Assembly (NCBI GenBank): GCA_963726245.1
Contig: CAVSBT010000015.1
Location: forward strand, 224,001 to 288,000
DNA: 64,000 bases
Source of the DNA: an uncultured Chloroflexia bacterium
Lineage (GTDB): Bacteria > Chloroflexota > Dehalococcoidia > DSTF01 > JALHUB01
Direction: 5' to 3'
A model generated the notes under the pieces. It ran no database searches. It was not told where the DNA came from and was given only the letters and a program-made list of their open reading frames with translations. Position numbers and translations under genes: made by a program. This document shows, piece after piece, positions 1 through 64,000 of this stretch. Position 1 is the stretch's first letter; each line of letters opens with the position of its first letter.

Positions 1-1321
1 GGTAGGGCCGGTCCGAGGTCATGGCGTCGAACGTGTCCGCCACGGCGAATATGCGGGCCCCAAGCGGTATGTCCTCGCCGGCCAGCGCGCGGGGGTATCC
101 CTTGCCGTCGAAGCGCTCGTGGTGGCTGAGGACGACCTCGGCGGGGCCGCTCAGGAAGTGCACCCCCTTCAGCATCTCGTGCGCGATGGCGGGGTGGCGC
201 CGCATCTCGTCCCACTCCTCGGGGGTGAGGGGCCCCGGCTTGTGAAGGATGAAGTCGGAGACGCCGATCTTGCCCACGTCATGGAGAAGGGCGGCCCGCT
301 TCAGGTCCTCCCAGGCGAGTGTGTCCGGCTGGAACCCCACGCGGCGGGCGATGTCCATGGTGTACTCCATGACGCGGGTGGAGTGGCCCTTGGTCTCCCG
401 GTCCCGGGCGTCCAGGGCGGTGACTAGCGCCTCCAGCGTGCCGTCATAGGTGTTTTTCAGCGTCTCCGTCATCTCCAGGATCTCGCGGTTAGCCTTCTCG
501 AGATCCTCGTTCTTGCGCCGGAGGGCTACCACCGTCTCGGTAGTCCGTCCAACGTACTGCTTGATGGACAGTTGCATCATGATGGGCGGCGCCGCGAAGA
601 CCAGGAGGCCGGTGACGCCGAGGGCGCGGTAGGCCATAGCCAGGGCCAGCCCGAGTAGGCCGAAGACCACGTAATGAGGCAAGATCCAGCGGTCCTTCTC
701 CAGCCAGACGTCGAGCAGCGGGCGGCCGGTGGTCAGGCTCACGACCTGGTCCACCAAGTAGACGTTCACCCCGTAGGCCACGCCGGCCGCCACGAGGGCC
801 GCTGGCAGCATGATGGGTCGTAGATCATCGCGTCCGCTGCCCGCCATGGCCTCGAAGGTGACGGCGGCGAGCGTGATAGCGATAGTGAGGTTCCCGACAT
901 CAAAGGGCAGTCGGATGCTGAAGAAGTTGCGAGGTATGTGCCAGGCCACAATCGCGGTGGGCACGGCTATGACCACCCCGGCTGGGCCGTAGAGGACAGC
1001 CGCCGCGAAGGCAGGTATGAAGCTTACTGATAGGCGGGACTCGCCGTAGATGGGGACGGCAAGGCGGTCTGCAAGAATCGCCAAAAGGGTGAGGAGGGCC
1101 AACCCCGGGGCGTCGGAGGGGTCGAAGTGTGGGGCGTACCAGGCGATGAGCCCCACGCCGGCGGCGCTGACGGCGCCTATGTAGAGGCGGGCCGGCCAGC
1201 TCAGCGGCGGCTGGTCACGCTGCTGCTCAGCCTGCGCGTTGGCGGCCTTGCGGCGCAGAGGACGGGGCTCGGACCCCACTCCCTTGGCGCCCATAGCCCC
1301 AGGCCCTTTATCCAAGCCCAT
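1..1321 (-). CDS. Membrane-anchored HD-GYP phosphodiesterase (N-terminal multi-TM sensor, coiled coil, HD-GYP); 3' end runs off the window
   Basis: Missing from the ORF track (no stop in window). Manual translation gives hydrophobic helices, then DARDRETKGHSTRV, LLHDVGKIG, HHERFDGKGYP, AVADTFDAMTSDRPY. In-frame ATGs at 1321 and 1294. Confidence 0.9.
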   Translation of the reverse strand, partial: MGLDKGPGAMGAKGVGSEPRPLRRKAANAQAEQQRDQPPLSWPARLYIGAVSAAGVGLIAWYAPHFDPSDAPGLALLTLLAILADRLAVPIYGESRLSVSFIPAFAAAVLYGPAGVVIAVPTAIVAWHIPRNFFSIRLPFDVGNLTIAITLAAVTFEAMAGSGRDDLRPIMLPAALVAAGVAYGVNVYLVDQVVSLTTGRPLLDVWLEKDRWILPHYVVFGLLGLALAMAYRALGVTGLLVFAAPPIMMQLSIKQYVGRTTETVVALRRKNEDLEKANREILEMTETLKNTYDGTLEALVTALDARDRETKGHSTRVMEYTMDIARRVGFQPDTLAWEDLKRAALLHDVGKIGVSDFILHKPGPLTPEEWDEMRRHPAIAHEMLKGVHFLSGPAEVVLSHHERFDGKGYPRALAGEDIPLGARIFAVADTFDAMTSDRPY

Positions 1322-1422
1322 AGGGTATGCGCCTAATTCCCTAGCGCCCGGGTCGGGCGGTCGTCCTGGTCACCGGAAGCGACGCCCATCTCGGGACATC
1401 GCTGCCGAGGGTGTCCTAGTAA

Positions 1423-1449
1423 TTATCGGTAGGGTACCCGCTTCATGTA
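1423..1449 (-). promoter_or_regulatory. Sigma-28 (FliA/WhiG)-type promoter of the HD-GYP gene
   Basis: TACA(1449-1446)-N15-ACCGATAA(1430-1423) versus consensus TAAA-N15-GCCGATAA: exact spacing, one mismatch per box. Confidence 0.7.
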
Positions 1450-1543
1450 GGGCGCAACGGCGTCTGGGCCGCGACTCTGACGGCAGGATCGGGGCCCTTG
1501 TGCCGGGATTCTTCTCGAACGATGGCTCACAGGAGGCTGAGGC

Positions 1544-2266
1544 TCAGGCGACCTCCTCCAGGGCGGGCTCCAGCCGGTGGCGCAGGGAAGCCAGGATCTT
1601 CTTGTGAAGCTGGCATATGCGCGACTCCGAGAGCCCCATCAGCGCCCCGATCTCGTGGAAGGGCATGGACTGCCCGTAGCGCATATAGAGGATGGAGCGC
1701 TCCCGTGACGACAGGGTGCCCATGGCGTCCTTCAAGAGACCCAGCGTGGCCCGGTGTTCCGTCGCCGTTGCCGGGTTGCCGAACTCGTCTTCATCGGCGG
1801 GATCCCAGATCAGGCCGGGATTGTCCGGTCGATCCTCCAGGCACTGCTCCAGGGAGACGACTTTGGAGCTTGAGCGAGAGCGGAGGACGTGCAGCTCGTC
1901 CAGGCTTAGGCCGAGGCGCAGCGCGATCTCCTTGTTGGTCGGCCAGCGTCCCAGTTGACAGGCCAGCTCCTGGGAGCCCTGTTCCAGCTCGCGGGCGCTG
2001 CGGCGCACAGAGCGAGGCAGGACGTCCTGCTTGCGGATCGCGTCAAGGATGGAGCCCCGTATGCGTCGCACCGCGAAGCTAGCGAAGCTGGTGCCGCGCT
2101 CGGGGTCAAAGCTGTCGACGGCTTGGATGAGCCCCTCGGTGCCATAGGCCATGGCATCATCTCGATCCAGGCCGTTTCTATTGCTCGTCTCCGATGACAT
2201 CCTGCCGACGACAAAGGCCACCAGCGGCATGTGACGTATGATCATCGCGTCTCGTTCTATCACCAT
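1544..2266 (-). CDS. fliA: FliA/WhiG family RNA polymerase sigma factor (sigma-28)
   Basis: GLIQAVDSFDPERGTSFASFAVRRIRGSILDAIRKQDVLPRSVR (region 2) and EIGALMGLSESRICQLH (region 4). ATG 2266 has a GGAGG RBS. Confidence 0.93.
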   Translation of the reverse strand: MVIERDAMIIRHMPLVAFVVGRMSSETSNRNGLDRDDAMAYGTEGLIQAVDSFDPERGTSFASFAVRRIRGSILDAIRKQDVLPRSVRRSARELEQGSQELACQLGRWPTNKEIALRLGLSLDELHVLRSRSSSKVVSLEQCLEDRPDNPGLIWDPADEDEFGNPATATEHRATLGLLKDAMGTLSSRERSILYMRYGQSMPFHEIGALMGLSESRICQLHKKILASLRHRLEPALEEVA

Positions 2267-2292
2267 CTCGCGCCTCCGGGTCGTCCGAGCGG

Positions 2293-2328
2293 CAAACAAG
2301 AGCCGCCTTCGGAATGACCGACGGCGGC
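2293..2328 (-). terminator. Intrinsic terminator, riboswitch expression platform
   Basis: GCCGCCGTCGG-tcatt-CCGAAGGCGGC hairpin followed by TCTTGTTTG, about 27 nt before the sigma start codon. Confidence 0.75.
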
Positions 2329-2394
2329 AAACCCGTGCCTGATCTCCCTGGCGGTGTGGCGCTAGAGGCGATGATCCTTTCGCCAGTACTATGG

Positions 2395-2497
2395 CCTTCG
2401 GTAGCCCGGCTGCCCTGGCTCCACCGTCCGTGGCGGAGGGAGCCTTAGGTCCGCGGCTTTGCGCCCCCCTCTTTCGAAGGGTTTGCCTTTGTCGGTG
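2395..2497 (-). ncRNA. c-di-GMP-I (GEMM-I) riboswitch aptamer
   Basis: Minus strand: CCGACAAAG-GCAAACCCTTC-GAAA-GAGGGGGGCGCAAAGCCGCGGACCTAAGG...GGGCAGCCGGGCTACCGAAGG. Has GCAAACC, GAAA tetraloop, CGCAAAGC, CTAA receptor, 3' TACCG. The Vc2 G20-equivalent (2487) is G. Confidence 0.93.
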
Positions 2498-2926
2498 CCT
2501 CTCTCTGTTGTCTCGCGGGTGGGTGGCCTATCGACCGTTGCGGCCACTCGCCGAACCCCTTCGAACTTCCAAACGCATCGTAACTTCTTGTGTAACGTGT
2601 TGGGGTGGCCTCGCCGGTAACGGTTTGGTGAAGGCTGCGTCGACCGCTGTCTAGTCGGATACGGCCGGCACGCCTGGCTGCTAATACCATGCTCTGCTAT
2701 CCTGATCTGTGGGGTGGATGGGACGCTTCGGGCCCTGGCCTGGCTCCCTGCGAGCCTTTCGCCGGCGCGGCATAGGGCGCTACAGAGACCATCGATGGGC
2801 GCGTCCCTAGGTCGTGGCCGGCGTGCGGCTGCTGAGGCAGGGTCCTTTCTTCGCAATCCTTCCACGCGAGCCAATCCGACCCTGTAAGAGGCCCTGCGGC
2901 TGGTCGACAACTACTCAGAGGGTGCT

Positions 2927-3622
2927 GTGAGGAGAGAACCTCTCACCAGGCAGGTGCAGAAGCAGCAGACGCGGGCTCTGCTCGTCAATGCTGCGCTGCG
3001 TGTCTTCGCCGAGCATGGCTACGAAGCGGCTACGGTGGAGGAGATCTCCGCCGCGGCCGGCTACTCCAAGGGGGCCTTCTACTTTCACTTCGGCAGCAAG
3101 GAAGACATCTTCTTGGAACTGCTGAAGCAGTGGACCGGCGAGCAGAGGGAGCGCCTGACAGCTTTCGACGACGCCACGCCGGCGGCAGCCGCTCTCTTGG
3201 AGGGCCTGGAGAGCTTCCTCTCCTACGAGGAGCGCGAGATTGTCTGGCCACGCCTGCTGGTGGAGTTCTGGGCTCAGGCCCGGCACCAAGAGGCCATCCG
3301 CCGTGGTCTGGGTCAGGCCTACGCAGCCTGGCGCCGGCTTCTGGCGCAGGCCTTCCGTCGCGCCGGCGACGCCGGGCTTCTCTCGCCGCAGTTCGAGCCG
3401 GACGACGCCGCTCGGCTGGTCCTGTCCACCCACGATGGGCTGGTTGTGGAGGCCTGCATCGACCCCGCGGCTGCCGGGAAGGTCTCTCTGCGGCGGGTGC
3501 TGGGTGCCCTGCTCGCCTATCTAGCCTCGCCCGCCGCCAAGGAGCTGCCTGAGGCGGCCCGACCGCTGGCTACAAAGAAGTCCGCGGCTGGGGCCCGCCG
3601 CTCTCGATCCTCCGCCGCCTGA
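2927..3622 (+). CDS. TetR/AcrR family transcriptional regulator
   Basis: N-terminal HTH: ATVEEISAAAGYSKGAFYFHFGSKEDIF. Confidence 0.92.
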   Translation: MRREPLTRQVQKQQTRALLVNAALRVFAEHGYEAATVEEISAAAGYSKGAFYFHFGSKEDIFLELLKQWTGEQRERLTAFDDATPAAAALLEGLESFLSYEEREIVWPRLLVEFWAQARHQEAIRRGLGQAYAAWRRLLAQAFRRAGDAGLLSPQFEPDDAARLVLSTHDGLVVEACIDPAAAGKVSLRRVLGALLAYLASPAAKELPEAARPLATKKSAAGARRSRSSAA

Positions 3623-3779
3623 TACCGCCACCCGCCGTGACCCATCCTGGAGTGCGCCTGCCGATCCCGTGGTATAGTTGCGTGTCGAAGCCCGTACTTG
3701 GCATGATCATGCGTGCCCTAGCCTCGCTGGAGGCGCGGGCCATGGCCTGCGGGCGGTCTGGCTCGGTGTGACAAGCGGC

Positions 3780-4424
3780 ATGAGCTGGGAAGAGGAGAAA
3801 CAGGAAGTCATCGCGGCCTGCCGGCGCATCGTCGCCGCGGGGTTGGTGGCGGGCGCCAGCGGCAACGTTAGCCGCCGAGTCGAGGGCTCCGATGGGGCGC
3901 CGCTCGTGGCCATCACGCCCAGCCGCGTGCCCTACGAACGCCTGACCGCTGGCGACATCCTGGTCATCGACTTCGAGGGGGACCCTGTGGAAGGGGAGGG
4001 CGAGCCCTCCAGCGAGACGCCGGCTCATCTGGCCGTCTATCGGGCCCGCGCCGACGTGGGGGCCGTCATCCATACCCACTCGATCTACGCCAGCGCCCTG
4101 GCGGTGGCGGGCCTGGAGATACCGCCGCTTCTCGACGAGCAGGTGGTGGCCCTGGGCGGCTCCGTCCCCATCGCCGGGTACGCCATGTCCGCGAGCCAGG
4201 AGCTCGCCAATAAGGCCTGCGCGGCCCTCGGCGAGGGCAACGCCGTCCTCCTGCGAAACCATGGCGTTCTGGGCGTGGGCGCCGACCTGGAGGAGGCCGC
4301 CTCCGTCTGCGAGCTGGTCGAGCGGCTGGCCCAGGTGTACGTGCTGGCGCTTGGGCTGGGACGGGTCGCGCCCCTGGCCGGGCATGTGGTCGAGGCGGAG
4401 AAGAAGATATTTCGCCAAACATGA
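3780..4424 (+). CDS. Class II aldolase/adducin family (L-fuculose-1-phosphate aldolase-like)
   Basis: GNVSRR, PSSETPAHLAVY, HTHS and LRNHG zinc ligands. Confidence 0.9.
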   Translation: MSWEEEKQEVIAACRRIVAAGLVAGASGNVSRRVEGSDGAPLVAITPSRVPYERLTAGDILVIDFEGDPVEGEGEPSSETPAHLAVYRARADVGAVIHTHSIYASALAVAGLEIPPLLDEQVVALGGSVPIAGYAMSASQELANKACAALGEGNAVLLRNHGVLGVGADLEEAASVCELVERLAQVYVLALGLGRVAPLAGHVVEAEKKIFRQT

Positions 4425-5269
4425 GCCCCGTGGAGCCCATCGACTTCATAGAGCGCTGGCGGCGCATCATCGAAGAGCGCAGGCTTCAGACGGACGCCGC
4501 CTACGCCCGCCTGGGCCGCACCACCGCCGACTACTGGGCGCGCCGCGCCGGCCGCTTCGCCGCCTTCAGCCGCGAGTCCCGCCCCGACCCGTTCCTGGAG
4601 AAGGTGCTCGCCTTCGTCGACGGCCGCTCCACGGTGCTGGACGTGGGAGCCGGCACCGGCCGCCACTCGGTGCCGCTGGCGCACGTGGCGAAGCGGGTCC
4701 TGGCAGTCGAGCCGTCGGCGGCTATGGCCTCTCGCCTGCGGGAGTGGGCGCAGAATGAAGGTCTGGGCAACATCGAGGTCATCGAGGGCGCCTGGCCCGA
4801 TGTTGACGTCCCTGCCTGCGACGTGGCCATCTCCTCCCACGTGCTCTACCCGGTGGCGGAGGTGGAGCCCTTCCTGCGCAGGCTGGACGCCTCGGCGCGG
4901 CGCCACTGCTTCCTCTGGCTCCACGACGGCCAGATGGCCCTGGAGTCGCTGGGGCTCTGGGAGCGCTTCCACGGGGAGCCACGCGCCCGCCAGCCCACCG
5001 TCCGCGACGCGCTGCCCGTCCTCTGGCAGATGGGCCTGCGCCCCAATCTGGAGATGAAAACCCTGCCTGAGAGCTGGTCGTGGGAGAGCATGGACGAGGC
5101 GGCCGGGCACTTTCGCGAGCACCTGGCTATCCCGGAGGACGAGGCCACGGAGGCACGGCTGCGGGAGATGCTGACCGCTGCCCTCGTGCAGCGCGAGGGC
5201 CGCCTCCACCTGCCGAGGACGACGTACCGGTCGGCCATCGTGTGGTGGGAGAAGGAGGGAGCGCCATGA
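4421..5269 (+). CDS. Class I SAM-dependent methyltransferase
   Basis: VLDVGAGTG motif I and AVEPS motif II; ATGA overlap with the upstream gene. Confidence 0.88.
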   Translation: MSPVEPIDFIERWRRIIEERRLQTDAAYARLGRTTADYWARRAGRFAAFSRESRPDPFLEKVLAFVDGRSTVLDVGAGTGRHSVPLAHVAKRVLAVEPSAAMASRLREWAQNEGLGNIEVIEGAWPDVDVPACDVAISSHVLYPVAEVEPFLRRLDASARRHCFLWLHDGQMALESLGLWERFHGEPRARQPTVRDALPVLWQMGLRPNLEMKTLPESWSWESMDEAAGHFREHLAIPEDEATEARLREMLTAALVQREGRLHLPRTTYRSAIVWWEKEGAP

Positions 5270-6852
5270 CCAGCCTTCCGCCCCACATAGCCGCCCTCCT
5301 CTCGCCGGAGGCGTACCCCCACAAGGTGGGGCGGGTCGACCTCGTCCAGACCCATATCTCCTACGTCTTCCTGGCCGGCGACTTCGTCTACAAGGTGAAG
5401 AAGCCCGTTGACCTGGGCTTCCTGGACTTCACCACTCTGGAGAAGCGACATCACTTCTGCCAGGAGGAGGTGCGACTCAACCGGCGCCTCTGCCCCGGCA
5501 TCTACCTGGGCGTGGTGCCCGTCGCCTACGTCGAGGGCAAGGCAGCGGTCGATGGCGGCGGGCACGGTGGTCGACTACGCCGTCAAGATGAAGCGCCTGC
5601 CGGATGAGCGCATGATGGACCACCTGCTGGAGAAGGACGCCGTCACCGCCGAGATGGTGCGCGGCCTGGCGCGGCGGCTCGCCGAGTTCCACGCCTCGGC
5701 GGAGACGGGGCCGGAGATCGAGGCCTTCGGCGGCCTGGACGATCATCACCGGCAACTGGCGCGAGAACTTCGAGCAGACGGAGCCCTATGTCGGCCGCAC
5801 CATCACCGCTCGCCGGTTCCAGGAGACCCGCGAGTACGTGGAGGGCTTCCTCGCCCAGGAGAGGGACCTGTTCGAGGCGCGGGTGCGCGAGGGCCGCGTC
5901 CGCGACTGCCACGGCGACCTGCGGGCGGACGCCGTCTGCTTCCAGGACGGCATCTGCATCTTCGATTGCATCGAGTTCAACCAGCGCTTTCGCTACTCGG
6001 ACGTGGCCTCCGACCTGGCCTTCCTGGCGATGGACCTGGACTTCCGCGGCCGGCCCGCCATGTCCGACGAGCTGGTGGGCCTCTACCTGGAGATGTCCGG
6101 CGACAGCACGCTTCCGCTGGTGCTGGACTTCTACAAGTGCTACCGGGCCTACGTGCGGGGCAAGGTGGAGGGCTTCCTGCTCGACGCGCCGGAGGTGCCG
6201 GCGGCCCAGAAGTCGGCGGCGCGCGGGCGGGCCCGCGCCTACTTCCGTCTGGCCCACGGCTACGCGCGGCGGCGCACGCCGTGCACGCTGGTCAACATGG
6301 TCGGCCTCAGCGGCACGCGGCAAGAGCTTCCTGGCGAACGCCCTGGCCGCTCGACTGGGCGCCGTCGTCATCTCGTCCGACGTCGTGCGCAAGCGGCTGG
6401 CGGGCGTCGAGCCGACGGAGCGGCACATCGAGCCCTGGGCGCGGGGGATCTACGCGCCGGAGCGGACGGAGCGCACCTACGAGGCGATGCTGGAGGAGGC
6501 GGAGCCGCACCTGGAGCGCGGCCGGCCGGTCATCCTCGACGCCACCTTCCTGTTGCGAAGGCACCGCGAGGCGGCGAGGGAGCTGGCGCGTCGGCGGGGT
6601 GCCCGCTACCTGGCAGTGGAGTGCCTGGCCGACGAGTCGCTGGCCCGCGAGCGGCTGGCGCGGCGGTCCGAGGACCCCTGGACGGCCTCCGATGGCCGCT
6701 GGGAGATCTTCGCTGCCCAGCGAGAGCACTTCGAGCCGCTGACAGAGGTGTCGAAGCGCGAGCTGCTGCGGGTGGACACGGCGCGGTCGCTAGGGGAGCA
6801 GCTTGACATAATCGTGGCCCGCACCGTTGGGCGTCGCGGGAGAGTCTGTTGA
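5266..6852 (+). CDS. Bifunctional aminoglycoside-phosphotransferase-like kinase / AAA_33 P-loop kinase (indels near 5560, 5742, 6318)
   Basis: QTHISYVFLAGDFVYKVKKPV, DCHGDL, FDCIEFN, then GLSGxGKS, SSDVVRKRL and ILDATF spread across frames. Confidence 0.85.
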
Positions 6853-6962
6853 TAAGCCCTCCAGTCCTGTCACCCTGAGCGAAGCGAAGGGTCTCTGTGA
6901 ACCAGATTCTTCGCTGCGCTCAGAATGACAGGAGTGGCACAAGGGCCTTTTTTCAAGAAGCC
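6843..6962. repeat. Composite REP/MITE-like inverted-repeat element between convergent genes
   Basis: Inner arms 6865-6894 TCCTGTCACCCTGAGCGAAGCGAAGGGTCT and 6904-6933 AGATTCTTCGCTGCGCTCAGAATGACAGGA; imperfect outer arms CTGTTGATAAGCCCT / AGGGCCTTTTTTCAAGAAG. Confidence 0.75.
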
Positions 6963-6977
6963 CCGGAGATGAGGGCG

Positions 6978-9900
6978 CTATAGGCCGCCTACCATCTCCT
7001 CCGCCATCTCCACGTGCTTGGGCATGCCGATCTGGCGGTACATGGCGATGGCTTCCGTGAGCAGCTCGCGGGCCTTGCTCGCGGTCGCCGGGGGCGTCGC
7101 GGTCGATGAGCATGCGGGCGTACCAGCGCCGCACCTCCGGCTGCTCGATGACGATCGGTATCTCATGGGCCTGGCGCAGGGCCGTCTGGTAGTGCTCCTC
7201 CGCCTTCTCCCACTGGCCGCCGGCACGCCGCCGCGATGCCGGCCACGGTCTGAAAGAGCGGACAACCAGACACGAGGGGGCCGGAATCGATGGCCTCCAG
7301 GACCAGGGGGTAGAGCTTCGCGGCCTCCTCTCGTTCACCGAGGACGGCCAGCCCTTCGACCGCCGCGAAGAGCATCCCCAGGCGCCCACGGTGTTGGCGC
7401 GGCCGGGGCGCGGAAGGCCTTTCCGCCGCTCCTCCAGCGCGGCCAGGGCTGCATCCTTGTCGCCCATGTACCCCTGGCACAGGAAGAGCCCGGCCCAGTC
7501 GTCACCCGGCCAGCACGCCCGGGGGCTCCAGCCTGGCGCGCCTCCTGGAAGCTCTCCAGCGCCTGGTCCCAGCGGCCCCTCCAGAAATGCGCCAGGCCAA
7601 GGTAGGTGTAGGAGTTGGAGACCCAGGGCATGCCGGCGCTGCGACATAGCTCCAGGTCCGCCCTGGCGAACTCCTCGAATCTGTCGATGTCGCCCGTCAG
7701 GCTGAGATCGTTGAAGCCGCTACCGCGCCTGACCGCCAGGAGGGCCTGCAGGTGGCCCAGGCGCTCGGCCAGCGGCTCCGCCTCCTCGGCTATCCTGGCG
7801 GCTTCATCGAAGCGGCCGAGAAAACCGAGGGCGTACTGGGTGCCGTACAGCGTGTCGGCCAGAACCCAGAGGTCGCCGGCGGAGCGCAAGAGCTCGGCCG
7901 CCCGCAGGCCGGCGTCGACCGCTTCCCGCGGCTGCAGGTACCACAGGTTCATGTTTGCCCTCGCTGACAGGACGTATCCGAGCAGTCGCTCGTCGCCCAA
8001 CTCCTGGCCCATGGCCAGGGCCCGGTCCAGCGGCGGCTGGGCGGCATCATAATCGCCGCAATAGTACAGGAGCACGCCCTCGATCATTAGGAGGCGGCAG
8101 CGGGCGACGCTCGCCTCCTCGCCCACGGAGGCGAGGCCGCGGCGGGCGACCTCTAACCCTTCGTCCCAGCGGGCTGCATAGGCCAGCAGTGCGCCTAACC
8201 CGTTGCAGACGCGGGCCAGCGCCTGGGCGTCGCCCAGCTTCTCGTAGGTGTCCAGCGCCTCCCGCCAGTCAGTCAGCGCCTCCTCCCAGCGGCCCAGGCT
8301 GCGCAGGGCCAGCCCCCGCTTGAAGAGCAGGTCGGCCCGCGCCCGCCGGTCTTCGGCTGGCTGCAAGGAGAGGGCGTTCTCGTAGTGGCGCAGGGCGTCC
8401 TCGAAGGCGGCGGCAGCGAGGGCCTGGTCGCCAGCCAGCGCCAGGTAGCGCACCGTCTTCTCGGGGTCGGCGGCGGCCCCGGCCTGGTTGAGGTGGTAGG
8501 CCAGGTCGGCGGCGTGCTCTTCGATGGACCGGGCAGTAGGCCCGCTCGATGGCCTCCGCCACCCGCAGGTGCAGCCGCTGGCGTCGGGGCAGGGACAGAG
8601 CGCTGACCAGCGTCTGGCGGATCAGCTCGTGGGTGAAGGTGAAGCGGGCTTGGGGACCGTCGCTGGCGGCGGTGATAAGGCGGGCCCGCTCCGCCTCGTC
8701 GACGGCGTCCAGCAGGGCATCTGTCTGAACCTCGCCCAGAGCATCGAGCAGCTCGAAGCTGAAGCCACGGCCGATAACGGCGGCGGCGGTGAGTACCCGC
8801 CGGCAGTCCTCGCAGACGCGCTCCAGCCGACGGCCGATGACCAGGCGGACCCCCTCCGGCACGTCCAGCTCGCCTACGCGGAGGTCTGCGCGCCAGCGGC
8901 CCTGGGCGTCGAACAGCTTGCCCTCCTCGGCCAGGTGCTGGAACACCTCCTCCACGAAGAAGGGGTTGCCCTCCGTCTCAGCGTAGACGGCCTGCACCAG
9001 CGGGGCGGGCGGCTCCTGGCCGCTCAGGGCCCGGAGCATGGCCGCCACGCCGTCTTGGGGCAGCCGCCTGAGGGCGATGCGGTGGGCCAGGCGCTGGCGG
9101 AGGAGGCCCTCCAGGGCCCTGGCCAGGGGGCGGCCCACGTCCAGCTCCACGTCTCGGTAGGTGCCCAGGATGAGGACGGGCACCTCGCGGAGCTGCTGAG
9201 CGATGTGCTGGAGCAGCAGGAGGGTGGAGTCGTCGGCCCAGTGCAGGTCGTCCAGCACGAGGAGGAGAGGCTGGGCTCGGGCGGCACGCGCCAGGAACTC
9301 CCGCACACTGTTCAACAGGTAGTGGCGTTCCTGCTCCGGTGGCAGCTCCAGGGGCGGCGGTATGTCGGGAAAGAGGCGGCGCAGCTCCGGCAGGAGCTTG
9401 GCCACCTCCGGCGCCGAATCGCCCAGGGTCTCGCGGAGGGCCGGCGGCGCGATCACCTGGGCCGCGCTCTCCAGGATCTCCACGAAGGCGATGTAGGGCG
9501 GCGCCCCTTCCATCTCGTAGCAGTGGCCGCTCCAGGCCAGTGCTCCGCGCTGGCGGGCCTCGGCCATCAGCTCCTCGGCCAGCCGCGTCTTGCCGACACC
9601 GGGCTCGCCGCCGATCATGACCAGGGCGCCCTGGCCGCGAATCGACTGGTCCAAGAGGCGGCGCAGGTCGGCCCGCTCCGCCTCCCGCCCCACAAAGGGC
9701 GTGCGTTCAGCAACCGCCGGCCCGGCAGTCGGGGCCTCCTTCCGCCAGACGACCTCGTACAGGCGCCACCGCTCCGGGAAGCCCTTGAGGCGGAAGCGGC
9801 CGCGGTCGACCAGTTCCACGTTCTTGGGACGTCCCAGGACCGCCCGCACAGCCTCGGATATCAGTATCTGGCCGCCCTTGGCCTTGGCCGCAACGCGAGC

Positions 9901-10284
9901 AGCGGCATTCACCGTCTCGCCAAAGAGGTCCCGGTCCTCCTCGATGACCTCGCCGGTGTTCAGGCCGATGCGCACCCGCACTTGGTCATCCGCAGGTTGC
10001 CGCAGGTTGTGCCCATAGAGCGCTCGCTGAATGGACGCGGCGCAGGCCACGGCACGCCGCGCCGACCCGAAGGCCACCATGAAGCCGTCACCTATCGACT
10101 TCACCTCGCAGCCGCTGTGCTGCCCCACTTGCTGCCGCACTAGCTCGCGCTGGGCGCGGAGGATCGCGTGGGCGACATCATCGCCCCGGCGTGTCGTCAG
10201 GTCAGTGGAGCCCTCAACGTCGGTGAAGAGGACGGTAACGGTGCCCTCGGGAAGATCCTGAGCCACGGCAGATGATCCCCGCAC
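6978..10284 (-). CDS. Class III adenylate cyclase + STAND (AAA_16) ATPase + TPR-like repeats (several indels, about 8535 and 7540-7080)
   Basis: FTDVEGST, KSIGDGFM, DLFGETVNAAAR; Walker A GEPGVGKT; Walker B LLVLDDLHWAD; TEGNPFFVEE. Helical repeats continue in other frames to IAMYRQIGMPKHVEMAE. Confidence 0.85.
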
Positions 10285-10509
10285 CCTGGATGCACCGCAT
10301 TATTGTTCCGTTTGCTGACGATGTCAACAAGAAGTAGAGCGCGCGAGCTTCAGGCTGGTGCAAGCCGAGAACGTTAGCAGCTTGAGTTGAATAAAGACGG
10401 GCTGCAGAGCTAGGGCCCGGGCAAGGCGTTCAGCGCAACCTCTGCCGCCAGCCCCGCCTGAATCATGCGTTGACGCCGGCCGGTGGGGCATCCGTGAATA
10501 GGGCTCAGC

Positions 10510-11907
10510 TCAGGTAGACTTCGGCTTCCTCGGTGGCCGACCGGCGGCCTTCGCCGCAACAGGGGTAGTACTGCCCGCCGCATAGGCCTCGTCCAGCACC
10601 TCAACCACGTGAGCGACGGTGCCTGGCACACCGTGCTGGCGTAGTCCGGCCTCGAGCTGGAGCATGCAGCCGGGGTTGGCGGTGGCCACCGTCGACGCCT
10701 CCGTGGCAGCCACGGCCCGCATCTTCTCGGCCAGGAGCCTCGATGACATCTCGCGCTGGGTGACGTTGTAGATGCCAGCGCTCCCGCAGCAGCGGTCGGC
10801 GTTCTCCATCTCGACGAGCTCCAGCCCTGGTATGGCTGCCAGAAGCTGGCGCGGCGCGGCCGTGATCCCCTGGGCGTGGGCCAGGTGACAGGAGTCCTGG
10901 TAGGTGACGCGGCGCTCCAGGCGGCCCAGCCCCTCCTGGAAGGGGAGCTCCACCAGGAACTCGGTGATGTCCTTCACAATCGACGAGAAGCGGGCCGCCT
11001 TCTCGGCGTATTCGGGGTCGCCGGCGAGCAGCTCGCCGTACTCCTTGAGGGTGGACCCACAGCCGGCCGCGTTGATGATGACGGCCTCCACGCCTGCGGC
11101 GAGGAAGACATCGATGTTGCGACGGGCCAGCCGGCGGGCAGTGCGGCGGTCGCCGCCGTGGACGAAGAGGGCGCCGCAGCAGACCTGCTCCTCGGGCACC
11201 ACCACCCGGCAACCGTGGCGCTCCAGGACGCGCACCGTGGCCTCGTGCGTCTGAGGGTAGATGAACGGCATCACGCAGCCCGTAAGCAGGGCGACGCGGC
11301 GGGCGCCGCCGTCGGCGCCGGGGTTCGAGGCGGCGCTGGCCGGCGTGAAGAATCGGCCGGCCACCGGCGGCAGGAGCTGCTCGAGGCGGTGCAGATGGAA
11401 GGGCAGGAGCCACAGAAGGTGGGTGCGGCGCATCAGGCTCTGGAGGCCGCTCCGCTGGTAGAAACGCAGCAGAACGGCGAGCAGGCGCAGCCGTCGCGGA
11501 TGGGGGAGCGTCCAGCGCAGCGCGACGGAGCGCAGCCGCCAGCTCAGGGGGCTCCGGCCGGCCGCCACCACCTGCGCGCGACCCCCTTCCATGATGCGCC
11601 CGAATCGCACCCCCGACGGGCAGGCCGTCTCGCAGGCCCGGCACTGGAGGCAGAGGTCCAGGTGCTCCAGGGCCGCGCGCCCCGTCTTGATGCGACCCTG
11701 GCTTAGAGCATCGATCAGGTGGATGCGCCCGCGGGGCGATTCGGTCTCCAGCCCCAGCGCGACGTAGGTCGGGCAGTGGTTCAGGCAGTAGCCGCAGTGG
11801 ATGCAGCGGCTGATGTCCTCCGCCCGTGGCCCTTCCTGCCCGGCAGGCAGGCCTTCTATGCCGGCGGGGACGGCGGTGCGTGTACTCGTGACAGTGGTAT
11901 CCGCCAC
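10510..11907 (-). CDS. glcF: Glycolate/lactate oxidase iron-sulfur subunit
   Basis: CIHCGYCLNHCP and CLQCRACETACP ferredoxin motifs; two CCG domains. Confidence 0.88.
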   Translation of the reverse strand: MADTTVTSTRTAVPAGIEGLPAGQEGPRAEDISRCIHCGYCLNHCPTYVALGLETESPRGRIHLIDALSQGRIKTGRAALEHLDLCLQCRACETACPSGVRFGRIMEGGRAQVVAAGRSPLSWRLRSVALRWTLPHPRRLRLLAVLLRFYQRSGLQSLMRRTHLLWLLPFHLHRLEQLLPPVAGRFFTPASAASNPGADGGARRVALLTGCVMPFIYPQTHEATVRVLERHGCRVVVPEEQVCCGALFVHGGDRRTARRLARRNIDVFLAAGVEAVIINAAGCGSTLKEYGELLAGDPEYAEKAARFSSIVKDITEFLVELPFQEGLGRLERRVTYQDSCHLAHAQGITAAPRQLLAAIPGLELVEMENADRCCGSAGIYNVTQREMSSRLLAEKMRAVAATEASTVATANPGCMLQLEAGLRQHGVPGTVAHVVEVLDEAYAAGSTTPVAAKAAGRPPRKPKST

Positions 11908-11911
11908 TGGC

Positions 11912-13258
11912 CTACAGCCTCCCCAGGAAGCGGCCGGGGTTCAGGGTGCCGTGCGGGTCGAACTGCTCCTTCAGGCGACGCATGAGGGCGAAGTCGGCGC
12001 GTGGGCGGCCCCAGACGTCGACGTGGCGCTTGAGCTCGACCCCGCAGCCCTCGACAACGGCAGCGCCGCCCAGGGTCGCCGCCGACTCGCTGAGGGCGGT
12101 GAGCAGGCCCCGGCCGCGCTCTCCGCCCAGGCCCGGCCCCTGCCAGCGGGTGAAGACGCAGCCCGCGCCCACGTGGGCGGCCAGGGCGGGCGCCAGGCCC
12201 GTCTTCGCCGCCAGGGCGGCCGTGCGCTCGATCCAGGGCAGCATCCGCCGCGGCGACAGGAGAGCCTTCACCAGGAGAACGTTGTCCTCCAGGGCGGGGC
12301 GAGCGAGGGCTCGCAGCGCCTCCCACACCTCGGCGGCGCCGCCGGGCCGCATGGCTCCGGCGGCGAGACCGTGGTCGCCGGCGAGGCTGTCAAGGTCCCG
12401 CAGCGAGCGCTCCACCGCCGCCCGCGTGCCGGCGGCTTGGGCCAGCACGGCGTAGCCCCGGCTGTCCAGCGCCGCCGCGGCCAGGGGGCCGTCGGGACCC
12501 AGCGGGCCGGCCACAGTCAAGGCTCCCAGACGCAGCCCGCGAGTGTCAGCATCCAGGGCCAGGCGGACCGCTTCCGCGGAAGATGGGCAGACCACAGCCC
12601 AGGTCTCCTCCAGCGCGGGCAGCGGCGTTACCTTGAGAGAGGCCTCCACGATGACCCCCAGGGTGCCCAGCGACCCCAGGTAGAGCTTGGTCATGTCGTA
12701 GCCAGCGACGTTCTTCACCACGCGGCCGCCGGCTTTGGTGGCCCGACCGTCGGCGTGGACGACGCGGACGCCCAGCACCCAGTCGCGCGTGGGACCGTAG
12801 GCGTGGCGCCGGGGGCCGAAGACGCCGGTGGCGAGCGCGCCGCCGAGCGTGGCCTCATCGGGCGCGTCCAGCGGCAGTAACTGGCCGTGACGCTTAAGCT
12901 CGCGGGCGAGCGCGGCCATGGTGATGCCGGCCTGCGCCGTGAAGGTGAGGTCGGCCGGCTCGTACTCCAGGATGCGGTCCAGCCGGCGCGTGACCAGGGC
13001 AAGGTCGTAGGCGCGGGGCAGGTTGCCCACCGCCATGGCGGTGCCACCGCCCCAGGGCACCACCACCGCCCGCTGCCCGCAGGCCGCCGCCAGAACCGCC
13101 GACACCTCGTCGACGCTTTGGGGCAGGACGGCGGCGACGGGACGCAAGCCATCTACCTCGTATCCCCCGGCGTCTTCGCCCGTCAGAACCTGCTCTTTGG
13201 GAAGGGTGGAGGTCAGGGAATCGAGGAGGGCGGCGGTCCCTATAGGAGACATGGTCAC
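11912..13258 (-). CDS. glcE: Glycolate oxidase FAD-binding subunit
   Basis: GGRVVKNVAGYDMTKLYLGSLGTLG; C-terminal FDPHGTLNPGR. Confidence 0.88.
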   Translation of the reverse strand: MTMSPIGTAALLDSLTSTLPKEQVLTGEDAGGYEVDGLRPVAAVLPQSVDEVSAVLAAACGQRAVVVPWGGGTAMAVGNLPRAYDLALVTRRLDRILEYEPADLTFTAQAGITMAALARELKRHGQLLPLDAPDEATLGGALATGVFGPRRHAYGPTRDWVLGVRVVHADGRATKAGGRVVKNVAGYDMTKLYLGSLGTLGVIVEASLKVTPLPALEETWAVVCPSSAEAVRLALDADTRGLRLGALTVAGPLGPDGPLAAAALDSRGYAVLAQAAGTRAAVERSLRDLDSLAGDHGLAAGAMRPGGAAEVWEALRALARPALEDNVLLVKALLSPRRMLPWIERTAALAAKTGLAPALAAHVGAGCVFTRWQGPGLGGERGRGLLTALSESAATLGGAAVVEGCGVELKRHVDVWGRPRADFALMRRLKEQFDPHGTLNPGRFLGRL

Positions 13259-14737
13259 ACGGAGGCGTCGGGGCCCATGCTGCGCATGACCTGCTCTTGG
13301 CTCACGCCGCCGGGGCCCTCGGCCGCGGGGAATATCTTGCCCGGATTGAGGAGCTCGTCGGCGCCAAAGACGGCCTTCAGTCGCTGCATGGCCCCCAGGT
13401 CATCGTCCGAGAAGAGCCAGGGCATGTACCGGCGCTTCTCCAGCCCAACACCGTGCTCGCCGGTGATCGTGCCGCCGACGTCCACACAGATGCGCGTGAT
13501 CTCGCTGGCCGCCTCCAGCACGCGCTGGATCTCCCCTGGCTGGCGGGCGTCGAAGAGGATATTGGGGTGCAGATTGCCGTCGCCTGCGTGGAAGACGTTG
13601 GCGATGTGGAAGTCGTACTTCTGGCCGACTGTCGCGACGCGTCGGAGCACCTCGGGCAGGCGCGTGCGCGGCACGGTGCCGTCCACGACGTGCCAGTTGG
13701 GCGTCAGACGCCCCAGGGCGCTGATAGCCCCCTTTCGACCGGCCCAGAGTCGCTCGCGCTCGGCGCTGTCCTCGGCCACGCGCACCTCGCGGGCGCCTTG
13801 AGCCTGGCATACCCGCTTCACCGCCTCGCCCTCTTCGGCCACCGCCTCACGCAGGCCCTCCAGCTCGATGAGGAGGACGGCTTCGGCGTCCATCGGGTAG
13901 CCGACGTGGAGGGCGGGCTCTACAGCCTGGATGATCTCCCGGTCGATCATCTCCAGGGCGGCGGGCACGAAGCCCTGGCCGATGATGGCGGAGACGGCGT
14001 TGCTGGCCTGGTCCATCTCGTCGAAGATGGCGAGGAGGGTGAAAACGGCCTCCGGCAGGCGGAGCAGGCGCACCAGGGCCTTGGTGACGATTGCGAGGGT
14101 GCCCTCGGAGCCGATGACGGCGCCTGTGAGGTCATATCCCGGCAGGTCGCGGATGCGCCCTCCCACCCAGACAATCTCGCCGTCGGCCAGCACGAGCTCC
14201 AGGCCGAGGACGTGGTTGGTGGTGACGCCGTAGGCCAGGCAGTGGGGCCCGCCGGCGTTCTCGGCCACGTTGCCGCCCACCGTGCAGGCCCGCTGACTGC
14301 TCGGGTCGGGCGCGAAGTAGAGGCCGTAGTGCTGCACCGCCCGGCTCAGCTCGAGGTTGACGACTCCCGCCTCGACCAGGGCTGTGCCCTCCTGGTGGTC
14401 CACCTCCAGGATGCGCTTCATGCGCGTTAGCACCAGCACGACACCGCCCATCTCGGCGATGGCGCCGCCGCTCAGGCCCGTGCCCGGCTCCTCGGGGGGT
14501 TACCGGCAGACCGTGGCGACGCGCCAGCTTGACCACCTCCGACACCTGCTCCGCCGTCTCGGGGAGCACCACAACCTGAGGCAGAGAGCGGTCGACGGCG
14601 GCGTCGTACTCGAAGATGAGGAGGTCGGCGGGGTCGTGGAGGACGTACTCGCGGCCCACGATGGCTGTGAGCTCACGCAGGATATGCTTGTCGAAGGCTG
14701 CTGCCACTCTCGTGCGGTTCGCTACGCGCTCCGACAT
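13255..14737 (-). CDS. glcD: Glycolate oxidase subunit, FAD-linked oxidase (indel near 14485)
   Basis: PRGAGTGLSGG split by an indel; PDPSSQRACTVGGNVAENAGG, HAGDGNLHP, TGEHGVG. Confidence 0.88.
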
Positions 14738-14754
14738 CTGCCGTTTGACCACCT

Positions 14755-15042
14755 CTAGGGTGCTTCCAGGGGGATCTCCAATCCGCAGTGGGGGCAGAAA
14801 CGGCCCCCGGAAGGGGGCAGTGGATTGCCGCAGCGCGGGCAGCTCGTCGCCAGCCTCTCGCCGCAGTGGGCGCAGTACTGCCAGTCCTGGGGCACCTCCG
14901 ACTGGCAGGCCTGGCACTCGCGGACGAACTGCTGGAACACCTCCAGGGCGTGTTGGTAGCGGGCCTCGTCGCGCGCGGCGGGCCGCCTCGCCGTTCGCCG
15001 CTTGGGGGAGGGCGCCCGAGCCCGCCTCGATGGCTGCGTCAT
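14755..15042 (-). CDS. Double zinc ribbon protein
   Basis: Four CxxC pairs (CQAC, CAHC, CPRC, CPHC); AGGAGGAG RBS. Confidence 0.8.
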   Translation of the reverse strand: MTQPSRRARAPSPKRRTARRPAARDEARYQHALEVFQQFVRECQACQSEVPQDWQYCAHCGERLATSCPRCGNPLPPSGGRFCPHCGLEIPLEAP

Positions 15043-15093
15043 GGCTCCTCCTGACTCGCGCTCATGATATCACGTCGTGATAGAGAATTGGGG

Positions 15094-15120
15094 AAAAGGA
15101 AGACCGCCCTTATCGGGCGG
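15094..15120 (-). terminator. Intrinsic terminator after korB
   Basis: CCGCCC-gataa-GGGCGG followed by TCTTCCTTTT. Confidence 0.6.
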
Positions 15121-15141
15121 CCGCGATTTGGAGGACGGAGG

Positions 15142-16008
15142 CTAGGCGAAACGCTTCAGGTAGGCCTCCAGGTTGAACTCGCTCACCTCCTCCACGAACT
15201 CCCGCGAGCGCTGATCGAACGGCTCTCTGGACTCGTCGCGGTAGAAGAGGCCGAGGTGCACGCGCTCTTCGGTAAGGGCCAGGTGAAGCGCTGCCGCCAG
15301 GTCCGAGGTATCGTGCCCGGGCGGCATCTCGTCCACTGCCTCGTCGTAGTGGTTGTAGGTGTTGTGGAACTCGGTGCAGGGGCTCTGGACGTGGATGAAC
15401 GAGAAGCCGTGGTGCCGGATACCCTGCACAATGAGCTCAGACATCTCCTGTGGCCGGGCCGAGTAGCCGCGGCCGACGAAGGTGGCGCCGTAGGACAGCG
15501 CCAGCATCACGGGCTTGAATGGCCTGGCGATTGAGCCGAAGGGCGTCGACTTGGAGATGTGCCCTGTCGCCGACGTGGGCGAGGCCTGGGCCTTGGTGAG
15601 GCCGTAGGTCTGGTTGTCCATCATGATGACGGTGATGTCCACGTTGCGGGCCGCCGCGTGCGGCAGGTGTCCGGCGCCGATGCTCATGAGGTCGCCGTCG
15701 CCGCCCATTGCCAGCACCGTCAGCGCCGGGTTGGCCAGCTTGACGCCGGTGGCGATGGGCAGAGGCCGGCCGTGGACTCCGTGGATGCCGTAGGTGCGCA
15801 TGAAGTAGGGGGTGCGGCTGGAGCAGCCGATCCCCGACACCACGACAACCTCGTGCGGCTTCAGTTGAAGCGTGGTCAGGGCCTTGTAGGTGGCGCTGAG
15901 CACGCCGAAGTCGCCGCAGCCGGGGCACCACACCGGCTTGACACCGCTCTTGTAGTCTTTGACCTCCAGCAGGACGTCCTGCTCTTCGAGGGCTGTATCA
16001 ATGGTCAT
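15142..16008 (-). CDS. korB: 2-oxoacid:ferredoxin oxidoreductase beta subunit
   Basis: WCPGCGDF, SGIGCSSR, GGDGD TPP motif, NQTYGLTK. Confidence 0.92.
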   Translation of the reverse strand: MTIDTALEEQDVLLEVKDYKSGVKPVWCPGCGDFGVLSATYKALTTLQLKPHEVVVVSGIGCSSRTPYFMRTYGIHGVHGRPLPIATGVKLANPALTVLAMGGDGDLMSIGAGHLPHAAARNVDITVIMMDNQTYGLTKAQASPTSATGHISKSTPFGSIARPFKPVMLALSYGATFVGRGYSARPQEMSELIVQGIRHHGFSFIHVQSPCTEFHNTYNHYDEAVDEMPPGHDTSDLAAALHLALTEERVHLGLFYRDESREPFDQRSREFVEEVSEFNLEAYLKRFA

Positions 16009-17722
16009 GATTGAGAACCTCTTCGACCTTGCGGAAGATCTCCCCCGGCATGAAGGGGAGGCCGCCGTACTTGTTGAGGGGTATGGGCTTGAATCCGAAG
16101 GTGGCCGCCAGGTGATGGGCCATCTGCCCCTGGTAGTTCACCTCGGGCACGATGACGTGCTCCACCGAGTCGATGAAGGCCCCCAGTTCCTTTTCTGGCA
16201 GCGGATTAAGAACCCGCGGGTGCAAGGCAGCCACCTCGTAGCCGGCCGCCAGCGCCCGGTCGACGGCCTCGCGGATGGCGCCCTCTGTGGCGCCCCAGCC
16301 GATGATGCCGACCTTCGGGTTGTCGGAGCCGTAGCGGGGTACGGGCCCCAGCTCAGACTGGAGAGTCGTCAGCTTCCGGAAGCGCTTCTGGGTCATCAGC
16401 TCGTGGACAGCGGGCTCCTGGCTCGGGTGGCCCGACTCGCCGTGCTCCAGGCCCGGCGCCACGTAGGCGCCCTCGACATCCATCCCTGGCAGAGCCACGG
16501 GGGAGACGCCGCTCTCCGTTTCCCGGAAGCGCCAATAGGGCTCCGGGTCGCCCCCCTGAGGTCGCGCCCGGTCGACCACGGTGAGCGGACTTAGGTCGGG
16601 CATCTGGAGGGACTCAGTGCGATGGGACAGCGACTGGTCGGAGAGGAAGATGACCGGCATCTGGTACTGCTCCGCCATGTTGAAGGCATCCACGATCTCG
16701 AAGAGGCAGTCTTGGACCGAGCCCGGCGCTACGACGATGCGGGGGAAGTCGCCGTGGCCGGCGAACAGTGCATGGTACAGGTCGCCCTGCTCCAGCTTGG
16801 TCGGCATGCCCGTGCTGGGGCCGGCCCGCTGGGCATCCACGATGACGACGGGGATCTCGGCCATGGAGGCAAGACCCATCAGCTCCGTCATCAAAGAGAA
16901 GCCGGGCCCGGAGGTAGCGGTCATCGCCTTCGTGCCCGTGAACGATGCCCCCAGGCAAGAGGCCAGGGATGCCATCTCATCCTCGCCCTGAAGGAAGATC
17001 CCTCCAAGCTTGGGTAGCTCCCGGGCCATCGTCTCCAGGATCTCGGAGGCGGGTGTGATGGGGTAGCCGGCGTAAAAGCGACAGCCCGCGTGCAGCGCGC
17101 CGGCCACGATGGCATCGTTGCCGCTCATGACCAACCGGCTTACATTGTCGCTGGTCCCCAGGTAGTATCCGTCTTCCTTGCGGATCTGCCGCGTGTACTC
17201 GTAGCCGTATTGGAGGGCCTCCAGGTTCTTGGAAAGCAGCTCGGCGCGGCGCTTGAGGCGGCCGCGCACCAGGTCTTCCAGAGAGGCGGGGTCCAGGCCG
17301 AAGAGGCCTGCCATGATCCCCAGCGTCAGTACGTTCTTGCCCCGCTGGAAGTCCAGCTTCTCGCGGGCGATGCGCTGAAGGGGCACCGGGTACCTGATGC
17401 GGCCGTTGGTCTCGCCAACGTCAACACGGTCCGGGTCGTAGATGACCACTCCGTGCTCGTTGACGTCCCCGATGTGCCTTTGATAGGCCTCGTTGTCGAA
17501 GGCGATGAGGACATCGACGCCGTCCCCAATCGAGAGGACCGGCTTCTCGCTGACGCGGATCTGGTACCAGGCGTGTCCGCCCTTGATCTCGGCCGGGTAG
17601 GTGCGGAAGGTAAAGACGTGGAATCCGGTGCGGGCAGCGCCGCTGGTGAACATGTCGCCGGCGCTGATGACGCCTTCGCCACCCTCGCCGCCGATCCTGA
17701 TGATGATATCGTTCTTAGCCAT
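15998..17722 (-). CDS. korA: 2-oxoacid:ferredoxin oxidoreductase alpha subunit (gamma-alpha fusion)
   Basis: GGEGGEGV, AGYPITPASE, TATSGPGFSLM, QRAGPSTGMPTK. Confidence 0.92.
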   Translation of the reverse strand: MAKNDIIIRIGGEGGEGVISAGDMFTSGAARTGFHVFTFRTYPAEIKGGHAWYQIRVSEKPVLSIGDGVDVLIAFDNEAYQRHIGDVNEHGVVIYDPDRVDVGETNGRIRYPVPLQRIAREKLDFQRGKNVLTLGIMAGLFGLDPASLEDLVRGRLKRRAELLSKNLEALQYGYEYTRQIRKEDGYYLGTSDNVSRLVMSGNDAIVAGALHAGCRFYAGYPITPASEILETMARELPKLGGIFLQGEDEMASLASCLGASFTGTKAMTATSGPGFSLMTELMGLASMAEIPVVIVDAQRAGPSTGMPTKLEQGDLYHALFAGHGDFPRIVVAPGSVQDCLFEIVDAFNMAEQYQMPVIFLSDQSLSHRTESLQMPDLSPLTVVDRARPQGGDPEPYWRFRETESGVSPVALPGMDVEGAYVAPGLEHGESGHPSQEPAVHELMTQKRFRKLTTLQSELGPVPRYGSDNPKVGIIGWGATEGAIREAVDRALAAGYEVAALHPRVLNPLPEKELGAFIDSVEHVIVPEVNYQGQMAHHLAATFGFKPIPLNKYGGLPFMPGEIFRKVEEVLNHDH

Positions 17723-18000
17723 TCTAGGCTCTTCGCTCAGAAGTATCGGCGTCTCCGCCGGGAAGCTTTAGCAGCAACAAAGCTTCTTTATTCAATTCTA
17801 CCACCAAGGCCAAGTGATGGTAAGTGTGAAGCAGGCTCCACGCGGCCCCACAGAAGAAGGGCACACTTCAATTCTAGCACGTTCGGCGTCCGGTTCCCAC
17901 GTTGACGGCGGGTCTGGGACGGTATACTAGATAGTAGGCCGTCGAAAGAGGTATCGCAGAGCAAGGCAAGATACGGCGCTGGCAGGGAAGGAGACTCGAC

Positions 18001-18240
18001 ATGGCCATCAAAGCGTACGTTTTGGTCGTGGTTGACCCCGGACAGACGAAGAAGGTGTTCCAGGCCATCAAGTCCATCCCGGAAGTGGCGGAATGCCACG
18101 AGGTGATGGGCCCCTACGACATAGTCGTCGAGCTGAAGGTGGAGAGTCTTACAGAGGTTGCGCCCGTCTTAGGCCAGCGCCTGCGCACCATACCCGGCAT
18201 CGAGAGCACCACGTCCCTGGTGACGTTCCCCGAACCGTAG
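18001..18240 (+). CDS. Stand-alone Lrp/AsnC ligand-binding (RAM) domain protein
   Basis: 79 aa with VMGPYDIVV and GIESTTS, no HTH; AAGGAG RBS. Confidence 0.85.
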   Translation: MAIKAYVLVVVDPGQTKKVFQAIKSIPEVAECHEVMGPYDIVVELKVESLTEVAPVLGQRLRTIPGIESTTSLVTFPEP

Positions 18241-18242
18241 CA

Positions 18243-18312
18243 CCTTAGAACCTGGAACCTTGGAACCGCTCACCAAGACTGGTCCAAAGGTCCCAAGGTT
18301 CCACTGTTCCAC
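18243..18312. repeat. Short 7-8 nt tandem repeats arranged as an inverted cluster
   Basis: CTTAGAAC/CTGGAAC/CTTGGAAC, then GGTCCAAA/GGTCCCAA/GGTTCCAC/TGTTCCAC, between convergent stop codons. Confidence 0.55.
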
Positions 18313-19686
18313 CTAGACCAGGCCTTCGCGGCGCATGGCGGCGAGCGTCTCGTCGAAGGCGGCGAGCGTCGCCTCCACGTCTTGCTCGCTGTGCACGGCC
18401 GAGACCAGCCCGCCGTTGCGCATGAGGTCCACGCCGCAGTTGAGCATCCCTCGCTTCAGCGCTTCGAGCCGTTCACGGGACATGCCGGGCACGGTCGAAC
18501 CGGGGGCGCCTTGCCAGTGCCAGAGGAAGCCATCCTCGGGCGGCGGCACCTCCTGGCCCATGGTGATGTGCAACATCGAGGAGAACCCGTAGGCGCAGCC
18601 CGGCACGCCGGCCCGGCGCATGACCGCGTTCATCCCCTGGCAGAGACGTCGACAGAGGCCTGCGGCCTGCTCCTGGGCCCGGCCGTCGGCTATGAGGGAG
18701 AGGCAGGCGGCGCCGGCGGCCGCCGAGAGGGGGTTGGCGTTGAAGGTGCCTGGGTGTGAGATGCGCCGCTTCAAGTTCCAATCGTCTTCGCCGAAGCCCA
18801 GGAGGGAGAGGACCTCGCGCCGGCCGACGACAGCGCCGCCGGGAAGCCCGCCCGCCAGGACCTTCGCCAGGCATGTGATGTCCGGCAGGACGCCGAAAAG
18901 AGCCTGAGCGCCGCCGGGCGCCACCCGGAAGCCGGTAACCACCTCGTCGAAGATCAGGAGGGCGCCGGTGCTCTCGGTCACGCGGCGGGCTTCGGCCAGG
19001 AAGGCGGGCTCCAGGGGCACGGTGCCGTACGAGGCGCCCGTCGGCTCGATGATGACGGCGGCGATGTCGTCGTGCTCCTCGAGGGCATGGCGTAGTGCCT
19101 CGACGTCGTGCTGGGGCACGAGCACCTGGTTCTGGAGGGCCGACAGGGGAATGCCCACCGCCTCCGGCGTGGCCTCGCCGGCGAGGGTGAAGCCCACCAC
19201 GCTGTCGTTCCAGCCGTGGAAATGGCCCTGGAAACGAACCAGCTTCTGGCGGCCGGTGTAGGCGCGGGCCAGGCGCACGGCCATCATCGTCGCCTCGGTG
19301 CCCGAGCTGGTGAAGCGCACCAGCTGAGCCGACGGCACCAGGCGCTGCACCCACTCCGCCCAGCGTATCTCCATCTCATGGCAGGCGCCGTAGTGGGTGC
19401 CCTTGGCGAGCTGCTCGGCGACGGCGCGCGTGACATCCGGGTGGGCGTGGCCGAGGAGGAGGGCGCCGTGGCCCATCACGTAGTCGATGATCTCGTGGCC
19501 GTCCACGTCCCACTTGCGGGAGCCGGCGGCGCGCTCGACATAAATCGGGAAGGGGCCGAGGTGGCGGACGTCATGGGTGACGCCGTTGGGGAAGAAGCGC
19601 AGAGCCTCGGCGTGCAGGGCCGCCGACCGCGGGTGCAACTGCCGGTAGCGCTCGAGGATAGTGGTCACGTGTCCCTGCGCCTCCAT
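18313..19686 (-). CDS. Class III PLP aminotransferase (glutamate-1-semialdehyde aminomutase-like)
   Basis: FTSSGTEAT, LIFDEVVTGFR, LAKVLAGGLP, GTFNANP. Confidence 0.85.
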   Translation of the reverse strand: MEAQGHVTTILERYRQLHPRSAALHAEALRFFPNGVTHDVRHLGPFPIYVERAAGSRKWDVDGHEIIDYVMGHGALLLGHAHPDVTRAVAEQLAKGTHYGACHEMEIRWAEWVQRLVPSAQLVRFTSSGTEATMMAVRLARAYTGRQKLVRFQGHFHGWNDSVVGFTLAGEATPEAVGIPLSALQNQVLVPQHDVEALRHALEEHDDIAAVIIEPTGASYGTVPLEPAFLAEARRVTESTGALLIFDEVVTGFRVAPGGAQALFGVLPDITCLAKVLAGGLPGGAVVGRREVLSLLGFGEDDWNLKRRISHPGTFNANPLSAAAGAACLSLIADGRAQEQAAGLCRRLCQGMNAVMRRAGVPGCAYGFSSMLHITMGQEVPPPEDGFLWHWQGAPGSTVPGMSRERLEALKRGMLNCGVDLMRNGGLVSAVHSEQDVEATLAAFDETLAAMRREGLV

Positions 19687-19711
19687 CTTCGGGGCAGGCG
19701 AGGCGGCCCCG

Positions 19712-20764
19712 TCAGCTTTGGACCCGACGGGCGTAGAGCAGGGGAAGGTCCGCCATCGTGAGGAGCCCCGGCGGCGCTGCCACTACTACGGCCGGGATGG
19801 CGTTAGCCACGACGGCCGCCGTCGCCAGGTCTCCCTGGATGCCTCCCTCGATCACCATGTGCACCGGCGGCCGCCCCTCAATGAGGACTTCGTCGCGGGG
19901 CCGGGCCGCCCCCGCCGACATCTCCAGCTCCAGGCGCAGCGCCTCGCGACCGTTGCGGAGGCCGCTGACCACCTGGTGAATGCCGGCCACCTGGCCCCTC
20001 TCCAGGCGCAACTCGCCGGCCTGGCGCGGGTCGGTGCAGACCACCGGCTCTAGCACCTCCTGCCACTCCTCCATCGGCCAGGCCAGGGCGTGGGCTACAA
20101 GGCGGGCCGACTCCATGAGCCCCACGTGCCCGAAGCGGCCCGTGGCCTTGCGCCGCTCGAACTCGTCCGGGGTGATGCCCAGCCCTACCTTGCGCTGAAG
20201 CTGAATTCGGCGCGTGCTGACGTCAACCACGCGCCGGATCTCGAGGCGCGACAGCGACTGGCAGGCGGCGCTGACGGCCAGGGCCAGGGTGTCCATGACG
20301 AAGCCCGGGTTGACGCCCGTGCCCACCACCGTCACGCCGGTCGCTTTCGCCCGGGCGTCGATCTGGCTCGATAGGGCGGAGTGACGGTCCCACGGGTAGG
20401 ACAGCTCCTCGCAGGTGGAGAGCACATTCTTGCCCGCGTCCACGGCTGCCAGCAGTTGTGGTGCCACCTCCTCCAGATACGAGCCCGTCGTGTGGACGAC
20501 CACGTCCGCCGGCAGAGCGAGAGCGGCCTCGGCGTCGACGGTGACGGTTATCCCCAGGTCTCTCCCGAGGCCCGCCAGCCGGCCGAGGTCCTGGCCGGCC
20601 TTGTCCGGCGCGCGGTCGATGGCGGCCACGATCTGCACATCGGGATGGCCGGCCAGGGCGCGTGTCACCTCAGCGCCGATGGCGCCGATGCCGTACTGGA
20701 TGACGCGGTAGGTCGATGGCGGCAAAGCCTGTTCCTTCAGATTCCCGAGGCAAATATAGCACAA
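19712..20764 (-). CDS. NAD(P)H-dependent amine dehydrogenase (2,4-diaminopentanoate dehydrogenase / DapB-like)
   Basis: YGIGAIG Rossmann motif, STCEELSYP, GTGVNPGFVMD, GHVGLMES, GDLATAA. Start uncertain. Confidence 0.8.
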   Translation of the reverse strand: MCYICLGNLKEQALPPSTYRVIQYGIGAIGAEVTRALAGHPDVQIVAAIDRAPDKAGQDLGRLAGLGRDLGITVTVDAEAALALPADVVVHTTGSYLEEVAPQLLAAVDAGKNVLSTCEELSYPWDRHSALSSQIDARAKATGVTVVGTGVNPGFVMDTLALAVSAACQSLSRLEIRRVVDVSTRRIQLQRKVGLGITPDEFERRKATGRFGHVGLMESARLVAHALAWPMEEWQEVLEPVVCTDPRQAGELRLERGQVAGIHQVVSGLRNGREALRLELEMSAGAARPRDEVLIEGRPPVHMVIEGGIQGDLATAAVVANAIPAVVVAAPPGLLTMADLPLLYARRVQS

Positions 20765-20819
20765 GCAGCGGCGAGGGTGAGAGCCGGAGAGGCACGGTGT
20801 CGGCGGCGCGCGAGCGGTG

Positions 20820-21440
20820 CTACAGGATGATCACCTGCGCCGCGTCGCCGACCAGGGTGGCGAAGCGCTTGGGGTCGCCGCCGGTGGCGTAGCCGTAGTG
20901 CATGGGGATGACCACCTTCGGCTTCAGGTCGCGCACCAGGGCAGCAGCCTCCGGCTCGTCCATCGTGTAGGTGCCGCCAATGGGAATAAGGGCTACGTCG
21001 ATAGGGCCGAGCTGTGCCATCTCGGGGACACGGCCGGTGTCGCCGGCGTGGTAGACGGTCTTGCCCGCCACGCTGAAGACGAAGCCCACGTTGAAGCCCC
21101 TGGGATGATGGCTGTTGTAGCCGGCCACGGCCCGGATCTCGATGCCTTTCTCGTTGGCGGTCTGGCCTTCCTCCAGGGCCACCACGCGGCCGTGGCCCTC
21201 GAGCCGCGCGGCGCAGGACGCGTTGGCGACGATGACGGTGCCGTCCTTGCTCAGCGCGGCGATGGTCGCCGGATCCAGGTGGTCAAAGTGCTCATGCGTA
21301 ATCAGGATAAGGTCTGCCTTCTCACCCTCCTCTATCTTGTGAGGATCGACGTAGATGACCGTGTCAGGGGTCTTGATGAGGAAGCTGCTCTGGATGAAGC
21401 GCTGGAAGTAAAGGTCGTCGATCGTGGTGGACTGAGCCAT
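20820..21440 (-). CDS. MBL-fold metallo-hydrolase (beta-lactamase B_3-like)
   Basis: THEHFDH, YHAGDT, PIGGTYTM, IPMHY; AGGAGG RBS before ATG 21440. Confidence 0.88.
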   Translation of the reverse strand: MAQSTTIDDLYFQRFIQSSFLIKTPDTVIYVDPHKIEEGEKADLILITHEHFDHLDPATIAALSKDGTVIVANASCAARLEGHGRVVALEEGQTANEKGIEIRAVAGYNSHHPRGFNVGFVFSVAGKTVYHAGDTGRVPEMAQLGPIDVALIPIGGTYTMDEPEAAALVRDLKPKVVIPMHYGYATGGDPKRFATLVGDAAQVIIL

Positions 21441-21534
21441 CCCGGCCTCCTTTCTGGGGGGCACAGCCGGACCGCTCGGCCGGAAGGGCCGGCAGGGGCT
21501 AAGTTGACATAACCCCATCGCCGATGCCGGCGGT

Positions 21535-21756
21535 CTAGACGGCTTCGCGGGCAGCGGCGACGCAATCGTAGTGAGTTAGTTCGTCGATGACCTCGGCGTC
21601 CAGATAGTCCTGGGCGGTCTCCTGACCCTCCGGGAAGCGGAGAGCCTGGCGACCGAAGTCAATCACGGTGAGAGGGGCGCCGCAGAGCGAGCAGCGAAAG
21701 AGAGGGGCGCCGCGCTGGTCCCGGACTATGCCTTCGGCCTGATAATCACGGGCCAT
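21535..21756 (-). CDS. Small hypothetical protein with CxxC...HxxC putative zinc site
   Basis: 73 aa with CSLC and HYDC; GGAGG RBS; co-oriented with downstream genes. Confidence 0.65.
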   Translation of the reverse strand: MARDYQAEGIVRDQRGAPLFRCSLCGAPLTVIDFGRQALRFPEGQETAQDYLDAEVIDELTHYDCVAAAREAV

Positions 21757-22056
21757 GAGCCGCCTCCAGGGTGCTGGGCGGGCACGATCCCGCCTGTGAC
21801 AAGTGAAAACGAAGGCGGCGTTGACCTGTTACAGTTCAGAATGGCGTAGCGCCGCCTGCCTGTCAAGCGCGTGACGAGCGGAGAAGGCGCCGCGCGCGGC
21901 GGCGGGCGTCAGCCAGCGCGTCGGACTGGGCGCGGGGCGCCGGCGCAGCGAGGAACCCCCGCAGTTCCCGGTCTCGCGCCTGGCTGGCGGAGCGGTTGAA
22001 GGATCGCCTTTGCAGAGCTAACATGGGCCGACAGGCCTTAGCCGAAGGGGGAAGAA

Positions 22057-22314
22057 ATGGCCGAGAAACTGACCATTCAGATCGAGTACTGCGTGCCTTG
22101 AAACTACCTCTTTAGAGCCGCCTGGATGGCGGAGGAGCTTCTTCACGCCTATAGCGACTGGATTCAGAGCCTGACCCTCGTCCCCAGCGGGCGCGGCCGC
22201 TTCGAGGTGACAGTGAACGGCCGGCTCATCTTCTCGAAGGCCGCCGAGGGCCGCTTCCCCGAGCTGAGCGAACTCACGCAGAAACTCCATGCGTTGATGG
22301 ACGCCGAGGCCTAA
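22057..22314 (+). CDS. SelW/SelT/SelH (Rdx family) selenoprotein with CxxU
   Basis: MAEKLTIQIEYC-V-P-TGA(22099-22101)-NYLFRAAWMAEELL...GRFEVTVNGRLIFSK...RFPE. The Rdx sequence continues in frame through the TGA. Confidence 0.88.
22102..22137 (+). promoter_or_regulatory. Candidate bacterial SECIS for the Rdx UGA
   Basis: CCGCC-tggat-GGCGG hairpin (22118-22132) with lower CTC/GAG pairs; 21 nt from UGA to the loop. Confidence 0.55.
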
Positions 22315-23049
22315 CCTAATCCGCTAACATGGCCCCCATCTTCCATGTTCGCACGTCAGGGCGGCGACCGCGGGCGGTGTGGCCTGCCGTCCCGTGCCGC
22401 GGTCATTCTGCTCCCCGCGGTGACACGCGTCGACGCCCACGCTTGCCCGCATCGGAACTCACGTCGCCATCGCGAGGAGGGCGCGAGCCCTAGCCGCCCC
22501 GGCCCCCAGGCCCGGGCCGGAAGCGCTATTTGAACGTGAAAGTACTGCGCACTATAACTCTTACGTTAAGTACAACTCCTGCGCTGGGGTTTCTGCCTGG
22601 GCGGCTCTTATGTGGCCGGCCGGCCGGAGCGGATGGCTCAGAGGAGTCGGCTGTGCCTACCGGCGGAACGTCCACCATGGGCTCGACCGGTTTCTCGGCT
22701 GGCTGTGGGCCGTCGAGGCCGACGGTCGGCGCTCCTTCTGCAATGTGGTCCGGGTTCTGAGCGTCCCGGAGCGGCCGCAACAGCGGCCTCGGTGGCGATG
22801 GGACGGCATTGGCAGCCAGATGGCGGCGAAGGTTGTTATGTCATGTTACGCTGGCGGAGCCCGCGCGGCCAGCTCCGGCTTGCGGGCGTATTGTGCGCTT
22901 GCTATTATACCGTCGGAGCGGGCCGGAGCTGGGCTGTGATGGGTCCGCAGGGTTGTCCGGGGCTGGGATTGCCTAGAACGGGTGTGCTGGCTTCAGATGT
23001 GACTCCCCTATCGCAGGTCGATTGCCAAGGGGGTTGTCTTTCGCTCCAG

Positions 23050-23124
23050 GGCGACGTGGCCAAGTGGTTAAGGCGGGGGTCTGCAAAACCCCTATCGCCG
23101 GTTCGAATCCGGCCGTCGCCTCCA
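23050..23124 (+). tRNA. tRNA-Cys(GCA)
   Basis: Acceptor GGCGACG/CGTCGCC, U73 discriminator, CCA, anticodon loop CTGCAAA, GGTTCGAATCC. Confidence 0.96.
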
Positions 23125-23136
23125 TTCGATCCCACC

Positions 23137-23171
23137 GGCTCAGGACCACCCCGGTTCTGAGCCCGTTCTTT
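23137..23171 (+). terminator. Terminator-like hairpin between the tRNAs
   Basis: GGCTCAGGACC-acccc-GGTTCTGAGCC followed by CGTTCTTT. Confidence 0.55.
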
Positions 23172-23188
23172 GTGGAGGTCGACCAGCG

Positions 23189-23213
23189 GTGGAGGGCTGA
23201 AGCCCTCCGCTAC
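23189..23213 (-). repeat. GTAG-type REP-like palindrome
   Basis: Minus strand GTAGC-GGAGGGCT-tc-AGCCCTCC. Confidence 0.55.
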
Positions 23214-23235
23214 GGCGGTGACGGCGGGGTTTCGT

Positions 23236-23324
23236 GCCGGGGTGGCGGAACTGGCAGACGCAGCGGACTTAAAATCCGCCGTTCCGTAAGGGACATGCGG
23301 GTTCGAGCCCCGCCCCCGGCACCA
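23236..23324 (+). tRNA. tRNA-Leu(TAA)
   Basis: Acceptor GCCGGGG/CCCCGGC, A73, CCA, anticodon loop CTTAAAA, long variable arm. Confidence 0.96.
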
Positions 23325-23545
23325 ATATAACGAACCCGGGGCCGCATCATGGCGCCGTGGATGCGAACTCGCCTCTGCCTTGGTCGCGCCGCACTCCCAA
23401 TGGCGTCGACCGTGCCCCTCGCAATTCTCTCCCCTTCGTAGCTGACGATCTGCACGATCCCTTCCGACAATACTACAGGAGGGTTTGCATGACGCATTGC
23501 CTCTTGTTCGACACGGCCAGAAGGCCGCCGGTATGACCTAGGTAG

Positions 23546-25789
23546 GTGATGAGAGGGATGTGGCGACGCCTAGTGGCCCCCTGCAAAGTCCTTAGCCTGA
23601 GGTCATTCCGAGGGCGGTCCATTCTGGCAGGTCTCGCGCTACTCCTGCTATTGGCAGGTGTGGCAGGAGTGGCTCTCTGGCGCGCTCAAAGCGAGCAAAG
23701 CGCACGCCGCTCACTGGAGCGGAGGGCCCTCGCACTCGCCTCTCTCGAGAGTGCCCGCGCTCAGCTCTTTCTTTCGGCCACGTTCACTGCCATTGCAGTA
23801 TTCGCAGACGACCCCGCGCCGCTCGTCGACCAGTATCGGCAAGGTCACATTTCGGTCACCAAGGACATACAGGATGCTCGAGACAAGCTGCTTGCCGCCG
23901 GAGGGCCGGATGAGGCCGCCCCACTGGATGCGGCGGCCGGAGAGGTGGAACAGCTTCTGGGAGAAGCAGACGCAGTCATGGCCTCTTTCCTCACTTCGAG
24001 CAGGGAGGCAAGGTTAGCGACAGCGCAACAAACCCAGGAGAAGCTCTGGCCTCCGGCCGCAGGAGTGATCGCCGAGCTGGAGCAACTGGCGCAGGAACAA
24101 GAGGCCATGCTGTCCGCCGAGCGAGCGGCGGTGGACCGCACCTCAGACTCTACCCTTGGGCTGTTGATCGGGTTTAGCGCGTTTGCCTTCTTGACAGCGT
24201 CTCTGGCACTCCTCACGCTCCTTCGCTCGGTGACACGCCCGCTCGCCGAGCTTCGATCGCGGGCCAGAGAGATCACGTCAGGGAACCTCGAGGCCAGAGT
24301 TAACGTGTCCGGCCCAGAGGAGGTAGCTTCCCTGGCGCACGACTTCAATGAGATGACGGAGACCCTGCTCGACAGGACGGCGCGGCTCCAGAAATCCGAG
24401 CGTCGGTTCCGCGATGTCCTGGAGGTCTCCCGCGACCTGATCTACAAGTTGAACCTGCAAACCCGCACCTACGACTACGTCAGCCCATCCGCTGTCCAGC
24501 TACTGGGCTTCACGCCCGAAGAGATCACTGCGATGGGCGTTGAGGGAGTCAAGGAGAGGTTCCATCCTGACGACAGGAAGAGGCTCCGGCCATCCCCGCG
24601 CGACCTGCCGGATGACGCTCCTGAGGGCCGCATGGCCGCGACAATTGAGTACCGGTTCAAGCGCAGGGACGGAGAGTACCGCTGGTACAGCGATGACCGC
24701 GCCTTCGTACGCGCCGAGGATGGGACGCTGCTGGCTTTGGTGGGGACAGTCCGCGACATCACCAACCGCAAGGCAGCGGAGGATGCCCTGCGCGAGAGCG
24801 AGGAGAAGTTCCGCGTTCTCAGTGCCTCGGCGCCCATCGGCATCTTCTCAACGGACGCCGAGGGCAAGTTCATCTACGCCAACGAGCACTTGCTTGGCAC
24901 ATTTGGGTTGCGGCCCGAAGAACTACTGGGGCGGAGCTGGATCAAGAACATTCATCCGGATGACCGCCAAGCGACAGTCGAGCAGTCGCTGAAGGCAGGG
25001 CGTGAAAAGCGTACGTTCTCCTGGGAATACCGCATCTTGAGGGCAGGGGGAGAAGTACGCTGGGTTCGCACAGTGGCGAGTCCAATACTATCCAGAGACG
25101 GTAGTCCCGCGAGCTATGTGGGCGCCGGTGAGGATATCACTGAGGAAAAGCGGATCGAAGAGGACAAGCAGAGGGCCTTTGAGAACACGGTGATGCTGCT
25201 GGCGGTGGCCGCTGAAGCCCGCGACCCCTACACAGAGAGCCACCTGCTCAGGATCAGAGGCTTCTCAGAGGCGATAGCACTGGAACTGGGACTCAGCCGT
25301 CAGGAGGCTAGAGAAATAGGTCTTGGCTCGCTCCTCCACGATGTCGGCAAGATGCGAGTGCCGGACCCCATCCTTGCCAAGCCGGGGCCGCTCACGGCCG
25401 AGGAGTGGGAGATCATCAAGCAGCACCCCATATGGGGCCAGGACCTGCTGTCGTTGCAGCCCTCGCTGGAGACCGCTCGCCAGATCGCCCGCTGGCACCA
25501 CGAGAACTGGGATGGGACAGGATACCCGGACGGCCTGCGCGGCGAAGAGATACCCATCGGGGCCGCTGTCACCGCCGTCGCCGACTCATTCGACGCTATG
25601 ACGACCGAGCGGCCCTACAAGGACGCCTGGCCGCCAACACGCGCCGTCAAAGAGATCAGGCAGGGCAAAGGCCGGCGATACTCTCCCACGGTCGTGGAAG
25701 CGTTCGACCGCGCGCTGCGGAAGGGTGAGATCGAGAGAGTCGCGATGGCCAGCCCTCCCAGCATCTCAGACCTCGTCAAGGCCGCCTGA
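23546..25789 (+). CDS. Sensor HD-GYP phosphodiesterase (TM-helical sensor-TM-HAMP-PAS-PAS-HD-GYP)
   Basis: HAMP EVASLAHDFNEM; two PAS/PAC domains; EARDPYTESH, LHDVGKM, HHENWDGTGYP, ADSFDAMTTERPY. Confidence 0.92.
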   Translation: MMRGMWRRLVAPCKVLSLRSFRGRSILAGLALLLLLAGVAGVALWRAQSEQSARRSLERRALALASLESARAQLFLSATFTAIAVFADDPAPLVDQYRQGHISVTKDIQDARDKLLAAGGPDEAAPLDAAAGEVEQLLGEADAVMASFLTSSREARLATAQQTQEKLWPPAAGVIAELEQLAQEQEAMLSAERAAVDRTSDSTLGLLIGFSAFAFLTASLALLTLLRSVTRPLAELRSRAREITSGNLEARVNVSGPEEVASLAHDFNEMTETLLDRTARLQKSERRFRDVLEVSRDLIYKLNLQTRTYDYVSPSAVQLLGFTPEEITAMGVEGVKERFHPDDRKRLRPSPRDLPDDAPEGRMAATIEYRFKRRDGEYRWYSDDRAFVRAEDGTLLALVGTVRDITNRKAAEDALRESEEKFRVLSASAPIGIFSTDAEGKFIYANEHLLGTFGLRPEELLGRSWIKNIHPDDRQATVEQSLKAGREKRTFSWEYRILRAGGEVRWVRTVASPILSRDGSPASYVGAGEDITEEKRIEEDKQRAFENTVMLLAVAAEARDPYTESHLLRIRGFSEAIALELGLSRQEAREIGLGSLLHDVGKMRVPDPILAKPGPLTAEEWEIIKQHPIWGQDLLSLQPSLETARQIARWHHENWDGTGYPDGLRGEEIPIGAAVTAVADSFDAMTTERPYKDAWPPTRAVKEIRQGKGRRYSPTVVEAFDRALRKGEIERVAMASPPSISDLVKAA

Positions 25790-25938
25790 GCCGCTATTCA
25801 CCCTGCCAAGATACCAGTATCGATACGGCTGTCTTCTCTTCTCTCCTCGTACCTCTGGCACTTGCCTCGCCGACGGCAACGCCCCGATAATTGACGAAGA
25901 GATGACTCGGGAAACGACGTCCGCGCGCCGAATCCACC

Positions 25939-27168
25939 ATGCGCCACTCGGAGGCGGCCGACCGCGGCGCCGCGCCCAAGCCGCCCGTCGGCGATGTCGA
26001 CTTCAACCTCACCCCCTTCACGGTCGCCTGGGAGATAACCCGCGCCTGCGCCCTCAGGTGCGTCCACTGCCGCGCCGAGGCCCAGCCCAAGCGCGACCCG
26101 CGCGAGCTGACCACCGAGGAGGGCTTTCGCCTCATCGACCAGATCGCCGAGATCGGCGGGCCCATCCTGGTGCTCACCGGCGGCGACCCCATGATGCGGC
26201 GCGACATCTTCGACTTCATCAGGTATGCCGCCAAGGACCGCGGACTGCGGGTGGCCCTCGCGCCCAGCGCCACCGCCCTCGTCACCCGCGAGCGGCTGCG
26301 CAAGGCCCGCGACGCCGGCGTCACCCGCACGCACATCAGCCTGGACGGCGCCACTCAGGAGAGCCACGACGCCTTCCGCCAGACCCCCGGCTCCTTCCAG
26401 CGTACCCTGGAGATCATGGATGACCTGCGCGATCTGGGCATGTCGCTCCAGATCGGCGCCACCGTCAGCCGCCACAACCTGCACGAGCTGGACGCCATCG
26501 CCGAGGTCGCCGCCCGCTACGGCGCCGTGATGCTCAACTTCTTCTTCCTGGTGCCCACCGGCCGCGGCACCGCCGAGGACATGATCTCGCCGGAGGAGCA
26601 TGAGCGCGTCTTCAACTGGATGTATGACCTGGCGAAGACGGCCCCCTTCGACGTGCGCAGCACCGCCGCCCAGCACTACCGGCGCGTGGTCATCCAGCGC
26701 CGGCGCCAGGAGATGGCGGAGTCAGCGGCGCGCGGCGAGGAGTCAGCGGCCGGGCCCGGCGGCAGCATGCACCTCACCGGTGCCGGCTACAGCTTCGCCG
26801 GAGGGCTGGGCCAGTCGACCATGAAGGGCGTCAACGACGGCAACGGCTTCGCCTTCATCAATCACATCGGCGAGGTCTGCCCCAGCGGCTTCCTCCAAGT
26901 CCCCGCCGGCAGCGTCCGCCGCCAGAGCTTCGTCGAGATCTACCGCGACTCGCCGCTGTTCCGGGAGCTGCGCGACTACACCAAGCTCAAGGGCCGCTGC
27001 GGCGTCTGCGACTTCCGTGACGTGTGCGGAGGCTCCCGCGCCCGCGCCTTCGCCGTCACCGGCGACTACTTGGAGACGGAGCCCTACTGCATCTACCTGC
27101 CGCCCGCCTGGAAAGAGGCGGCGGCGGCGCCCTCGGGCGGAGTCACGCCCGTCGGCGGCAGGCGGTAG
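25939..27168 (+). CDS. Radical SAM/SPASM protein, NirJ/AhbD-like heme biosynthesis family
   Basis: WEITRACALRCVHCRA, LTGGDP, C-terminal CGVCDFRDVCGGSRARA...PYC; directly upstream of ahbAB. Confidence 0.82.
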   Translation: MRHSEAADRGAAPKPPVGDVDFNLTPFTVAWEITRACALRCVHCRAEAQPKRDPRELTTEEGFRLIDQIAEIGGPILVLTGGDPMMRRDIFDFIRYAAKDRGLRVALAPSATALVTRERLRKARDAGVTRTHISLDGATQESHDAFRQTPGSFQRTLEIMDDLRDLGMSLQIGATVSRHNLHELDAIAEVAARYGAVMLNFFFLVPTGRGTAEDMISPEEHERVFNWMYDLAKTAPFDVRSTAAQHYRRVVIQRRRQEMAESAARGEESAAGPGGSMHLTGAGYSFAGGLGQSTMKGVNDGNGFAFINHIGEVCPSGFLQVPAGSVRRQSFVEIYRDSPLFRELRDYTKLKGRCGVCDFRDVCGGSRARAFAVTGDYLETEPYCIYLPPAWKEAAAAPSGGVTPVGGRR

Positions 27169-27171
27169 GCC

Positions 27172-27693
27172 GTGATCGACAGCCACACATCGGGCGGCCG
27201 CCGCGGCCGGCATCGCCCCGCGGCCGGTGCTCCCGTCGTGCTCGACCGCCGCGACCGCATCCTCCTCAACCACGCGCAGGGCGGATTCCCCGTCGTCTCG
27301 CGGCCCTTCGCCGCCCTGGGCGAGGCCCTGGGCATGAGCGAGGAGGAGGTGCTGTTCCGGCTGCGACACCTGCTGAAGGCGGGCGCTCTCAGCCGCTTCG
27401 GGCCAATCCTCAATGCCCGCCAGATGGGCGGCGAACGCACCCTGGCCGCCCTCCACGTGCCGCCTGAGCGCTTCGACCAAGTGGCGGCCTTCGTGAGCCG
27501 CCTGCCCACCATCTCCCACAACTACGAGCGCGACCACCACTACAACATGTGGTTCGTCGTCTCCTCGGACGACGAGGCCGAGGTGGAGCGCACTCTCCAG
27601 GCCATCGAGCAGGAGACGGGGCTGCGGCCGCTGAACCTGCCTGCCCTGGAGGAGTACTTCGTGGAGGTCAATCTCCAGTTGCCGGTGGAGTGA
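27172..27693 (+). CDS. ahbA: Siroheme decarboxylase subunit alpha
   Basis: FPVVSRPFAALG, ISHNYERDHHYNMWF. Confidence 0.85.
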   Translation: MIDSHTSGGRRGRHRPAAGAPVVLDRRDRILLNHAQGGFPVVSRPFAALGEALGMSEEEVLFRLRHLLKAGALSRFGPILNARQMGGERTLAALHVPPERFDQVAAFVSRLPTISHNYERDHHYNMWFVVSSDDEAEVERTLQAIEQETGLRPLNLPALEEYFVEVNLQLPVE

Positions 27694-28202
27694 TGGTGCT
27701 GACGGAAGAGGAACGACAGCTCCTTCTCGCCATCCAGGACGGCCTGCCCCTGGTGCCCGAGCCCTACCGGCAGGTGGGCGACCGCCTCGGCATGAGCGAG
27801 GAGCGGGTCATGGAGCTGGTGCGCTCCATGCTGGCGGAGGGCAAGATCAAGCGCCTGGGCGCCGTGCCCAACCACTACGCCCTGGGCATCCGCGCCAACG
27901 GCATGGCCGTCTGGGACGTCCCCGACGACCGCGTGTCGGAGCTAGGGCCGCGCCTGGGCGGGATGCCGGAGGTCACCCACTGCTACCGGCGCCCCCGCCA
28001 CCCGCCCGACTGGCCCTACAACCTCTTCGCCATGGTCCACGGCTACACCAGGGAAGAGGTGCTGGCCACCGTGCAGCGCATCGCCCGCGAGCTGGGCCTC
28101 GACGGCCTGCCGCACGAGGTCCTCTTCAGCACCCGCGTCCTCAAGAAGCAGGGTACACGCGTGCAGGCCCGCCTCGGGCGACCGGACGGGTCTGGCGACT
28201 AG
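27693..28202 (+). CDS. ahbB: Siroheme decarboxylase subunit beta (NirH-like)
   Basis: QDGLPLVPEPY, NGMAVWDV, VTHCYRRPRHPPDWPYNLFAMVH; TGATG coupling. Confidence 0.88.
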   Translation: MVLTEEERQLLLAIQDGLPLVPEPYRQVGDRLGMSEERVMELVRSMLAEGKIKRLGAVPNHYALGIRANGMAVWDVPDDRVSELGPRLGGMPEVTHCYRRPRHPPDWPYNLFAMVHGYTREEVLATVQRIARELGLDGLPHEVLFSTRVLKKQGTRVQARLGRPDGSGD

Positions 28203-28268
28203 CCAATTGCCAGCCCCGCGTCCCATCGCGCCAGCGGCGGCGAAACCGATTTCGGCAGGAGGCGTCAA

Positions 28269-28721
28269 GTGGAAGTCGAATGGTTGATCCTGGCTGACTA
28301 TGCCGAGATTATCGGCGGCAAGCTCTACCTGATGGGCGGAGGCTGGGACAGGTTGACCGTGAATACCGGCTTCCCGTTCACGAAACCGATTGGGCTGGCC
28401 GCCGCGTTCCGGGTGCCGTGGAACGAGACGAATCGACCGCAGAACGTCGAGATCGAGATCCAAACCGACGACGGGGACTCCATCGGCAAGATGGGCGCCC
28501 AGTTCGAAGTGGGACGACCGCCGGGCATGAAGCCCGGGCAGAACCAGCGCTTTCAGCTCGCCGCGAACCTGTCGCTGCCCCTGGCGGGGCCCGGAAGCTA
28601 CGTCGTTATCGCTCGCGTCGAGGGTCAGGAGGCAAGTCGGGTGCCATTCAACGTCACGGCTGGCCCCATGCTTCAGGCTCGACAGCAGCCGGGGAATCCA
28701 GAGCACGGCCCTGGCGAGTAG
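28269..28721 (+). CDS. Conserved hypothetical protein (DUF6941-like)
   Basis: LADYAEIIGGKLYLMGGGWD N-terminus, beta-rich pattern, AGGAGG RBS. Confidence 0.7.
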   Translation: MEVEWLILADYAEIIGGKLYLMGGGWDRLTVNTGFPFTKPIGLAAAFRVPWNETNRPQNVEIEIQTDDGDSIGKMGAQFEVGRPPGMKPGQNQRFQLAANLSLPLAGPGSYVVIARVEGQEASRVPFNVTAGPMLQARQQPGNPEHGPGE

Positions 28722-28767
28722 TGCCTGGCAGGCGAGAACCCTCCTCTCCCGCCTGCAGCGAATCTCG

Positions 28768-28796
28768 TTGACAGCCCCTAGGGCATGACCTACAAT
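28768..28796 (+). promoter_or_regulatory. Sigma-70 promoter of the trehalose/glucan operon
   Basis: TTGACA-N17-TACAAT. Confidence 0.85.
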
Positions 28797-28829
28797 CACA
28801 AGCGACACCAAGGGGTGACGGACGAGTTC

Positions 28830-28968
28830 CGCCTGCCGGCCGGGCCTAGTCGCACCGGCAGCCGGGACGCGAGGGATCGAGCCCAGGAGGGCGAATTCCG
28901 CGCCCGCGCGTGGAGAGGGCAGAGCTTCAGCCCCAACCCCACAGTCAACCTCGCAGGCGCCAGAAGGC
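28830..28968 (+). ncRNA. c-di-AMP (ydaO/yuaA) riboswitch aptamer
   Basis: CGCCT...GCGAGGGA...GGGCGAATTCC...GAGAGGGC-agagCTTCa-GCCCCAACCCCACAGTCAACCTCGCAGGCG-cca-GAAG. Shows ydaO P1/P2 pairings, the 3' ACCC-ACAG-AAC-CG-AGGC signature and a CTTC/GAAG pseudoknot. Confidence 0.82.
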
Positions 28969-28985
28969 ATGCCCAGCGCGACGAT

Positions 28986-29013
28986 AGCCCGGGGCTAGCG
29001 CTTTGGGCTTTCT
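28986..29013 (+). terminator. Terminator hairpin of the c-di-AMP riboswitch platform
   Basis: AGCCCGGGGC-tagc-GCTTTGGGCT followed by TTCT; competing CGATAGC/GCTATCG pairing. Confidence 0.6.
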
Positions 29014-29049
29014 GCTATCGCGCTGCGGCTGCCTCCGGGAGGAGCGGCC

Positions 29050-30387
29050 ATGTACGGAACCCTCGCCATTGCTCCCAGGTCTATCCAGGACCTCGCGTCC
29101 ACCGTCGGCGATGAAGACCTCGCCGAACTCGCCCGCCTGGCCAGGCCCCTGCGCGGCCTCCGCATCCTCAACCTCAGCGTCACAGCCTTCGGCACCGGCG
29201 TGGCTGAACTGCTGAGCGCCTCCGTCCCCCTGATGACGGACCTGGGCCTGGACTGCCGGTGGCAGGTGGTGCGCACCAGCGAGGAGTTCAACCCCGTCAA
29301 CAGGGCCATGTACATGGCCCTGGGCGGCCGCCACGTCGACTGGTCTCTGGAGATGGTCGACGCCTGGCAGCGCTACAACGCCATGAACGCCGGCCTCCTG
29401 ACAGAGGACTTCGACGTGGTGGTGGTCCACGACCCTCAGCCCGCCGGCATCCGCTCCTTTGTCGATGAGCGCCGGCGCGCCGCCACCCGCTGGATCATGC
29501 ACTGTCACCTGGACGTCTCCAGCGCCCAGGAGGATGTCTGGCTCCTCCTCCGCCAGCACATCGAGGCCTACGACGCCATCATCTTCGAGACGGCGAGCTT
29601 CGCCAGGAGCGGCGTGCAGGCGCTCGGCATCGAGGTCATCCGTCCTGCTATCGACCCCGCCGGACCCCGGAACATGGGCCTGTCGCCGGAGTCTGTGGCA
29701 GCCATCGCGGAGCGCTACGGAATCGATACGCGGCGGCCTCTCCTCTGCCAGCTATCGCCCCTGGACGAGAGCTGCGACCCCATGGGGGCCATCGACGTCT
29801 ACGACCTGGCGCGAGAGGCGGTCCCCGACCTCCAGCTCCTGCTGGTGGCGACGGTGGTGCCCGAGGAGCCCCTGGCCCGCGCCAGCTTCGATGAGGTGGC
29901 CGGAAGGGCCATGGACTACAGCGGCGTCTCCGTCCTCTCCAGCCTCAACGAGGTCGGCAACGTGGAGATGAACGCTTTCCAGCGGGCGGCGGACGTGATT
30001 ATCCAGAAAGACCTGCGCCGGGGCTTCGGGCTCTGGATCTCCGATGCCCTCTGGAAGGAAAGGCCGGTGGTGGCTGCGCCGCGAACCGGCCTCCTGGAGC
30101 AGGTCGTCGACGGACAGACCGGATTCCTTGCCGAGAGCACCGAGGAGTTCAGCGGCCGCGTCGTCGCCCTCCTTCAGGACCGCGGCCTGGCGGCGAGACT
30201 GGGCGCCGGCGGCCGCCGTCACGTGCGAGAGAACTTGCTTATCACCCGATACCTCGCCGATTATCTGCGCCTGCTGGGCCGCGCTCACCGGGGCCTCGAG
30301 CTAGCGCCGAAGAGAGAAGAGCAGGATGCTTGGTTCCGTCCCCACCACACCGAAGTCGCTCCAGGACTACGTGCCTGTAATCGGTGA
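29050..30387 (+). CDS. TreT-like GT-B glycosyltransferase paralog with degenerate catalytic motifs
   Basis: VHDPQP, HCHLD, PAIDP, NAFQRAAD and LITRYLADYL are retained; donor-binding motifs are altered. Confidence 0.8.
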   Translation: MYGTLAIAPRSIQDLASTVGDEDLAELARLARPLRGLRILNLSVTAFGTGVAELLSASVPLMTDLGLDCRWQVVRTSEEFNPVNRAMYMALGGRHVDWSLEMVDAWQRYNAMNAGLLTEDFDVVVVHDPQPAGIRSFVDERRRAATRWIMHCHLDVSSAQEDVWLLLRQHIEAYDAIIFETASFARSGVQALGIEVIRPAIDPAGPRNMGLSPESVAAIAERYGIDTRRPLLCQLSPLDESCDPMGAIDVYDLAREAVPDLQLLLVATVVPEEPLARASFDEVAGRAMDYSGVSVLSSLNEVGNVEMNAFQRAADVIIQKDLRRGFGLWISDALWKERPVVAAPRTGLLEQVVDGQTGFLAESTEEFSGRVVALLQDRGLAARLGAGGRRHVRENLLITRYLADYLRLLGRAHRGLELAPKREEQDAWFRPHHTEVAPGLRACNR

Positions 30388-31627
30388 GGAGTTCGTCAGG
30401 GAGATCCGGGACCTGGCGGCTCCTCTCGCGGGCGCCCGCGTGCTCCACATCAACGCCACGGCCTTCGGCGGCGGCGTGGCCGAGCTCCTCGGCTCGCTGG
30501 TCCCCCTCATGAACGACGCCGGCCTGCGCGCCGACTGGCAGGTGATGAAGGGCAGCGACGAGTTCTACCAGGTCACCAAGGCCATGCACAACTCGCTCCA
30601 GGGCATGCTCATCGACTGGACGCCGCACATGCGGGAGGTCTGGCTCCACAACAACCTTCTCAACGCCCAGCTTTTCGACGAAGACTACGACTTCGTGTTG
30701 GTGCATGATCCACAGCCGGCGGCCATACTGAGCTTCATCGCCGAGCTACGGCGGCGCCACCCCGCCGGCCACTGGCTCTGGCGCTGCCACATCGACCTGA
30801 CACATGCCCAAGTTCAGGTGTGGGACACCCTCCGCCCCTACCTGGAGGGCTACGATGCCGCCATCTTTACCCTGGCAGATTATGTAAAGGAAGACCTGGG
30901 TGGCCCGCGGACGTTTGTCGTGCCGCCGGCCATCGACCCGCTGAGTCCGAAGAACGGAGATCTGCCGGAGGACGTGCAGCAGAGCATCCTCGCCCGCTAC
31001 GGCATCGATCCGGCCAAGCCCCTTCTCGTCCAGGTCTCCCGCTTCGACCCCTGGAAGGACCCCCTGGGCGTCATCGAGGTCTACCGCGCCATCAAGCGCG
31101 AGGTGCCCGACCTCCATCTGGTGCTTATAGCGTCTATGGCCCATGATGACCCCGAGGGCTGGGCGTGGTATGAACGCACTGTGCGCCGGGCCGGCGATGA
31201 CTACGACATCCATATCCTCTCCAACCTCAACGGCGTGGGGAACGTGGAGGTCAACGCCTTCCAGCGGGCAGCGGACGTGGTCATCCAGAAATCGGTGAGG
31301 GAGGGCTTCGGGCTGGTCGTGTCAGAGGCTCTCTGGAAGGGCCGGCCGGTGGTCGCCGGCAACGTCGGCGGCATTCCCCTTCAGATAGTGAACGGGAAGA
31401 CCGGCTACCTGGTGAGTACAGTCGAGGAGTGCGCCCAGAAGGTGCTATCCTTACTCAGGGACCCTGAGAAGGCGCACCAGATGGGAAGCGCTGGCCGGGA
31501 GTTCGTGCGGGACAACTTCCTCATCACCCGCTACCTGCGGGATTACCTGCGCATCTTCCGCGAGTTGAGGGGCATCGAGCCACTGCGCAAGGAGGGCGCC
31601 GCCACGGCAGCCCGAGTGCTGGAGTAG
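30326..31627 (+). CDS. treT: Trehalose glycosyltransferring synthase (GT4)
   Basis: GGGVAE, VHDPQP, WRCHID, QVSRFDPWKDP, QKSVREGFGLVVSEALWK. Confidence 0.87.
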   Translation: MLGSVPTTPKSLQDYVPVIGEEFVREIRDLAAPLAGARVLHINATAFGGGVAELLGSLVPLMNDAGLRADWQVMKGSDEFYQVTKAMHNSLQGMLIDWTPHMREVWLHNNLLNAQLFDEDYDFVLVHDPQPAAILSFIAELRRRHPAGHWLWRCHIDLTHAQVQVWDTLRPYLEGYDAAIFTLADYVKEDLGGPRTFVVPPAIDPLSPKNGDLPEDVQQSILARYGIDPAKPLLVQVSRFDPWKDPLGVIEVYRAIKREVPDLHLVLIASMAHDDPEGWAWYERTVRRAGDDYDIHILSNLNGVGNVEVNAFQRAADVVIQKSVREGFGLVVSEALWKGRPVVAGNVGGIPLQIVNGKTGYLVSTVEECAQKVLSLLRDPEKAHQMGSAGREFVRDNFLITRYLRDYLRIFRELRGIEPLRKEGAATAARVLE

Positions 31628-31630
31628 GGG

Positions 31631-32926
31631 GTGGTTTCGGTGAAGAGGGTAATTGGCCTCGTCCTGGCCGGAGGCCAGGGGGACCGGCTCAGCGTCCTCT
31701 CGGAGGAGAGGGCTAAACCGGCCGTTGTCTTCGGCGGCCACTACCGCATCATCGATTTCTCGCTCAGCAACTGCGCCAACTCCGGGATCACCCGGGTAGG
31801 CGTCCTCACCCAGTACCGGCCCCGCTCCCTGAACCAGCACATCGCCATCGGCCGTCCCTGGGACCTGGACCGGCAGGGCGGCGGCGTAACCTTGCTCCAG
31901 CCCTACCTCGGTCGGGAAAGCTCTGATTGGTACCGCGGCACCGCCGACGCCGTTTACCAGAACCTCTACTACATCGAGGAGTCGCGCGCCGACCAGGTCC
32001 TCATCCTGGCCGGCGACCACGTCTACAAGATGAACTACGACAAGCTTATCGCCTTCCACCGAGAGAACGAGGCGGACGTCACCGTCGCCGTTCACAGCAT
32101 GAGTCCCGAGGAGGCCAGCCGCTTCGGCAACGTGGTCCTGGACAAGGCCGACCGCGTGGTGAGCTTCCACGAGAAGCCCCGGGCGCCCGTGTCCAGCCTC
32201 GGCTCCATGGGCATCTACGTCTTCAACAAGGACACCCTTATCGAGCATCTTCTATCCGACGCGCAACGTATCGAAAGCTCCCACGACTTCGGCCGCGACA
32301 TCGTTCCCGGCTTGATGGAGGAGATGCGGGTCTTCGGCTACCGATTCGAGGGCTACTGGCGGGACGTGGGTACCATTGAGGCCTACTACGACGCCAACAT
32401 GGACTTGCTGGAAGACCTGCCCGAGCTGAACCTCTACGACCAGGAGACGCCCATCCAGACCAACGCCACCGGCCTGCCGCCCGCCAAGGTGGGACGCCAC
32501 TCCTACGTCAGCCGCTCACTGGCCAGTGCGGGCTGCATCATCAACGGCCAGGTGGAGCACTCCGTCCTCTCCCCCGGCGTCTACGTGGAGGAGGGCGCGG
32601 TGGTGCGCGATTCCATTGTCTTCAACGGCACCTACATCCAGTCCGGCGCCATCGTCGAGCGCTCCGTTCTAGACAAGGAGGTCCAGATAGGCAACAATTG
32701 CCACGTGGGGTTCGGGGACGACTTCCAGCCCAACGAGGAACGGCCCGACATCGTCAACTGCGGGATCAGCATCATCGGCAAGAGAGTCAAGTTGCCGCCA
32801 TTCCTGCGTGTGGGCCGCAACTGCGTCATCGGGCCGGGCGTGGTCGTCACGGGTGCCGAGGACAACTACCTTCCCAGTGGCACCACCTTGCGGGCGCCGC
32901 ACCGGGAGGGCATTTTCAACGTCTAG
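31631..32926 (+). CDS. glgC: Glucose-1-phosphate adenylyltransferase
   Basis: LAGGQGDRL, RAKPAV, GTADAVYQN, DFGRDI, YWRDVGT. Confidence 0.93.
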   Translation: MVSVKRVIGLVLAGGQGDRLSVLSEERAKPAVVFGGHYRIIDFSLSNCANSGITRVGVLTQYRPRSLNQHIAIGRPWDLDRQGGGVTLLQPYLGRESSDWYRGTADAVYQNLYYIEESRADQVLILAGDHVYKMNYDKLIAFHRENEADVTVAVHSMSPEEASRFGNVVLDKADRVVSFHEKPRAPVSSLGSMGIYVFNKDTLIEHLLSDAQRIESSHDFGRDIVPGLMEEMRVFGYRFEGYWRDVGTIEAYYDANMDLLEDLPELNLYDQETPIQTNATGLPPAKVGRHSYVSRSLASAGCIINGQVEHSVLSPGVYVEEGAVVRDSIVFNGTYIQSGAIVERSVLDKEVQIGNNCHVGFGDDFQPNEERPDIVNCGISIIGKRVKLPPFLRVGRNCVIGPGVVVTGAEDNYLPSGTTLRAPHREGIFNV

Positions 32927-32965
32927 CGACGCTAAAGGCAGCACGGTTGTACGTTAAGTAGAAAG

Positions 32966-34664
32966 GTGATGATGCATAAAGGCGCGTTTACGTTCGTTCT
33001 CCACAGTCACCTCCCCTACTGTCGCCGCGCCGGCCGCTGGCCCCACGGCGAGGAGTGGCTCCACGAGGGAGCCGCAGACACCTACCTGCCCCTCCTGATC
33101 GCCCTTCACGACCTGGCCGACGAGGGCTGCCCCTACCGTCTCACCATAGGCCTCACACCCGTCCTCTGCGAGCAACTGGCCGACGCCCACGTGCTCGAGA
33201 ACCTGGAGATGTACCTCCGGGAGCGCCTGGAGCGGGCGCAGTGGCACGCCGGACATCTGGACCAGCAGGGTGACCTGGCCCGCTCCGAACTGGCCCGCTT
33301 CTACGCGGCACGCTACGCCTTCCTTCTCGACACCTTTATCAACCGCTTCGGGCGCCAGATAGTGGAACCCTTCCATCGCTTGCAGGAGCTGGATCGGATC
33401 GAGATAACGGCCGGCGCCGCCACCCACGGCTACCTGCCCCTGCATGGAGCGGGACTCTGCCATCCATGCCCAGGTCGCTGTAGGCGTGCAAAGCTATAGG
33501 CGACATTTCGGCAAGAGTCCCAGCTCCTTCTGGCTACCGGAGTGCGCCTATCGCCCCACCTATGCCACCGAGTTCGGGCGCGGTTATGTAAAGCCAGGCC
33601 TCCACGAGTTCCTCGCCAGGCAGGGGCTCCTCTGCTTCTTCGCCGAAACACATGCCATCGAGGGCGGCCTACCCGTAGGCAAGGCCATCGGCGACGCCAT
33701 GGGCCCCTACGGCGACATCCCCCGCCGCTATCTCGTGCCCATGGGTCAGTACCCGGAACCCACTTTCAAGACCACCTACCTGCCCTACTGGGTCTCCGAC
33801 CCGCGGGTGGCTGCCATAGGGCGCAACAACCGCACCGGCCTCCAGGTCTGGTCCGCCGAGCACGGCTACCCCGGTGACTTTCACTACCGCGAATTCCACA
33901 AGAAGGACGGCGAATCCGGCCTCCACTACTGGAAGGTGAGCGGGGCGAAGGTCGACCTTGGGTACAAAGAGCTGTACAACCCGGCACGGGCTCAGGAGCG
34001 TATGCACGACCACGCCCGCCACTTCGCCACGCTTGTCGAGGACCTGGTGCGCGAATTCCACGCCGGAAGCGGCGTGTTCGGCATCGTCTCCGCCGCCTAC
34101 GACACGGAGCTCTTCGGCCACTGGTGGTTTGAGGGGGTCGACTGGCTAAGGGAAGTGCTGCGCATCCTCTCTCGAAGCGAGGACGTGGAGTTGACCACCG
34201 CCTCGCGACATCTGCGGCAGCACCCCCCCGAGGACGTGCTCGCTCTGCCTGAGAGCTCCTGGGGGCAGGCCGGTAACCACTTCACTTGGATGAACGCCGA
34301 GACTGAGTGGGTATGGCCCATTATCCGCGAGGCGCAGCTACGCATGGAGAGCCTCGTGGCGCGCCACCCTCAGGCCTCGGGGCCCGTGGCCGGCGCCCTC
34401 AACCAGGCCGGGCGCGAGCTTCTCCTGCTGGAGTCCAGCGATTGGCCGTTCCTGATCACCACCTGGCAGGCACGCGACTACGCCACCAACCGCTTCCAGG
34501 ACCACCTGGAGCGATTCCACCGCCTGGCGGATATGGCGGAGCATCAGCAGGTGGACGAAGGGCTGGTGGCCGAGTACTTCGACCTGGACAACGTATTCCC
34601 GGACCTTGACTACCATGATTTCGCCGATCGAGAGCGTGTGAACGAGCGCGCCTCAGTCACTTAG
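32966..34664 (+). CDS. GH57 1,4-alpha-glucan branching enzyme (indel near 33442)
   Basis: HSHLPY, ATHGYLPL, FWLPECAY, YDTELFGHWWFEG, ESSDWPF. Confidence 0.88.
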
Positions 34665-34705
34665 AGGGGGGAAGGCCCCTCCGCGAGCGCGAAGGAACCA
34701 CAGGC

Positions 34706-36022
34706 ATGTCAGTAATCTATTGGGCGCCCCTCCTGCACTACTATCAGCCGCCCCTCCAGATCTACGAGGTGCTGGCCAAGGTAGTGAACGAGTCGTACCG
34801 GCCGCTGCTGGAGGTGCTGGAGGAGAACCCTCACGCCAAACTCACCGTCAACATCAATGCTGTCCTGACCGAGCTCCTCTGGGAGCACGGCTTCCAAGAC
34901 GTCGTTGAGCGGCTGAAGGTTCTGGCTCAACGAGACCAGATCGAGTTCACGGGGTCCGCCAAGTACCACGCCATCTTGCCACTGATCCCGCAGTACGAGA
35001 TGCGGCGGCAGATCCGGCGTAATCACCTCACCAATCGCTACTTCTTCGGCGACCTCTATGATCCGCAGGGCTTCTTCCCGCCCGAGATGTGCTACAGCCC
35101 GCAAGTGCTGGAGCCTGTGCTGGATGGCGGTCACCGCTGGCTCATCGTAAGCGGCGTGGCCTGCCCGGTGAGCTGGCCGATGAACGTCATCCATCAGATC
35201 GGCTTGGACGGTGACGTCCTGCCCGTGCTCTTCCGCGACGACATCCTCAGCAACAAGATCAGCTTCCAAGGCATCGACGGCCAGGGCTTCGTCGAACACC
35301 TGCGACAGCTCAAGGCGCCCGCCGGCAAGGACTGTTACGTGGTGACGGCGATGGACGCCGAGACCTTCGGCCACCACATTGAGAACTGGGACCGCCTCTT
35401 CCTGGCCGAGGCCTACGAATCTATTCTGCCCGGGAGCGGCGCCTACGAAGAGGTCCAGGAGGCCCAGCCGCTGGCTGCCGGCCACCGCCGCCTGGTCGCC
35501 ATGCCCCAGGAGCCCTCCCTGGGAGAGGTGCGCATCGTCACCATCAGCGAGCTTCTGGGCCTCTTCCCCACCGGCCAGAAGATTCAGCCCTACCTCTCTT
35601 CCTGGAGCACCACCACCGACGACCTGAAGGCCGGCAACTACTACCCGCTGTGGAAGGACCCGGCCAACAACCTCCACCGCCTCCAATGGGGACACACTGA
35701 GATCGCCCTGAGTCTGGTGCGGAAAGCGGGGGAGGTAGCCGACAACGAGGCCAGCCAGCGACACGCCCAGATCGCGCGCGGTCTCCTGGACCCGGCTCTC
35801 CATAGCTGCCAGTACTGGTGGGCGAGCCAGCGCCCCCACTGGGACGTCAACATGATTAACCGCGGCCTGGGCCAGCAGGAGGAGGTCATCCTCAATGCCT
35901 TCCGGGCCATCAATCTTAGCGGCGTCGAGGAGGCGGTGAAGCGGGAGGCCTACTATCACGTGGTAGCCGCTCGCGACACCTGCAGCAAGATCCGCGACCA
36001 GCTATTCTGGGACAAGATCTGA
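34706..36022 (+). CDS. GH57 family glycoside hydrolase
   Basis: HYYQPP, HAILPL, FFPPEM, AMDAETFGHH, HSCQYWW. Confidence 0.82.
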   Translation: MSVIYWAPLLHYYQPPLQIYEVLAKVVNESYRPLLEVLEENPHAKLTVNINAVLTELLWEHGFQDVVERLKVLAQRDQIEFTGSAKYHAILPLIPQYEMRRQIRRNHLTNRYFFGDLYDPQGFFPPEMCYSPQVLEPVLDGGHRWLIVSGVACPVSWPMNVIHQIGLDGDVLPVLFRDDILSNKISFQGIDGQGFVEHLRQLKAPAGKDCYVVTAMDAETFGHHIENWDRLFLAEAYESILPGSGAYEEVQEAQPLAAGHRRLVAMPQEPSLGEVRIVTISELLGLFPTGQKIQPYLSSWSTTTDDLKAGNYYPLWKDPANNLHRLQWGHTEIALSLVRKAGEVADNEASQRHAQIARGLLDPALHSCQYWWASQRPHWDVNMINRGLGQQEEVILNAFRAINLSGVEEAVKREAYYHVVAARDTCSKIRDQLFWDKI

Positions 36023-36037
36023 GGCTGTCCTGAGCCT

Positions 36038-38308
36038 ATGGGCCAGATCAAGCTCGGCCTCGCCATTCACAACCACCAGCCGGTCGGCAACTACCCCTTC
36101 GTCTTCGAGCAGGTCTACCACGACGCCTACCTCCCATTCTTGGAGGCCCTGGAGCGTCACCCGAAGGTGCGGGTATCTCTGCACAATAGCGGCTGCCTGC
36201 TAGACTGGCTCCTGCCCAATCGACCGGAGTACGTCGAGCGACTGGCCGCCCTCTGCGCCCGCGGCCAAGTGGAGGTGATGACCGGGGGCTATTACGAGCC
36301 CATCCTGCCCATGATCCCGGAGAGCGACAAGCTCGGGCAGATCGGCAAGCTCTCCCAGACGGTAGAGCGGCTCTTCGGACAGAAGCCTACCGGCTTGTGG
36401 CTGACAGAGCGCGTCTGGGAGCCGCACCTGCCGGCGCCTCTGGCCCGCGCCGGCGTTCGCTGGACGCTGGTGGACGACAGCCACTTTCTGCGGCTGGGCA
36501 TGGCCGAGTCCGATCTGGACGGCTACTTCATCACCGAGGAAGATGGCCTGCCCCTGAAGGTCTACCCAGGCAGCCAGTTCCTGCGCTACGCCATCCCCTG
36601 GAAGACTGTCGAAGACGTCATCGAGTACCTGCGGGGCCAGGCGTCGGACGAGCCCGGACGCATCATCATCCTTGGCGACGACGGCGAGAAGTTCGGAGGC
36701 TGGCCCACTACCTACGCCCACTGCTGGGAGAAGGGCTGGATGGATGACTTCTTCACGGCCTTAGAAGAGAACGCGGACTGGCTAAAGATGATAACGCTCG
36801 GGGAGCACGCCGAGCGCTACCCAGCCCGCGGCATCGTCTACCTGCCCACTGCCTCCTACTCGGAGATGATGGAGTGGGCCATGCCCACTACGGCTCGCGT
36901 CGAGTTCGCCCGCTTGACACGGGAGGCCAAGGATTCCGACCGCGAAGACCTGCTGCGCTACCTCCAATCCGGCTTCTGGCGCTACTTCCTGGTCAAGTAC
37001 CCGGAGGCCAACGCCATGCACAAGCGTATGCTGCGAGTGCATCGAAAAGTGGACGAGGCTGCGACACGAGGCGATGCCTCGGCGGCCCGCGATGCGCTCT
37101 GGAGCGGACAGTGCAACTGCCCCTACTGGCACGGCGTCTTCGGGGGCCTCTACCTGCGCCACATCCGCTGGGCCACGCACCGCCAGCTCATCGCTGCCGA
37201 GCGGCAGGCCGACCATCTCCTTCACCGCAGGGCCGGCTGGCTGGTGGCCCGCCGCGAGGACCTGGACTATGACGGCCAGCCGGAGGTGCTGGTTCAGACC
37301 GCGGACCTCTCCCTCTGCTTTCACCCCCACCTGGGCGGCATGCTGTCGGAGTGGGACGTGCGCCGCCACGACTGGAACCTCCTCAACGTCCTCAGTCGCC
37401 GCCGTGAGGCCTACCACGAACCGCTGTTGGAGGCGGAGGCCGACTCCGACCCCCGCCAGCTCGCTGGCGACGACTCCGGAGCCGTGCGCTCCATCCACGA
37501 CGAGCTGGCGGCCAAAGAGCCCGGCCTGGCGGCGATCCTGGCCTTCGATCCGCATCGTCGCGGCGGCCTCCAGGAGCAGCTCCTGCCGCCGGAGGCCTCC
37601 TTACCCGACTACGCTTCCGGCGCCTTCGCGCGGGACGGCGACTTTCTTCTCGGCCCGTGGCAGGCTTCGGTGGAGCGGACGAATGAGGGCGCAACGGTGC
37701 GACTGGACCGTCGCGGTCACCTCACATTGGGAGAGCAGTCGTTCCCGCTGCACCTGGAGAAGGCGCTGACGGTGCAGCGTCGCGGTCAGCAGGTGGCGGT
37801 GCGCTACCGGGTGAAGAATGAGGGTGGGGAGGTGTCTTTCCTCCTCGCCAGCGAGTGGAACGTGAACACCATTCAGGCCCCGGACGGCGACGACCGCATC
37901 CAGACGCTTCGCGTGAAGGCCAAGAAGCGCTCCCTGGCAGAGAGCGGCCAGGCGGAGAAAGTTCGGCGGGCGGCGGTGGTCGGTAGCGCCGGCGTGGCTC
38001 TCACCGCCGAACTGGCTCAGCCCTGCACCCTGTGGCACTTCCCGGTGGAGAGCGTCTCCAACTCGGAAGGAGGACTGGAGAGGGTGAACCAGGGTACCTG
38101 CCTGGCCTTCCTCTTCCCGCTCCACCTGAAGCCGGGCGAGAGCCGCGAGGTCTCCTTCACCTGGACAATCGAGGAGGAGAAGGAAGTGACGAAGAGGGCC
38201 GCTTCTCGGCGGGCAGGCACGGCGGCCCGCCCTTCGACCCTTCGACGAGCTCGGGGTGCGACAAGCCCAAGGCGGCCAGCACCCCGAGGGGCTGGCAGAG
38301 GGCGATAG
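36038..38308 (+). CDS. GH57 4-alpha-glucanotransferase / alpha-amylase
   Basis: HNHQPVGN, LWLTERVWEP, DDGEKFGGWP, QCNCPYWHGVFGG, SNSEGGLE. Confidence 0.9.
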   Translation: MGQIKLGLAIHNHQPVGNYPFVFEQVYHDAYLPFLEALERHPKVRVSLHNSGCLLDWLLPNRPEYVERLAALCARGQVEVMTGGYYEPILPMIPESDKLGQIGKLSQTVERLFGQKPTGLWLTERVWEPHLPAPLARAGVRWTLVDDSHFLRLGMAESDLDGYFITEEDGLPLKVYPGSQFLRYAIPWKTVEDVIEYLRGQASDEPGRIIILGDDGEKFGGWPTTYAHCWEKGWMDDFFTALEENADWLKMITLGEHAERYPARGIVYLPTASYSEMMEWAMPTTARVEFARLTREAKDSDREDLLRYLQSGFWRYFLVKYPEANAMHKRMLRVHRKVDEAATRGDASAARDALWSGQCNCPYWHGVFGGLYLRHIRWATHRQLIAAERQADHLLHRRAGWLVARREDLDYDGQPEVLVQTADLSLCFHPHLGGMLSEWDVRRHDWNLLNVLSRRREAYHEPLLEAEADSDPRQLAGDDSGAVRSIHDELAAKEPGLAAILAFDPHRRGGLQEQLLPPEASLPDYASGAFARDGDFLLGPWQASVERTNEGATVRLDRRGHLTLGEQSFPLHLEKALTVQRRGQQVAVRYRVKNEGGEVSFLLASEWNVNTIQAPDGDDRIQTLRVKAKKRSLAESGQAEKVRRAAVVGSAGVALTAELAQPCTLWHFPVESVSNSEGGLERVNQGTCLAFLFPLHLKPGESREVSFTWTIEEEKEVTKRAASRRAGTAARPSTLRRARGATSPRRPAPRGAGRGR

Positions 38309-38317
38309 GGAGGACTC

Positions 38318-39127
38318 ATGCCCAAGGCCCTGGCAAATGGCATCCGCATCTACTATGAGGTCTACGGGAAGGGAGAGCCTATCCTGCTCATCATGGGTAT
38401 GGGGGGCAGCGCCCTGAACTGGCAGAGCCAGACCCCCACCCTTTCTCAGCACCTGCGCGTTCTCGCCTATGACAACCGTGACACCGGCCGCAGCGACAAG
38501 ATGGATGCCGAGTACTCCCTGGCCGATATGGCCGATGACGCCGCCGGCCTGCTGGACCACCTGAGCATGGAGTCCGCCCACATCTACGGCGTGTCCATGG
38601 GCGGCATGATCGCGCAAGAGCTGGTCTTGCGCCACCCGAATCGCGTGCGCACCCTCATCCTGGGCTGCACCAGCCCCTGCCTGTCGGCCATGCCCCCTTC
38701 CGAGAAGGCGGAGCGCGACATGGCCGCGGCGGGCGAGCTCCCGCTCCGGGAGGCCTTCGAGCGCACCGCCTGGACCGGTTACAGCGACAGCTACTTCGCT
38801 GCCCACAAGGACGACCTGTGGCTGCGTGTCCAGGCGGAGGCGGGACTGGAGCCTCCGCTCGAGGCCTGGCAACGTCAATACGCCGCCGTAACGATATTCG
38901 ACGCGAGGGACCGGCTGGGGCATATCCGCGCCCCAACTCTGGTCATGACGGGGGACGACGACCCCGTGGTGCGACCCGCCAACTCCCGCGTCCTCGCGGA
39001 GCAGATCGCGGGCGCCGAACTCGTCGTCTTCCAGGGAGGCCGCCACGCCTTCAACGTCGAGTTCGAAGAGGAAAGCAACAGCGCCGTCCTCGACTTTATC
39101 AGGCGCCACAACAGCGCAGCCCTTTAG
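38318..39127 (+). CDS. Alpha/beta fold hydrolase
   Basis: DNRDTGRS, GVSMGG nucleophile elbow, GDDD, GRH. Confidence 0.9.
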   Translation: MPKALANGIRIYYEVYGKGEPILLIMGMGGSALNWQSQTPTLSQHLRVLAYDNRDTGRSDKMDAEYSLADMADDAAGLLDHLSMESAHIYGVSMGGMIAQELVLRHPNRVRTLILGCTSPCLSAMPPSEKAERDMAAAGELPLREAFERTAWTGYSDSYFAAHKDDLWLRVQAEAGLEPPLEAWQRQYAAVTIFDARDRLGHIRAPTLVMTGDDDPVVRPANSRVLAEQIAGAELVVFQGGRHAFNVEFEEESNSAVLDFIRRHNSAAL

Positions 39128-39145
39128 CGCTAGGGAGGAAAGACC

Positions 39146-40588
39146 GTGCGCGACCTCGTGATGCGAACTCTGGACACCGCCCGTCAACAGGGCGCCGCCT
39201 ACGCCGACGTGCGGGTCGTGCGCCTGACCAGCGAGTCTATCACCGTCCGCAACCAGAACGTGGAGGGGCTCACGGCCGACGAAACCCTGGGATTCGGCGT
39301 CCGCGTCATCGTCGACGGCTACTGGGGCTTTGCCAGCAGCTATAAGCTGACACTGGAGGAGGCCGACCGCGTCGCTGCCCAAGCTGTGCGCATCGCCCGC
39401 GCCTCGGCCCGGGTGCGTGGCCCCAAGGCGAACATCGGCCCGCCGGAGGTCCACCGCGACAGCTATCGCACTCCCTTCCAGAAGGACCCCTTCGCCGTCC
39501 CCCTGGACGACAAGATCGCCCTTCTCGTCCGCGCCAACGAAGCCATGATGAAGGTGCAGGGCGTGGTGATGGCGGAGTCCAACGTCTACTGCCAGCGCGA
39601 GGAGAAGACCTTCGGGAGCAGCGAGGGCAGCTTCATCGAGCAGGCGCTGGTCGAGACGGGCTGCGGCATCGAGGCCACGGCGGTCGACGAAGGGGAGGTG
39701 CAGCACCGCTCCTACCCCAACAGCGTCGGCCGTCACCAGGGCACCGAGGGCTGGGAGTTCGTGGAGCGCTACGACCTGGCGGGGAACGCCGGCCGCGTCG
39801 CCGAGGAGGCGGCAGCCCTTCTCCGCGCCAAGCCCTGCCCGTCGGGAGTCACCACCATCATCCTCGACGGCAGTCAGGTGGCGCTCCAGATCCACGAGAG
39901 CTGCGGCCACGCCATCGAGCTGGACCGGGTGCTGGGGACGGAGGCTGCCTTCGCCGGCACCAGCTTCCTGACCACCGACAAGCTGGGCAGCTTCCGCTAC
40001 GGCTCCGAAGCCGTCAACATCACCGCCGACGCTACGATTCCTGGCGGACTGGGCACCTTCGGCTACGACGACGAAGGGGTGCCCGCTCAGTCTACCCCTG
40101 TCGTGCGCGACGGCCTCTTCCTGGGCTATCTCACCTCCCGCGAGACGGCGGCCGCCCTGGGGCAGCGCAGCAACGGCGCCATGCGCGCCTCTGGGTGGAA
40201 CCGCATCCCTCTCATCCGCATGACGAACGTCAATTTGGATCCAGGACGCTGGACTCTCGGGGATCTCATCGCTGACACGGACGAAGGTCTGTACATGGAG
40301 ACCAACCGTAGCTGGAGCATCGACGACCGGCGCCTCAACTTCCAGTTCGGCACCGAGATCGCCCGCGAGATCAAGCACGGCAAGCTGGGCGACCTGGTCA
40401 AGAACGCCACCTATACAGGCATGACGCCGCGGTTCTGGGGTAGCTGCGACGCCGTCTGCAACCGAAACCACTGGGTGGTCTGGGGAACACCGAACTGCGG
40501 CAAAGGACAACCGGAGCAGGTGGCCCACACCGGCCACGGCGCCGCCCCCGCCCGTTTCCGCAACGTCCAGATCGGCCTCATGAAATAA
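39146..40588 (+). CDS. tldD: TldD family metalloprotease
   Basis: IHESCGHAIELDR (HExxxH), DDEGVP, RMTNV, CGKGQP. Confidence 0.9.
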   Translation: MRDLVMRTLDTARQQGAAYADVRVVRLTSESITVRNQNVEGLTADETLGFGVRVIVDGYWGFASSYKLTLEEADRVAAQAVRIARASARVRGPKANIGPPEVHRDSYRTPFQKDPFAVPLDDKIALLVRANEAMMKVQGVVMAESNVYCQREEKTFGSSEGSFIEQALVETGCGIEATAVDEGEVQHRSYPNSVGRHQGTEGWEFVERYDLAGNAGRVAEEAAALLRAKPCPSGVTTIILDGSQVALQIHESCGHAIELDRVLGTEAAFAGTSFLTTDKLGSFRYGSEAVNITADATIPGGLGTFGYDDEGVPAQSTPVVRDGLFLGYLTSRETAAALGQRSNGAMRASGWNRIPLIRMTNVNLDPGRWTLGDLIADTDEGLYMETNRSWSIDDRRLNFQFGTEIAREIKHGKLGDLVKNATYTGMTPRFWGSCDAVCNRNHWVVWGTPNCGKGQPEQVAHTGHGAAPARFRNVQIGLMK

Positions 40589-40613
40589 GACGATAATAAG
40601 AGGTGCAGGACCA

Positions 40614-40642
40614 TTGACAAACAATCAGACACATGGTATCCT
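40614..40642 (+). promoter_or_regulatory. Sigma-70 promoter of the TA module
   Basis: TTGACA-N17-TATCCT with an extended -10 TG. Confidence 0.75.
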
Positions 40643-40680
40643 GTCGGCACCGATGGAACAGCGACGGGAGGTGGCAGCTC

Positions 40681-40965
40681 ATGACGGAAGAACCGCCGGC
40701 AGACGTGTCCACAGTCTACGAGCGGGGCCAGACCGTGGTTCCCAAACGGATCCGCGACGCGCTGGCCATCGAGAGTGGCTACCGCCTCCAGTGGCAAGTG
40801 CGCAAGGGGGTGATCCAGGTGATCCCGGTACCAGCGAACCCAGTTCAGGCCCTGCGAGGCCTCCTCAAGGGCACCGGCTACACCTACGCTCGCTTCCTCC
40901 GCGAGCGGCAACTGGAGCGCGAGGCCGAGCGAAGGCGGGAGGTCAAGGAGCCGCGTACGTCCTAG
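40681..40965 (+). CDS. AbrB/MazE/SpoVT-type antitoxin
   Basis: STVYERGQTVVPKRIRDALAIESG; GGGAGG RBS. Confidence 0.82.
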   Translation: MTEEPPADVSTVYERGQTVVPKRIRDALAIESGYRLQWQVRKGVIQVIPVPANPVQALRGLLKGTGYTYARFLRERQLEREAERRREVKEPRTS

Positions 40966-41336
40966 ACACCTCCGCGCTGATCCGGTTGTTCCTGGAGGAG
41001 GCCGGAGCGGACGATGTGCAGCGCATCGTTGAAGGGGAGGAGCCCGTGCTTCTCCCCTTCATGACGATCATGGAAGTCGACTACGTCCTGCGACGAACCC
41101 TGTCCGAGGACGAGGTGGAGCAGGCGATTGCAGCGCTCCGGCAGTGGCCGGTGACCATCGTAGAGTCCAGCGCCGCATGGGGCCGGGTGGCCGCCGAGGT
41201 AAAGAGCCGAGGCGGCCTCTCCGTGGCCGACGCCTGGAACGCTTCACTGGCCCTCCTCCACGACGCCGAGCTCGTGCACAAGGACCCGGAGTTCGACGCA
41301 GTGAAGGGCCTGCGCGCCCATCGCCTGCCGGACTGA
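40950..41336 (+). CDS. vapC: PIN-domain (VapC) toxin; start codon not identifiable
   Basis: YVLDTSALI, TIMEVDY, LSVADAWN, HKDPEF acidic residues. Confidence 0.8.
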   Translation, partial: AAYVLDTSALIRLFLEEAGADDVQRIVEGEEPVLLPFMTIMEVDYVLRRTLSEDEVEQAIAALRQWPVTIVESSAAWGRVAAEVKSRGGLSVADAWNASLALLHDAELVHKDPEFDAVKGLRAHRLPD

Positions 41337-41494
41337 CGCCGGACCCGTCGCTGGCAGCGGCGCTGAGGCACGATTCCAGGGCCACTTCTTGCGCTGCGCC
41401 TCTGTCCTACAGTCGGCGCAGTCGCTATGATAGGGGCGCTGCGACTCAGGTCCCCGCGGTGGTCTTCTGGTGGCGGCTGCCCCGAGGGTTGCGC

Positions 41495-41860
41495 GTGGAT
41501 CGACAGCATTTCGAAGAGTTGGTGTCCGAGGCCCTGGAGAACCTGCCGCCTCGCTTCGCCGAGCGCCTATCCAATATCGATGTCGAGGTGCGGGATTGGC
41601 CCACCCCCGGCGAGCTGAGGGCGGCGCGGGTCCCGGCGGGCGGCCTCCTTCTGGGCCTCTATCGAGGAGTGCCCCAGACCCGTCGCAGTCAGGGGTACAA
41701 TATGGCCTTGCCCGACCGCATCTCAATCTACCAGGGACCCATCGAACGGGTCTGCCGCAGCGACGACGAGGTACGGGCTCGGGTCCGCCGCACCGTGGTC
41801 CACGAGATAGCCCATCACTTCGGCTGGAGCGACGCCGAACTGGCCGAAATGGAACGATAG
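41495..41860 (+). CDS. Zincin-like metallopeptidase (Zincin_1)
   Basis: LLGLYRGVP, PDRISIY, TVVHEIAHHFG. Confidence 0.85.
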   Translation: MDRQHFEELVSEALENLPPRFAERLSNIDVEVRDWPTPGELRAARVPAGGLLLGLYRGVPQTRRSQGYNMALPDRISIYQGPIERVCRSDDEVRARVRRTVVHEIAHHFGWSDAELAEMER

Positions 41861-41908
41861 GTCGAAGCAGTCAGTCAGTCTCTGTATCCAGAGCAAGGAG
41901 GAAAAGCT

Positions 41909-42742
41909 ATGGCCCTGGACCTGAACGCGGTTGGAAAGACCTTGAAGCCCATTACTTTCGAATATGGTGACCGGGAAGTCATGCTCTATGCGCTGGGAAT
42001 AGGCGCTGGCGTCGACGACCTCGACTTCACCTTCGAGAAGAACCTTAAGGTCTATCCCACCTTCGCCGTCATCCCCGGCTCGGCAGTCATTGTAGGGCTC
42101 GGCGAGCTACTGACCTTCAACTGGGTCATGCTGCTGCACGGCGAGCAGCGCATCGAGCTCAGAAGTCTCATTCCCACCAGCGGCAAGCTCACCACCGTCG
42201 GTACTCTACGGGCCATCTACGACAAGGGCTCCGGCGCCGTGGTGGTAGTGGATGCCGAGACCAAGGACGAGGCCGGCAAGGTGCTCTTCGTCAATACCGT
42301 CAGCCTGTTCATCCGCGGCGAGGGCGGCTTCGGGGGAGACCGCGGCCCCGGCGGCCCGAAGAACGTTCCGCCGCAGCGTGCCCCCGATGCCACCGTGGAG
42401 ATGCAGACCGGCCCCAACCAGGCCCTTATCTACCGTCTCTCGGGGGACCGCAACCCCCTGCACGCCGACCCGGACTTCGCCAAGATGGCGGGCTTCGACC
42501 GTCCCATCCTGCACGGCCTCTGCACCTTCGGTCACGCCGGGCGGGCTGTCCTCAAGACCTTCTGCAACAACGACCCGGCCCGTCTCAAGGTCTTTGAGTC
42601 GCGCTTCTCGGGCGTTGTCTTCCCGGGAGACACCATCATCACCGAGATGTGGAAGGAGAGCGACAGCCTGGTCATCGTCCAGTCGAAGACCCAGCGGGGC
42701 GACGCGGTGCTAGGCAGCGCCGCCGCCACGATAGCGCCTTAG
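41909..42742 (+). CDS. MaoC-family double hot-dog enoyl-CoA hydratase 2
   Basis: YALGIG, LLHGEQ, YRLSGDRNPLHADP, ILHGLCTFG. Confidence 0.9.
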   Translation: MALDLNAVGKTLKPITFEYGDREVMLYALGIGAGVDDLDFTFEKNLKVYPTFAVIPGSAVIVGLGELLTFNWVMLLHGEQRIELRSLIPTSGKLTTVGTLRAIYDKGSGAVVVVDAETKDEAGKVLFVNTVSLFIRGEGGFGGDRGPGGPKNVPPQRAPDATVEMQTGPNQALIYRLSGDRNPLHADPDFAKMAGFDRPILHGLCTFGHAGRAVLKTFCNNDPARLKVFESRFSGVVFPGDTIITEMWKESDSLVIVQSKTQRGDAVLGSAAATIAP

Positions 42743-42761
42743 GGCAGTACAAGCGGCGCTA

Positions 42762-42796
42762 GCGTAGGGGCAGGGGTGTGAGCCCTGCCCCTACGC
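42762..42796. repeat. GTAG-type REP-like perfect inverted repeat
   Basis: GCGTAGGGGCAGGG-gtgtgag-CCCTGCCCCTACGC (14-bp arms). Confidence 0.7.
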
Positions 42797-42829
42797 ATCC
42801 ACGCGGAGCGAACGTGGAGGGACAGGACC

Positions 42830-44185
42830 ATGTTGGGGGAATCGCAACTCCGGAACCTGGCAGACCGCATCCTGGCGATGAGCCCGGCGGACCAGACCGA
42901 GGTCCTCGTCTTCTCGGGCTCGTCCGCCCTCACGCGGTTCGCGAACAACTACATCCATCAGAACGTGGAGGAGGAGGACGCCGACGTCCGCCTGCGGGTG
43001 GTGCTGGGCCTGTCCTCCGGTGGCGCCAAGATCGGCGTCGCCTCCACCAACGTCCTCAGCGACGAGTCGCTGCGGGCGCTGGTGGAGCGGGCCACGGAGA
43101 TGGCGCGTCGCCAGAAGGAGAACGCTGACTTCCGCTCGCTGCCCGACCCTCAGCCCGTCCGCGCCGTCGACTCCTTCGTGGAGCGGACGGCCCGCTGCGG
43201 CCCCGAGGAGCGCGCTGCCGTCATTGCCCGCATCTGCGACGCCTCGATCCGCGCCGGCCTAACCGCTGCCGGCGCCTTCCGCACCGCCGTCGGCGAAGTC
43301 ACAGTCGCCAACTCCCTGGGCGTCTTCGCCTACCACCGCGAAGCTGCCGCCGACATCAACACGGTGGTCATGGGGGAGACCAGCAGCGGCCACGCCGAGC
43401 GCGTCTCCCTGGACGTGGCAGACATCGACGGCGATGAGGTGGCTCGCGAGGCCGTCGACAAGGCGCTGCGCGGCGCCAACCCCATTGCCCTGGAGCCCGG
43501 CGAGTACCCTGTGATCTTAGAGGAGTACGCCGTCGCCGACTTGCTCGACTTCTTCGCGTACCTGTCGTTCGGCGCGCAGGCCTATCAGGAGAAGCGCAGC
43601 TTTATGTCGGGACGGCTGGGTGAGAAGGTCATGGGCGAGAACGTGTCGATCTGGGACGACGGCCTGGCCCCCAACACGATACCCAGCCCCTTCGACTTCG
43701 AGGGCGTGCCCAGGCAGCGGGTCGACTTCGTGACGGCGGGGGTGGCCTGCGGCGTCGTCTACGACAGCTACTCGGCAGGCAAGGAGGAGGGCCGCCGGTC
43801 GACGGGCCACGCCCTGCCGGCCGGCGCCACCTTCGGTCCCGTGCCGGGCAACATGTTCCTCAGCGCCGGCGACGCCACCAAGGAGGAGATGCTCGCCTCC
43901 ATCGAGCGCGGCGTGTGGGTGAGCCGCTTCTGGTACACGCGGCCCGTGCACCCCTTGAAGGTGATCGTGACGGGCATGACCCGCGACGGCACCTTCCTCA
44001 TCGAGAAGGGGCGAATCACCGCTCCCATCAAGAACCTCCGATTCACCCAGAGCTACCTGGACGCCCTGAACGAGGTGGAGGCCATCGGGCGCGAGACGCG
44101 CCTGCTGCCCGCTATCGCCGGGCACAGCCGGGTGCCCGCACTCCACATCCGGCGCTGGAGCTTCACCGGCGCCACCGAGTTCTAG
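42830..44185 (+). CDS. TldE/PmbA family protein
   Basis: LTRFANNYIHQN, FDFEGVP, TGMTRDG, KNLRF; lacks HExxxH. Confidence 0.87.
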   Translation: MLGESQLRNLADRILAMSPADQTEVLVFSGSSALTRFANNYIHQNVEEEDADVRLRVVLGLSSGGAKIGVASTNVLSDESLRALVERATEMARRQKENADFRSLPDPQPVRAVDSFVERTARCGPEERAAVIARICDASIRAGLTAAGAFRTAVGEVTVANSLGVFAYHREAAADINTVVMGETSSGHAERVSLDVADIDGDEVAREAVDKALRGANPIALEPGEYPVILEEYAVADLLDFFAYLSFGAQAYQEKRSFMSGRLGEKVMGENVSIWDDGLAPNTIPSPFDFEGVPRQRVDFVTAGVACGVVYDSYSAGKEEGRRSTGHALPAGATFGPVPGNMFLSAGDATKEEMLASIERGVWVSRFWYTRPVHPLKVIVTGMTRDGTFLIEKGRITAPIKNLRFTQSYLDALNEVEAIGRETRLLPAIAGHSRVPALHIRRWSFTGATEF

Positions 44186-44358
44186 GGCGGGCGGCAGGCC
44201 AAAGCACGCAATTCCTTCTCCTGCAGATGCCAGCAGTCATCTCTCCGGGGTGAGAGAGCCGGCCCGCGCCACTTCGCCATGGACAAGCCGCCATGATGCG
44301 CCGGGCGCGCAGCGCGTTATGGTAACATATAGGTTAGATGCTGAATAGGAGGTCACTG

Positions 44359-44877
44359 ATGCGAAGCAAGAGGCTTCTTCCGTTCATGTTCCTTGGCATT
44401 TCCGCCCTAGCCCTGGTGGCCGTAGCCTGCGGTGGCGGAGGGGGGAACGCCACGCCCACATCGACCCGGCCAGCCGCCGCCGCTTCACCGACAATGGCAG
44501 CGATGGCTTCGCCAACGGCCGGCGCGACGGCCGCGGCCTCCAGCACTCCCGCCACGGGCGCGACGGCGGCGCCGTCCGGCCAGACCGTTGAGATCTCGGC
44601 CGTCCCCCGTATCAAGTTCGACAAGGACACGATCACGGTGAAAGCCGGCAGCCAGGTCACGCTGAAGTTCACCAACAACGACACGGGCGTGCCACACAAC
44701 TGGTCTGCCTACACTGACTCGACGGCCTCGACGCCCATTCCCGGCGCCAAGACCGCGACCTGTACAGGAGCCTGCGAGGAGCAGATCACCTTCACGGCGC
44801 CCAGCCAGCCCGGGAATTACTTCTTCCGCTGCGACGTCCACCCGTCGGTCATGAAGGGGACTCTGGTCGTCCAGTAG
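44359..44877 (+). CDS. Cupredoxin (type 1 copper) lipoprotein
   Basis: Lipobox VAVAC, Ala/Thr/Pro linker, ligands PHNW and CDVHPSVM. Confidence 0.85.
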   Translation: MRSKRLLPFMFLGISALALVAVACGGGGGNATPTSTRPAAAASPTMAAMASPTAGATAAASSTPATGATAAPSGQTVEISAVPRIKFDKDTITVKAGSQVTLKFTNNDTGVPHNWSAYTDSTASTPIPGAKTATCTGACEEQITFTAPSQPGNYFFRCDVHPSVMKGTLVVQ

Positions 44878-45116
44878 GGGCCTGGGGCAGCGTCAAGAGC
44901 TCTCTGCAATCCCTTCGGGGGGCATCCTTCCAAGCTCGCTCTTGGGCGGGAGTACGCTGCCACCTTGCGTCGCTCGCCAGGCGGGCGGCACCCTGGCCGC
45001 CCGCCCCTAGCGTGAGGACGCCCCAGCCCTTATCCTCACCGTGGGCGTGCTCGTTTCGGAGAGCAACCCGCTATTCCCACATCACAGGAACCAGCCAGCC
45101 TCAGGAGAGGGAGCAG

Positions 45117-45485
45117 ATGGCGACGATTACTGTTGTCGTGGGCGACCCGCCCTACGGGAAGGAACGAGTGTATACTGCCCTCCGGTTCGTACTGGTGGCC
45201 CTTCACGAAGGACACCAGGCGAAGCTCTTCCTCCTGGAGGACGCCGTCTTCGCGGCCAAGAGCGGACAGCAGCCGCCGGCGATGCCCGTCGGCGATGTTG
45301 GCATGCCCAACTGCGAGGAGCTGCTGCGGGCAGCGATAAAGGAGGGGCTGACGGTCACGGCCTGCCGCGTCTGCTCGATGGAACGGGGCCTCGAGCCGGA
45401 GGAAGTCATGGAGGGTGTGGAGATCGGCTCCATGGTCGACCTGGTCAACTGGGTGGTGGAAAGCGACAGGACGGTGTTCTTCTAG
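45117..45485 (+). CDS. DsrE/DsrF/TusD family sulfur relay protein
   Basis: PYGKE, LFLLEDAV, CRVCSMERG. Confidence 0.85.
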   Translation: MATITVVVGDPPYGKERVYTALRFVLVALHEGHQAKLFLLEDAVFAAKSGQQPPAMPVGDVGMPNCEELLRAAIKEGLTVTACRVCSMERGLEPEEVMEGVEIGSMVDLVNWVVESDRTVFF

Positions 45486-45568
45486 GCCGCAGCGGCATCA
45501 TCGGGAACCCCGGCGGCCCGCAGACCAGAAGGCTTGCGCCAGCAGCAGGAAGCGAGAAGACACAGCCA

Positions 45569-47020
45569 ATGGCATGGGACCCTGGACTTGAGGTTGCCTT
45601 CAACCCGCGCTCCGTCGCCGTACTGGGGGCCTCCACCAAGGAGCGCGGCGGCGGGAACATGTTCATTCGCGGTATGCAGGAGATGGAGTACGAGGGGAAG
45701 CTGTACCCCATCAACCCCAACGCCGAGGAGATCATGGGCTACAAGTGCTACCCCTCGCTGGCGGCCGTGCCGGAGGTTCCCGACCTCGTGATCCTTGCAG
45801 TAGGGGTCGGGCGCGCCGAGCAGGCGCTCGAAGAGTGCATCGCTAAGGGTGCCCGGAACATCCACATGTTCACAGCGGGCTTCGCTGAGACCGGCGAGGA
45901 GGAAGGGGCCGGCCTGGCTGAACGGCTCCAAGAGATCGCGCGCCGCGGCGCGCTCAACATCGTCGGGCCGAACTGCATGGGCATCTACTCGCCGCGGGGG
46001 CGCATATCGCCCTGGGGCAAGCTGCCCACCGAGGTCGGGCCCATCGCCATGATCACGCAGAGCGGCGCGCTCGGCAGCGAGTTCGTCCGTCTCGCTCCCG
46101 ACCACGGTCTTCTCATGAGCAAGGTCATCTCCTACGGCAACGGTTATGTCCTGGACTGCACCGACTACCTGGAGTACTTCGAGGACGACCCGGAAACCAA
46201 GTTCATCGCGATGTACCTGGAGGGCGTCCAGGACGGGGCGAAGCTGCTGCAAATGGTGAAGAGGATCTCTCCCAGGAAGCCGATCGTCATCTGGAAGGGA
46301 GGCCTCACGTCGGCCGGCGCCAAGGCGGCCGCTTCCCACACCGGCGCCCTGGCCGGACAGAACGCCGTCTGGGACGCCTTCTTCGCGCAATCGGGGGCGG
46401 TTCGCGTGGACTCAACCGAGCAGATGGTGGACGTTCTTCAGGCGTTGGTCCGGCTGCCGCCCTGCTCCGGACGTGGAGTGGCCATCATGGGGGGTGCGGG
46501 TGGAACCAGCGTGTCCGCCGCCGACATCTGCGCCCGCGCCGGCCTCTCCGTGCCTACTCTCTCGGAGGAAGTTCAGAGTGAGCTGCGCACGTTCATCCGC
46601 GTGGCGGGCACCAGCGTGCGTAACCCTCTGGACGTGAACATGCAGCTCAGGGGACCGGAGGACTTCCTGCACGTGCTGGAGATCGTGGCGGACGACCCGG
46701 GGATCGACATCATCATCATGGTGCTCTACCCATTCATGAGGCGCTTCGTCGGACCCAAGTGGATGCGAAAGGTGATGGACGACCTGGCGAGATTCGCCCA
46801 GACAGCAGGCAGGAATAAGCCATTCCTGGTCGCCATGCGCAACCCCGCCGACAACCTCGACGCGGAGAAGGTCAGACTGCAGATCACACAGGACCTCATT
46901 GCTGCCGGCATTCCCGTATTCAAGAACGTTGAGCGGGCATGCTACGCGGTCTACAAGTTCACCGGCTACTACCGCGTTCTGGAGGACGGCCGCGGGCCAG
47001 AGGCGCCTCCCACCTTCTAG
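45569..47020 (+). CDS. Acyl-CoA synthetase (NDP-forming) alpha subunit / CoA-binding protein
   Basis: PRSVAVLGAS, VGPNCMG, TQSGAL, AASHTGALAG, RNPLD. Confidence 0.88.
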   Translation: MAWDPGLEVAFNPRSVAVLGASTKERGGGNMFIRGMQEMEYEGKLYPINPNAEEIMGYKCYPSLAAVPEVPDLVILAVGVGRAEQALEECIAKGARNIHMFTAGFAETGEEEGAGLAERLQEIARRGALNIVGPNCMGIYSPRGRISPWGKLPTEVGPIAMITQSGALGSEFVRLAPDHGLLMSKVISYGNGYVLDCTDYLEYFEDDPETKFIAMYLEGVQDGAKLLQMVKRISPRKPIVIWKGGLTSAGAKAAASHTGALAGQNAVWDAFFAQSGAVRVDSTEQMVDVLQALVRLPPCSGRGVAIMGGAGGTSVSAADICARAGLSVPTLSEEVQSELRTFIRVAGTSVRNPLDVNMQLRGPEDFLHVLEIVADDPGIDIIIMVLYPFMRRFVGPKWMRKVMDDLARFAQTAGRNKPFLVAMRNPADNLDAEKVRLQITQDLIAAGIPVFKNVERACYAVYKFTGYYRVLEDGRGPEAPPTF

Positions 47021-47129
47021 AGCCTCCACCAGACTGCCAAGGCTTCGCCAGACCACCAGCGTCGGTGTGGGCTCCATCCTGCGGAGCACCGCAGAAATCG
47101 CCCCGTCGTGCCGATACTAGAGTGAGACT

Positions 47130-48143
47130 ATGATGACATCGCGTGCACTCACCATTGCTGTGTCGGCGCTGGTGCTACTGGCGATCGCAGGCGTCGCCGC
47201 CATAGCGCTGGCCTTCAAGGGGGGAGGCGCAGATCAGTCGGAGAAACCCGAGGTGGCGGCCAGTCCAGAAGTCACTCTTGCCCCGGCCACCGTCACACCC
47301 ACACCTGAGCCCGAGGCGCCAGCCACCGTTACACTTACACCAGAGCCCGCGGCGCCAGGCTCGCCCAAGCCGCCGACCCCCACAACGATAGGTGCCGCCT
47401 TCAAGCCCACGTTTACGCCCACGGTATTCGGAACCCGGCCCTCCCCCACGCCGAAGCCCAACACTCCCGAGCCTTCGGGCCCTGGCCCATCGGGCCCCGG
47501 CCCTTCGGGCCCATCGGAGCCGCCTCCCGCGACCCTTCCAGACCTCGTGGTGCTGGACCTGGCCGTCTCTGGAGATCGGGTGGTGGCTGTGATCGGCAAC
47601 CTGGGTGAACAGGAGATTCCGGCCGGGGCCGTCCTCGAGTTGGCGCTGGGCAGCGAGGTGGTAGCTTCCGGCACACTCCCGCAAAGCCTGGGCCCTGGCG
47701 GTAACTTCACCCTTTTGCTGGCCCAGGAGTTCGTGTACGGACCGGAATCTGTGGCCGCCAGCGTGGACCCACGCAACATCGTCAAAGAGGCGGACGAGAC
47801 AAACAACAGCCTGACTCGGCAATTGGGGCCGGATATCCCGCTGGACCTCGCGCTGACGGGCCTCAACGCCGTCGGTGGCGACGAGCACCTCTCGGTTAGC
47901 GTGGAGAACAAGTCGCCGGTATCGGCCCGTCAGGTCACGGCCCGCCTCTCCGTCTACCGCTCGGACGTCAGCAGCCCGCTCTCCACCACCATCCACCAGC
48001 TCGACATCGACCCACAAGCCACCATTGAGCTCGCCCCCGGGCTCTCCGCCGTGCGCGGCCTCACCCTGCGCGCGACGCTGGAGCTGGTCGGTATCGCAGA
48101 CGGTGACCCGGCCAACAACGCGCTGGAGATCCTTATCCCTTAG
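47130..48143 (+). CDS. Membrane-anchored/exported CARDB-like domain protein with Pro/Thr-rich linker
   Basis: N-terminal TM, PSGPG repeats, LPDLVV...VDPRNIVKEADETNN. Confidence 0.7.
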   Translation: MMTSRALTIAVSALVLLAIAGVAAIALAFKGGGADQSEKPEVAASPEVTLAPATVTPTPEPEAPATVTLTPEPAAPGSPKPPTPTTIGAAFKPTFTPTVFGTRPSPTPKPNTPEPSGPGPSGPGPSGPSEPPPATLPDLVVLDLAVSGDRVVAVIGNLGEQEIPAGAVLELALGSEVVASGTLPQSLGPGGNFTLLLAQEFVYGPESVAASVDPRNIVKEADETNNSLTRQLGPDIPLDLALTGLNAVGGDEHLSVSVENKSPVSARQVTARLSVYRSDVSSPLSTTIHQLDIDPQATIELAPGLSAVRGLTLRATLELVGIADGDPANNALEILIP

Positions 48144-48238
48144 CCTTCGGGGAGCCTTAGGGGCCCGAACCCACTCCCGCTGGACGAAGAGGCCGGTGCG
48201 CTAGCGCTGCGCTCGGGCACCGGCCTTGTCTCGCTCTT

Positions 48239-48991
48239 CTATGGAGTGGGGGTGTCTGTGGCGCTGGTGTCAGTGATCGGATAGGGCGGCTGGAAATCGC
48301 TGTCCGACACGTCGCGGCTGAAAGCGGTGGCTTCCAGGGTAGACTCGGCGCCCTGAGCGGTCGACTTCGTGTAGAGGGGCACGGCTTCCTTGCTCAGGCA
48401 GATCTCGGCTTCGCCATCGAGACCGGAAGAGCGAATCGTGTAGCAGTCGGCGTCCTCGCCCGCGATGTTGCGGGTGCTGGTCGACACGACCTCAAGGCTG
48501 GAGTCGGTCAGGACTTTCTCCAAGTCGGCTACAATCTGGCCCGCTCCCTCGCCAGCCTGGGTGGCGGCCGCGAAGCAAGTGTCACTTTCCCCCGCCTGAC
48601 TAGCTGGGGAGCAGACATAGGACTTGTCGGGAGTTGTGATGTAGGTAGCTGTCGTCGTCGTCCCGGCGCTCTCACTCTGGAAGTCCTCCCGCAGGAGGTC
48701 CCCCTTCTTGTACATGATCAAGGTGCCGGAGAAGTCTCCCTGCGTGCCACCGGTGCTCTTGACGTCGAACGTGGCCTTGAAGTTGGCCTGCGCGAATTTA
48801 TCGCTTAGGCCGCTGAACTGACCCGCCTGAGGGGTACCTGCAGGTTGAGGTGTCTCCCCGGCCGCTGCGGTCGGCCCAGCGGGGCTTGTCTGCGTTGGGG
48901 ACTTGTTGTCCCCTCCGCCTCCACAGGCCCATGCCAGCATCGAAGAGGCCACGATAAGCGACAGTAGAACCAGCCACTTGGGAAATCGCAT
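48239..48991 (-). CDS. Putative lipoprotein
   Basis: Lipobox LAWAC, low-complexity linker, paired cysteines. Confidence 0.72.
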   Translation of the reverse strand: MRFPKWLVLLSLIVASSMLAWACGGGGDNKSPTQTSPAGPTAAAGETPQPAGTPQAGQFSGLSDKFAQANFKATFDVKSTGGTQGDFSGTLIMYKKGDLLREDFQSESAGTTTTATYITTPDKSYVCSPASQAGESDTCFAAATQAGEGAGQIVADLEKVLTDSSLEVVSTSTRNIAGEDADCYTIRSSGLDGEAEICLSKEAVPLYTKSTAQGAESTLEATAFSRDVSDSDFQPPYPITDTSATDTPTP

Positions 48992-49177
48992 GTTATCCCC
49001 CTAGACAGCAGGACGGAATCCTGCCCTTGTTCTCAATGATCACCACAGAGCCACGCCGCCGCGAAGCGGCTCCCTTATGACTGTAGACTCAGACCGGCGG
49101 GCGATCAAGTGCCATCTGCACGAAACGGGCCACGAACGCGGGTCGAACGCGGTCATGCTGCGACCGACGAACTGTGG

Positions 49178-49206
49178 TTGACCCGAAGATCGGGCGACAC
49201 TATACT
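49178..49206 (+). promoter_or_regulatory. Sigma-70 promoter of DUF47-PiT
   Basis: TTGACC-N17-TATACT. Confidence 0.8.
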
Positions 49207-49222
49207 GACCATCGATAACTAT

Positions 49223-49320
49223 TGGTGAAGGCCTCTATGCCTTTTCGCATACGGCCAGGTCTTGAGAGAGCACAAGGGAAGGGACTGGTGATAGCGCCCG
49301 CGGGCGCTATCACCCTTCTT
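49223..49320 (+). promoter_or_regulatory. Structured 5' leader with terminator-like palindrome (riboswitch candidate)
   Basis: Stems GGCC/GGCC, TATGC/GCATA, TCTTG/CAAGG; then a perfect 28-nt palindrome 49287-49314 plus CTTCTT immediately before the RBS. Confidence 0.5.
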
Positions 49321-49333
49321 AGGGGGAGGCCGG

Positions 49334-49960
49334 GTGCGCATCTCGCTTATCCCCAGAGACTACCATTTCTTCGACCTGCTCCATGCCAGCGCCAAGAACC
49401 TGGTTGAGGCGGGTGAAACCCTGCTTGATCTCATGCAGCACTACCAGAACGTCGAGATGAAGATCGCCCATATGGGTGAGCTGGAGCACAAAGGGGACAC
49501 CATCACCCACGAGATCATGGCGCGCCTGCACAAGACGTTCGTTACCCCTATAGAGCGCGAGGATATCGCCCGGCTGGCCGACAACCTGGACGACGTGATG
49601 GACCATGTCGAGGAGGCGACCGCCAACATGAAGCTCTATGAGGTGTCAAGCCCGACGGCCCTCAGCGCGGAGATAGCGGACATTGTGCGCCTGATGACCA
49701 TCAAGGTGGAGGAGGCGATATCGCGCCTGCCTGACCGTCGCCGCATGCGGGATATCCTCCCCTACTGCGTGGAGCTCAACCGCCTGGAGAACGTCGGCGA
49801 TGAGCTCTTCCGGAAGGCGATGGCCGAGCTCTTCCAGACTGAGACCGACACCGCGGAGATCATCAAGTGGCGTGACATCTACCGCCCGCTGGAGGCGGCC
49901 ATGGATCGATGTGAGGATGTCGCCAACCTGCTGGAAGGGATCGTCCTCCGGCATGCCTGA
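49334..49960 (+). CDS. DUF47 (PhoU-like) phosphate transport regulator
   Basis: EHKGDTITH, TFVTPIEREDI, LENVGD, DRCEDVAN. Confidence 0.9.
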   Translation: MRISLIPRDYHFFDLLHASAKNLVEAGETLLDLMQHYQNVEMKIAHMGELEHKGDTITHEIMARLHKTFVTPIEREDIARLADNLDDVMDHVEEATANMKLYEVSSPTALSAEIADIVRLMTIKVEEAISRLPDRRRMRDILPYCVELNRLENVGDELFRKAMAELFQTETDTAEIIKWRDIYRPLEAAMDRCEDVANLLEGIVLRHA

Positions 49961-50040
49961 CGGTTCGCGATCTTGTCCCAGCCTGAAGTACAAGGGGTCT
50001 TGCCGGCCCCTTGTCGTTGTGTAGCGAGGCGCCTGGGCGG

Positions 50041-51036
50041 TTGGACGCTGAGCTTGCGGGCATAATCTTCCTCGTCGGTGTCGCCCTTCTCTTCGACTTC
50101 CTGAACGGCATGCACGATGCCGCCAACTCGATCGCCACCGTTGTCTCCACCAGGGTCCTCAGCCCGCTGCAGGCGGTGGTTTGGGCGGCCTTCTTCAACT
50201 TCGTGGCAGCCTTCTTCTTCGGTGTCAGCGTCGCCAATACCATCGGCACGGGCATCATTCACACCAATATCGTGAACGAACACGTTATCTTCTCCGCGCT
50301 CGCCGGCGCTATCGTCTGGAATGCCGTGACGATCTACCTGGGGTTGCCCATCAGCTCCTCCCACGCCCTCGTCGGCGGGCTGATGGGAGCGGGGCTAGCG
50401 TACGGCGGCCCGGACACCCTCGTCTTCGGTGGAATAAGGAAAGTGGTCATCTTCATGGGCCTGGCGCCGCTCATCGGGTTCTCTGTGGCGGCGCCTCTCA
50501 TGATTGGCGTGCTGTGGTTGATACGCGGGATGGCCCCTCGCACGGTAGGGCGCGTGTTCGGTCGCCTTCAATTAGTCTCTGCCGCTGCGTTTAGCCTGGG
50601 CCACGGAACCAACGATGCCCAGAAGACGATGGGGATCATCGCCGTGCTGCTGTTCTCCACCGGCCACCTGGGGGACCACTTCTACGTGCCCATCTGGGTG
50701 ATCCTGGCGGCCCATGCCTCCATAGCGACGGGCACGCTGTTGGGAGGGTGGAGGATAGTGAGGACGCTGGGCATGCGCGTCACGGAGCTCCGGCCGCACG
50801 GAGGGTTCTGCGCCGAGACGGCGGCGGCGGTGACCCTCTTCGCCACCGCGCACGCCGGCATACCCGCGAGCACTACTCACACCATCACGGGCGCCATCAT
50901 CGGCGTGGGATCCACGCGACGCCTCTCGGCCGTACGCTGGGGGGTCGCGGGGAACATTGTCACCGCCTGGATCCTCACCATACCAGGCGCCGCTATCGTG
51001 TCCTTTCTGACCTTCTACGCCACCAAGTTCCTGTAG
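50041..51036 (+). CDS. pit: PiT family inorganic phosphate transporter
   Basis: NGMHDAANSIAT, PISSSH, HGTNDAQK, PASTTH. Start approximate. Confidence 0.9.
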   Translation: MDAELAGIIFLVGVALLFDFLNGMHDAANSIATVVSTRVLSPLQAVVWAAFFNFVAAFFFGVSVANTIGTGIIHTNIVNEHVIFSALAGAIVWNAVTIYLGLPISSSHALVGGLMGAGLAYGGPDTLVFGGIRKVVIFMGLAPLIGFSVAAPLMIGVLWLIRGMAPRTVGRVFGRLQLVSAAAFSLGHGTNDAQKTMGIIAVLLFSTGHLGDHFYVPIWVILAAHASIATGTLLGGWRIVRTLGMRVTELRPHGGFCAETAAAVTLFATAHAGIPASTTHTITGAIIGVGSTRRLSAVRWGVAGNIVTAWILTIPGAAIVSFLTFYATKFL

Positions 51037-51162
51037 ATATTGGAGGGAGCTAGCCGGCGGGCCTCAGCGTTGACCGTCGAATCCGGCGATGGCACACTGC
51101 AGGCAGGTCCTGCCTGATCAGGTTGCCACAGATCCACCCACGCTCAGAAAGGGGACCCCAGA

Positions 51163-51954
51163 ATGGAGTACCGCGACCTCCTCTACGCCAAGGATGGTCA
51201 TATCGCCACGATCACCCTCAACCGGCCCGACCGCCTGAACGCCATCAGCCTGGCGATGCTCGAAAGCTTCTCCGCAGCCCTGCGAGAAGCGGACGCGGAC
51301 CACGAGGTGCGGGTCATCATTCTCACCGGGGCGGGCCGGGGGTTCTGCGCCGGATTGGACTTGAAAGACCCGGGCGGCCTCCAGCCCAGCGAGGAGCAGG
51401 GCGGGCGCTCGGCCCGCTTCGACCTGGCCAGCAGCCCACCAGTGGTCCTGCACACCACCGACAAGCCGGTGATCTGCGCTCTGAACGGCGCCGCCGTCGG
51501 CTATGGCTTCGACATGGCGCTCGGCTGCGACATCCGCATCGCTTCCGAGCAGGGAAGATTGGGGGCTGTCTTCACCAGGAGGGCCATCGTGCCCGAGAGC
51601 GGCGGCACATGGCTGCTGCCGCGCCTCGTGGGCTGGGCGAAGGCCTGCGAGCTGGCGTTCCGGGGCGCCATAATCAGCGCCGAGGAAGCCTTAAGGCTTG
51701 GGCTGGTGAACGCCGTCGTCCCCCACGAGCGGCTGATGACCGAGGCGCACGCCTGGGCGGAGGAGATAGCCGGCAACGCCCCTCTGGCTGTGCAGGCCAC
51801 GAAGCGCATGATGCGTCTGGGTCTGGAGGAGACCTTCCAGGCCAGCGTTCACCACGTGTACCTCCAGCTCCTGCCGCTCTTCGCCAGCCAGGACTTCATC
51901 GAAGGGATCCAGTCGTTCATGGAGAAGCGGCCGCCTCAGTTCAAGGGGCGGTAA
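51163..51954 (+). CDS. Enoyl-CoA hydratase/isomerase family
   Basis: LNRPDRLNA, FCAGLDL, NGAAVGYG, PESGG. Confidence 0.9.
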   Translation: MEYRDLLYAKDGHIATITLNRPDRLNAISLAMLESFSAALREADADHEVRVIILTGAGRGFCAGLDLKDPGGLQPSEEQGGRSARFDLASSPPVVLHTTDKPVICALNGAAVGYGFDMALGCDIRIASEQGRLGAVFTRRAIVPESGGTWLLPRLVGWAKACELAFRGAIISAEEALRLGLVNAVVPHERLMTEAHAWAEEIAGNAPLAVQATKRMMRLGLEETFQASVHHVYLQLLPLFASQDFIEGIQSFMEKRPPQFKGR

Positions 51955-51984
51955 CGTCGAGGCGGGGCAGCGGGCCGGCGGGCG

Positions 51985-53324
51985 CTACAGCCCGCACTCG
52001 TCGAGTTGCGCGCCGTCGCGACGGGCGTCGCGGACGTCGTATGCCAGGAAGCGGCCCTGAGGATCACGGTAGATAAGCCTGGCCCTGCCCTGCTGCTCGA
52101 ACTCGGCGAGCAGCTTGTCTTCGTTCGTCCCCCACTTTAGCGGGAAGTCCTTTTCCATCAGCACTACGTCAATGCCCTTGGCGCCGAGGAAGCAGGTGTA
52201 TTGCTCCGGGCTGCTCCACCAGCGCCGATACTGGCTCTGATCGAAGAACTCCTGCGCCAGCACCGCCCCGTGCTTGATCAACTGGTAGGCGCCGTCCTCA
52301 CGGTCGTTGGGCTCCAGGACGCGATAGGTGAGAGCGCGGTCGAACTGGGGCGAGCTGATGAACTCGCCGTAGAAAGGGTGTGAGTTGTGGTTGAAGCCGT
52401 ACGTGTTCACGTGCTTGTGTTCGATGCGGAAGGCGAACGTGAGAGCCACCACGGCGAAGGCCGGCAGGAAAAGGCGCGCAGCACCGGCGCCAGCATCGAC
52501 ACCACGAGCGGCAGCACGACGACAGCGCCGCGGAAGCGGGCCATGTACCTCAGCGTCCCCACCAGGTACGACTCCCTGGTGGTTTCCACCAAGGGCGTGG
52601 TGCGGGCATAGAGGGCGTACGGCAGGACGATCGCTGCCGCTATCGCCATGGCGGCGAACAGGCGGACGGCGTCCCGCGGCCGCCGCGCTGCCGCATACAG
52701 CGTGTATCCGATCACCGTTGCGGCGCCGGCGAAGGGGTGTGTGGTGACGGCGAGAACCGCCCAGGCTGCGGCGGCGACCCACCGCCGCCTGTCCACGGCT
52801 TCGACGCACATGAAGAAGAAGCCCACCGACCAGATGAAAGTGAACTGGAAGGACACCAGCCCCTCGATGAGAAACGTGTTCGCATAGATGAGCGCCAGAA
52901 GCCGCGGGTCGCGGAGCGCCGGGCGGGCGCGCGTCGCCGCATAGCCGTAGAAGATGAAGCCGGCCACCATGGCCGCCGTCACAGACCGGTCGCCGAGCAG
53001 CAGGTAAGGCAGGGCGGTCGCCAGGTACACCGCGATGCCGTAGGGAAAGGTCAGGGCGTGCCCGGACTCCAGGTAGCGCACGTGCAAGGGCAGCCGCCAG
53101 TGATGGAAGAGCTGGTCGGAGACGTACCAGACGTGGGCATAGTGATGCGCCGAGTCGGAACCCAGGAACCGCGTCTTCGTTAGCACGACGCCGCACATGA
53201 AGACGATGCCCAGCAGCGCCCCTGCCGCGACGGTGAACTGCACCAGCGTGTGCCACGCATGCCAGCGCTGGCTCGATTGGCGCCACAGCAGCAGTGCGCG
53301 TGGAAACGTCAGCTCCTCGAACAA
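51985..53324 (-). CDS. Multi-pass membrane protein, possibly GT-C-like (indel near 52470)
   Basis: TM helices and the GSDSAHHYAHVWY loop lie in ORF 52407-53360; the soluble C-terminus lies in the frame ending at 51985. Confidence 0.55.
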
Positions 53325-54085
53325 CCTGCACCTTCGACCCGTCCTGTGCCGCGGGCACACCGGTGATATCTGGCACCGTCACAGGCTCGTAGCCGCGCTC
53401 GCGCAATCCGTCGATGATCTGCGGCAGGGCCTCGACCGTGTTCGTGCGGTCCGGGTTGCCGCCGCCGAGTCCGCCGTCGTGCAGCAGGACGATCGCGCCC
53501 GGGTGCGCCTCTGACAGGACGTTGTCCGCTATTTGGGCGGCCGGCAGGTCGCGCCAGTCCGCCGAGTCCGTGTCCCAGCCGATGGAAACGTAGCCCGCGC
53601 CGTACAGCCCCCGAAGCATCGTCTCGCTCGTGTGGCCGTAGGGGGCGCGGTACAGCCTCGGCCGGTATCCAAGGATGCCCTCAAGCACGACCTCTGCGTG
53701 CTTCAGATCAGCCTGGAAGTCATCCGGCCCAGCCAGCGACAGACCCTCTGAGTGTGAGTAGGAATGTGAGCCCACGACCATGCCGAGCTCACTCTCTTCT
53801 CTCACGAGGTCCGGGTGCGCGGCGGCAGCCTTGCCCTCCACGAAGAACGTGGCCTTCACGTTACGTGCTCGCAGTATGTCGAGGATCTGCTGGGTGTAGG
53901 GCGGGTTGGGGCCGTCATCGAAGGTCAGGGCGACCTGCCGAAGGTCCCTGCAACCAGAGCTGAGGTGGGTAGCCTGAGGGGCAGCGGGGTTGAGGGCAGA
54001 GCCCAAGAGAAGGGAAAGAGGATGCAATCAGCAGGACGAGGAGAAACGACACGCGCCGTCGGGACAAACGTCTGGCGGTGCTCAT
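53309..54085 (-). CDS. NodB-type polysaccharide deacetylase (indel near 54025; 3' end uncertain)
   Basis: LTFDDGP, HSYSH, YRAPYG, DSADW, VLLHDG. Confidence 0.82.
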
Positions 54086-54151
54086 GGTCGCCAGCAGTAT
54101 CGCGCGGGGAAACCGCTGGCTCAAGAGGTTACTCTCGGCCGCACTGGACCA

Positions 54152-55414
54152 CTACTGCGTTCTCCAGGTCGTCCCGTTAGGGTCATCCTCAAGGATGATT
54201 CCCAGGGCAGCGAGGCTGTCTCGGATCTCGTCCGCCAGGGACCAGTTCTCGGCGTCGCGCAGTTGCGAGCGCAGGTCGATGAGAAGCTCGACGAAGGGCG
54301 CTATGCGCGCCACTGCGTCGGCGGGGGAAGAAGCGAGCTGCCCGCTCCAAGCGATGAGCATCTGGCGCAGGCCGGCGCGGCCGCGGGATATCAGGCCCTC
54401 ATCCACGCCGGCGTCTTGCGCCTCATCCACCGCTTTCGCCAGGTCGTGGACGTCGCCGGCCAGATCAGTGGGGTGCGCGCGTTCACCGGTTGCTGCGGCG
54501 AGCCTTTGCCCAGCCGCATCGACCTGCCGCCGCAGGATTTCGCCCGCCCCGGCTGTTAGCCCCTCGGTCTTAGCGGGAGTTAGTCGCCGCGACCGGCTGC
54601 TGCGGACGGCCGCTCCACCTCGCAGGCGGTCGAGGCTGAAGGAGACTCCCGCCCCGAACTTCTCCTCCCGGCCCTTCCGTCGCACCGTCACCTGGCCCGC
54701 GCCCATCACCCTGCCCTCGTTCTCGCCCACGTCCAGGATGCAGGCGGTGTACTCGTCTATCCCCAGCACCGTCGTTGAGTCGGGCAGAAGCCGCTCCAAA
54801 ACGTCGAAGCGAGGCTGGCCCATGAAGCAGAACCGCGTGTCGAACGTGGCGCCCTCCGCGTTGTTCCAGTGGCTCAAGATCGCCAGATCGAAGCCGTAGG
54901 GAGCCAGCAGATTCAGGCCTTCCACCCAGTGCGGCTCCTCACCGACCTTGTAGATCTCGTAAACCGGCAGAGCGTACCGGCCCATCGCAATCGCCGCGGC
55001 GCTCGCCAGCACCAGGTGCGCTCCTTCGTCGACGCGCCTGGCGACGAGATCGAACACGGGTGTGTCTCGCCAGTTACGAACGGCGTACGTCGGACTTCCG
55101 GGACCGGCGAAGATGTAGTCAGCGCGCCGCAACTTCCTGAGGGCGCTCTCCACTTCCCGGGCCGCGGCCCGACCGGCCGACTTGAAGGTGACGACTTCGC
55201 AGGGCACCCCCACATAGTCGGCGACGTACGCGCTGGCCTTCTGGGAAATCTCGTCGGCATTCAGCTCGAAGCCGGCCGGCGTGTCCAGGAAGACGGCCCT
55301 CACCGGCTCCTTGATCTTCGATATGAGCCAGCGGTGCACTTTGCTCATGGCCCTTGTCATTTCGCCAGAGCCCATGAGCGTCACCGTCCCTGGTGAGCGA
55401 ATGTCTGAGGCCAT
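54152..55414 (-). CDS. Peptidase S51/cyanophycinase-like domain fused to a CysRS-type C-terminal domain
   Basis: LMGSGE, FAGPGSPTY, LASAAA, HWNNAEG, LGIDEYT; C-terminus LRSQLRDAENWSLADEIRDSLAALGIILEDDPNGTTW. Confidence 0.75.
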   Translation of the reverse strand: MASDIRSPGTVTLMGSGEMTRAMSKVHRWLISKIKEPVRAVFLDTPAGFELNADEISQKASAYVADYVGVPCEVVTFKSAGRAAAREVESALRKLRRADYIFAGPGSPTYAVRNWRDTPVFDLVARRVDEGAHLVLASAAAIAMGRYALPVYEIYKVGEEPHWVEGLNLLAPYGFDLAILSHWNNAEGATFDTRFCFMGQPRFDVLERLLPDSTTVLGIDEYTACILDVGENEGRVMGAGQVTVRRKGREEKFGAGVSFSLDRLRGGAAVRSSRSRRLTPAKTEGLTAGAGEILRRQVDAAGQRLAAATGERAHPTDLAGDVHDLAKAVDEAQDAGVDEGLISRGRAGLRQMLIAWSGQLASSPADAVARIAPFVELLIDLRSQLRDAENWSLADEIRDSLAALGIILEDDPNGTTWRTQ

Positions 55415-55421
55415 CGCTGCC

Positions 55422-56276
55422 CTATTCTTGGGTTTCGAACGCCCGCATCGCCAGCAGCATCATGACGACGGCAAAGCAGGCAAGGATGAGGATATCCTCA
55501 AACGTTCCCAGGTGGTGATTGGCAATCTTGATGCCGGGAGCGAGCTTGGCGCCGAGAAGGAGGCGCCGCATCGGGTCTACACCGTAGGCGACGGGGTCGA
55601 GGCGAGTGACAACGCTCATCCATACCGGCAGTTGCTTCAGAGGGAAGAACGCGCCGCTCAGGAAGAACATGGGCATGATGAGGAAGTTCATGATCATCTG
55701 GAAGGCTTGCATGGATTCGAGGCGGGCCGCTATGAGGATGCCCATGGAGGTGAGAGCCAGCGCCGTCAGGAACATGAGGCCCAGGAGCTCGAGGACAAGC
55801 AACGGGTTCAGCGATACGCCGAGGATGGGCGCCAGGATCAGTAGGATCGCACCCTGGAACATGGCCACGGTGCTCCCGCCAAGGGCTTTTCCCAGCACCA
55901 CCGCCGCCCGGCTGATGGGGGCCACCAGCACCTCACGCAGGAAGCCGAACTCCCTGTCCCAGACGATGGACATGGCGCTGAAGACCGCTGTGAAGAGCAC
56001 CGCCATGGCGACGATGCCCGGGAAGAGGAAGCGGACGTAAGACACGTCGCCCAGTTCCGACGTGAGGCCGGCGCCCAGCGAGGCCGTCAGGCCGCTGCCG
56101 AAGACGACCAGGAACAGGAGCGGCTGGCCCAGTGAGGAAACAAGCCGGGCGCGGTCGCGCCAGTAGCGCAGCACCTCGCGATACCAGATGATGTAGACAC
56201 CGCTGGCGTTGGCCCTGACGTCCGCCCGCCAGCCGCGGGCGGGCAGCGCAGCAGTCGGTGCATAGGTAGTGGTCAT
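55422..56276 (-). CDS. ABC-2 type permease (DrrB-like)
   Basis: DREFGFLREVLVAP, FFLSGAFFP, TM helices. Confidence 0.9.
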   Translation of the reverse strand: MTTTYAPTAALPARGWRADVRANASGVYIIWYREVLRYWRDRARLVSSLGQPLLFLVVFGSGLTASLGAGLTSELGDVSYVRFLFPGIVAMAVLFTAVFSAMSIVWDREFGFLREVLVAPISRAAVVLGKALGGSTVAMFQGAILLILAPILGVSLNPLLVLELLGLMFLTALALTSMGILIAARLESMQAFQMIMNFLIMPMFFLSGAFFPLKQLPVWMSVVTRLDPVAYGVDPMRRLLLGAKLAPGIKIANHHLGTFEDILILACFAVVMMLLAMRAFETQE

Positions 56277-57260
56277 CTAGCGCCGTCCTCCTCTCCACAA
56301 GTCGCCCGTGGAGCCGCATCATGGTCACCGGGTTCGCCTCCTGCTCCCGAATTGCGCGTCCCGTAAGCTTCAGGAAGACGTCGTCCAGCGTCGGCCGGTG
56401 CAGGTCCACCGAATTGACGGAGATTCCGAGCTCACGGACGAGCCGGGGAATGAACTCGGCGCCGGCCTCGACCTCCAGGCGGAGGCGCGTGTCATCTCGC
56501 TTCGGCTCCAGGCCGAACCGCTCCCGGATCTCCTGCGCCGCCCGCTCATCGTCCTCGGTCTGAAGGCTCACGATGTCCACACCCACCATGCCTTTGAGCG
56601 CGTCCGGCGTGTCCAGCGCCACTATCTTCCCCTGGTCAATGATGGCGATGCGATGGCAGTGCTCCGCCTCGTCCATGTAGTGGGTGGTCATGAAGATGGT
56701 GATCCCGTGGGCTCGCTGCAGCTCCAGGATGTACGTCCCAGACATGCTCGCGCGTCTGAGGGTCCAGCCCAAGAGTCGGCTCATCCAGGAAGAGGACGCT
56801 GGGATGATGCAGGATCCCGCGGGCGATCTCGAGACGCCGCTTCATGCCTCCGGAGAACGTGCGGACAATGGCGTCGCGGCGATCCCACAGCTCGACGACC
56901 CGCAGCACCTCCTCGATCCGCTGGGCGCGCTCACCGCCCGGCACGTTGTACACGTGGGCGTGAAAGCTGGAGGTTCTCATAGGCGGTGAGCTGATCGTCG
57001 ACGCTCGGGTCCTGGAACACGAGGCCGATCGATTGGCGGACGGCATTCCGCTGGGTCGCTACGTCGTAGCCCGCAACCCTGGCCGTGCCCGCCGTCGGGC
57101 GCATCAGCGTGCAGAGGATGTTGATAGTCGTGGTCTTGCCGGCCCCATTGGGCCCGAGGAAGCCGAAGACCTCACCCTCCTCTACCTGGAAGCTGATGTG
57201 GTCGACCGCGGTGAGAGGGCCGAAGTTCTTGGTGAGTCCGATGACCTCAACGGAAGACAT
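56277..57260 (-). CDS. ABC transporter ATP-binding protein, DrrA-like (indels near 56970, 56740, 56290)
   Basis: GPNGAGKTT, FSGGMKRRLE, LFLDEPT, TTHYMDEAE across frames. Confidence 0.88.
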
Positions 57261-57398
57261 CTATCATTATTATACTTCCAAGGCGGGCATCGAGCCGAAT
57301 TGTGGCGAGTCTCACATTCCTTGTGACGCGCTTGACATCCTTTCGGTTGATGGGTAGCGTGAATCTGTAGAGGGAAGACTGGTGTCAGGGAGGGAGCC

Positions 57399-58069
57399 AT
57401 GTCGTCATCCGATCAGCCGAGTCTCGCGAGACAGCTCATCATCATTCACGCAGCCATCACTCGGGGTCTCGAAGTGGCCATGAGTCGCAGCCGGTCCTTT
57501 GCCAGCAGGGCTTGTCCGATGCGTCGGTCCGATCAGGGTTCATCAGCTACCTACGGAGCTTCGTGTCCGTGCTTAATGCCCACCATCTGACGGAAGATGA
57601 GGTGATCTTCCCCTATTTCCGAGAGCAGATGTGGGAAGCGCCCTTTGACCTGCTGATGGCTCAGCACCATGCCATGGTGCGCCTGCTCGATGAAATGAAG
57701 GTGGAGATAGACGAGGCGGAGAGTCGTCCTCAAACCATTGAACCATTCGCCTCCATCGCCTGCGTTGCGACCGAGCTAGCCGAGACCTGGCATCCCCACA
57801 TCGTGAACGAAGAGACAGTCTTCAGTGCGGAGAGGATTGACGCGAGAGTCGCTCCAGATGAACAGCTCAGGCTGGGGAAGCTGTCAACCGAACACGGTAT
57901 GGCGCACTCCGGGCCCGATTACCTAGTCGTACCCTTCATCCTCTACAACCTGTCGCCCGAACAGAGGGAGACTCTCACGGATGAGATGCCTCCGATTGTC
58001 ACGCAGCAGCTTGTGCCGATCGCCTGGAAGGCGCAATGGGAGCCCATGTCGCCGTTCCTCCTAGAGTGA
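57399..58069 (+). CDS. Hemerythrin (HHE) domain protein (indel near 57510)
   Basis: IIIHAAITRGL, AHHLTEDEVIFP, AQHH, HPHIVNEE. Confidence 0.8.
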
Positions 58070-58098
58070 CGGAGGCCGGCGCCTGGCAGGAGGGAAGA

Positions 58099-58242
58099 AT
58101 GCCGAGCCTGCGAGCCACGTTTTCGAACCTGAGGGGGCCCATGCCGCTGGGACGCAAGATCCAGAGGCTCGTCGCCAACAACTGGACCAAGGTGCGGACG
58201 CGCAGCAACTGCTGCGGCCACCCCGGCGAGCCCGGGTGTTGA
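58099..58242 (+). CDS. 47-aa basic peptide ending CCGHPGEPGC; TGA possibly Sec, extending to 58287
   Basis: AGGAGGG RBS, ATG 58099, TGT-TGA at 58237-58242. Confidence 0.75.
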   Translation: MPSLRATFSNLRGPMPLGRKIQRLVANNWTKVRTRSNCCGHPGEPGC

Positions 58243-58247
58243 GAGGC

Positions 58248-58276
58248 GGCCACAGGCTCGGGTGCCGAGCCAGGCC
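58248..58276 (+). promoter_or_regulatory. Candidate bacterial SECIS hairpin
   Basis: GGCC-aca-GGCTCGG-gtg-CCGAGCC-a-GGCC; GU-containing loop 18-19 nt after the TGA; no U-tract. Confidence 0.45.
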
Positions 58277-58444
58277 AGCAAGGGTAAGCGGACCCCAGGA
58301 TTTGGTGCCTCTGGATTCACAGTGCCTCCGTGCTCTAGAGCCTCGCCGACTCAGAAGCTGCTGCTTCTACCCACACGGATCGTTGACGCTGGGGGGAGAT
58401 CGGTTGGAGCCCCGCCGCGGGAGAATCACCCAGGAGGTAACGGG

Positions 58445-58909
58445 ATGTGGAAGCTGGTCGTGGCGACCGGAATGGCGACCGCTCTTGCGCTCGTCATTGT
58501 CGCGAGCACCCAAGCGGCAATTCCACCGCTGAAGGCGCGTCTGCAGCCCGTGGGCGAGTCGAATGCGCACGGGAAAGTGGTATGGAAAAGAATGTCGGAG
58601 CAAGTCCCCCTCCACGTGCGCATCCGTGGCGCAGTGCCGCTTTCCAAGGTATCGCTCCGCGTTTGCGGGCTGACGGAAGACAGCGTCACAGGTAATCGCT
58701 TCGATCAATGCTGGGCCACGTTCACGGATTCCTGCCCGCCACATCCTAAGCATTCAGATCGACAGAAAGGGAAGGGCAGAAGTCAAGGTGATCCCGAAGC
58801 TGGCCGTCGCATCTGTTCACCTCTTGGAGGCCGAAAGAGTCGAACTATACGACTACCCCAGCGGAGAACTCATCGCGGTAGGCGAAATGGACGCGAGAGG
58901 GCGCGCTGA
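58445..58909 (+). CDS. Hypothetical exported protein (probably contains indels)
   Basis: AGGAGG RBS; signal-like MWKLVVATGMATALALVIVASTQA. Confidence 0.5.
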   Translation: MWKLVVATGMATALALVIVASTQAAIPPLKARLQPVGESNAHGKVVWKRMSEQVPLHVRIRGAVPLSKVSLRVCGLTEDSVTGNRFDQCWATFTDSCPPHPKHSDRQKGKGRSQGDPEAGRRICSPLGGRKSRTIRLPQRRTHRGRRNGRERAR

Positions 58910-59036
58910 CATGGACTGAGTGGCTGACGGATCAAGCCCCCACCCCGGCCGCCGACGCACAGAGACGCCGAGCCGTTGATGGGGACCGACGGCGCGTAGC
59001 CGTACATTAGGCAACTTCATTCATCGCAGGTGGGTC

Positions 59037-59760
59037 GTGTCGTCCATCTCCTACCCCGACCCAGGCGGCAACTTTGATGACCGGGCAATCCTGCGCAACG
59101 CCGTCTTGTTCTCAACGCCTCAGCGCTCCTTTGTCGCGGAGCAGATACGCTGTGCACCGGTAGAGAGGATGACCTTCCTAGGCCGCGCATATCTCGCGGT
59201 GGAGGCCTACTCGTGCAAAGCGCTGTCGCTAGAAGACTTCCTCGGATGGGTTGTCGTGCTTCGCGGGTGGGAGCCGGGAACGGTGGATAAGAGTCTTTGG
59301 GTGCTTCTCGACAAGAAACAGTTGAACGAGCAGGCCGAAAAGAAACTGGAGGACTGGGCCAAGGGCGTTACATCTGACCAACTGCGTGAGGCATTTCATA
59401 TTCCCACCGATAAAGAGCTGAGGGGCGCAGGGTTTGCCGAGGAGGTGGTTAACAGGATCAATACAGCAGTGTTAGCTCATGTTGACAGTGTAAGGCGAGC
59501 CATCGACTTCAGGACTCGAAACCAGCGCCGATTTGTCGTCGGGCACAACAAGATAAAGCACCTGCTGCTCGCGGTTCCCCAAGAGGAGGAGAACCGCATT
59601 CTTTTCCCTCGCTACAAGGGCACCAAAGAGGATGAGCACGGGCGGACGAGCCACCGGGTGCAGACGGCGGGAATCTCTTGTGAGTCAGACAACATCAGGC
59701 AGGTAGCGAGTGAAGCCATCGTCGGGCAGGCAGCCCTCAACGAACTTGCTCACCCTCAGC
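59037..59760 (+). CDS. Hypothetical protein with HEPN-like HNKIKH motif; true 3' end uncertain
   Basis: About 240 globular residues with atypical, more A-rich codons. The ORF tail to 60017 is antisense to the neighbouring gene. Confidence 0.5.
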
Positions 59761-59887
59761 CCACAGACCCCGTGGTCTACAGCCAGGCTAGAGGACTTCG
59801 TGAGGTGGTACGGGCAGGCGACTGGCTGTTCGCAGGGGCGGCCGTGACGGCCGCCCCTGATCCACAAGTCTGCGGGCTGCGGGTGCG

Positions 59888-62318
59888 CTACGGCGGCCCA
59901 GAGCAGTCCAAGTTCACCTGGGCCAGCGCCGCCAGCACATCGGACATGTTCACGCCGCCGTTCGGCGGGCCCGCGTCCCAGGGCGGGTTCGGCACAGCAC
60001 TGGGCGAGCGGTCGTAGAATCCCGTCCGTCGCTTCACCGTCCGATCGCACGATCCTTGTCACGCTGTCGTAGTCCACGCCGTTCGGGTTGACAGGGCCGC
60101 CCTCGTTGGCATTCACGTAGCAGAGCACCGCCAGCACGTCGGCGATGGTCACGGCCCTGTTCTTGGGGCCGTTGGCCGTCGGGTCCGGGTTGGCGGGCAC
60201 GGGCACGTCGAAGAAGTCGTACCAGGTCAGCGGGACTGAAGCCAGGCATAAACAGGTACTCCCGTCCGTCCCTGCAGCCATCGCCGTCCGTGTCAGCGTT
60301 CTGCGGGTCGGTGCCGATGACCAGGGTCTCCTGGTCGTCGGTGAGACCGTCGCCGTCGGCGTCACACGGTCCCGTGATCCACGGGGTCGAAGTCCACGTT
60401 GTCACTTACGGCGTCACCGGTGCCAAGGGGGTTGGACGGATGGGACGGACCGCTGCAGGAGCCCCACCAGTTGTTCTCGGCGTTGGCGACGCCGCCGGAG
60501 GTGTTGTTCTCACCGTAGAGGATGTTGCCCCGAATGTCGTTGTAGTGGACTTCGGCGCCGCTGTCGTCGATACCGACCTGGTTGCCGGTGATGACGTTGC
60601 CCGTGACGGTGGCCGTCCCCTGGTAGACCATGATTCCCGCCGCCGTCCAGCACGCGTCGTAGTACGCCGCATCGCCCTTGGTCCCAGGCCCGGCGCAAAC
60701 GCCCGTCCCCAGGGTGTAGACATGGTTGGACACGGTGTTGTTCTCGATCCTTGCCACCGCGTTGGGGCCCACCTGAATGCCGTTCTGAGCGTTGACCTGC
60801 CCGGGGCCGCCTCCTGTCACGGTGTTGCCGGAAACAGTCACGTTGGTGCCGGTGTTGTCGTCCGCCGCCTTGCCGACGGTGATGCCGTTCTTCGCGTATC
60901 CCGACATCACGTTGTCCTTGACCGTTCCGGTCACGGACAGGCGGAGCCTGACCGCGTCATAGCCGCCCGTGAATGTGTTGTTGTGCACATTCAGGTTGAC
61001 GCTGCCCATGGCGTGCAGCCCGCTGTTGGACGGGTCAGCGATGGGAGCCGATATGTTGTTGTTCGGGCCCACGTCCACCAAGGTGAACATTCCCGTCGGT
61101 GCAGCCGCTCGTGCACTGGGCGACCACGACCCCGGTCCCCCAGTTGCTGATCGTGTTCCCGCTCGCCGTGAAGCTGACGTTCTCAGGACCCCAGCCCGCG
61201 TCCGCCTCCAGGCCGACGGAGTCGACGCTGCCGTCGCCCGTGAGGGTGTTGCCGCTCACCACGACGGTCATGACCCCCGCACTCATGGGCGCTGCGGCCT
61301 AGGACCGCCGGCAGGCGGAGCCGCCTCGTCCTCGAAGGGGCTGGCGCTCAGGCCCGGCGGGTCGGACGACGTCGATGCCCCAGTAGTCGGGCCTGCCGAC
61401 GCCCGCCGTGGTCGCCGACACCGTGTTCCCGCTGATCGTCCCGGAGCCCTCGATGTAGTAGAGGCCGAGCTGGCCGTTGTTCAGGTGGTTGCCGGTGATG
61501 CCGACGTTGGCGGAGTAGACCAGGACGTCGGTGGCGGCCCAGTCCGGCCCGGTGTAGGAGTTGTTGGAGACGGTGTTGCCGTCCACGGTTCCTGTTGCCC
61601 CGTAGCCCACCTGGATGCCGTTCTGGGCCGCGTTGCCAGCGCCCACAGGCCCGCGGCCTGTCACCGTGCTGCCCGTCACAGTGCAAACGGTGCCAGGTTC
61701 GTTGCAGGTGATGCCATTCTTCCCGTAGTTGTCGACGGTGCTGCTGCTGACCTGGACGGTCGAGCCGCCACCACCACCGCTCTGGGCGAAGATCCCGATC
61801 ACTGACTGGCATCCGGGCGCGCTCGGGTGGAAGACGCCAGTCGTGCGGGTGAGTCTATCGTCCCCGACGAGTTCCTGTAGAAGATGCCCATGTAGCCCGG
61901 CGAACAGCTATTGAAGGCTGCCGCGCTGCCATCCACGGTCAGGTGCTTGACTGTCACCCCAGCCACGCCGTTCACCAAGATAATGGTCACGATGGGAGCG
62001 CCTGAGTAGAGACTCGTTGTGTTGGCCGTGGCGGTGGCGGGCTTCACGATGGTGGAGCCTATTCCAGCACCGTCCAGTGTCAGGTTCGCCGTCGCGATGC
62101 TGACCTGCTCACTGAACGTGCCCGCCTTCGCGTTTACGGTGCCGTTGGGATTGGACGCGTTCGCGCCTGCCTGGATGGAGGCGTAGCTGCCGACGGGGCT
62201 GGTCGTTGTCACCGGCGCGAAGCTGGCGCCTCCCGGCGGAGAGGCGTTGAGCCAGGGCACGAAGTCCACGTTGTCGGACACAGACACGCTGCGACACGGC
62301 GAGCCGAAGAATTCTCAT
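59888..62318 (-). pseudogene. Surface protein with right-handed beta-helix repeats, Ca-binding DxDGDG repeats and flexitail-like C-terminus; 5'-deleted and indel-split
   Basis: Repeated YGKNGI / AQNGIQVG, NWWGSCSGP, DADGDGLTDDQE, DTDGDGC, WYDFFDVP; terminal YDRSPS...GVNMSDVLAALAQVNLDC-SGPP-stop (59888). Confidence 0.72.
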
Positions 62319-63687
62319 CTCAGGCTCTCAACCAATCCCTCTTTAATGGCACGGACCCCGGCCTCTGTGCGGGACACGGCGTTCATTTTGCTGAGTATGT
62401 TCTCGACGTGCTTGCTGGCCGTCCGAGGACTGATGGCCAACTGGGAGGCAATCTCCTTGTCCGCCCTTCCGGCTGCTACGAGAAAGAGGACGGCTAGCTC
62501 ACGGAAGGTCAGGTCATAAGGATTCCCTCGGCGCACGGCGTCCTCTACTCTGCTCAACAGCTCTTCCCTGGCCACCGTGGCCGCTTCCTCCGCCTGCTTG
62601 CGCTCAGAGATGTCCCTCATGACACCCACCCTGACCGGGTGGCCTTTGAAGAAGGCGGTCTTGCCGCAAAACTCCACCGGGAAGGTCGTTCCGTCCTTCC
62701 TGAGGCCCCGCGCCTCATAGGATCCCTCATATCCTGAGCGAACTTGCTGCCGCACCAGATCACGGCAGTCGGGCGCAATGAAGCCAAGAGCGTCCATCCC
62801 AATGAACTCAGAAAGCTCATATCCAAGCATTGCCGCTGCCTGCGGGTTGGCGTCCAAGACTCGATGCGCCGTCGTGGATGACGATTCCCTCGAGGGTGGC
62901 TTCCGACAGTCTGCGGAAGCGTTCCTCGCTCTCCCGGAGCGCCTCCTCCGCCCGCTTGCGTTCAGAGATGTCCCGCATGACACCCACCCTGACCTGGTGG
63001 CCTTTGTAGAAGGCGGTTTTGCCGCAGAGCTCCATCGGGAAGGTCGTTCCGTCCTTCCTGAGGCCCCGCGCCTCATAGGGTCCCTCATATCCTGAGCGAA
63101 CGTAGCTGCCGCACCAGATCACGGCAGTCGGGCGCAATGAAGTCCCAGATGTCCATCCCAATGAACTCAGAAAGCTCATATCCATGCGTTGCCGCTGCCT
63201 GCGTGTTGGCGTCCAAGACTCGAGCGCCGTCGTGGATGAAGATTCCCTCAAGGGTGGCTTCCGACAGTCTGCGGAAGCGTTCCTCGCTCTCCCGGGGCCC
63301 CTCCTCCGCCCGCTTGCGCTCGGTGATGTCGCGCACGATGGCTAGAACCTCATCGTGGCCGCTGACCGCGATTCGACCCTCAAAGTCGCGCAGAGTTCCG
63401 TTCGGCAACGGGACCGGAATCTGGTACTCGAAGACCTGCGTATCGCCGGTCTGCAGTGCCTGCTCGAGGTAGTGCATCATTCCCGCAGCAAGACCTGTCG
63501 GCATCACCTCGCGTACTGTCCTCCCCAGGAATTCAGCGGGAGGCAGCGCCGGCTCCTGGCCCTTTGCCGGATTGAATTCAAGAAAGCGGCCTTCCCTGCT
63601 GAGACGAAACATCAGATCCGGTACCGCGTCCAGCAGGGCCCGGTATTGCGCTTCGAGTCCCTTGCGCGGCTCCTTCCGCTTGCGCAT
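62315..63687 (-). CDS. PAS-PAS-PAS-LuxR HTH transcriptional regulator (indels near 63100 and 62865)
   Basis: PAS/PAC (RDITERKRAEE) three times; LTFRELAVL...ADKEIASQLAISPRTASKHVENILSKM. Confidence 0.87.
62586..63301. repeat. Tandem duplication of a 358-nt PAS-coding unit
   Basis: TCCTCCGCC anchors at 62586, 62944 and 63302; the two units share long identical runs. Confidence 0.9.
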
Positions 63688-64000
63688 GCTTCGTCGGTCT
63701 TTTCGCCCGGCTACGATTGATCCTCATGGCCCTGAGTTCACTTCCCCGAGGGAGTCTTGGGTTCACCGCGAACAATACTCGAATCGGGGCGCGCCTTGGT
63801 TCCTGACCTCAGCAGCCCGCACGCCATGCCAGTGCCTTCTCGAAGGCTGGATCGCTGGCTACAGGCGTGTCTTCCTACGAGAACCGCGGGCTCGACCGAG
63901 CTGGGCCACCCCCTCCGGCTACTCTTGTTCCGAAGTCTTGGCAGTTGTAATGAGGGTCAACGGAAGCACTAAGTCCGCTTGCGGTCTGCGCGAACCACGT

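Follow-up and report, generated by a model that had tools for sequence, protein, structure and literature searches.

A ydaO-related leader RNA with a divergent core ahead of a trehalose/alpha-glucan operon in an uncultured Chloroflexia bacterium

The window analysed here, a 64,000-nucleotide stretch of DNA from an uncultured Chloroflexia bacterium (GCA_963726245.1, CAVSBT010000015.1:224001-288000), carries a cluster of trehalose and alpha-glucan genes behind a promoter and a leader RNA. Its features are as follows.

28768-28796, + strand: sigma-70-type promoter TTGACA-17-TACAAT, matching the consensus at 11/12 positions (mean of 0.0 such sites in shuffled sequences)
about 28830-28971, + strand: leader RNA derived from the ydaO/c-di-AMP aptamer, divergent and sub-threshold (RF00379 27.3 bits, lineage model R1 25.4 bits)
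28834-28860, + strand: 5' hairpin, variable towards its apex, carrying GCCUAGUC, which the Rfam alignment places opposite the conserved GCCGAAUC junction
28986-29019, + strand: terminator-like hairpin (28986-29009; 10 pairs, 6 of them G-C, loop of 4) and its T-poor tail TTCTGCTATC
29037-29052, + strand: Shine-Dalgarno sequence GGGAGGAG and ATG of gene 1, read from the sequence
29050-30387, + strand: gene 1, TreT-like GT4 paralogue (PF21269 121 bits; NF041139 292 bits, below cut-off)
30326-31627, + strand: gene 2, treT, trehalose glycosyltransferring synthase (PF21269 170 bits)
31631-32926, + strand: glgC, glucose-1-phosphate adenylyltransferase (NF003670 484.9 bits, cut-off 470; TIGR02091 442.6 bits, cut-off 424.9)
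32966-34664, + strand: GH57 1,4-alpha-glucan branching enzyme, split into ORFs 32966-33499 and 33444-34664
34706-36022, + strand: GH57 family protein, specificity unassigned (PF03065 103 bits)
36038-38308, + strand: GH57 protein of alpha-amylase/4-alpha-glucanotransferase type (PF03065, PF09094, PF09095)
38318-39127, + strand: alpha/beta hydrolase, 9 nt after the last GH57 gene
39146-40588, + strand: TldD-family metalloprotease, 18 nt after the hydrolase gene

A preliminary description of this DNA had listed a TreT-like gene, treT, glgC and three GH57 genes, and that list stands, with the qualification that gene 1 and the branching-enzyme gene carry frameshifts. The product of gene 2 matches Pyrococcus horikoshii TreT (PDB 2x6q) with 443 bits over residues 10-416, and the TreT motifs SRFDPWK and REGFGL..SEA, which we take to be donor-binding elements of this GT4 enzyme, are present in it and invariant in 18/18 orthologues; against the NCBIfam Thermococcales equivalog it scores 478.7, under the cut-off of 775. 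Gene 1 (283 bits against PDB 6zj4) has SPLDESC and RRGFGL..SDA at the corresponding places, and all 21 of its aligned orthologues have Pro for the Arg and lack both the Lys and the first Glu, with the second Glu lost in 20 of the 21. Judged by its sequence, gene 1 still belongs to the TreT fold family and lacks the donor-binding motifs of TreT. A 1-nt insertion near 30283 gives it an aberrant C-terminal tail of 28 residues. Against the GH57 branching-enzyme models, the two ORFs of that gene cover positions 1-152 and 152-532, and they are separated by a 1-nt insertion near 33444 relative to the related loci L001 and L002, the gene being one continuous frame in relatives.

The end of the operon, placed at 38308 in the preliminary description, is not established, given the gaps of 9 and 18 nt and the absence of terminator-like sites between 38308 and 40588. 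The single + strand terminator-like site (38089-38105) lies inside the last GH57 gene, and the 3 sites found compare with a chance expectation of 6.0. The hydrolase and TldD genes are possibly co-transcribed with the operon; counted by hand, at least 14 of the related loci have TldD after their TreT genes.

The near-consensus promoter claimed earlier is present upstream of gene 1, and in both L001 and L002 the -35 hexamer is kept and the region is identical at 25/29 positions. The Shine-Dalgarno region is identical to that of L001 at 17/19 positions and likewise to that of L002, and the start of gene 1 (MYGTLA...) is conserved in orthologues. The terminator that had been described after the aptamer is a more qualified case, in that the 10-bp hairpin is there but is followed by 4 T in 8 bases, where our rule asks for at least 5 T in the 8 bases 3' of the hairpin, and the terminator scan found no intrinsic terminator in 28500-29300. 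A homologous hairpin can be aligned in L001, L002, L003, L005, L011 and L014. An outer stem (28974-28987/29015-29025), present in the minimum-free-energy fold, encloses the hairpin and shows two both-sided changes relative to L001 in alignments read by eye.

The sole notable family match in the leader is to RF00379 (ydaO, the c-di-AMP riboswitch). In a permissive search of 28650-29150 this match scored 27.3 bits (E = 2e-4; 28844-28958, + strand; model positions 12-118 of 134), short of the gathering score of 38 bits, and a covariance-model search of the whole window returned no RF00379 match at that score. The element had been described as a ydaO-type aptamer, with an RF00379 covariance search named as the check and the absence of a covariance-model hit as a refuting outcome; that outcome is reached by half, in that an RF00379-like element does exist, but only below the family's threshold. 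R1, a covariance model built from canonical aptamers of related Chloroflexota loci, scores the window 25.4 bits at 28833-28971 (E = 2.1e-4 in 587 kb). Its 29 pairs are standard in the window in 24 cases, a count from a single sequence in which no covariation is visible, and the five non-standard pairs comprise three in the 5' hairpin, one in an internal helix and one short pair. The predicted structure has a long-range helix (28869-28874/28949-28954), a closing helix extending to about 28953-28959 and hairpins at about 28897-28914 and 28917-28933. Its fold energies are no better than those of shuffled sequences (z = -1.43, -1.31 and 0.05), values that neither back nor refute any structure because the RNA is so G+C-rich. 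These matches show, at the level of sequence, that the leader is a homologue or descendant of the c-di-AMP aptamer rather than a canonical member of its family.

The 19 lineage aptamers agree without exception at 42 columns, of which the window keeps 33 and departs from 9, and the Rfam consensus line also writes the altered positions in upper case. In a leave-one-out control on the same columns, 15 of the 19 canonical copies had no mismatch and the other four had 1, 2, 2 and 6; the copy with 6 mismatches (L052b) nevertheless scores 91.8 bits in Rfam. When the junction consensus was examined (GCCGAAUC, GGGGGAaCC, GGGGUGAAU, UAGGG, CCCGAACCCG.CAGCUAACC), the window was found to depart from it: the 5' pseudo-symmetric core motif GCCGAAUC is lost, GGGGGAACC is replaced by GAGGGAUCG, GGGGUGAAU by AGGGCGAAU, and CCCGAACCCG.CAGCUAACC by CCCCAACCCC.CAGUCAACC. 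A 3' core probe of 26 positions finds 4 mismatches in the window against 0-3 in canonical copies. Both deviations from canonical examples pointed out in the preliminary description (CCCCACAGUCAAC and AGAGGG) are present, and it is reasonable to suppose, as was done there, that the affinity or specificity of this aptamer may differ from the canonical one.

Comparison with the sister locus L001 shows that the 5' junction is not maintained. Across 28839-28868 the two sequences differ at 11/30 positions, the changes lying in the apical part apart from one A-to-G change that preserves pairing; both fold into the 28834-28860 hairpin (with z-scores that are not significant), and the residues placed opposite GCCGAAUC are free to vary from one to the other. 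The 5' core motif looks as though it sits in a fast-evolving hairpin loop. Seven derived core states are common to the window and L001, and the core of L001 has changed further (GAAU to UAAU, AACC to GGCC, an extra C, and a mismatch in one hairpin). Because the window carries scattered single-base indels, sequence errors could account for single-base gaps in its aptamer; they cannot account for the substitutions common to both loci, because L001 was assembled independently.

Our sample comprised 58 related loci, 57 of them titled Chloroflexota, Chloroflexi, Chloroflexia or Dehalococcoidia, and 18 of the 58 carry a full-length RF00379 aptamer (59.8-100 bits) immediately before the orthologous TreT-like/TreT gene, in the same position as the window leader, which aligns with these leaders. 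The 19 canonical copies score 95.2-186.8 bits on R1, leaving the window at least 70 bits below every lineage member, and compensatory changes are seen in 14 of the 29 predicted pairs of these aptamers. A terminator that passes our rule follows the aptamer in 8 of the 18 canonical leaders, as hairpin plus T-tract in the manner of an OFF switch. Since canonical aptamers and, in those eight cases, terminators precede this operon, c-di-AMP riboswitch control of TreT-like/TreT/GlgC(/GH57) genes appears to be real in related Chloroflexota, which bears out in relatives both the ydaO origin of the element and the riboswitch control that had been claimed for the operon. The canonical copies in related MAGs also point indirectly to the use of c-di-AMP in the lineage; within the window, no DAC domain was found among the 46 ORFs scanned with Pfam (nine short or doubtful ORFs of 52 were left out). 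Riboswitch presence, which extends to the deepest rows of the tree (L052, L033), requires at least nine state changes on the tree, so the riboswitch is evidently dispensable in this lineage.

Within the window's own clade, (L003,(L002,(window,L001))) with SH-aLRT values of 85, 99 and 93, aptamer decay is graded. The R1 score declines from 25.4 bits in the window to 6.8 in L001 and 1.9 in L002, core-probe mismatches rise from 4 in the window to 8, 9 and 9 in L001, L002 and L003, and L002 and L003 have no common variant consensus. Constraint on the remaining RNA persists. Over 28869-28971 the window and L001 differ at 7/104 positions against 159/644 four-fold-degenerate sites (7% versus 25%; Fisher p = 1.1e-5), and because this region is so much less diverged, the leader RNA must still be under selection; for the 3' two-thirds of the aptamer, purifying selection can be taken as shown by this comparison of sequences. 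Five of the seven differences are derived in L001 when read by eye against the canonical consensus. The window and L002 share 58% of positions in the aptamer region, not far above their 54% identity at four-fold sites, and with only two close relatives compared (L001 and L002) the non-conservation of the core rests on few sequences.

The ancestral arrangement of the lineage was probably a transcriptional OFF switch upstream of the TreT-like/TreT/GlgC(/GH57) genes. The available parts of two papers (PMC6488665; PMC7288161) state that c-di-AMP binding promotes intrinsic termination. By this mechanism, c-di-AMP on the ancestral aptamer would have caused termination at hairpin plus T-tract and kept the trehalose/alpha-glucan genes off, and falling c-di-AMP, in the general meaning given to this signal in the literature, would have allowed read-through; some relatives retain the same layout. 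Within the clade to which the window belongs, the core of the aptamer appears to have been remodelled, such that one of the four junction motifs, the 5' GCCGAAUC, would now lie in a variable hairpin loop and the other three are each substituted at otherwise invariant positions, the T-tract being weak as well. We infer from the remodelled motifs and weak T-tract that canonical two-site c-di-AMP sensing, and with it the response to c-di-AMP, has been weakened or lost. Because most helices survive and the 3' two-thirds is under purifying selection, the RNA is unlikely to be junk, and it would most likely serve as a structured leader, a form of attenuator, that governs how much transcription passes the hairpin at 28986-29009. 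For this reading as a whole, a remodelled ydaO descendant with impaired canonical sensing that still acts on expression, we judge the chances to be about even.

The conserved features themselves speak against a loss of sensing, as 33/42 invariant positions, 24/29 pairs, the promoter, the hairpin and the Shine-Dalgarno sequence are all kept in this DNA, and the purifying selection on 28869-28971 is also what a working sensor would be expected to show. The canonical copy L052b, with its six mismatches at invariant columns, points the same way. Most pocket nucleotides of the 3' half are retained, going by the pocket list in the available text of PMC7288161 mapped by motif order only, so that one or more c-di-AMP sites could remain functional. 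The leader might then be a functional OFF switch with a non-consensus pocket, in which c-di-AMP, perhaps bound less tightly or only at a single site, promotes termination at 28986-29009. The canonical c-di-AMP riboswitches in orthologous leaders and, by our own polarisation, the ancestral state retained in the window lineage where L001 changed favour this possibility, but it must contend with the sub-gathering Rfam score, the deficit of at least 70 bits on R1, changes in each of the four pseudo-symmetric core motifs, the weak T-tract and the additional core changes in L001, and we regard it as doubtful.

A further possibility is complete loss: a riboswitch lost in the clade's ancestor, with a drifting, non-functional remnant and an operon expressed constitutively from the strong promoter, would accord with the repeated losses in the lineage, the steady fall in score from the window through L001 to L002, the identity to L002 close to that at four-fold sites and the weak T-tract, but drift should not conserve 28869-28971 as it has been conserved against L001, nor leave most helices intact, and we find this improbable. 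An equally improbable reading is a variant class of altered specificity whose core binds another nucleotide-like ligand (for example an adenine nucleotide, a linear dinucleotide or a different cyclic dinucleotide) while continuing to gate the operon. The seven shared derived core states and the selection on the 3' part speak for such a class, but the variant core occurs in two sequences only, L001 has changed further at core positions that used to be invariant and has one mismatched hairpin, and L002 and L003 offer no common variant consensus. We know of no described ydaO variant class. For a change of ligand on a conserved fold there is a precedent in GEMM-Ib and GEMM-I, as the accessible portions of PMC5888326 describe it. 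A bolder conjecture, which we rate as unlikely, though a shade less so, is that the window and L001 represent a new class of the ydaO fold in which a hairpin has taken the place of one pseudo-symmetric junction and the rest of the pocket has been retuned, sensing a single c-di-AMP with different affinity, or another adenine-containing ligand, and gating trehalose/alpha-glucan synthesis in soil Dehalococcoidia-like Chloroflexota.

The lineage data add ADP-glucose-dependent trehalose synthesis (TreT-like/TreT/GlgC) to the c-di-AMP riboswitch regulon of uncultured Chloroflexota, together with a GH57 alpha-glucan enzyme in one genome, and so connect a second messenger of osmotic regulation directly with the metabolism of storage glucan and the de novo synthesis of compatible solutes. 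None of the papers searched links RF00379 with TreT. The earlier claim of an unusual target class is nonetheless overstated, as c-di-AMP riboswitches were already known in general to control osmolyte synthesis: the available part of one review (PMC7288161) places ydaO RNAs next to genes for osmoprotectant synthesis and transport, and the portions of PMC9337991 at hand report that a tandem Na+/c-di-AMP riboswitch upstream of ablA in Dehalobacter sp. CF lets c-di-AMP turn an osmolyte-synthesis gene off in vitro. More broadly, one orthologous locus with the riboswitch intact, remodelled, fading and gone offers a natural series for riboswitch loss or retuning, and it carries a caution for annotation, as an aptamer that convinces by eye may fail the defining features of its family.

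Known systems frame these possibilities in different ways. GEMM-Ib, which structurally resembles GEMM-I and recognises c-AMP-GMP exclusively, as far as the available text of PMC5888326 goes, keeps the fold of a c-di-GMP riboswitch with a changed ligand and so displays the pattern that altered specificity would need; the GEMM variants described there are conserved in many representatives and validated, whereas here two sequences share changes and their cores differ from each other. The Dehalobacter ablA switch, to the extent covered by the accessible text, combines c-di-AMP OFF control and a terminator on compatible-solute synthesis, the same logic that we infer for the canonical relatives; it differs in its pathway (beta-lysine versus trehalose/alpha-glucan), phylum and tandem architecture, and its aptamer is canonical with in vitro data, while that of the window is non-canonical and known here from sequence alone. 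Closest are the RF00379 members themselves, such as the leaders of Bacillus kimA and ktrAB and of B. thuringiensis kdpFABC, with which the window leader shares its descent and can be aligned over model positions 12-118. Compared with these, the window has a sub-gathering score, changes at 9/42 invariant positions, a 5' GCCGAAUC junction that is not maintained and a weak T-tract, and it retains the predicted long-range helices and pair of 3' hairpins as well as the downstream hairpin, now placed before a TreT/GlgC/GH57 operon where the RF00379 examples precede genes for K+ or osmolyte transport or for the cell wall.

The element 5' of the trehalose/alpha-glucan operon is genuinely homologous to the c-di-AMP (ydaO, RF00379) riboswitch, and it occupies the orthologous site. 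At Rfam gathering thresholds the whole 64-kb window yields two tRNAs and one c-di-GMP-I-GGC aptamer, with no RF00379 match among them. A permissive scan of 28650-29150 recovers RF00379 at 28844-28958 (+), spanning model positions 12-118 of 134 and reaching 27.3 bits where the gathering score is 38 (E 2e-4). The ydaO-type aptamer claimed in the preliminary description therefore stands as a homologue of the family, but it falls short both of the gathering score and of the core nucleotides expected of a canonical copy. The near-consensus promoter claimed alongside it was borne out (TTGACA-17-TACAAT at 28768-28796, 11 of 12 positions matching); the leader terminator was not, as our terminator rule detects none. 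Folding energy proved uninformative as evidence for structure: the leader folds no better than its shuffles (z = -1.43), among values of -1.43, -0.83, -1.30, -1.31 and 0.05.

Genes of the operon downstream of the leader
29050-30387, +, TreT-like GT4 gene
30326-31627, +, treT
31631-32926, +, glgC
32966-33499 and 33444-34664, +, GH57 branching enzyme in two frames
34706-36022, +, GH57 protein
36038-38308, +, GH57 protein of the amylase/4-alpha-glucanotransferase type

Homologues of the first gene are 417-aa proteins named trehalose synthase by JGI and glycosyltransferase by NCBI (Dehalococcoidia or Chloroflexota MAGs); the 20 closest are 78-98% identical, all from metagenome contigs. With an alignment of 21 such homologues as the query, a genome scan recovered 58 loci, 57 of them under Chloroflexota, Chloroflexi, Chloroflexia or Dehalococcoidia MAG titles. 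By tblastn with the window proteins, most have the gene order TreT-like, TreT, GlgC, and next in line there is often either an unbroken GH57 branching-enzyme frame with a second GH57 gene or TldD. The preliminary description had proposed a survey for RF00379 upstream of treT/glgC, and it was productive: a full-length aptamer (59.8-100 bits) lies just 5' of the TreT-like/TreT gene in 18 of the 58 loci. By batch, matches at gathering score came from 10/13, 1/17, 6/16 (two copies in locus L052) and 1/12 loci, and L024, L043 and L056 have almost no upstream DNA by which their status could be judged. The window's three closest relatives, L001 (87% identical protein), L002 (74%) and L003 (63%), gave no match at gathering score. 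The second canonical aptamer in L052 (L052:3021-3219, 91.8 bits), with GGGCUGCUU in place of the lineage's GGGGUGAAU, sits directly 5' of a GH57 + DUF3536 gene (3318-4757), an arrangement that seems to place an alpha-glucan enzyme by itself under c-di-AMP control in that genome.

The lineage's 19 canonical aptamers have 42 invariant columns in common, and their RNAalifold structure contains 29 pairs, 14 with compensatory changes. R1, a covariance model made from these aptamers, scores them at 95.2-186.8 bits and the window copy at 25.4 bits (28833-28971, E 2.1e-4 in 587 kb); with filters off the window remains at 25.4 bits, L001 reaches a non-significant 6.8 bits in the 3' sub-domain only and L002 1.9 bits, while the matches found in L009 (11 bits) and L015 (8.3 bits) also fall short of significance. 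The window departs from the lineage at 9 of the invariant columns, and L001 and L002 at 12 apiece; when the canonical copies were left out one at a time as a control, 15 of the 19 had no mismatch and the others 1, 2, 2 and 6. The core motifs compare as listed below.

Core motifs, canonical form to window form
GCCGAAUC to GCCUAGUC
GGGGGAACC to GAGGGAUCG
GGGGUGAAU to AGGGCGAAU
UAGGG to GAGGG
CCCGAACCCG to CCCCAACCCC
CAGCUAACC to CAGUCAACC

With a 26-position probe for the 3' core, canonical copies showed 0-3 mismatches and the window 4; L001 had 8, and L002 and L003 had 9 each. In the remaining RF00379-negative loci the count was 9-13, mostly at shuffle level, and no relics were found among them; four had values of 0.025-0.095 against shuffles (L051, 0.025; L018 and L034, 0.055; L050, 0.095), which across some 35 loci do not stand out from chance. 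Chance resemblance of the window leader to RF00379 is ruled out by the Rfam and R1 E-values and by orthologous leaders that are true members of the family.

A quick maximum-likelihood tree was built from 54 TreT-like rows, excluding L057 for its short length and without L043, L055, L056 and L058. It places the window as (L003,(L002,(window,L001))), with SH-aLRT values of 85, 99 and 93. The presence of RF00379 changes at least nine times on this tree and extends to its deepest rows, L052 and L033. An ancestral riboswitch with many losses is the simplest account, the tree alone being unable to separate gain from loss. Four-fold-degenerate sites in three adjacent genes are 75.3% identical between the window and L001 (485/644) and 53.5% between the window and L002 (304/568). 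Compared with L001, the window leader differs at 11/30 positions in 28839-28868, at 7/104 in 28869-28971 (Fisher p = 1.1e-5 against four-fold sites) and at 9/60 in the region of the terminator-like hairpin between aptamer and gene 1. The fast-evolving stretch sits apically in a predicted hairpin, the stem of which both sequences retain (z-scores not significant). Judged by the canonical consensus, L001 holds the derived state at five of the seven differences in 28869-28971; its changes include GAAU to UAAU, AACC to GGCC, an added C and a G-to-A substitution that disrupts a hairpin pair.

We hold with about even confidence that canonical c-di-AMP sensing has been weakened or lost and that the RNA is still a structured leader with a role. 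That the c-di-AMP switch still works is a lesser, though tangible, prospect. When the residue list from a review's table of pocket nucleotides (PMC7288161) is mapped onto the window by motif order alone, most pocket nucleotides of the 3' half are probably kept, and three changed positions would be pocket residues, namely the GCCGA G, the GGUGAAU U and the UAGGG U. We consider a variant that has taken up a new ligand improbable. We also think it unlikely that the element is simply a drifting relic. Identity to L002 over the aptamer region is 58%, close to the neutral level, and the conserved parts are the promoter (86%), the hairpin region (74%) and the SD (89%). The regional divergence from L001, set against four-fold sites, indicates that the window's clade has not kept up the canonical 5' junction, and that the 3' two-thirds of the aptamer are still constrained in the window's lineage.

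Gene 1 encodes a TreT paralogue with SPLDESC for SRFDPWK and RRGFGL..SDA for REGFGL..SEA, GT4 motifs that bind the nucleotide-sugar donor. The Arg-to-Pro change and the Lys loss recur in 21/21 aligned TreT-like orthologues (alignment A1), both motifs are kept in 18/18 TreT orthologues, and the TreT-like gene is always directly 5' of treT. The TreT-like protein may be a non-catalytic partner or the user of another donor. A predicted complex of TreT with the TreT-like protein had a median ipSAE of 0.37 (best control, 0.00), passing a mark reached by 116/157 solved complexes and 2/215 mismatched pairs, scores of 0.60 or below having come from only 18/157 solved complexes and from both mismatches that passed. 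The runs share at least 89% of their contacts, with partner pLDDT at least 87. The model weakly suggests a complex, and the pass may reflect mere likeness, because solved TreT structures exist.

Relative to L001 and L002, a single-base insertion at about 30283 shifts the frame of gene 1, leaving an aberrant 28-aa tail that overlaps treT, and another at about 33444 breaks the branching-enzyme frame into two ORFs where the relatives have one. An unrelated GlcD-like FAD oxidase gene on the minus strand is also split near 14490-14500, and the three frameshifts reflect either genuine pseudogenes or indels introduced in assembly. Operon decay is unsupported as their cause: because the unrelated gene is frameshifted too, scattered indels, possibly assembly errors, are equally likely. 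An alpha/beta hydrolase gene and TldD (together 38318-40588, +) follow the last GH57 gene at gaps of 9 and 18 nt. The stretch from 38308 to 40588 is free of terminator-like sites, so the operon may extend past 38308. TldD is also found 3' of TreT genes, with or without GlgC and GH57, in many related loci (for example L006, L007, L010, L016, L030 and L039-L042), a placement that suggests a conserved neighbourhood. Just 5' of the operon, 25939-28721 (+) carries alternative haem-synthesis genes, one for an AhbD-like radical SAM protein and one for AhbB, a siroheme decarboxylase subunit. Many related loci likewise have AhbB as their upstream neighbour; in the window and L001 a DUF6941 gene is inserted between it and the leader.

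Other signalling elements also occur in the window. The c-di-GMP-I-GGC variant aptamer (RF03167, 2396-2496, minus strand) scores 67 bits where the gathering score is 59, and a sigma-70-family gene on the same strand (1544-2299) is located 97 nt downstream of it. Nucleotide signalling is further represented by genes for a HAMP-PAS-HD (HD_5) protein (23546-25789, +) and for an adenylate/guanylate cyclase fused to an AAA_16 ATPase domain (8269-10284, -).

Among the literature matches listed, none ties TreT to a c-di-AMP/ydaO riboswitch and none is relevant by title to riboswitch relics or decay; those on DAC in Chloroflexi offered nothing usable, and co-occurrence of a c-di-AMP riboswitch with trehalose was incidental where examined. 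TreT/GlgC/GH57 as a target of this riboswitch seems undescribed in the literature searched, which stops short of the supplementary gene lists from Nelson 2013 and Block 2010. ydaO RNAs are described near genes for cell-wall metabolism and for osmoprotectant synthesis and transport (PMC7288161), and K+ and amino-acid transporters, cell-wall enzymes and osmotic-shock proteins are listed as targets (PMC7266159, PMC10117811). In the canonical relatives, low c-di-AMP would allow read-through, after which GlgC would make ADP-glucose, TreT would make trehalose and the GH57 enzymes would handle alpha-glucan. Binding of c-di-AMP promotes termination at B. thuringiensis kdp (PMC6488665) and in the Dehalobacter ablA leader, an OFF switch (PMC9337991). 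Our hairpin-plus-T-tract rule is passed by 8/18 TreT-linked leaders (among them L019, L020, L022, L025 and L049, with 6 T in 8), and terminators after the canonical aptamers fit this known OFF-switch mode.

Follow-up and report, generated by a model that had tools for sequence, protein, structure and literature searches.

A short open reading frame in an uncultured Chloroflexota genome raises the question of whether its TGA codon, which directly follows the motif CCGHPGEPGC, ends a small cysteine-rich peptide or is read as selenocysteine (Sec, U). The frame lies in a 64,000-nucleotide stretch of contig CAVSBT010000015.1 that is called the window here, and all positions given below are positions in the window. 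An earlier note on this DNA had proposed the second reading, a new selenopeptide of 62 amino acids with a SECIS-like hairpin. That core claim is supported by the pattern of codons among homologous genes, by covariation in the hairpin, and by the Sec machinery of the hosts, and we conclude that the small gene very probably encodes a Sec-containing protein that is one member of a family widespread in anaerobic bacteria.

Layout of the gene

The features of the locus are collected in Table 1. The frame opens with an ATG that agrees with the "MP[SND]L[RK]" starts of close homologues and continues for 47 sense codons (MPSLRATFSNLRGPMPLGRKIQRLVANNWTKVRTRSNCCGHPGEPGC); including the TGA it covers 58099-58242, and the read-through product would have 62 residues. 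The ribosome binding site, the 47 codons, the TGA, the 14-codon extension, and the TAA ending at 58287 that the earlier note described were accurately placed, and the end of the hemerythrin ORF that it reported 29 nt upstream was confirmed at 58069.

Table 1. Positions of the features at the locus and the basis on which each was assigned
Feature	Position	Strand	Basis
Hemerythrin (HHE domain) gene, context only, outside the selenoprotein unit	57399..58069	+	Pfam PF01814, E 6e-12; frameshifted near 57502 in this assembly
Shine-Dalgarno-like AGGAGGG	58088..58094	+	4 nt upstream of ATG 58099; read from the sequence
Codons 1-47 of the predicted selenoprotein gene: basic helical N-terminal part, then CCGHPGEPGC	58099..58239	+	Translation
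UGA, predicted to be read as selenocysteine (U48)	58240..58242	+	Homologue codons TGA or Cys only; bridging metagenome contigs
Predicted C-terminal tail, 14 codons (EAATGSGAEPGQQG), overlapping the SECIS-type hairpin	58243..58284	+	Translation; Cys forms also continue in frame
Predicted true stop codon TAA	58285..58287	+	Read from the sequence
Bacterial SECIS-type hairpin	58246..58279	+	MFE -22.6 kcal/mol, z -2.88; within the bSECIS constraints; homologous hairpin covaries in 95 sequences

An assembly slip does not account for the TGA at 58240. In a comparison over positions 57300-58700 with contigs of four further metagenome runs, no two of which came from the same study, the codon was bridged by contigs of runs X1 (records 5, 7, and 8), X2 (record 12), and X3 (record 23); no difference at 58240-58242 was present among the contig differences listed for this interval, to which 12 further, unlisted differences have to be added. 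The same comparison bears on the upstream gene. In a near-identical contig from run X1, an extra G behind 57502 unites the hemerythrin frames that begin at 57399 and 57512, and the frameshift of the hemerythrin gene in the window is therefore either an assembly error or a strain variant. Among the runs listed for this locus, none was derived from RNA. The length of the frame beyond the TGA was also compared among 95 homologues and was not greater than that of the other two frames (a median of 15 codons, versus 34 and 18), so the open 14-codon frame is not significant by itself.

The codon following the motif in homologous genes

In one competing reading, the gene encodes an ordinary 47-residue Cys-rich peptide that ends at UGA 58240, and the hairpin merely stabilizes or ends the transcript. 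TGA is a normal stop codon in this genome, where it ends the hemerythrin gene, for example (58067-58069), and the frame beyond the TGA is not unusually long. It is also the version adopted by gene callers. A profile search of 1.84 billion representative proteins returned 516 clusters (50% identity) at an E value of 1e-3 or lower, 218 of them at 1e-10 or lower; among the best 150 of the 516 clusters, the sequence stops at ...PGC in 126, the next residue is C in 6, W in 5, and Q in 1 (P0157), and the remaining 12 carry variant or frameshifted motifs. The Gln protein and a further database protein with Leu at the U position (P0003) fall outside a Sec/Cys pattern, and in the five cases with tryptophan, TGA was probably read as Trp by the gene caller.

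The codon itself was examined in nucleotide sequences, in two sets of homologues. When the read-through protein was used to search 60 genomes related to that of the window, 28 loci were obtained, including the window's own, which span five families of one order; two chance matches that lacked the motif (L046 and L047) were dropped from this set. At all 28 loci, ...CCG[HN]xG[EQD]PGC is followed by TGA and then by 11 to 28 further in-frame codons. The pattern CCG[HN]xG[EQ]PGC, with the next codon left free, was also scanned for in one genome per species across 185,579 species, which yielded at least 600 matching stretches, at least 541 of them confirmed relatives. The best 78 of these confirmed loci were kept, and their 80 motif instances (an Anaerolineales MAG has three tandem copies of the gene, at L067, and in most genomes it is single-copy) were followed by TGA in 69 cases and by a Cys codon in the other 11 (8 TGT and 3 TGC); TAA, TAG, and other sense codons did not occur among the 80. 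Altogether, in 108 homologous genes the codon after ...PGC was TGA in 97 and a Cys codon (TGT or TGC) in 11, and neither TAA, TAG, nor any other sense codon was found there. These counts overstate independence, as the homologues are related to one another and the codons are not independent events.

The stops at which the 95 Sec-form genes finally end served as a control, and these were mixed: TAG in 45, TGA in 33, and TAA in 17. An ordinary stop codon at the key position would therefore not be TGA every time, and the 47-residue reading has to account for the finding that TAA and TAG, which make up 65% of the true stops of the same genes, never occur there. It also has to account for the 11 homologues in which a Cys codon aligns with this position and the frame stays open beyond it, as in ...PGC-C-EGSSAKPHSHG and ...PGC-C-E.

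The hairpin downstream of the UGA

When the RNA from 58240 to 58285 was folded, a two-tier hairpin was obtained. Its lower tier begins at 58246, its upper stem consists of 7 bp (GGCUCGG/CCGAGCC, 58255-58261 paired with 58265-58271; -11.5 kcal/mol by itself), its apical loop is GUG (58262-58264), and the whole structure closes at 58279. None of 200 shuffled sequences equalled its folding energy. The earlier note had put the hairpin "18-19 nt later" than the TGA, which is right for the apical loop (19 nt from the UGA) but not for the start of the hairpin, since the lower tier begins 3 nt and the upper stem 12 nt after the UGA. Its statement that no U-tract follows the hairpin on the 3' side was borne out, and no terminator-like or promoter-like sites were found in 57200-58600. 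An Rfam scan of 58150-58400 matched no family; the sole match, to a lncRNA, was a chance one with an E value of 1.1.

Conservation of the hairpin was assessed in 95 Sec forms and 11 Cys forms, leaving out L057, which is identical to L022, and L060, which is cut by a contig end. Nearly all of the Sec forms have a hairpin of 5 to 9 bp with a small loop that begins with G (GGU, GUG, CGU, GUU, GGC, and others), and stem sequences diverge between lineages (GGCUCGG, GAGUCCG, GAGACUG, CCUCCU, CGCCC, and AGCCUC). An unguided MAFFT alignment of the 95 Sec forms, analyzed with RNAalifold, gave a 5-pair helix with compensatory double changes in all five pairs. For a 7-pair helix in the same sequences, 80.6% of the cells were paired, compared with 55.0% in column shuffles, and the covariation score was 0.609, compared with 0.176 in the shuffles, none of which reached 0.609 in 500 trials; sliding the partner by 1 to 3 columns gave a score of at most 0.265.

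A 2026 review describes the consensus bacterial SECIS (bSECIS) as a stem of at least 4 bp with a loop of 3 to 9 nt, a G in the first two loop positions, a location 16 to 37 nt from the UGA, and an MFE of -7.5 kcal/mol or lower (PMC13188914). The hairpin in the window lies within the four published bSECIS constraints. A strict version of these constraints, in which only the contiguous upper stem was counted, was passed by the window's hairpin and by 72 of the 95 Sec forms, compared with 60 of 950 dinucleotide shuffles (6.3%). In those 72 Sec forms the spacing between the UGA and the start of the loop is 16 to 22 nt; the 23 Sec forms that did not pass mostly have 5-bp stems, bulges, or a spacing of 15 nt. 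None of the 11 Cys forms passed the filter, and no hairpin was found in any of them.

Because the hairpin overlaps the coding sequence, protein constraint and RNA constraint could be confounded. The residues that it encodes differ by lineage (GSGAEP, ESGPDS, or PREG), its distance from the UGA being roughly constant, and the hairpin is retained beyond the true stop in genes whose tails are only 0 to 4 codons long (L128, L093, L125, L095, L097-L099, and L113); these two observations tell the two constraints apart. The hairpin envisaged in the 47-residue reading, one that only stabilizes or ends a transcript, is difficult to reconcile with a structure that lacks a U-tract, is missing from the Cys forms, and has a G-rich loop at a fixed distance from the UGA.

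Selenocysteine machinery in carrier genomes

The window's genome is a 2.68-Mb MAG of 46 contigs, with a completeness of 82.8% and a contamination of 6.3%. It contains selA (548 bits), selB (258 bits, which is above the cutoff; a C-terminal match lies 1 kb beyond it), a Sec-type selD that contains a single in-frame TGA, and two genes for tRNA-Sec (anticodon TCA). Among the 28 relatives that carry the gene, 25 have selA above the cutoff, and those that do not (G008, G043, and G047) are all incomplete MAGs, 83 to 85% complete. Tallied over 61 genomes, a set that includes the unpublished G045 (selA present, no significant match to the peptide), no carrier that was at least 90% complete lacked selA above the cutoff. 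Among carriers labelled as other phyla, selA was present in all five with a Sec form; it was present in one of five carriers of a Cys form, genomes whose completeness is not known. The checks that the earlier note had put forward, namely alignment of the TGA with cysteine codons in homologues, conservation of the hairpin, and Sec machinery in the hosts, thus all came out on the side of a selenopeptide.

Since carriers of the gene track selA, and in view of the codons and hairpins described above, we consider the 47-residue reading highly improbable. Taken together, every sequence hallmark of SelB/SECIS-dependent recoding is present at this locus, and the prediction of a 62-residue selenoprotein is strongly supported; we put the probability that 58099-58287 is a real selenoprotein gene whose product contains U48 at roughly 0.88. 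In the proposed mechanism, SelB carrying Sec-tRNA(Sec) would bind the hairpin at its GU-containing apical loop, the UGA would then be read as selenocysteine, and translation would end at the TAA. The locus resembles the known SelB/SECIS-dependent genes of bacteria, with E. coli fdhF as the prototype, in having an in-frame UGA followed by a stem-loop in which G and then G or U open a small apical loop, in having Cys homologues, and in having a host with selA, selB, selD, and tRNA-Sec. It differs from them in that its protein is unrelated to any family listed in the accessible part of the review cited above, and in that Sec would be the last or nearly the last functional residue, as a result of which the hairpin of some members lies wholly in the 3' untranslated region (UTR).

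Genomic neighborhoods

Neighboring genes were clustered across 106 homologous loci, and no neighbor shared between lineages was found; synteny is specific to lineages, and the context therefore does not define a function. In much of the window's order (11 loci) the arrangement is leuC-leuD-[gene]-leuB, and in one Dehalococcoidia group the gene lies between an NDP-sugar transferase gene and a GGACT gene. The Cys forms follow 2-oxoacid:ferredoxin oxidoreductase genes and sit beside a dihydrolipoyl dehydrogenase-like gene. A heliorhodopsin gene adjoins the predicted selenoprotein gene at six loci, and scattered redox or iron neighbors occur elsewhere, including rubrerythrin with ferritin, MsrA, a thioredoxin-like protein, Fur, and a flavin reductase-rubredoxin. 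When the hemerythrin of the window was compared by tblastn with the 106 loci, it matched only at the window's own locus (L018). A functional link to the hemerythrin gene is not supported, as the adjacency is confined to this single locus and neighbors differ in other lineages; local cotranscription of the two genes across the 29-nt gap, which the earlier note considered probable, is possible.

These neighborhoods bear on two further explanations of the gene. A small peptide with a Cys-rich C-terminal core could be the precursor of a RiPP, in which a leader is followed by a core that is modified and exported, with or without Sec, and radical SAM genes do lie near two of the loci (L122 and L132). 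The earlier note had named a RiPP-like peptide as an alternative. No adjacent maturase, protease, or exporter/transporter recurs in the clustered neighbors of the 106 loci, however, and the N-terminal part is conserved as much as the presumed core, which is not typical of leaders. The gene is, moreover, single-copy in most genomes and in one order lies within the leuCD-leuB cluster, and we regard a RiPP precursor as having only a very slight chance of being correct.

Another explanation is that of a selenium-sensing leader, in which passage through the UGA reports the supply of Sec-tRNA and controls a downstream gene, the peptide itself being without function. The gene would fit this picture in being short, in containing a recoded UGA, and in lying immediately 5' of other genes. 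The downstream genes vary by lineage, though, and are often on the opposite strand, Cys forms without any UGA exist, and the peptide is strongly conserved, with nine invariant positions, which together make this explanation barely credible.

Protein features and putative function

Alignment of 106 sequences showed N10, N27, C38, C39, G40, P45, G46, C47, and U/C48 to be invariant and P16, K20, G43, and E44 to be conserved in at least 90%; the His of CCGH is replaced by Asn in some members. AlphaFold2, run with the family alignment, predicted two helices (residues 5-12 and 17-34) with modest confidence (mean pLDDT of 64, pTM of 0.44) and left the motif and the tail without regular structure. The region before CCG has a mean net charge of +7.1 in the family and +8 in the window, and the tail is acidic. 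In 77 of 95 Sec forms the residue after U is Q or E, and E, G, P, S, and H are abundant in the tails. At least three His residues are present in the tails of 16 of the 95 Sec forms (for example, HHHHHGHEHHDH and HDHDHHDHDHAHH), and several Cys forms also have His-rich tails (for example, CCISSGSHASGDAHPHDHQH); the tail encoded in the window has no His. An amphipathic membrane anchor was considered for helix 17-34 and rejected: its amphipathicity was significant in the window's protein (z of 1.85) but weak in the family as a whole (mean z of 0.95).

In the product, about 37 N-terminal residues would form a strongly basic part with two predicted helices, followed by the flexible segment C38-C39-G-H-x-G-E-P-G-C47-U48 and a short acidic tail. 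Its active site would be formed by two vicinal chalcogen pairs, CC and CU, that are eight residues apart and joined by a GxPG turn, and the basic helices may serve to attach the tail to an acidic partner, a nucleic acid, or a membrane.

Of the functions that can be considered for such a protein, a binding site for thiophilic metals or metalloids, in the role of a chaperone, buffer, or sensor, is given an even chance; this estimate comes from the four S/Se ligands plus His41 and from the His-rich tails of many members. Vicinal-Cys sites on flexible segments of ArsD, MerA, and HgcB bind soft metals and pass them on. The present family is like these proteins in having adjacent Cys pairs on a segment that is predicted to be flexible, and unlike them in that no sequence relationship exists and no ars, mer, or hgc genes lie nearby.

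If the selenoprotein is accepted, its CU and CC pairs could instead form a redox-active selenenylsulfide/disulfide relay with no metal site, which would make the protein a free-standing counterpart of the GCUG tail in animal thioredoxin reductase. That enzyme has a C-terminal Gly-Cys-Sec-Gly redox center on a flexible segment, and the proteins are alike in having a vicinal Cys-Sec pair after Gly on such a segment. The family differs from it in being free-standing, with about 50 to 75 residues and a bacterial SECIS, and in having the second vicinal pair (CC) eight residues upstream, and no pyridine nucleotide-disulfide oxidoreductase/flavoprotein domain is present in the window's 62-residue protein. 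Redox genes are scattered among the neighbors, comprising hemerythrin (in the window), rubrerythrin and ferritin (L085), MsrA (L073), a thioredoxin-like protein (L088), a flavin reductase-rubredoxin (L096), and pyridine nucleotide-disulfide oxidoreductases (L064, L107, and L123), but none of these neighbors is conserved, and the enzyme at L064 scores as a dihydrolipoyl dehydrogenase. The His-rich tails of many members favor metal binding over such a relay, which is a possible but tentative reading of the motif. Some other function is rather unlikely.

Extent of the family and relation to known selenoproteins

Hosts of the family occur among the Chloroflexota (Dehalococcoidia and Anaerolineae), the Desulfobacterota and their relatives, the Nitrospirota, the Actinomycetota, and the Bacillota, and the Sec forms are far more numerous than the Cys forms. 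In public databases, members are entered as 47-residue "hypothetical protein" records that are cut at the UGA, and one is labelled "ribosomal protein L39E."

No existing family description was found to cover these proteins. No model of NCBIfam 20.0 (June 2026) was matched by the 28 members scanned at an E value of 10 or lower, Pfam contained no relevant family for either the window's peptide or the 28 members, and a profile search of the PDB gave no matches. The curated models in NCBIfam and Pfam, including SaoC, MbdU, KCU-star, CC/Se motif, and OS_HP3, gave no HMM match to the 28 members. In the accessible part of the 2026 review, the table of 119 prokaryotic selenoprotein families, each of which carries a Pfam, NCBIfam, or other InterPro-based domain identifier, has no entry with the motif of this family (PMC13188914); the families of the two Haft papers were compared by way of this table and NCBIfam. 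The models of the "CU" families named there (SaoC, MbdU, KCU-star, HgcA, SaoL, and CopZ-like; PMC13188914, as far as accessible) do not match the members, and no such family appears in the accessible portions of the deep-Sep (PMC12013277) and BSepDB (PMC13326102) publications. A search of the full-text literature returned no relevant paper with the motif, and the strings GEPGCU, CCGHPGEPGC, and GEPGC had no occurrences.

Known families with a C-terminal Cys-Sec or Cys-rich motif are similar to this one in that the motif lies at or near the C terminus, and a metal or organometal role has been proposed for several of them. They differ in that the combination of the N-terminal domain with CCG[HN]xG[EQ]PGCU is found in no catalogue entry, as far as the catalogues are accessible. 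On these comparisons of sequence, the family belongs to a well-known kind, the bacterial selenoproteins, within which it appears to be new and undescribed.

Implications

If the prediction holds, the gene would add a large, cross-phylum family to the approximately 119 prokaryotic selenoprotein families that have been catalogued, and hundreds of database entries now truncated as "hypothetical protein" would be corrected. It would also offer a very small and tractable model for Sec beside Cys near a C terminus, and for the question of why Sec is favored there over Cys, as well as a model for bacterial SECIS elements located in part or entirely within the 3' UTR. More speculatively, we suggest that the protein may be a free-standing "chalcogen tail," with CC and CU carried on a basic helical anchor, which would act in trans and depend on Sec, either as a chaperone for metals or metalloids or as an electron shuttle, and would rank among the most widespread unannotated bacterial selenoproteins. 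Were this tentative proposal true, the protein would serve other enzymes in anaerobic Chloroflexota and Desulfobacterota, in a role for which Sec is nearly obligatory, with about nine Sec forms for each Cys form. As a predicted selenoprotein family, these proteins would also provide an opening onto the use of selenium in the poorly known Chloroflexota of sediments.

Reading frames around the small, probable selenoprotein gene

The hemerythrin gene immediately upstream of the small selenoprotein gene is divided between two frames in the window. When contigs of another metagenome run (X1) were compared with the window, a near-identical contig was found to carry one additional G near 57502, with which the hemerythrin would be a single intact open reading frame (ORF). 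Further indel errors in the window assembly are suggested by the reading frames of an ABC-transporter ATPase, which is apparently spread over three overlapping ORFs (56931-57260, 56636-57046, and 55933-56784) in differing frames. The ORF downstream of the small gene opens with a signal-peptide-like stretch (MWKLVVATGMATALALVIVASTQA), and past approximately residue 95 its tail is Arg rich and nonsense-looking, which may reflect another frameshift. Further downstream lie long ORFs with repeats such as "VTGNTVTG" and "NGIQVG"; judged by their sequence, these look like parallel beta-helix repeat proteins.

Features of the window, its genome, and a homologous locus
Feature	Location	Strand	Remarks
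ABC-transporter ATPase	window 55933-57260	-	three ORFs
Hemerythrin gene	window 57399-58069	+	break near 57502
ORF downstream of small gene	window 58445-58906	+	signal-peptide-like start
Long repeat ORFs	window 59685-61812	-	Gly/Asn/Thr/Val-rich
selD (Sec-type SelD) and second selD-like gene	G000:C27:105940-106875 and G000:C31:35422-36172		in-frame TGA in selD
tRNA-Sec genes (L048, L049)	G000:C31:67876-67969 and G000:C19:83811-83904		anticodon TCA
TGA codons of L067 paralogues	4604, 6139, 8242		own TGA and own hairpin in every copy

Selenocysteine machinery

The genome to which the window belongs (G000; a metagenome-assembled genome [MAG] of 2.68 Mb) encodes Sec-type SelD and a second selD-like gene, the match to which is split into two neighbouring pieces. 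It also contains two tRNA-Sec genes; with an estimated contamination of 6.3%, this pair represents either a true duplication or a second organism within the bin. In the relative G010 (MAG, 83% complete), selA was recovered as ten fragments over contigs C9, C11, and C12, and this fragmentation points to an assembly that is frameshift rich or mixed.

Copies and neighbours of the small gene

An Anaerolineales MAG carries three tandem paralogues of the small gene inside 3.7 kb (locus L067). Among the homologous loci, leuC-leuD, encoding aconitase-family subunits, flank the small gene on one side in 11 relatives (L026, L028, L030 to L036, L038, and L040), and in these same relatives leuB (isopropylmalate dehydrogenase) occupies the other flank wherever the downstream gene is visible. 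A heliorhodopsin gene (PF18761, E value of 3e-88 in L022) adjoins the small gene in six loci (L022, L056, L057, L058, L059, and L083), a count that includes both L022 and L057, whose sequences are identical.
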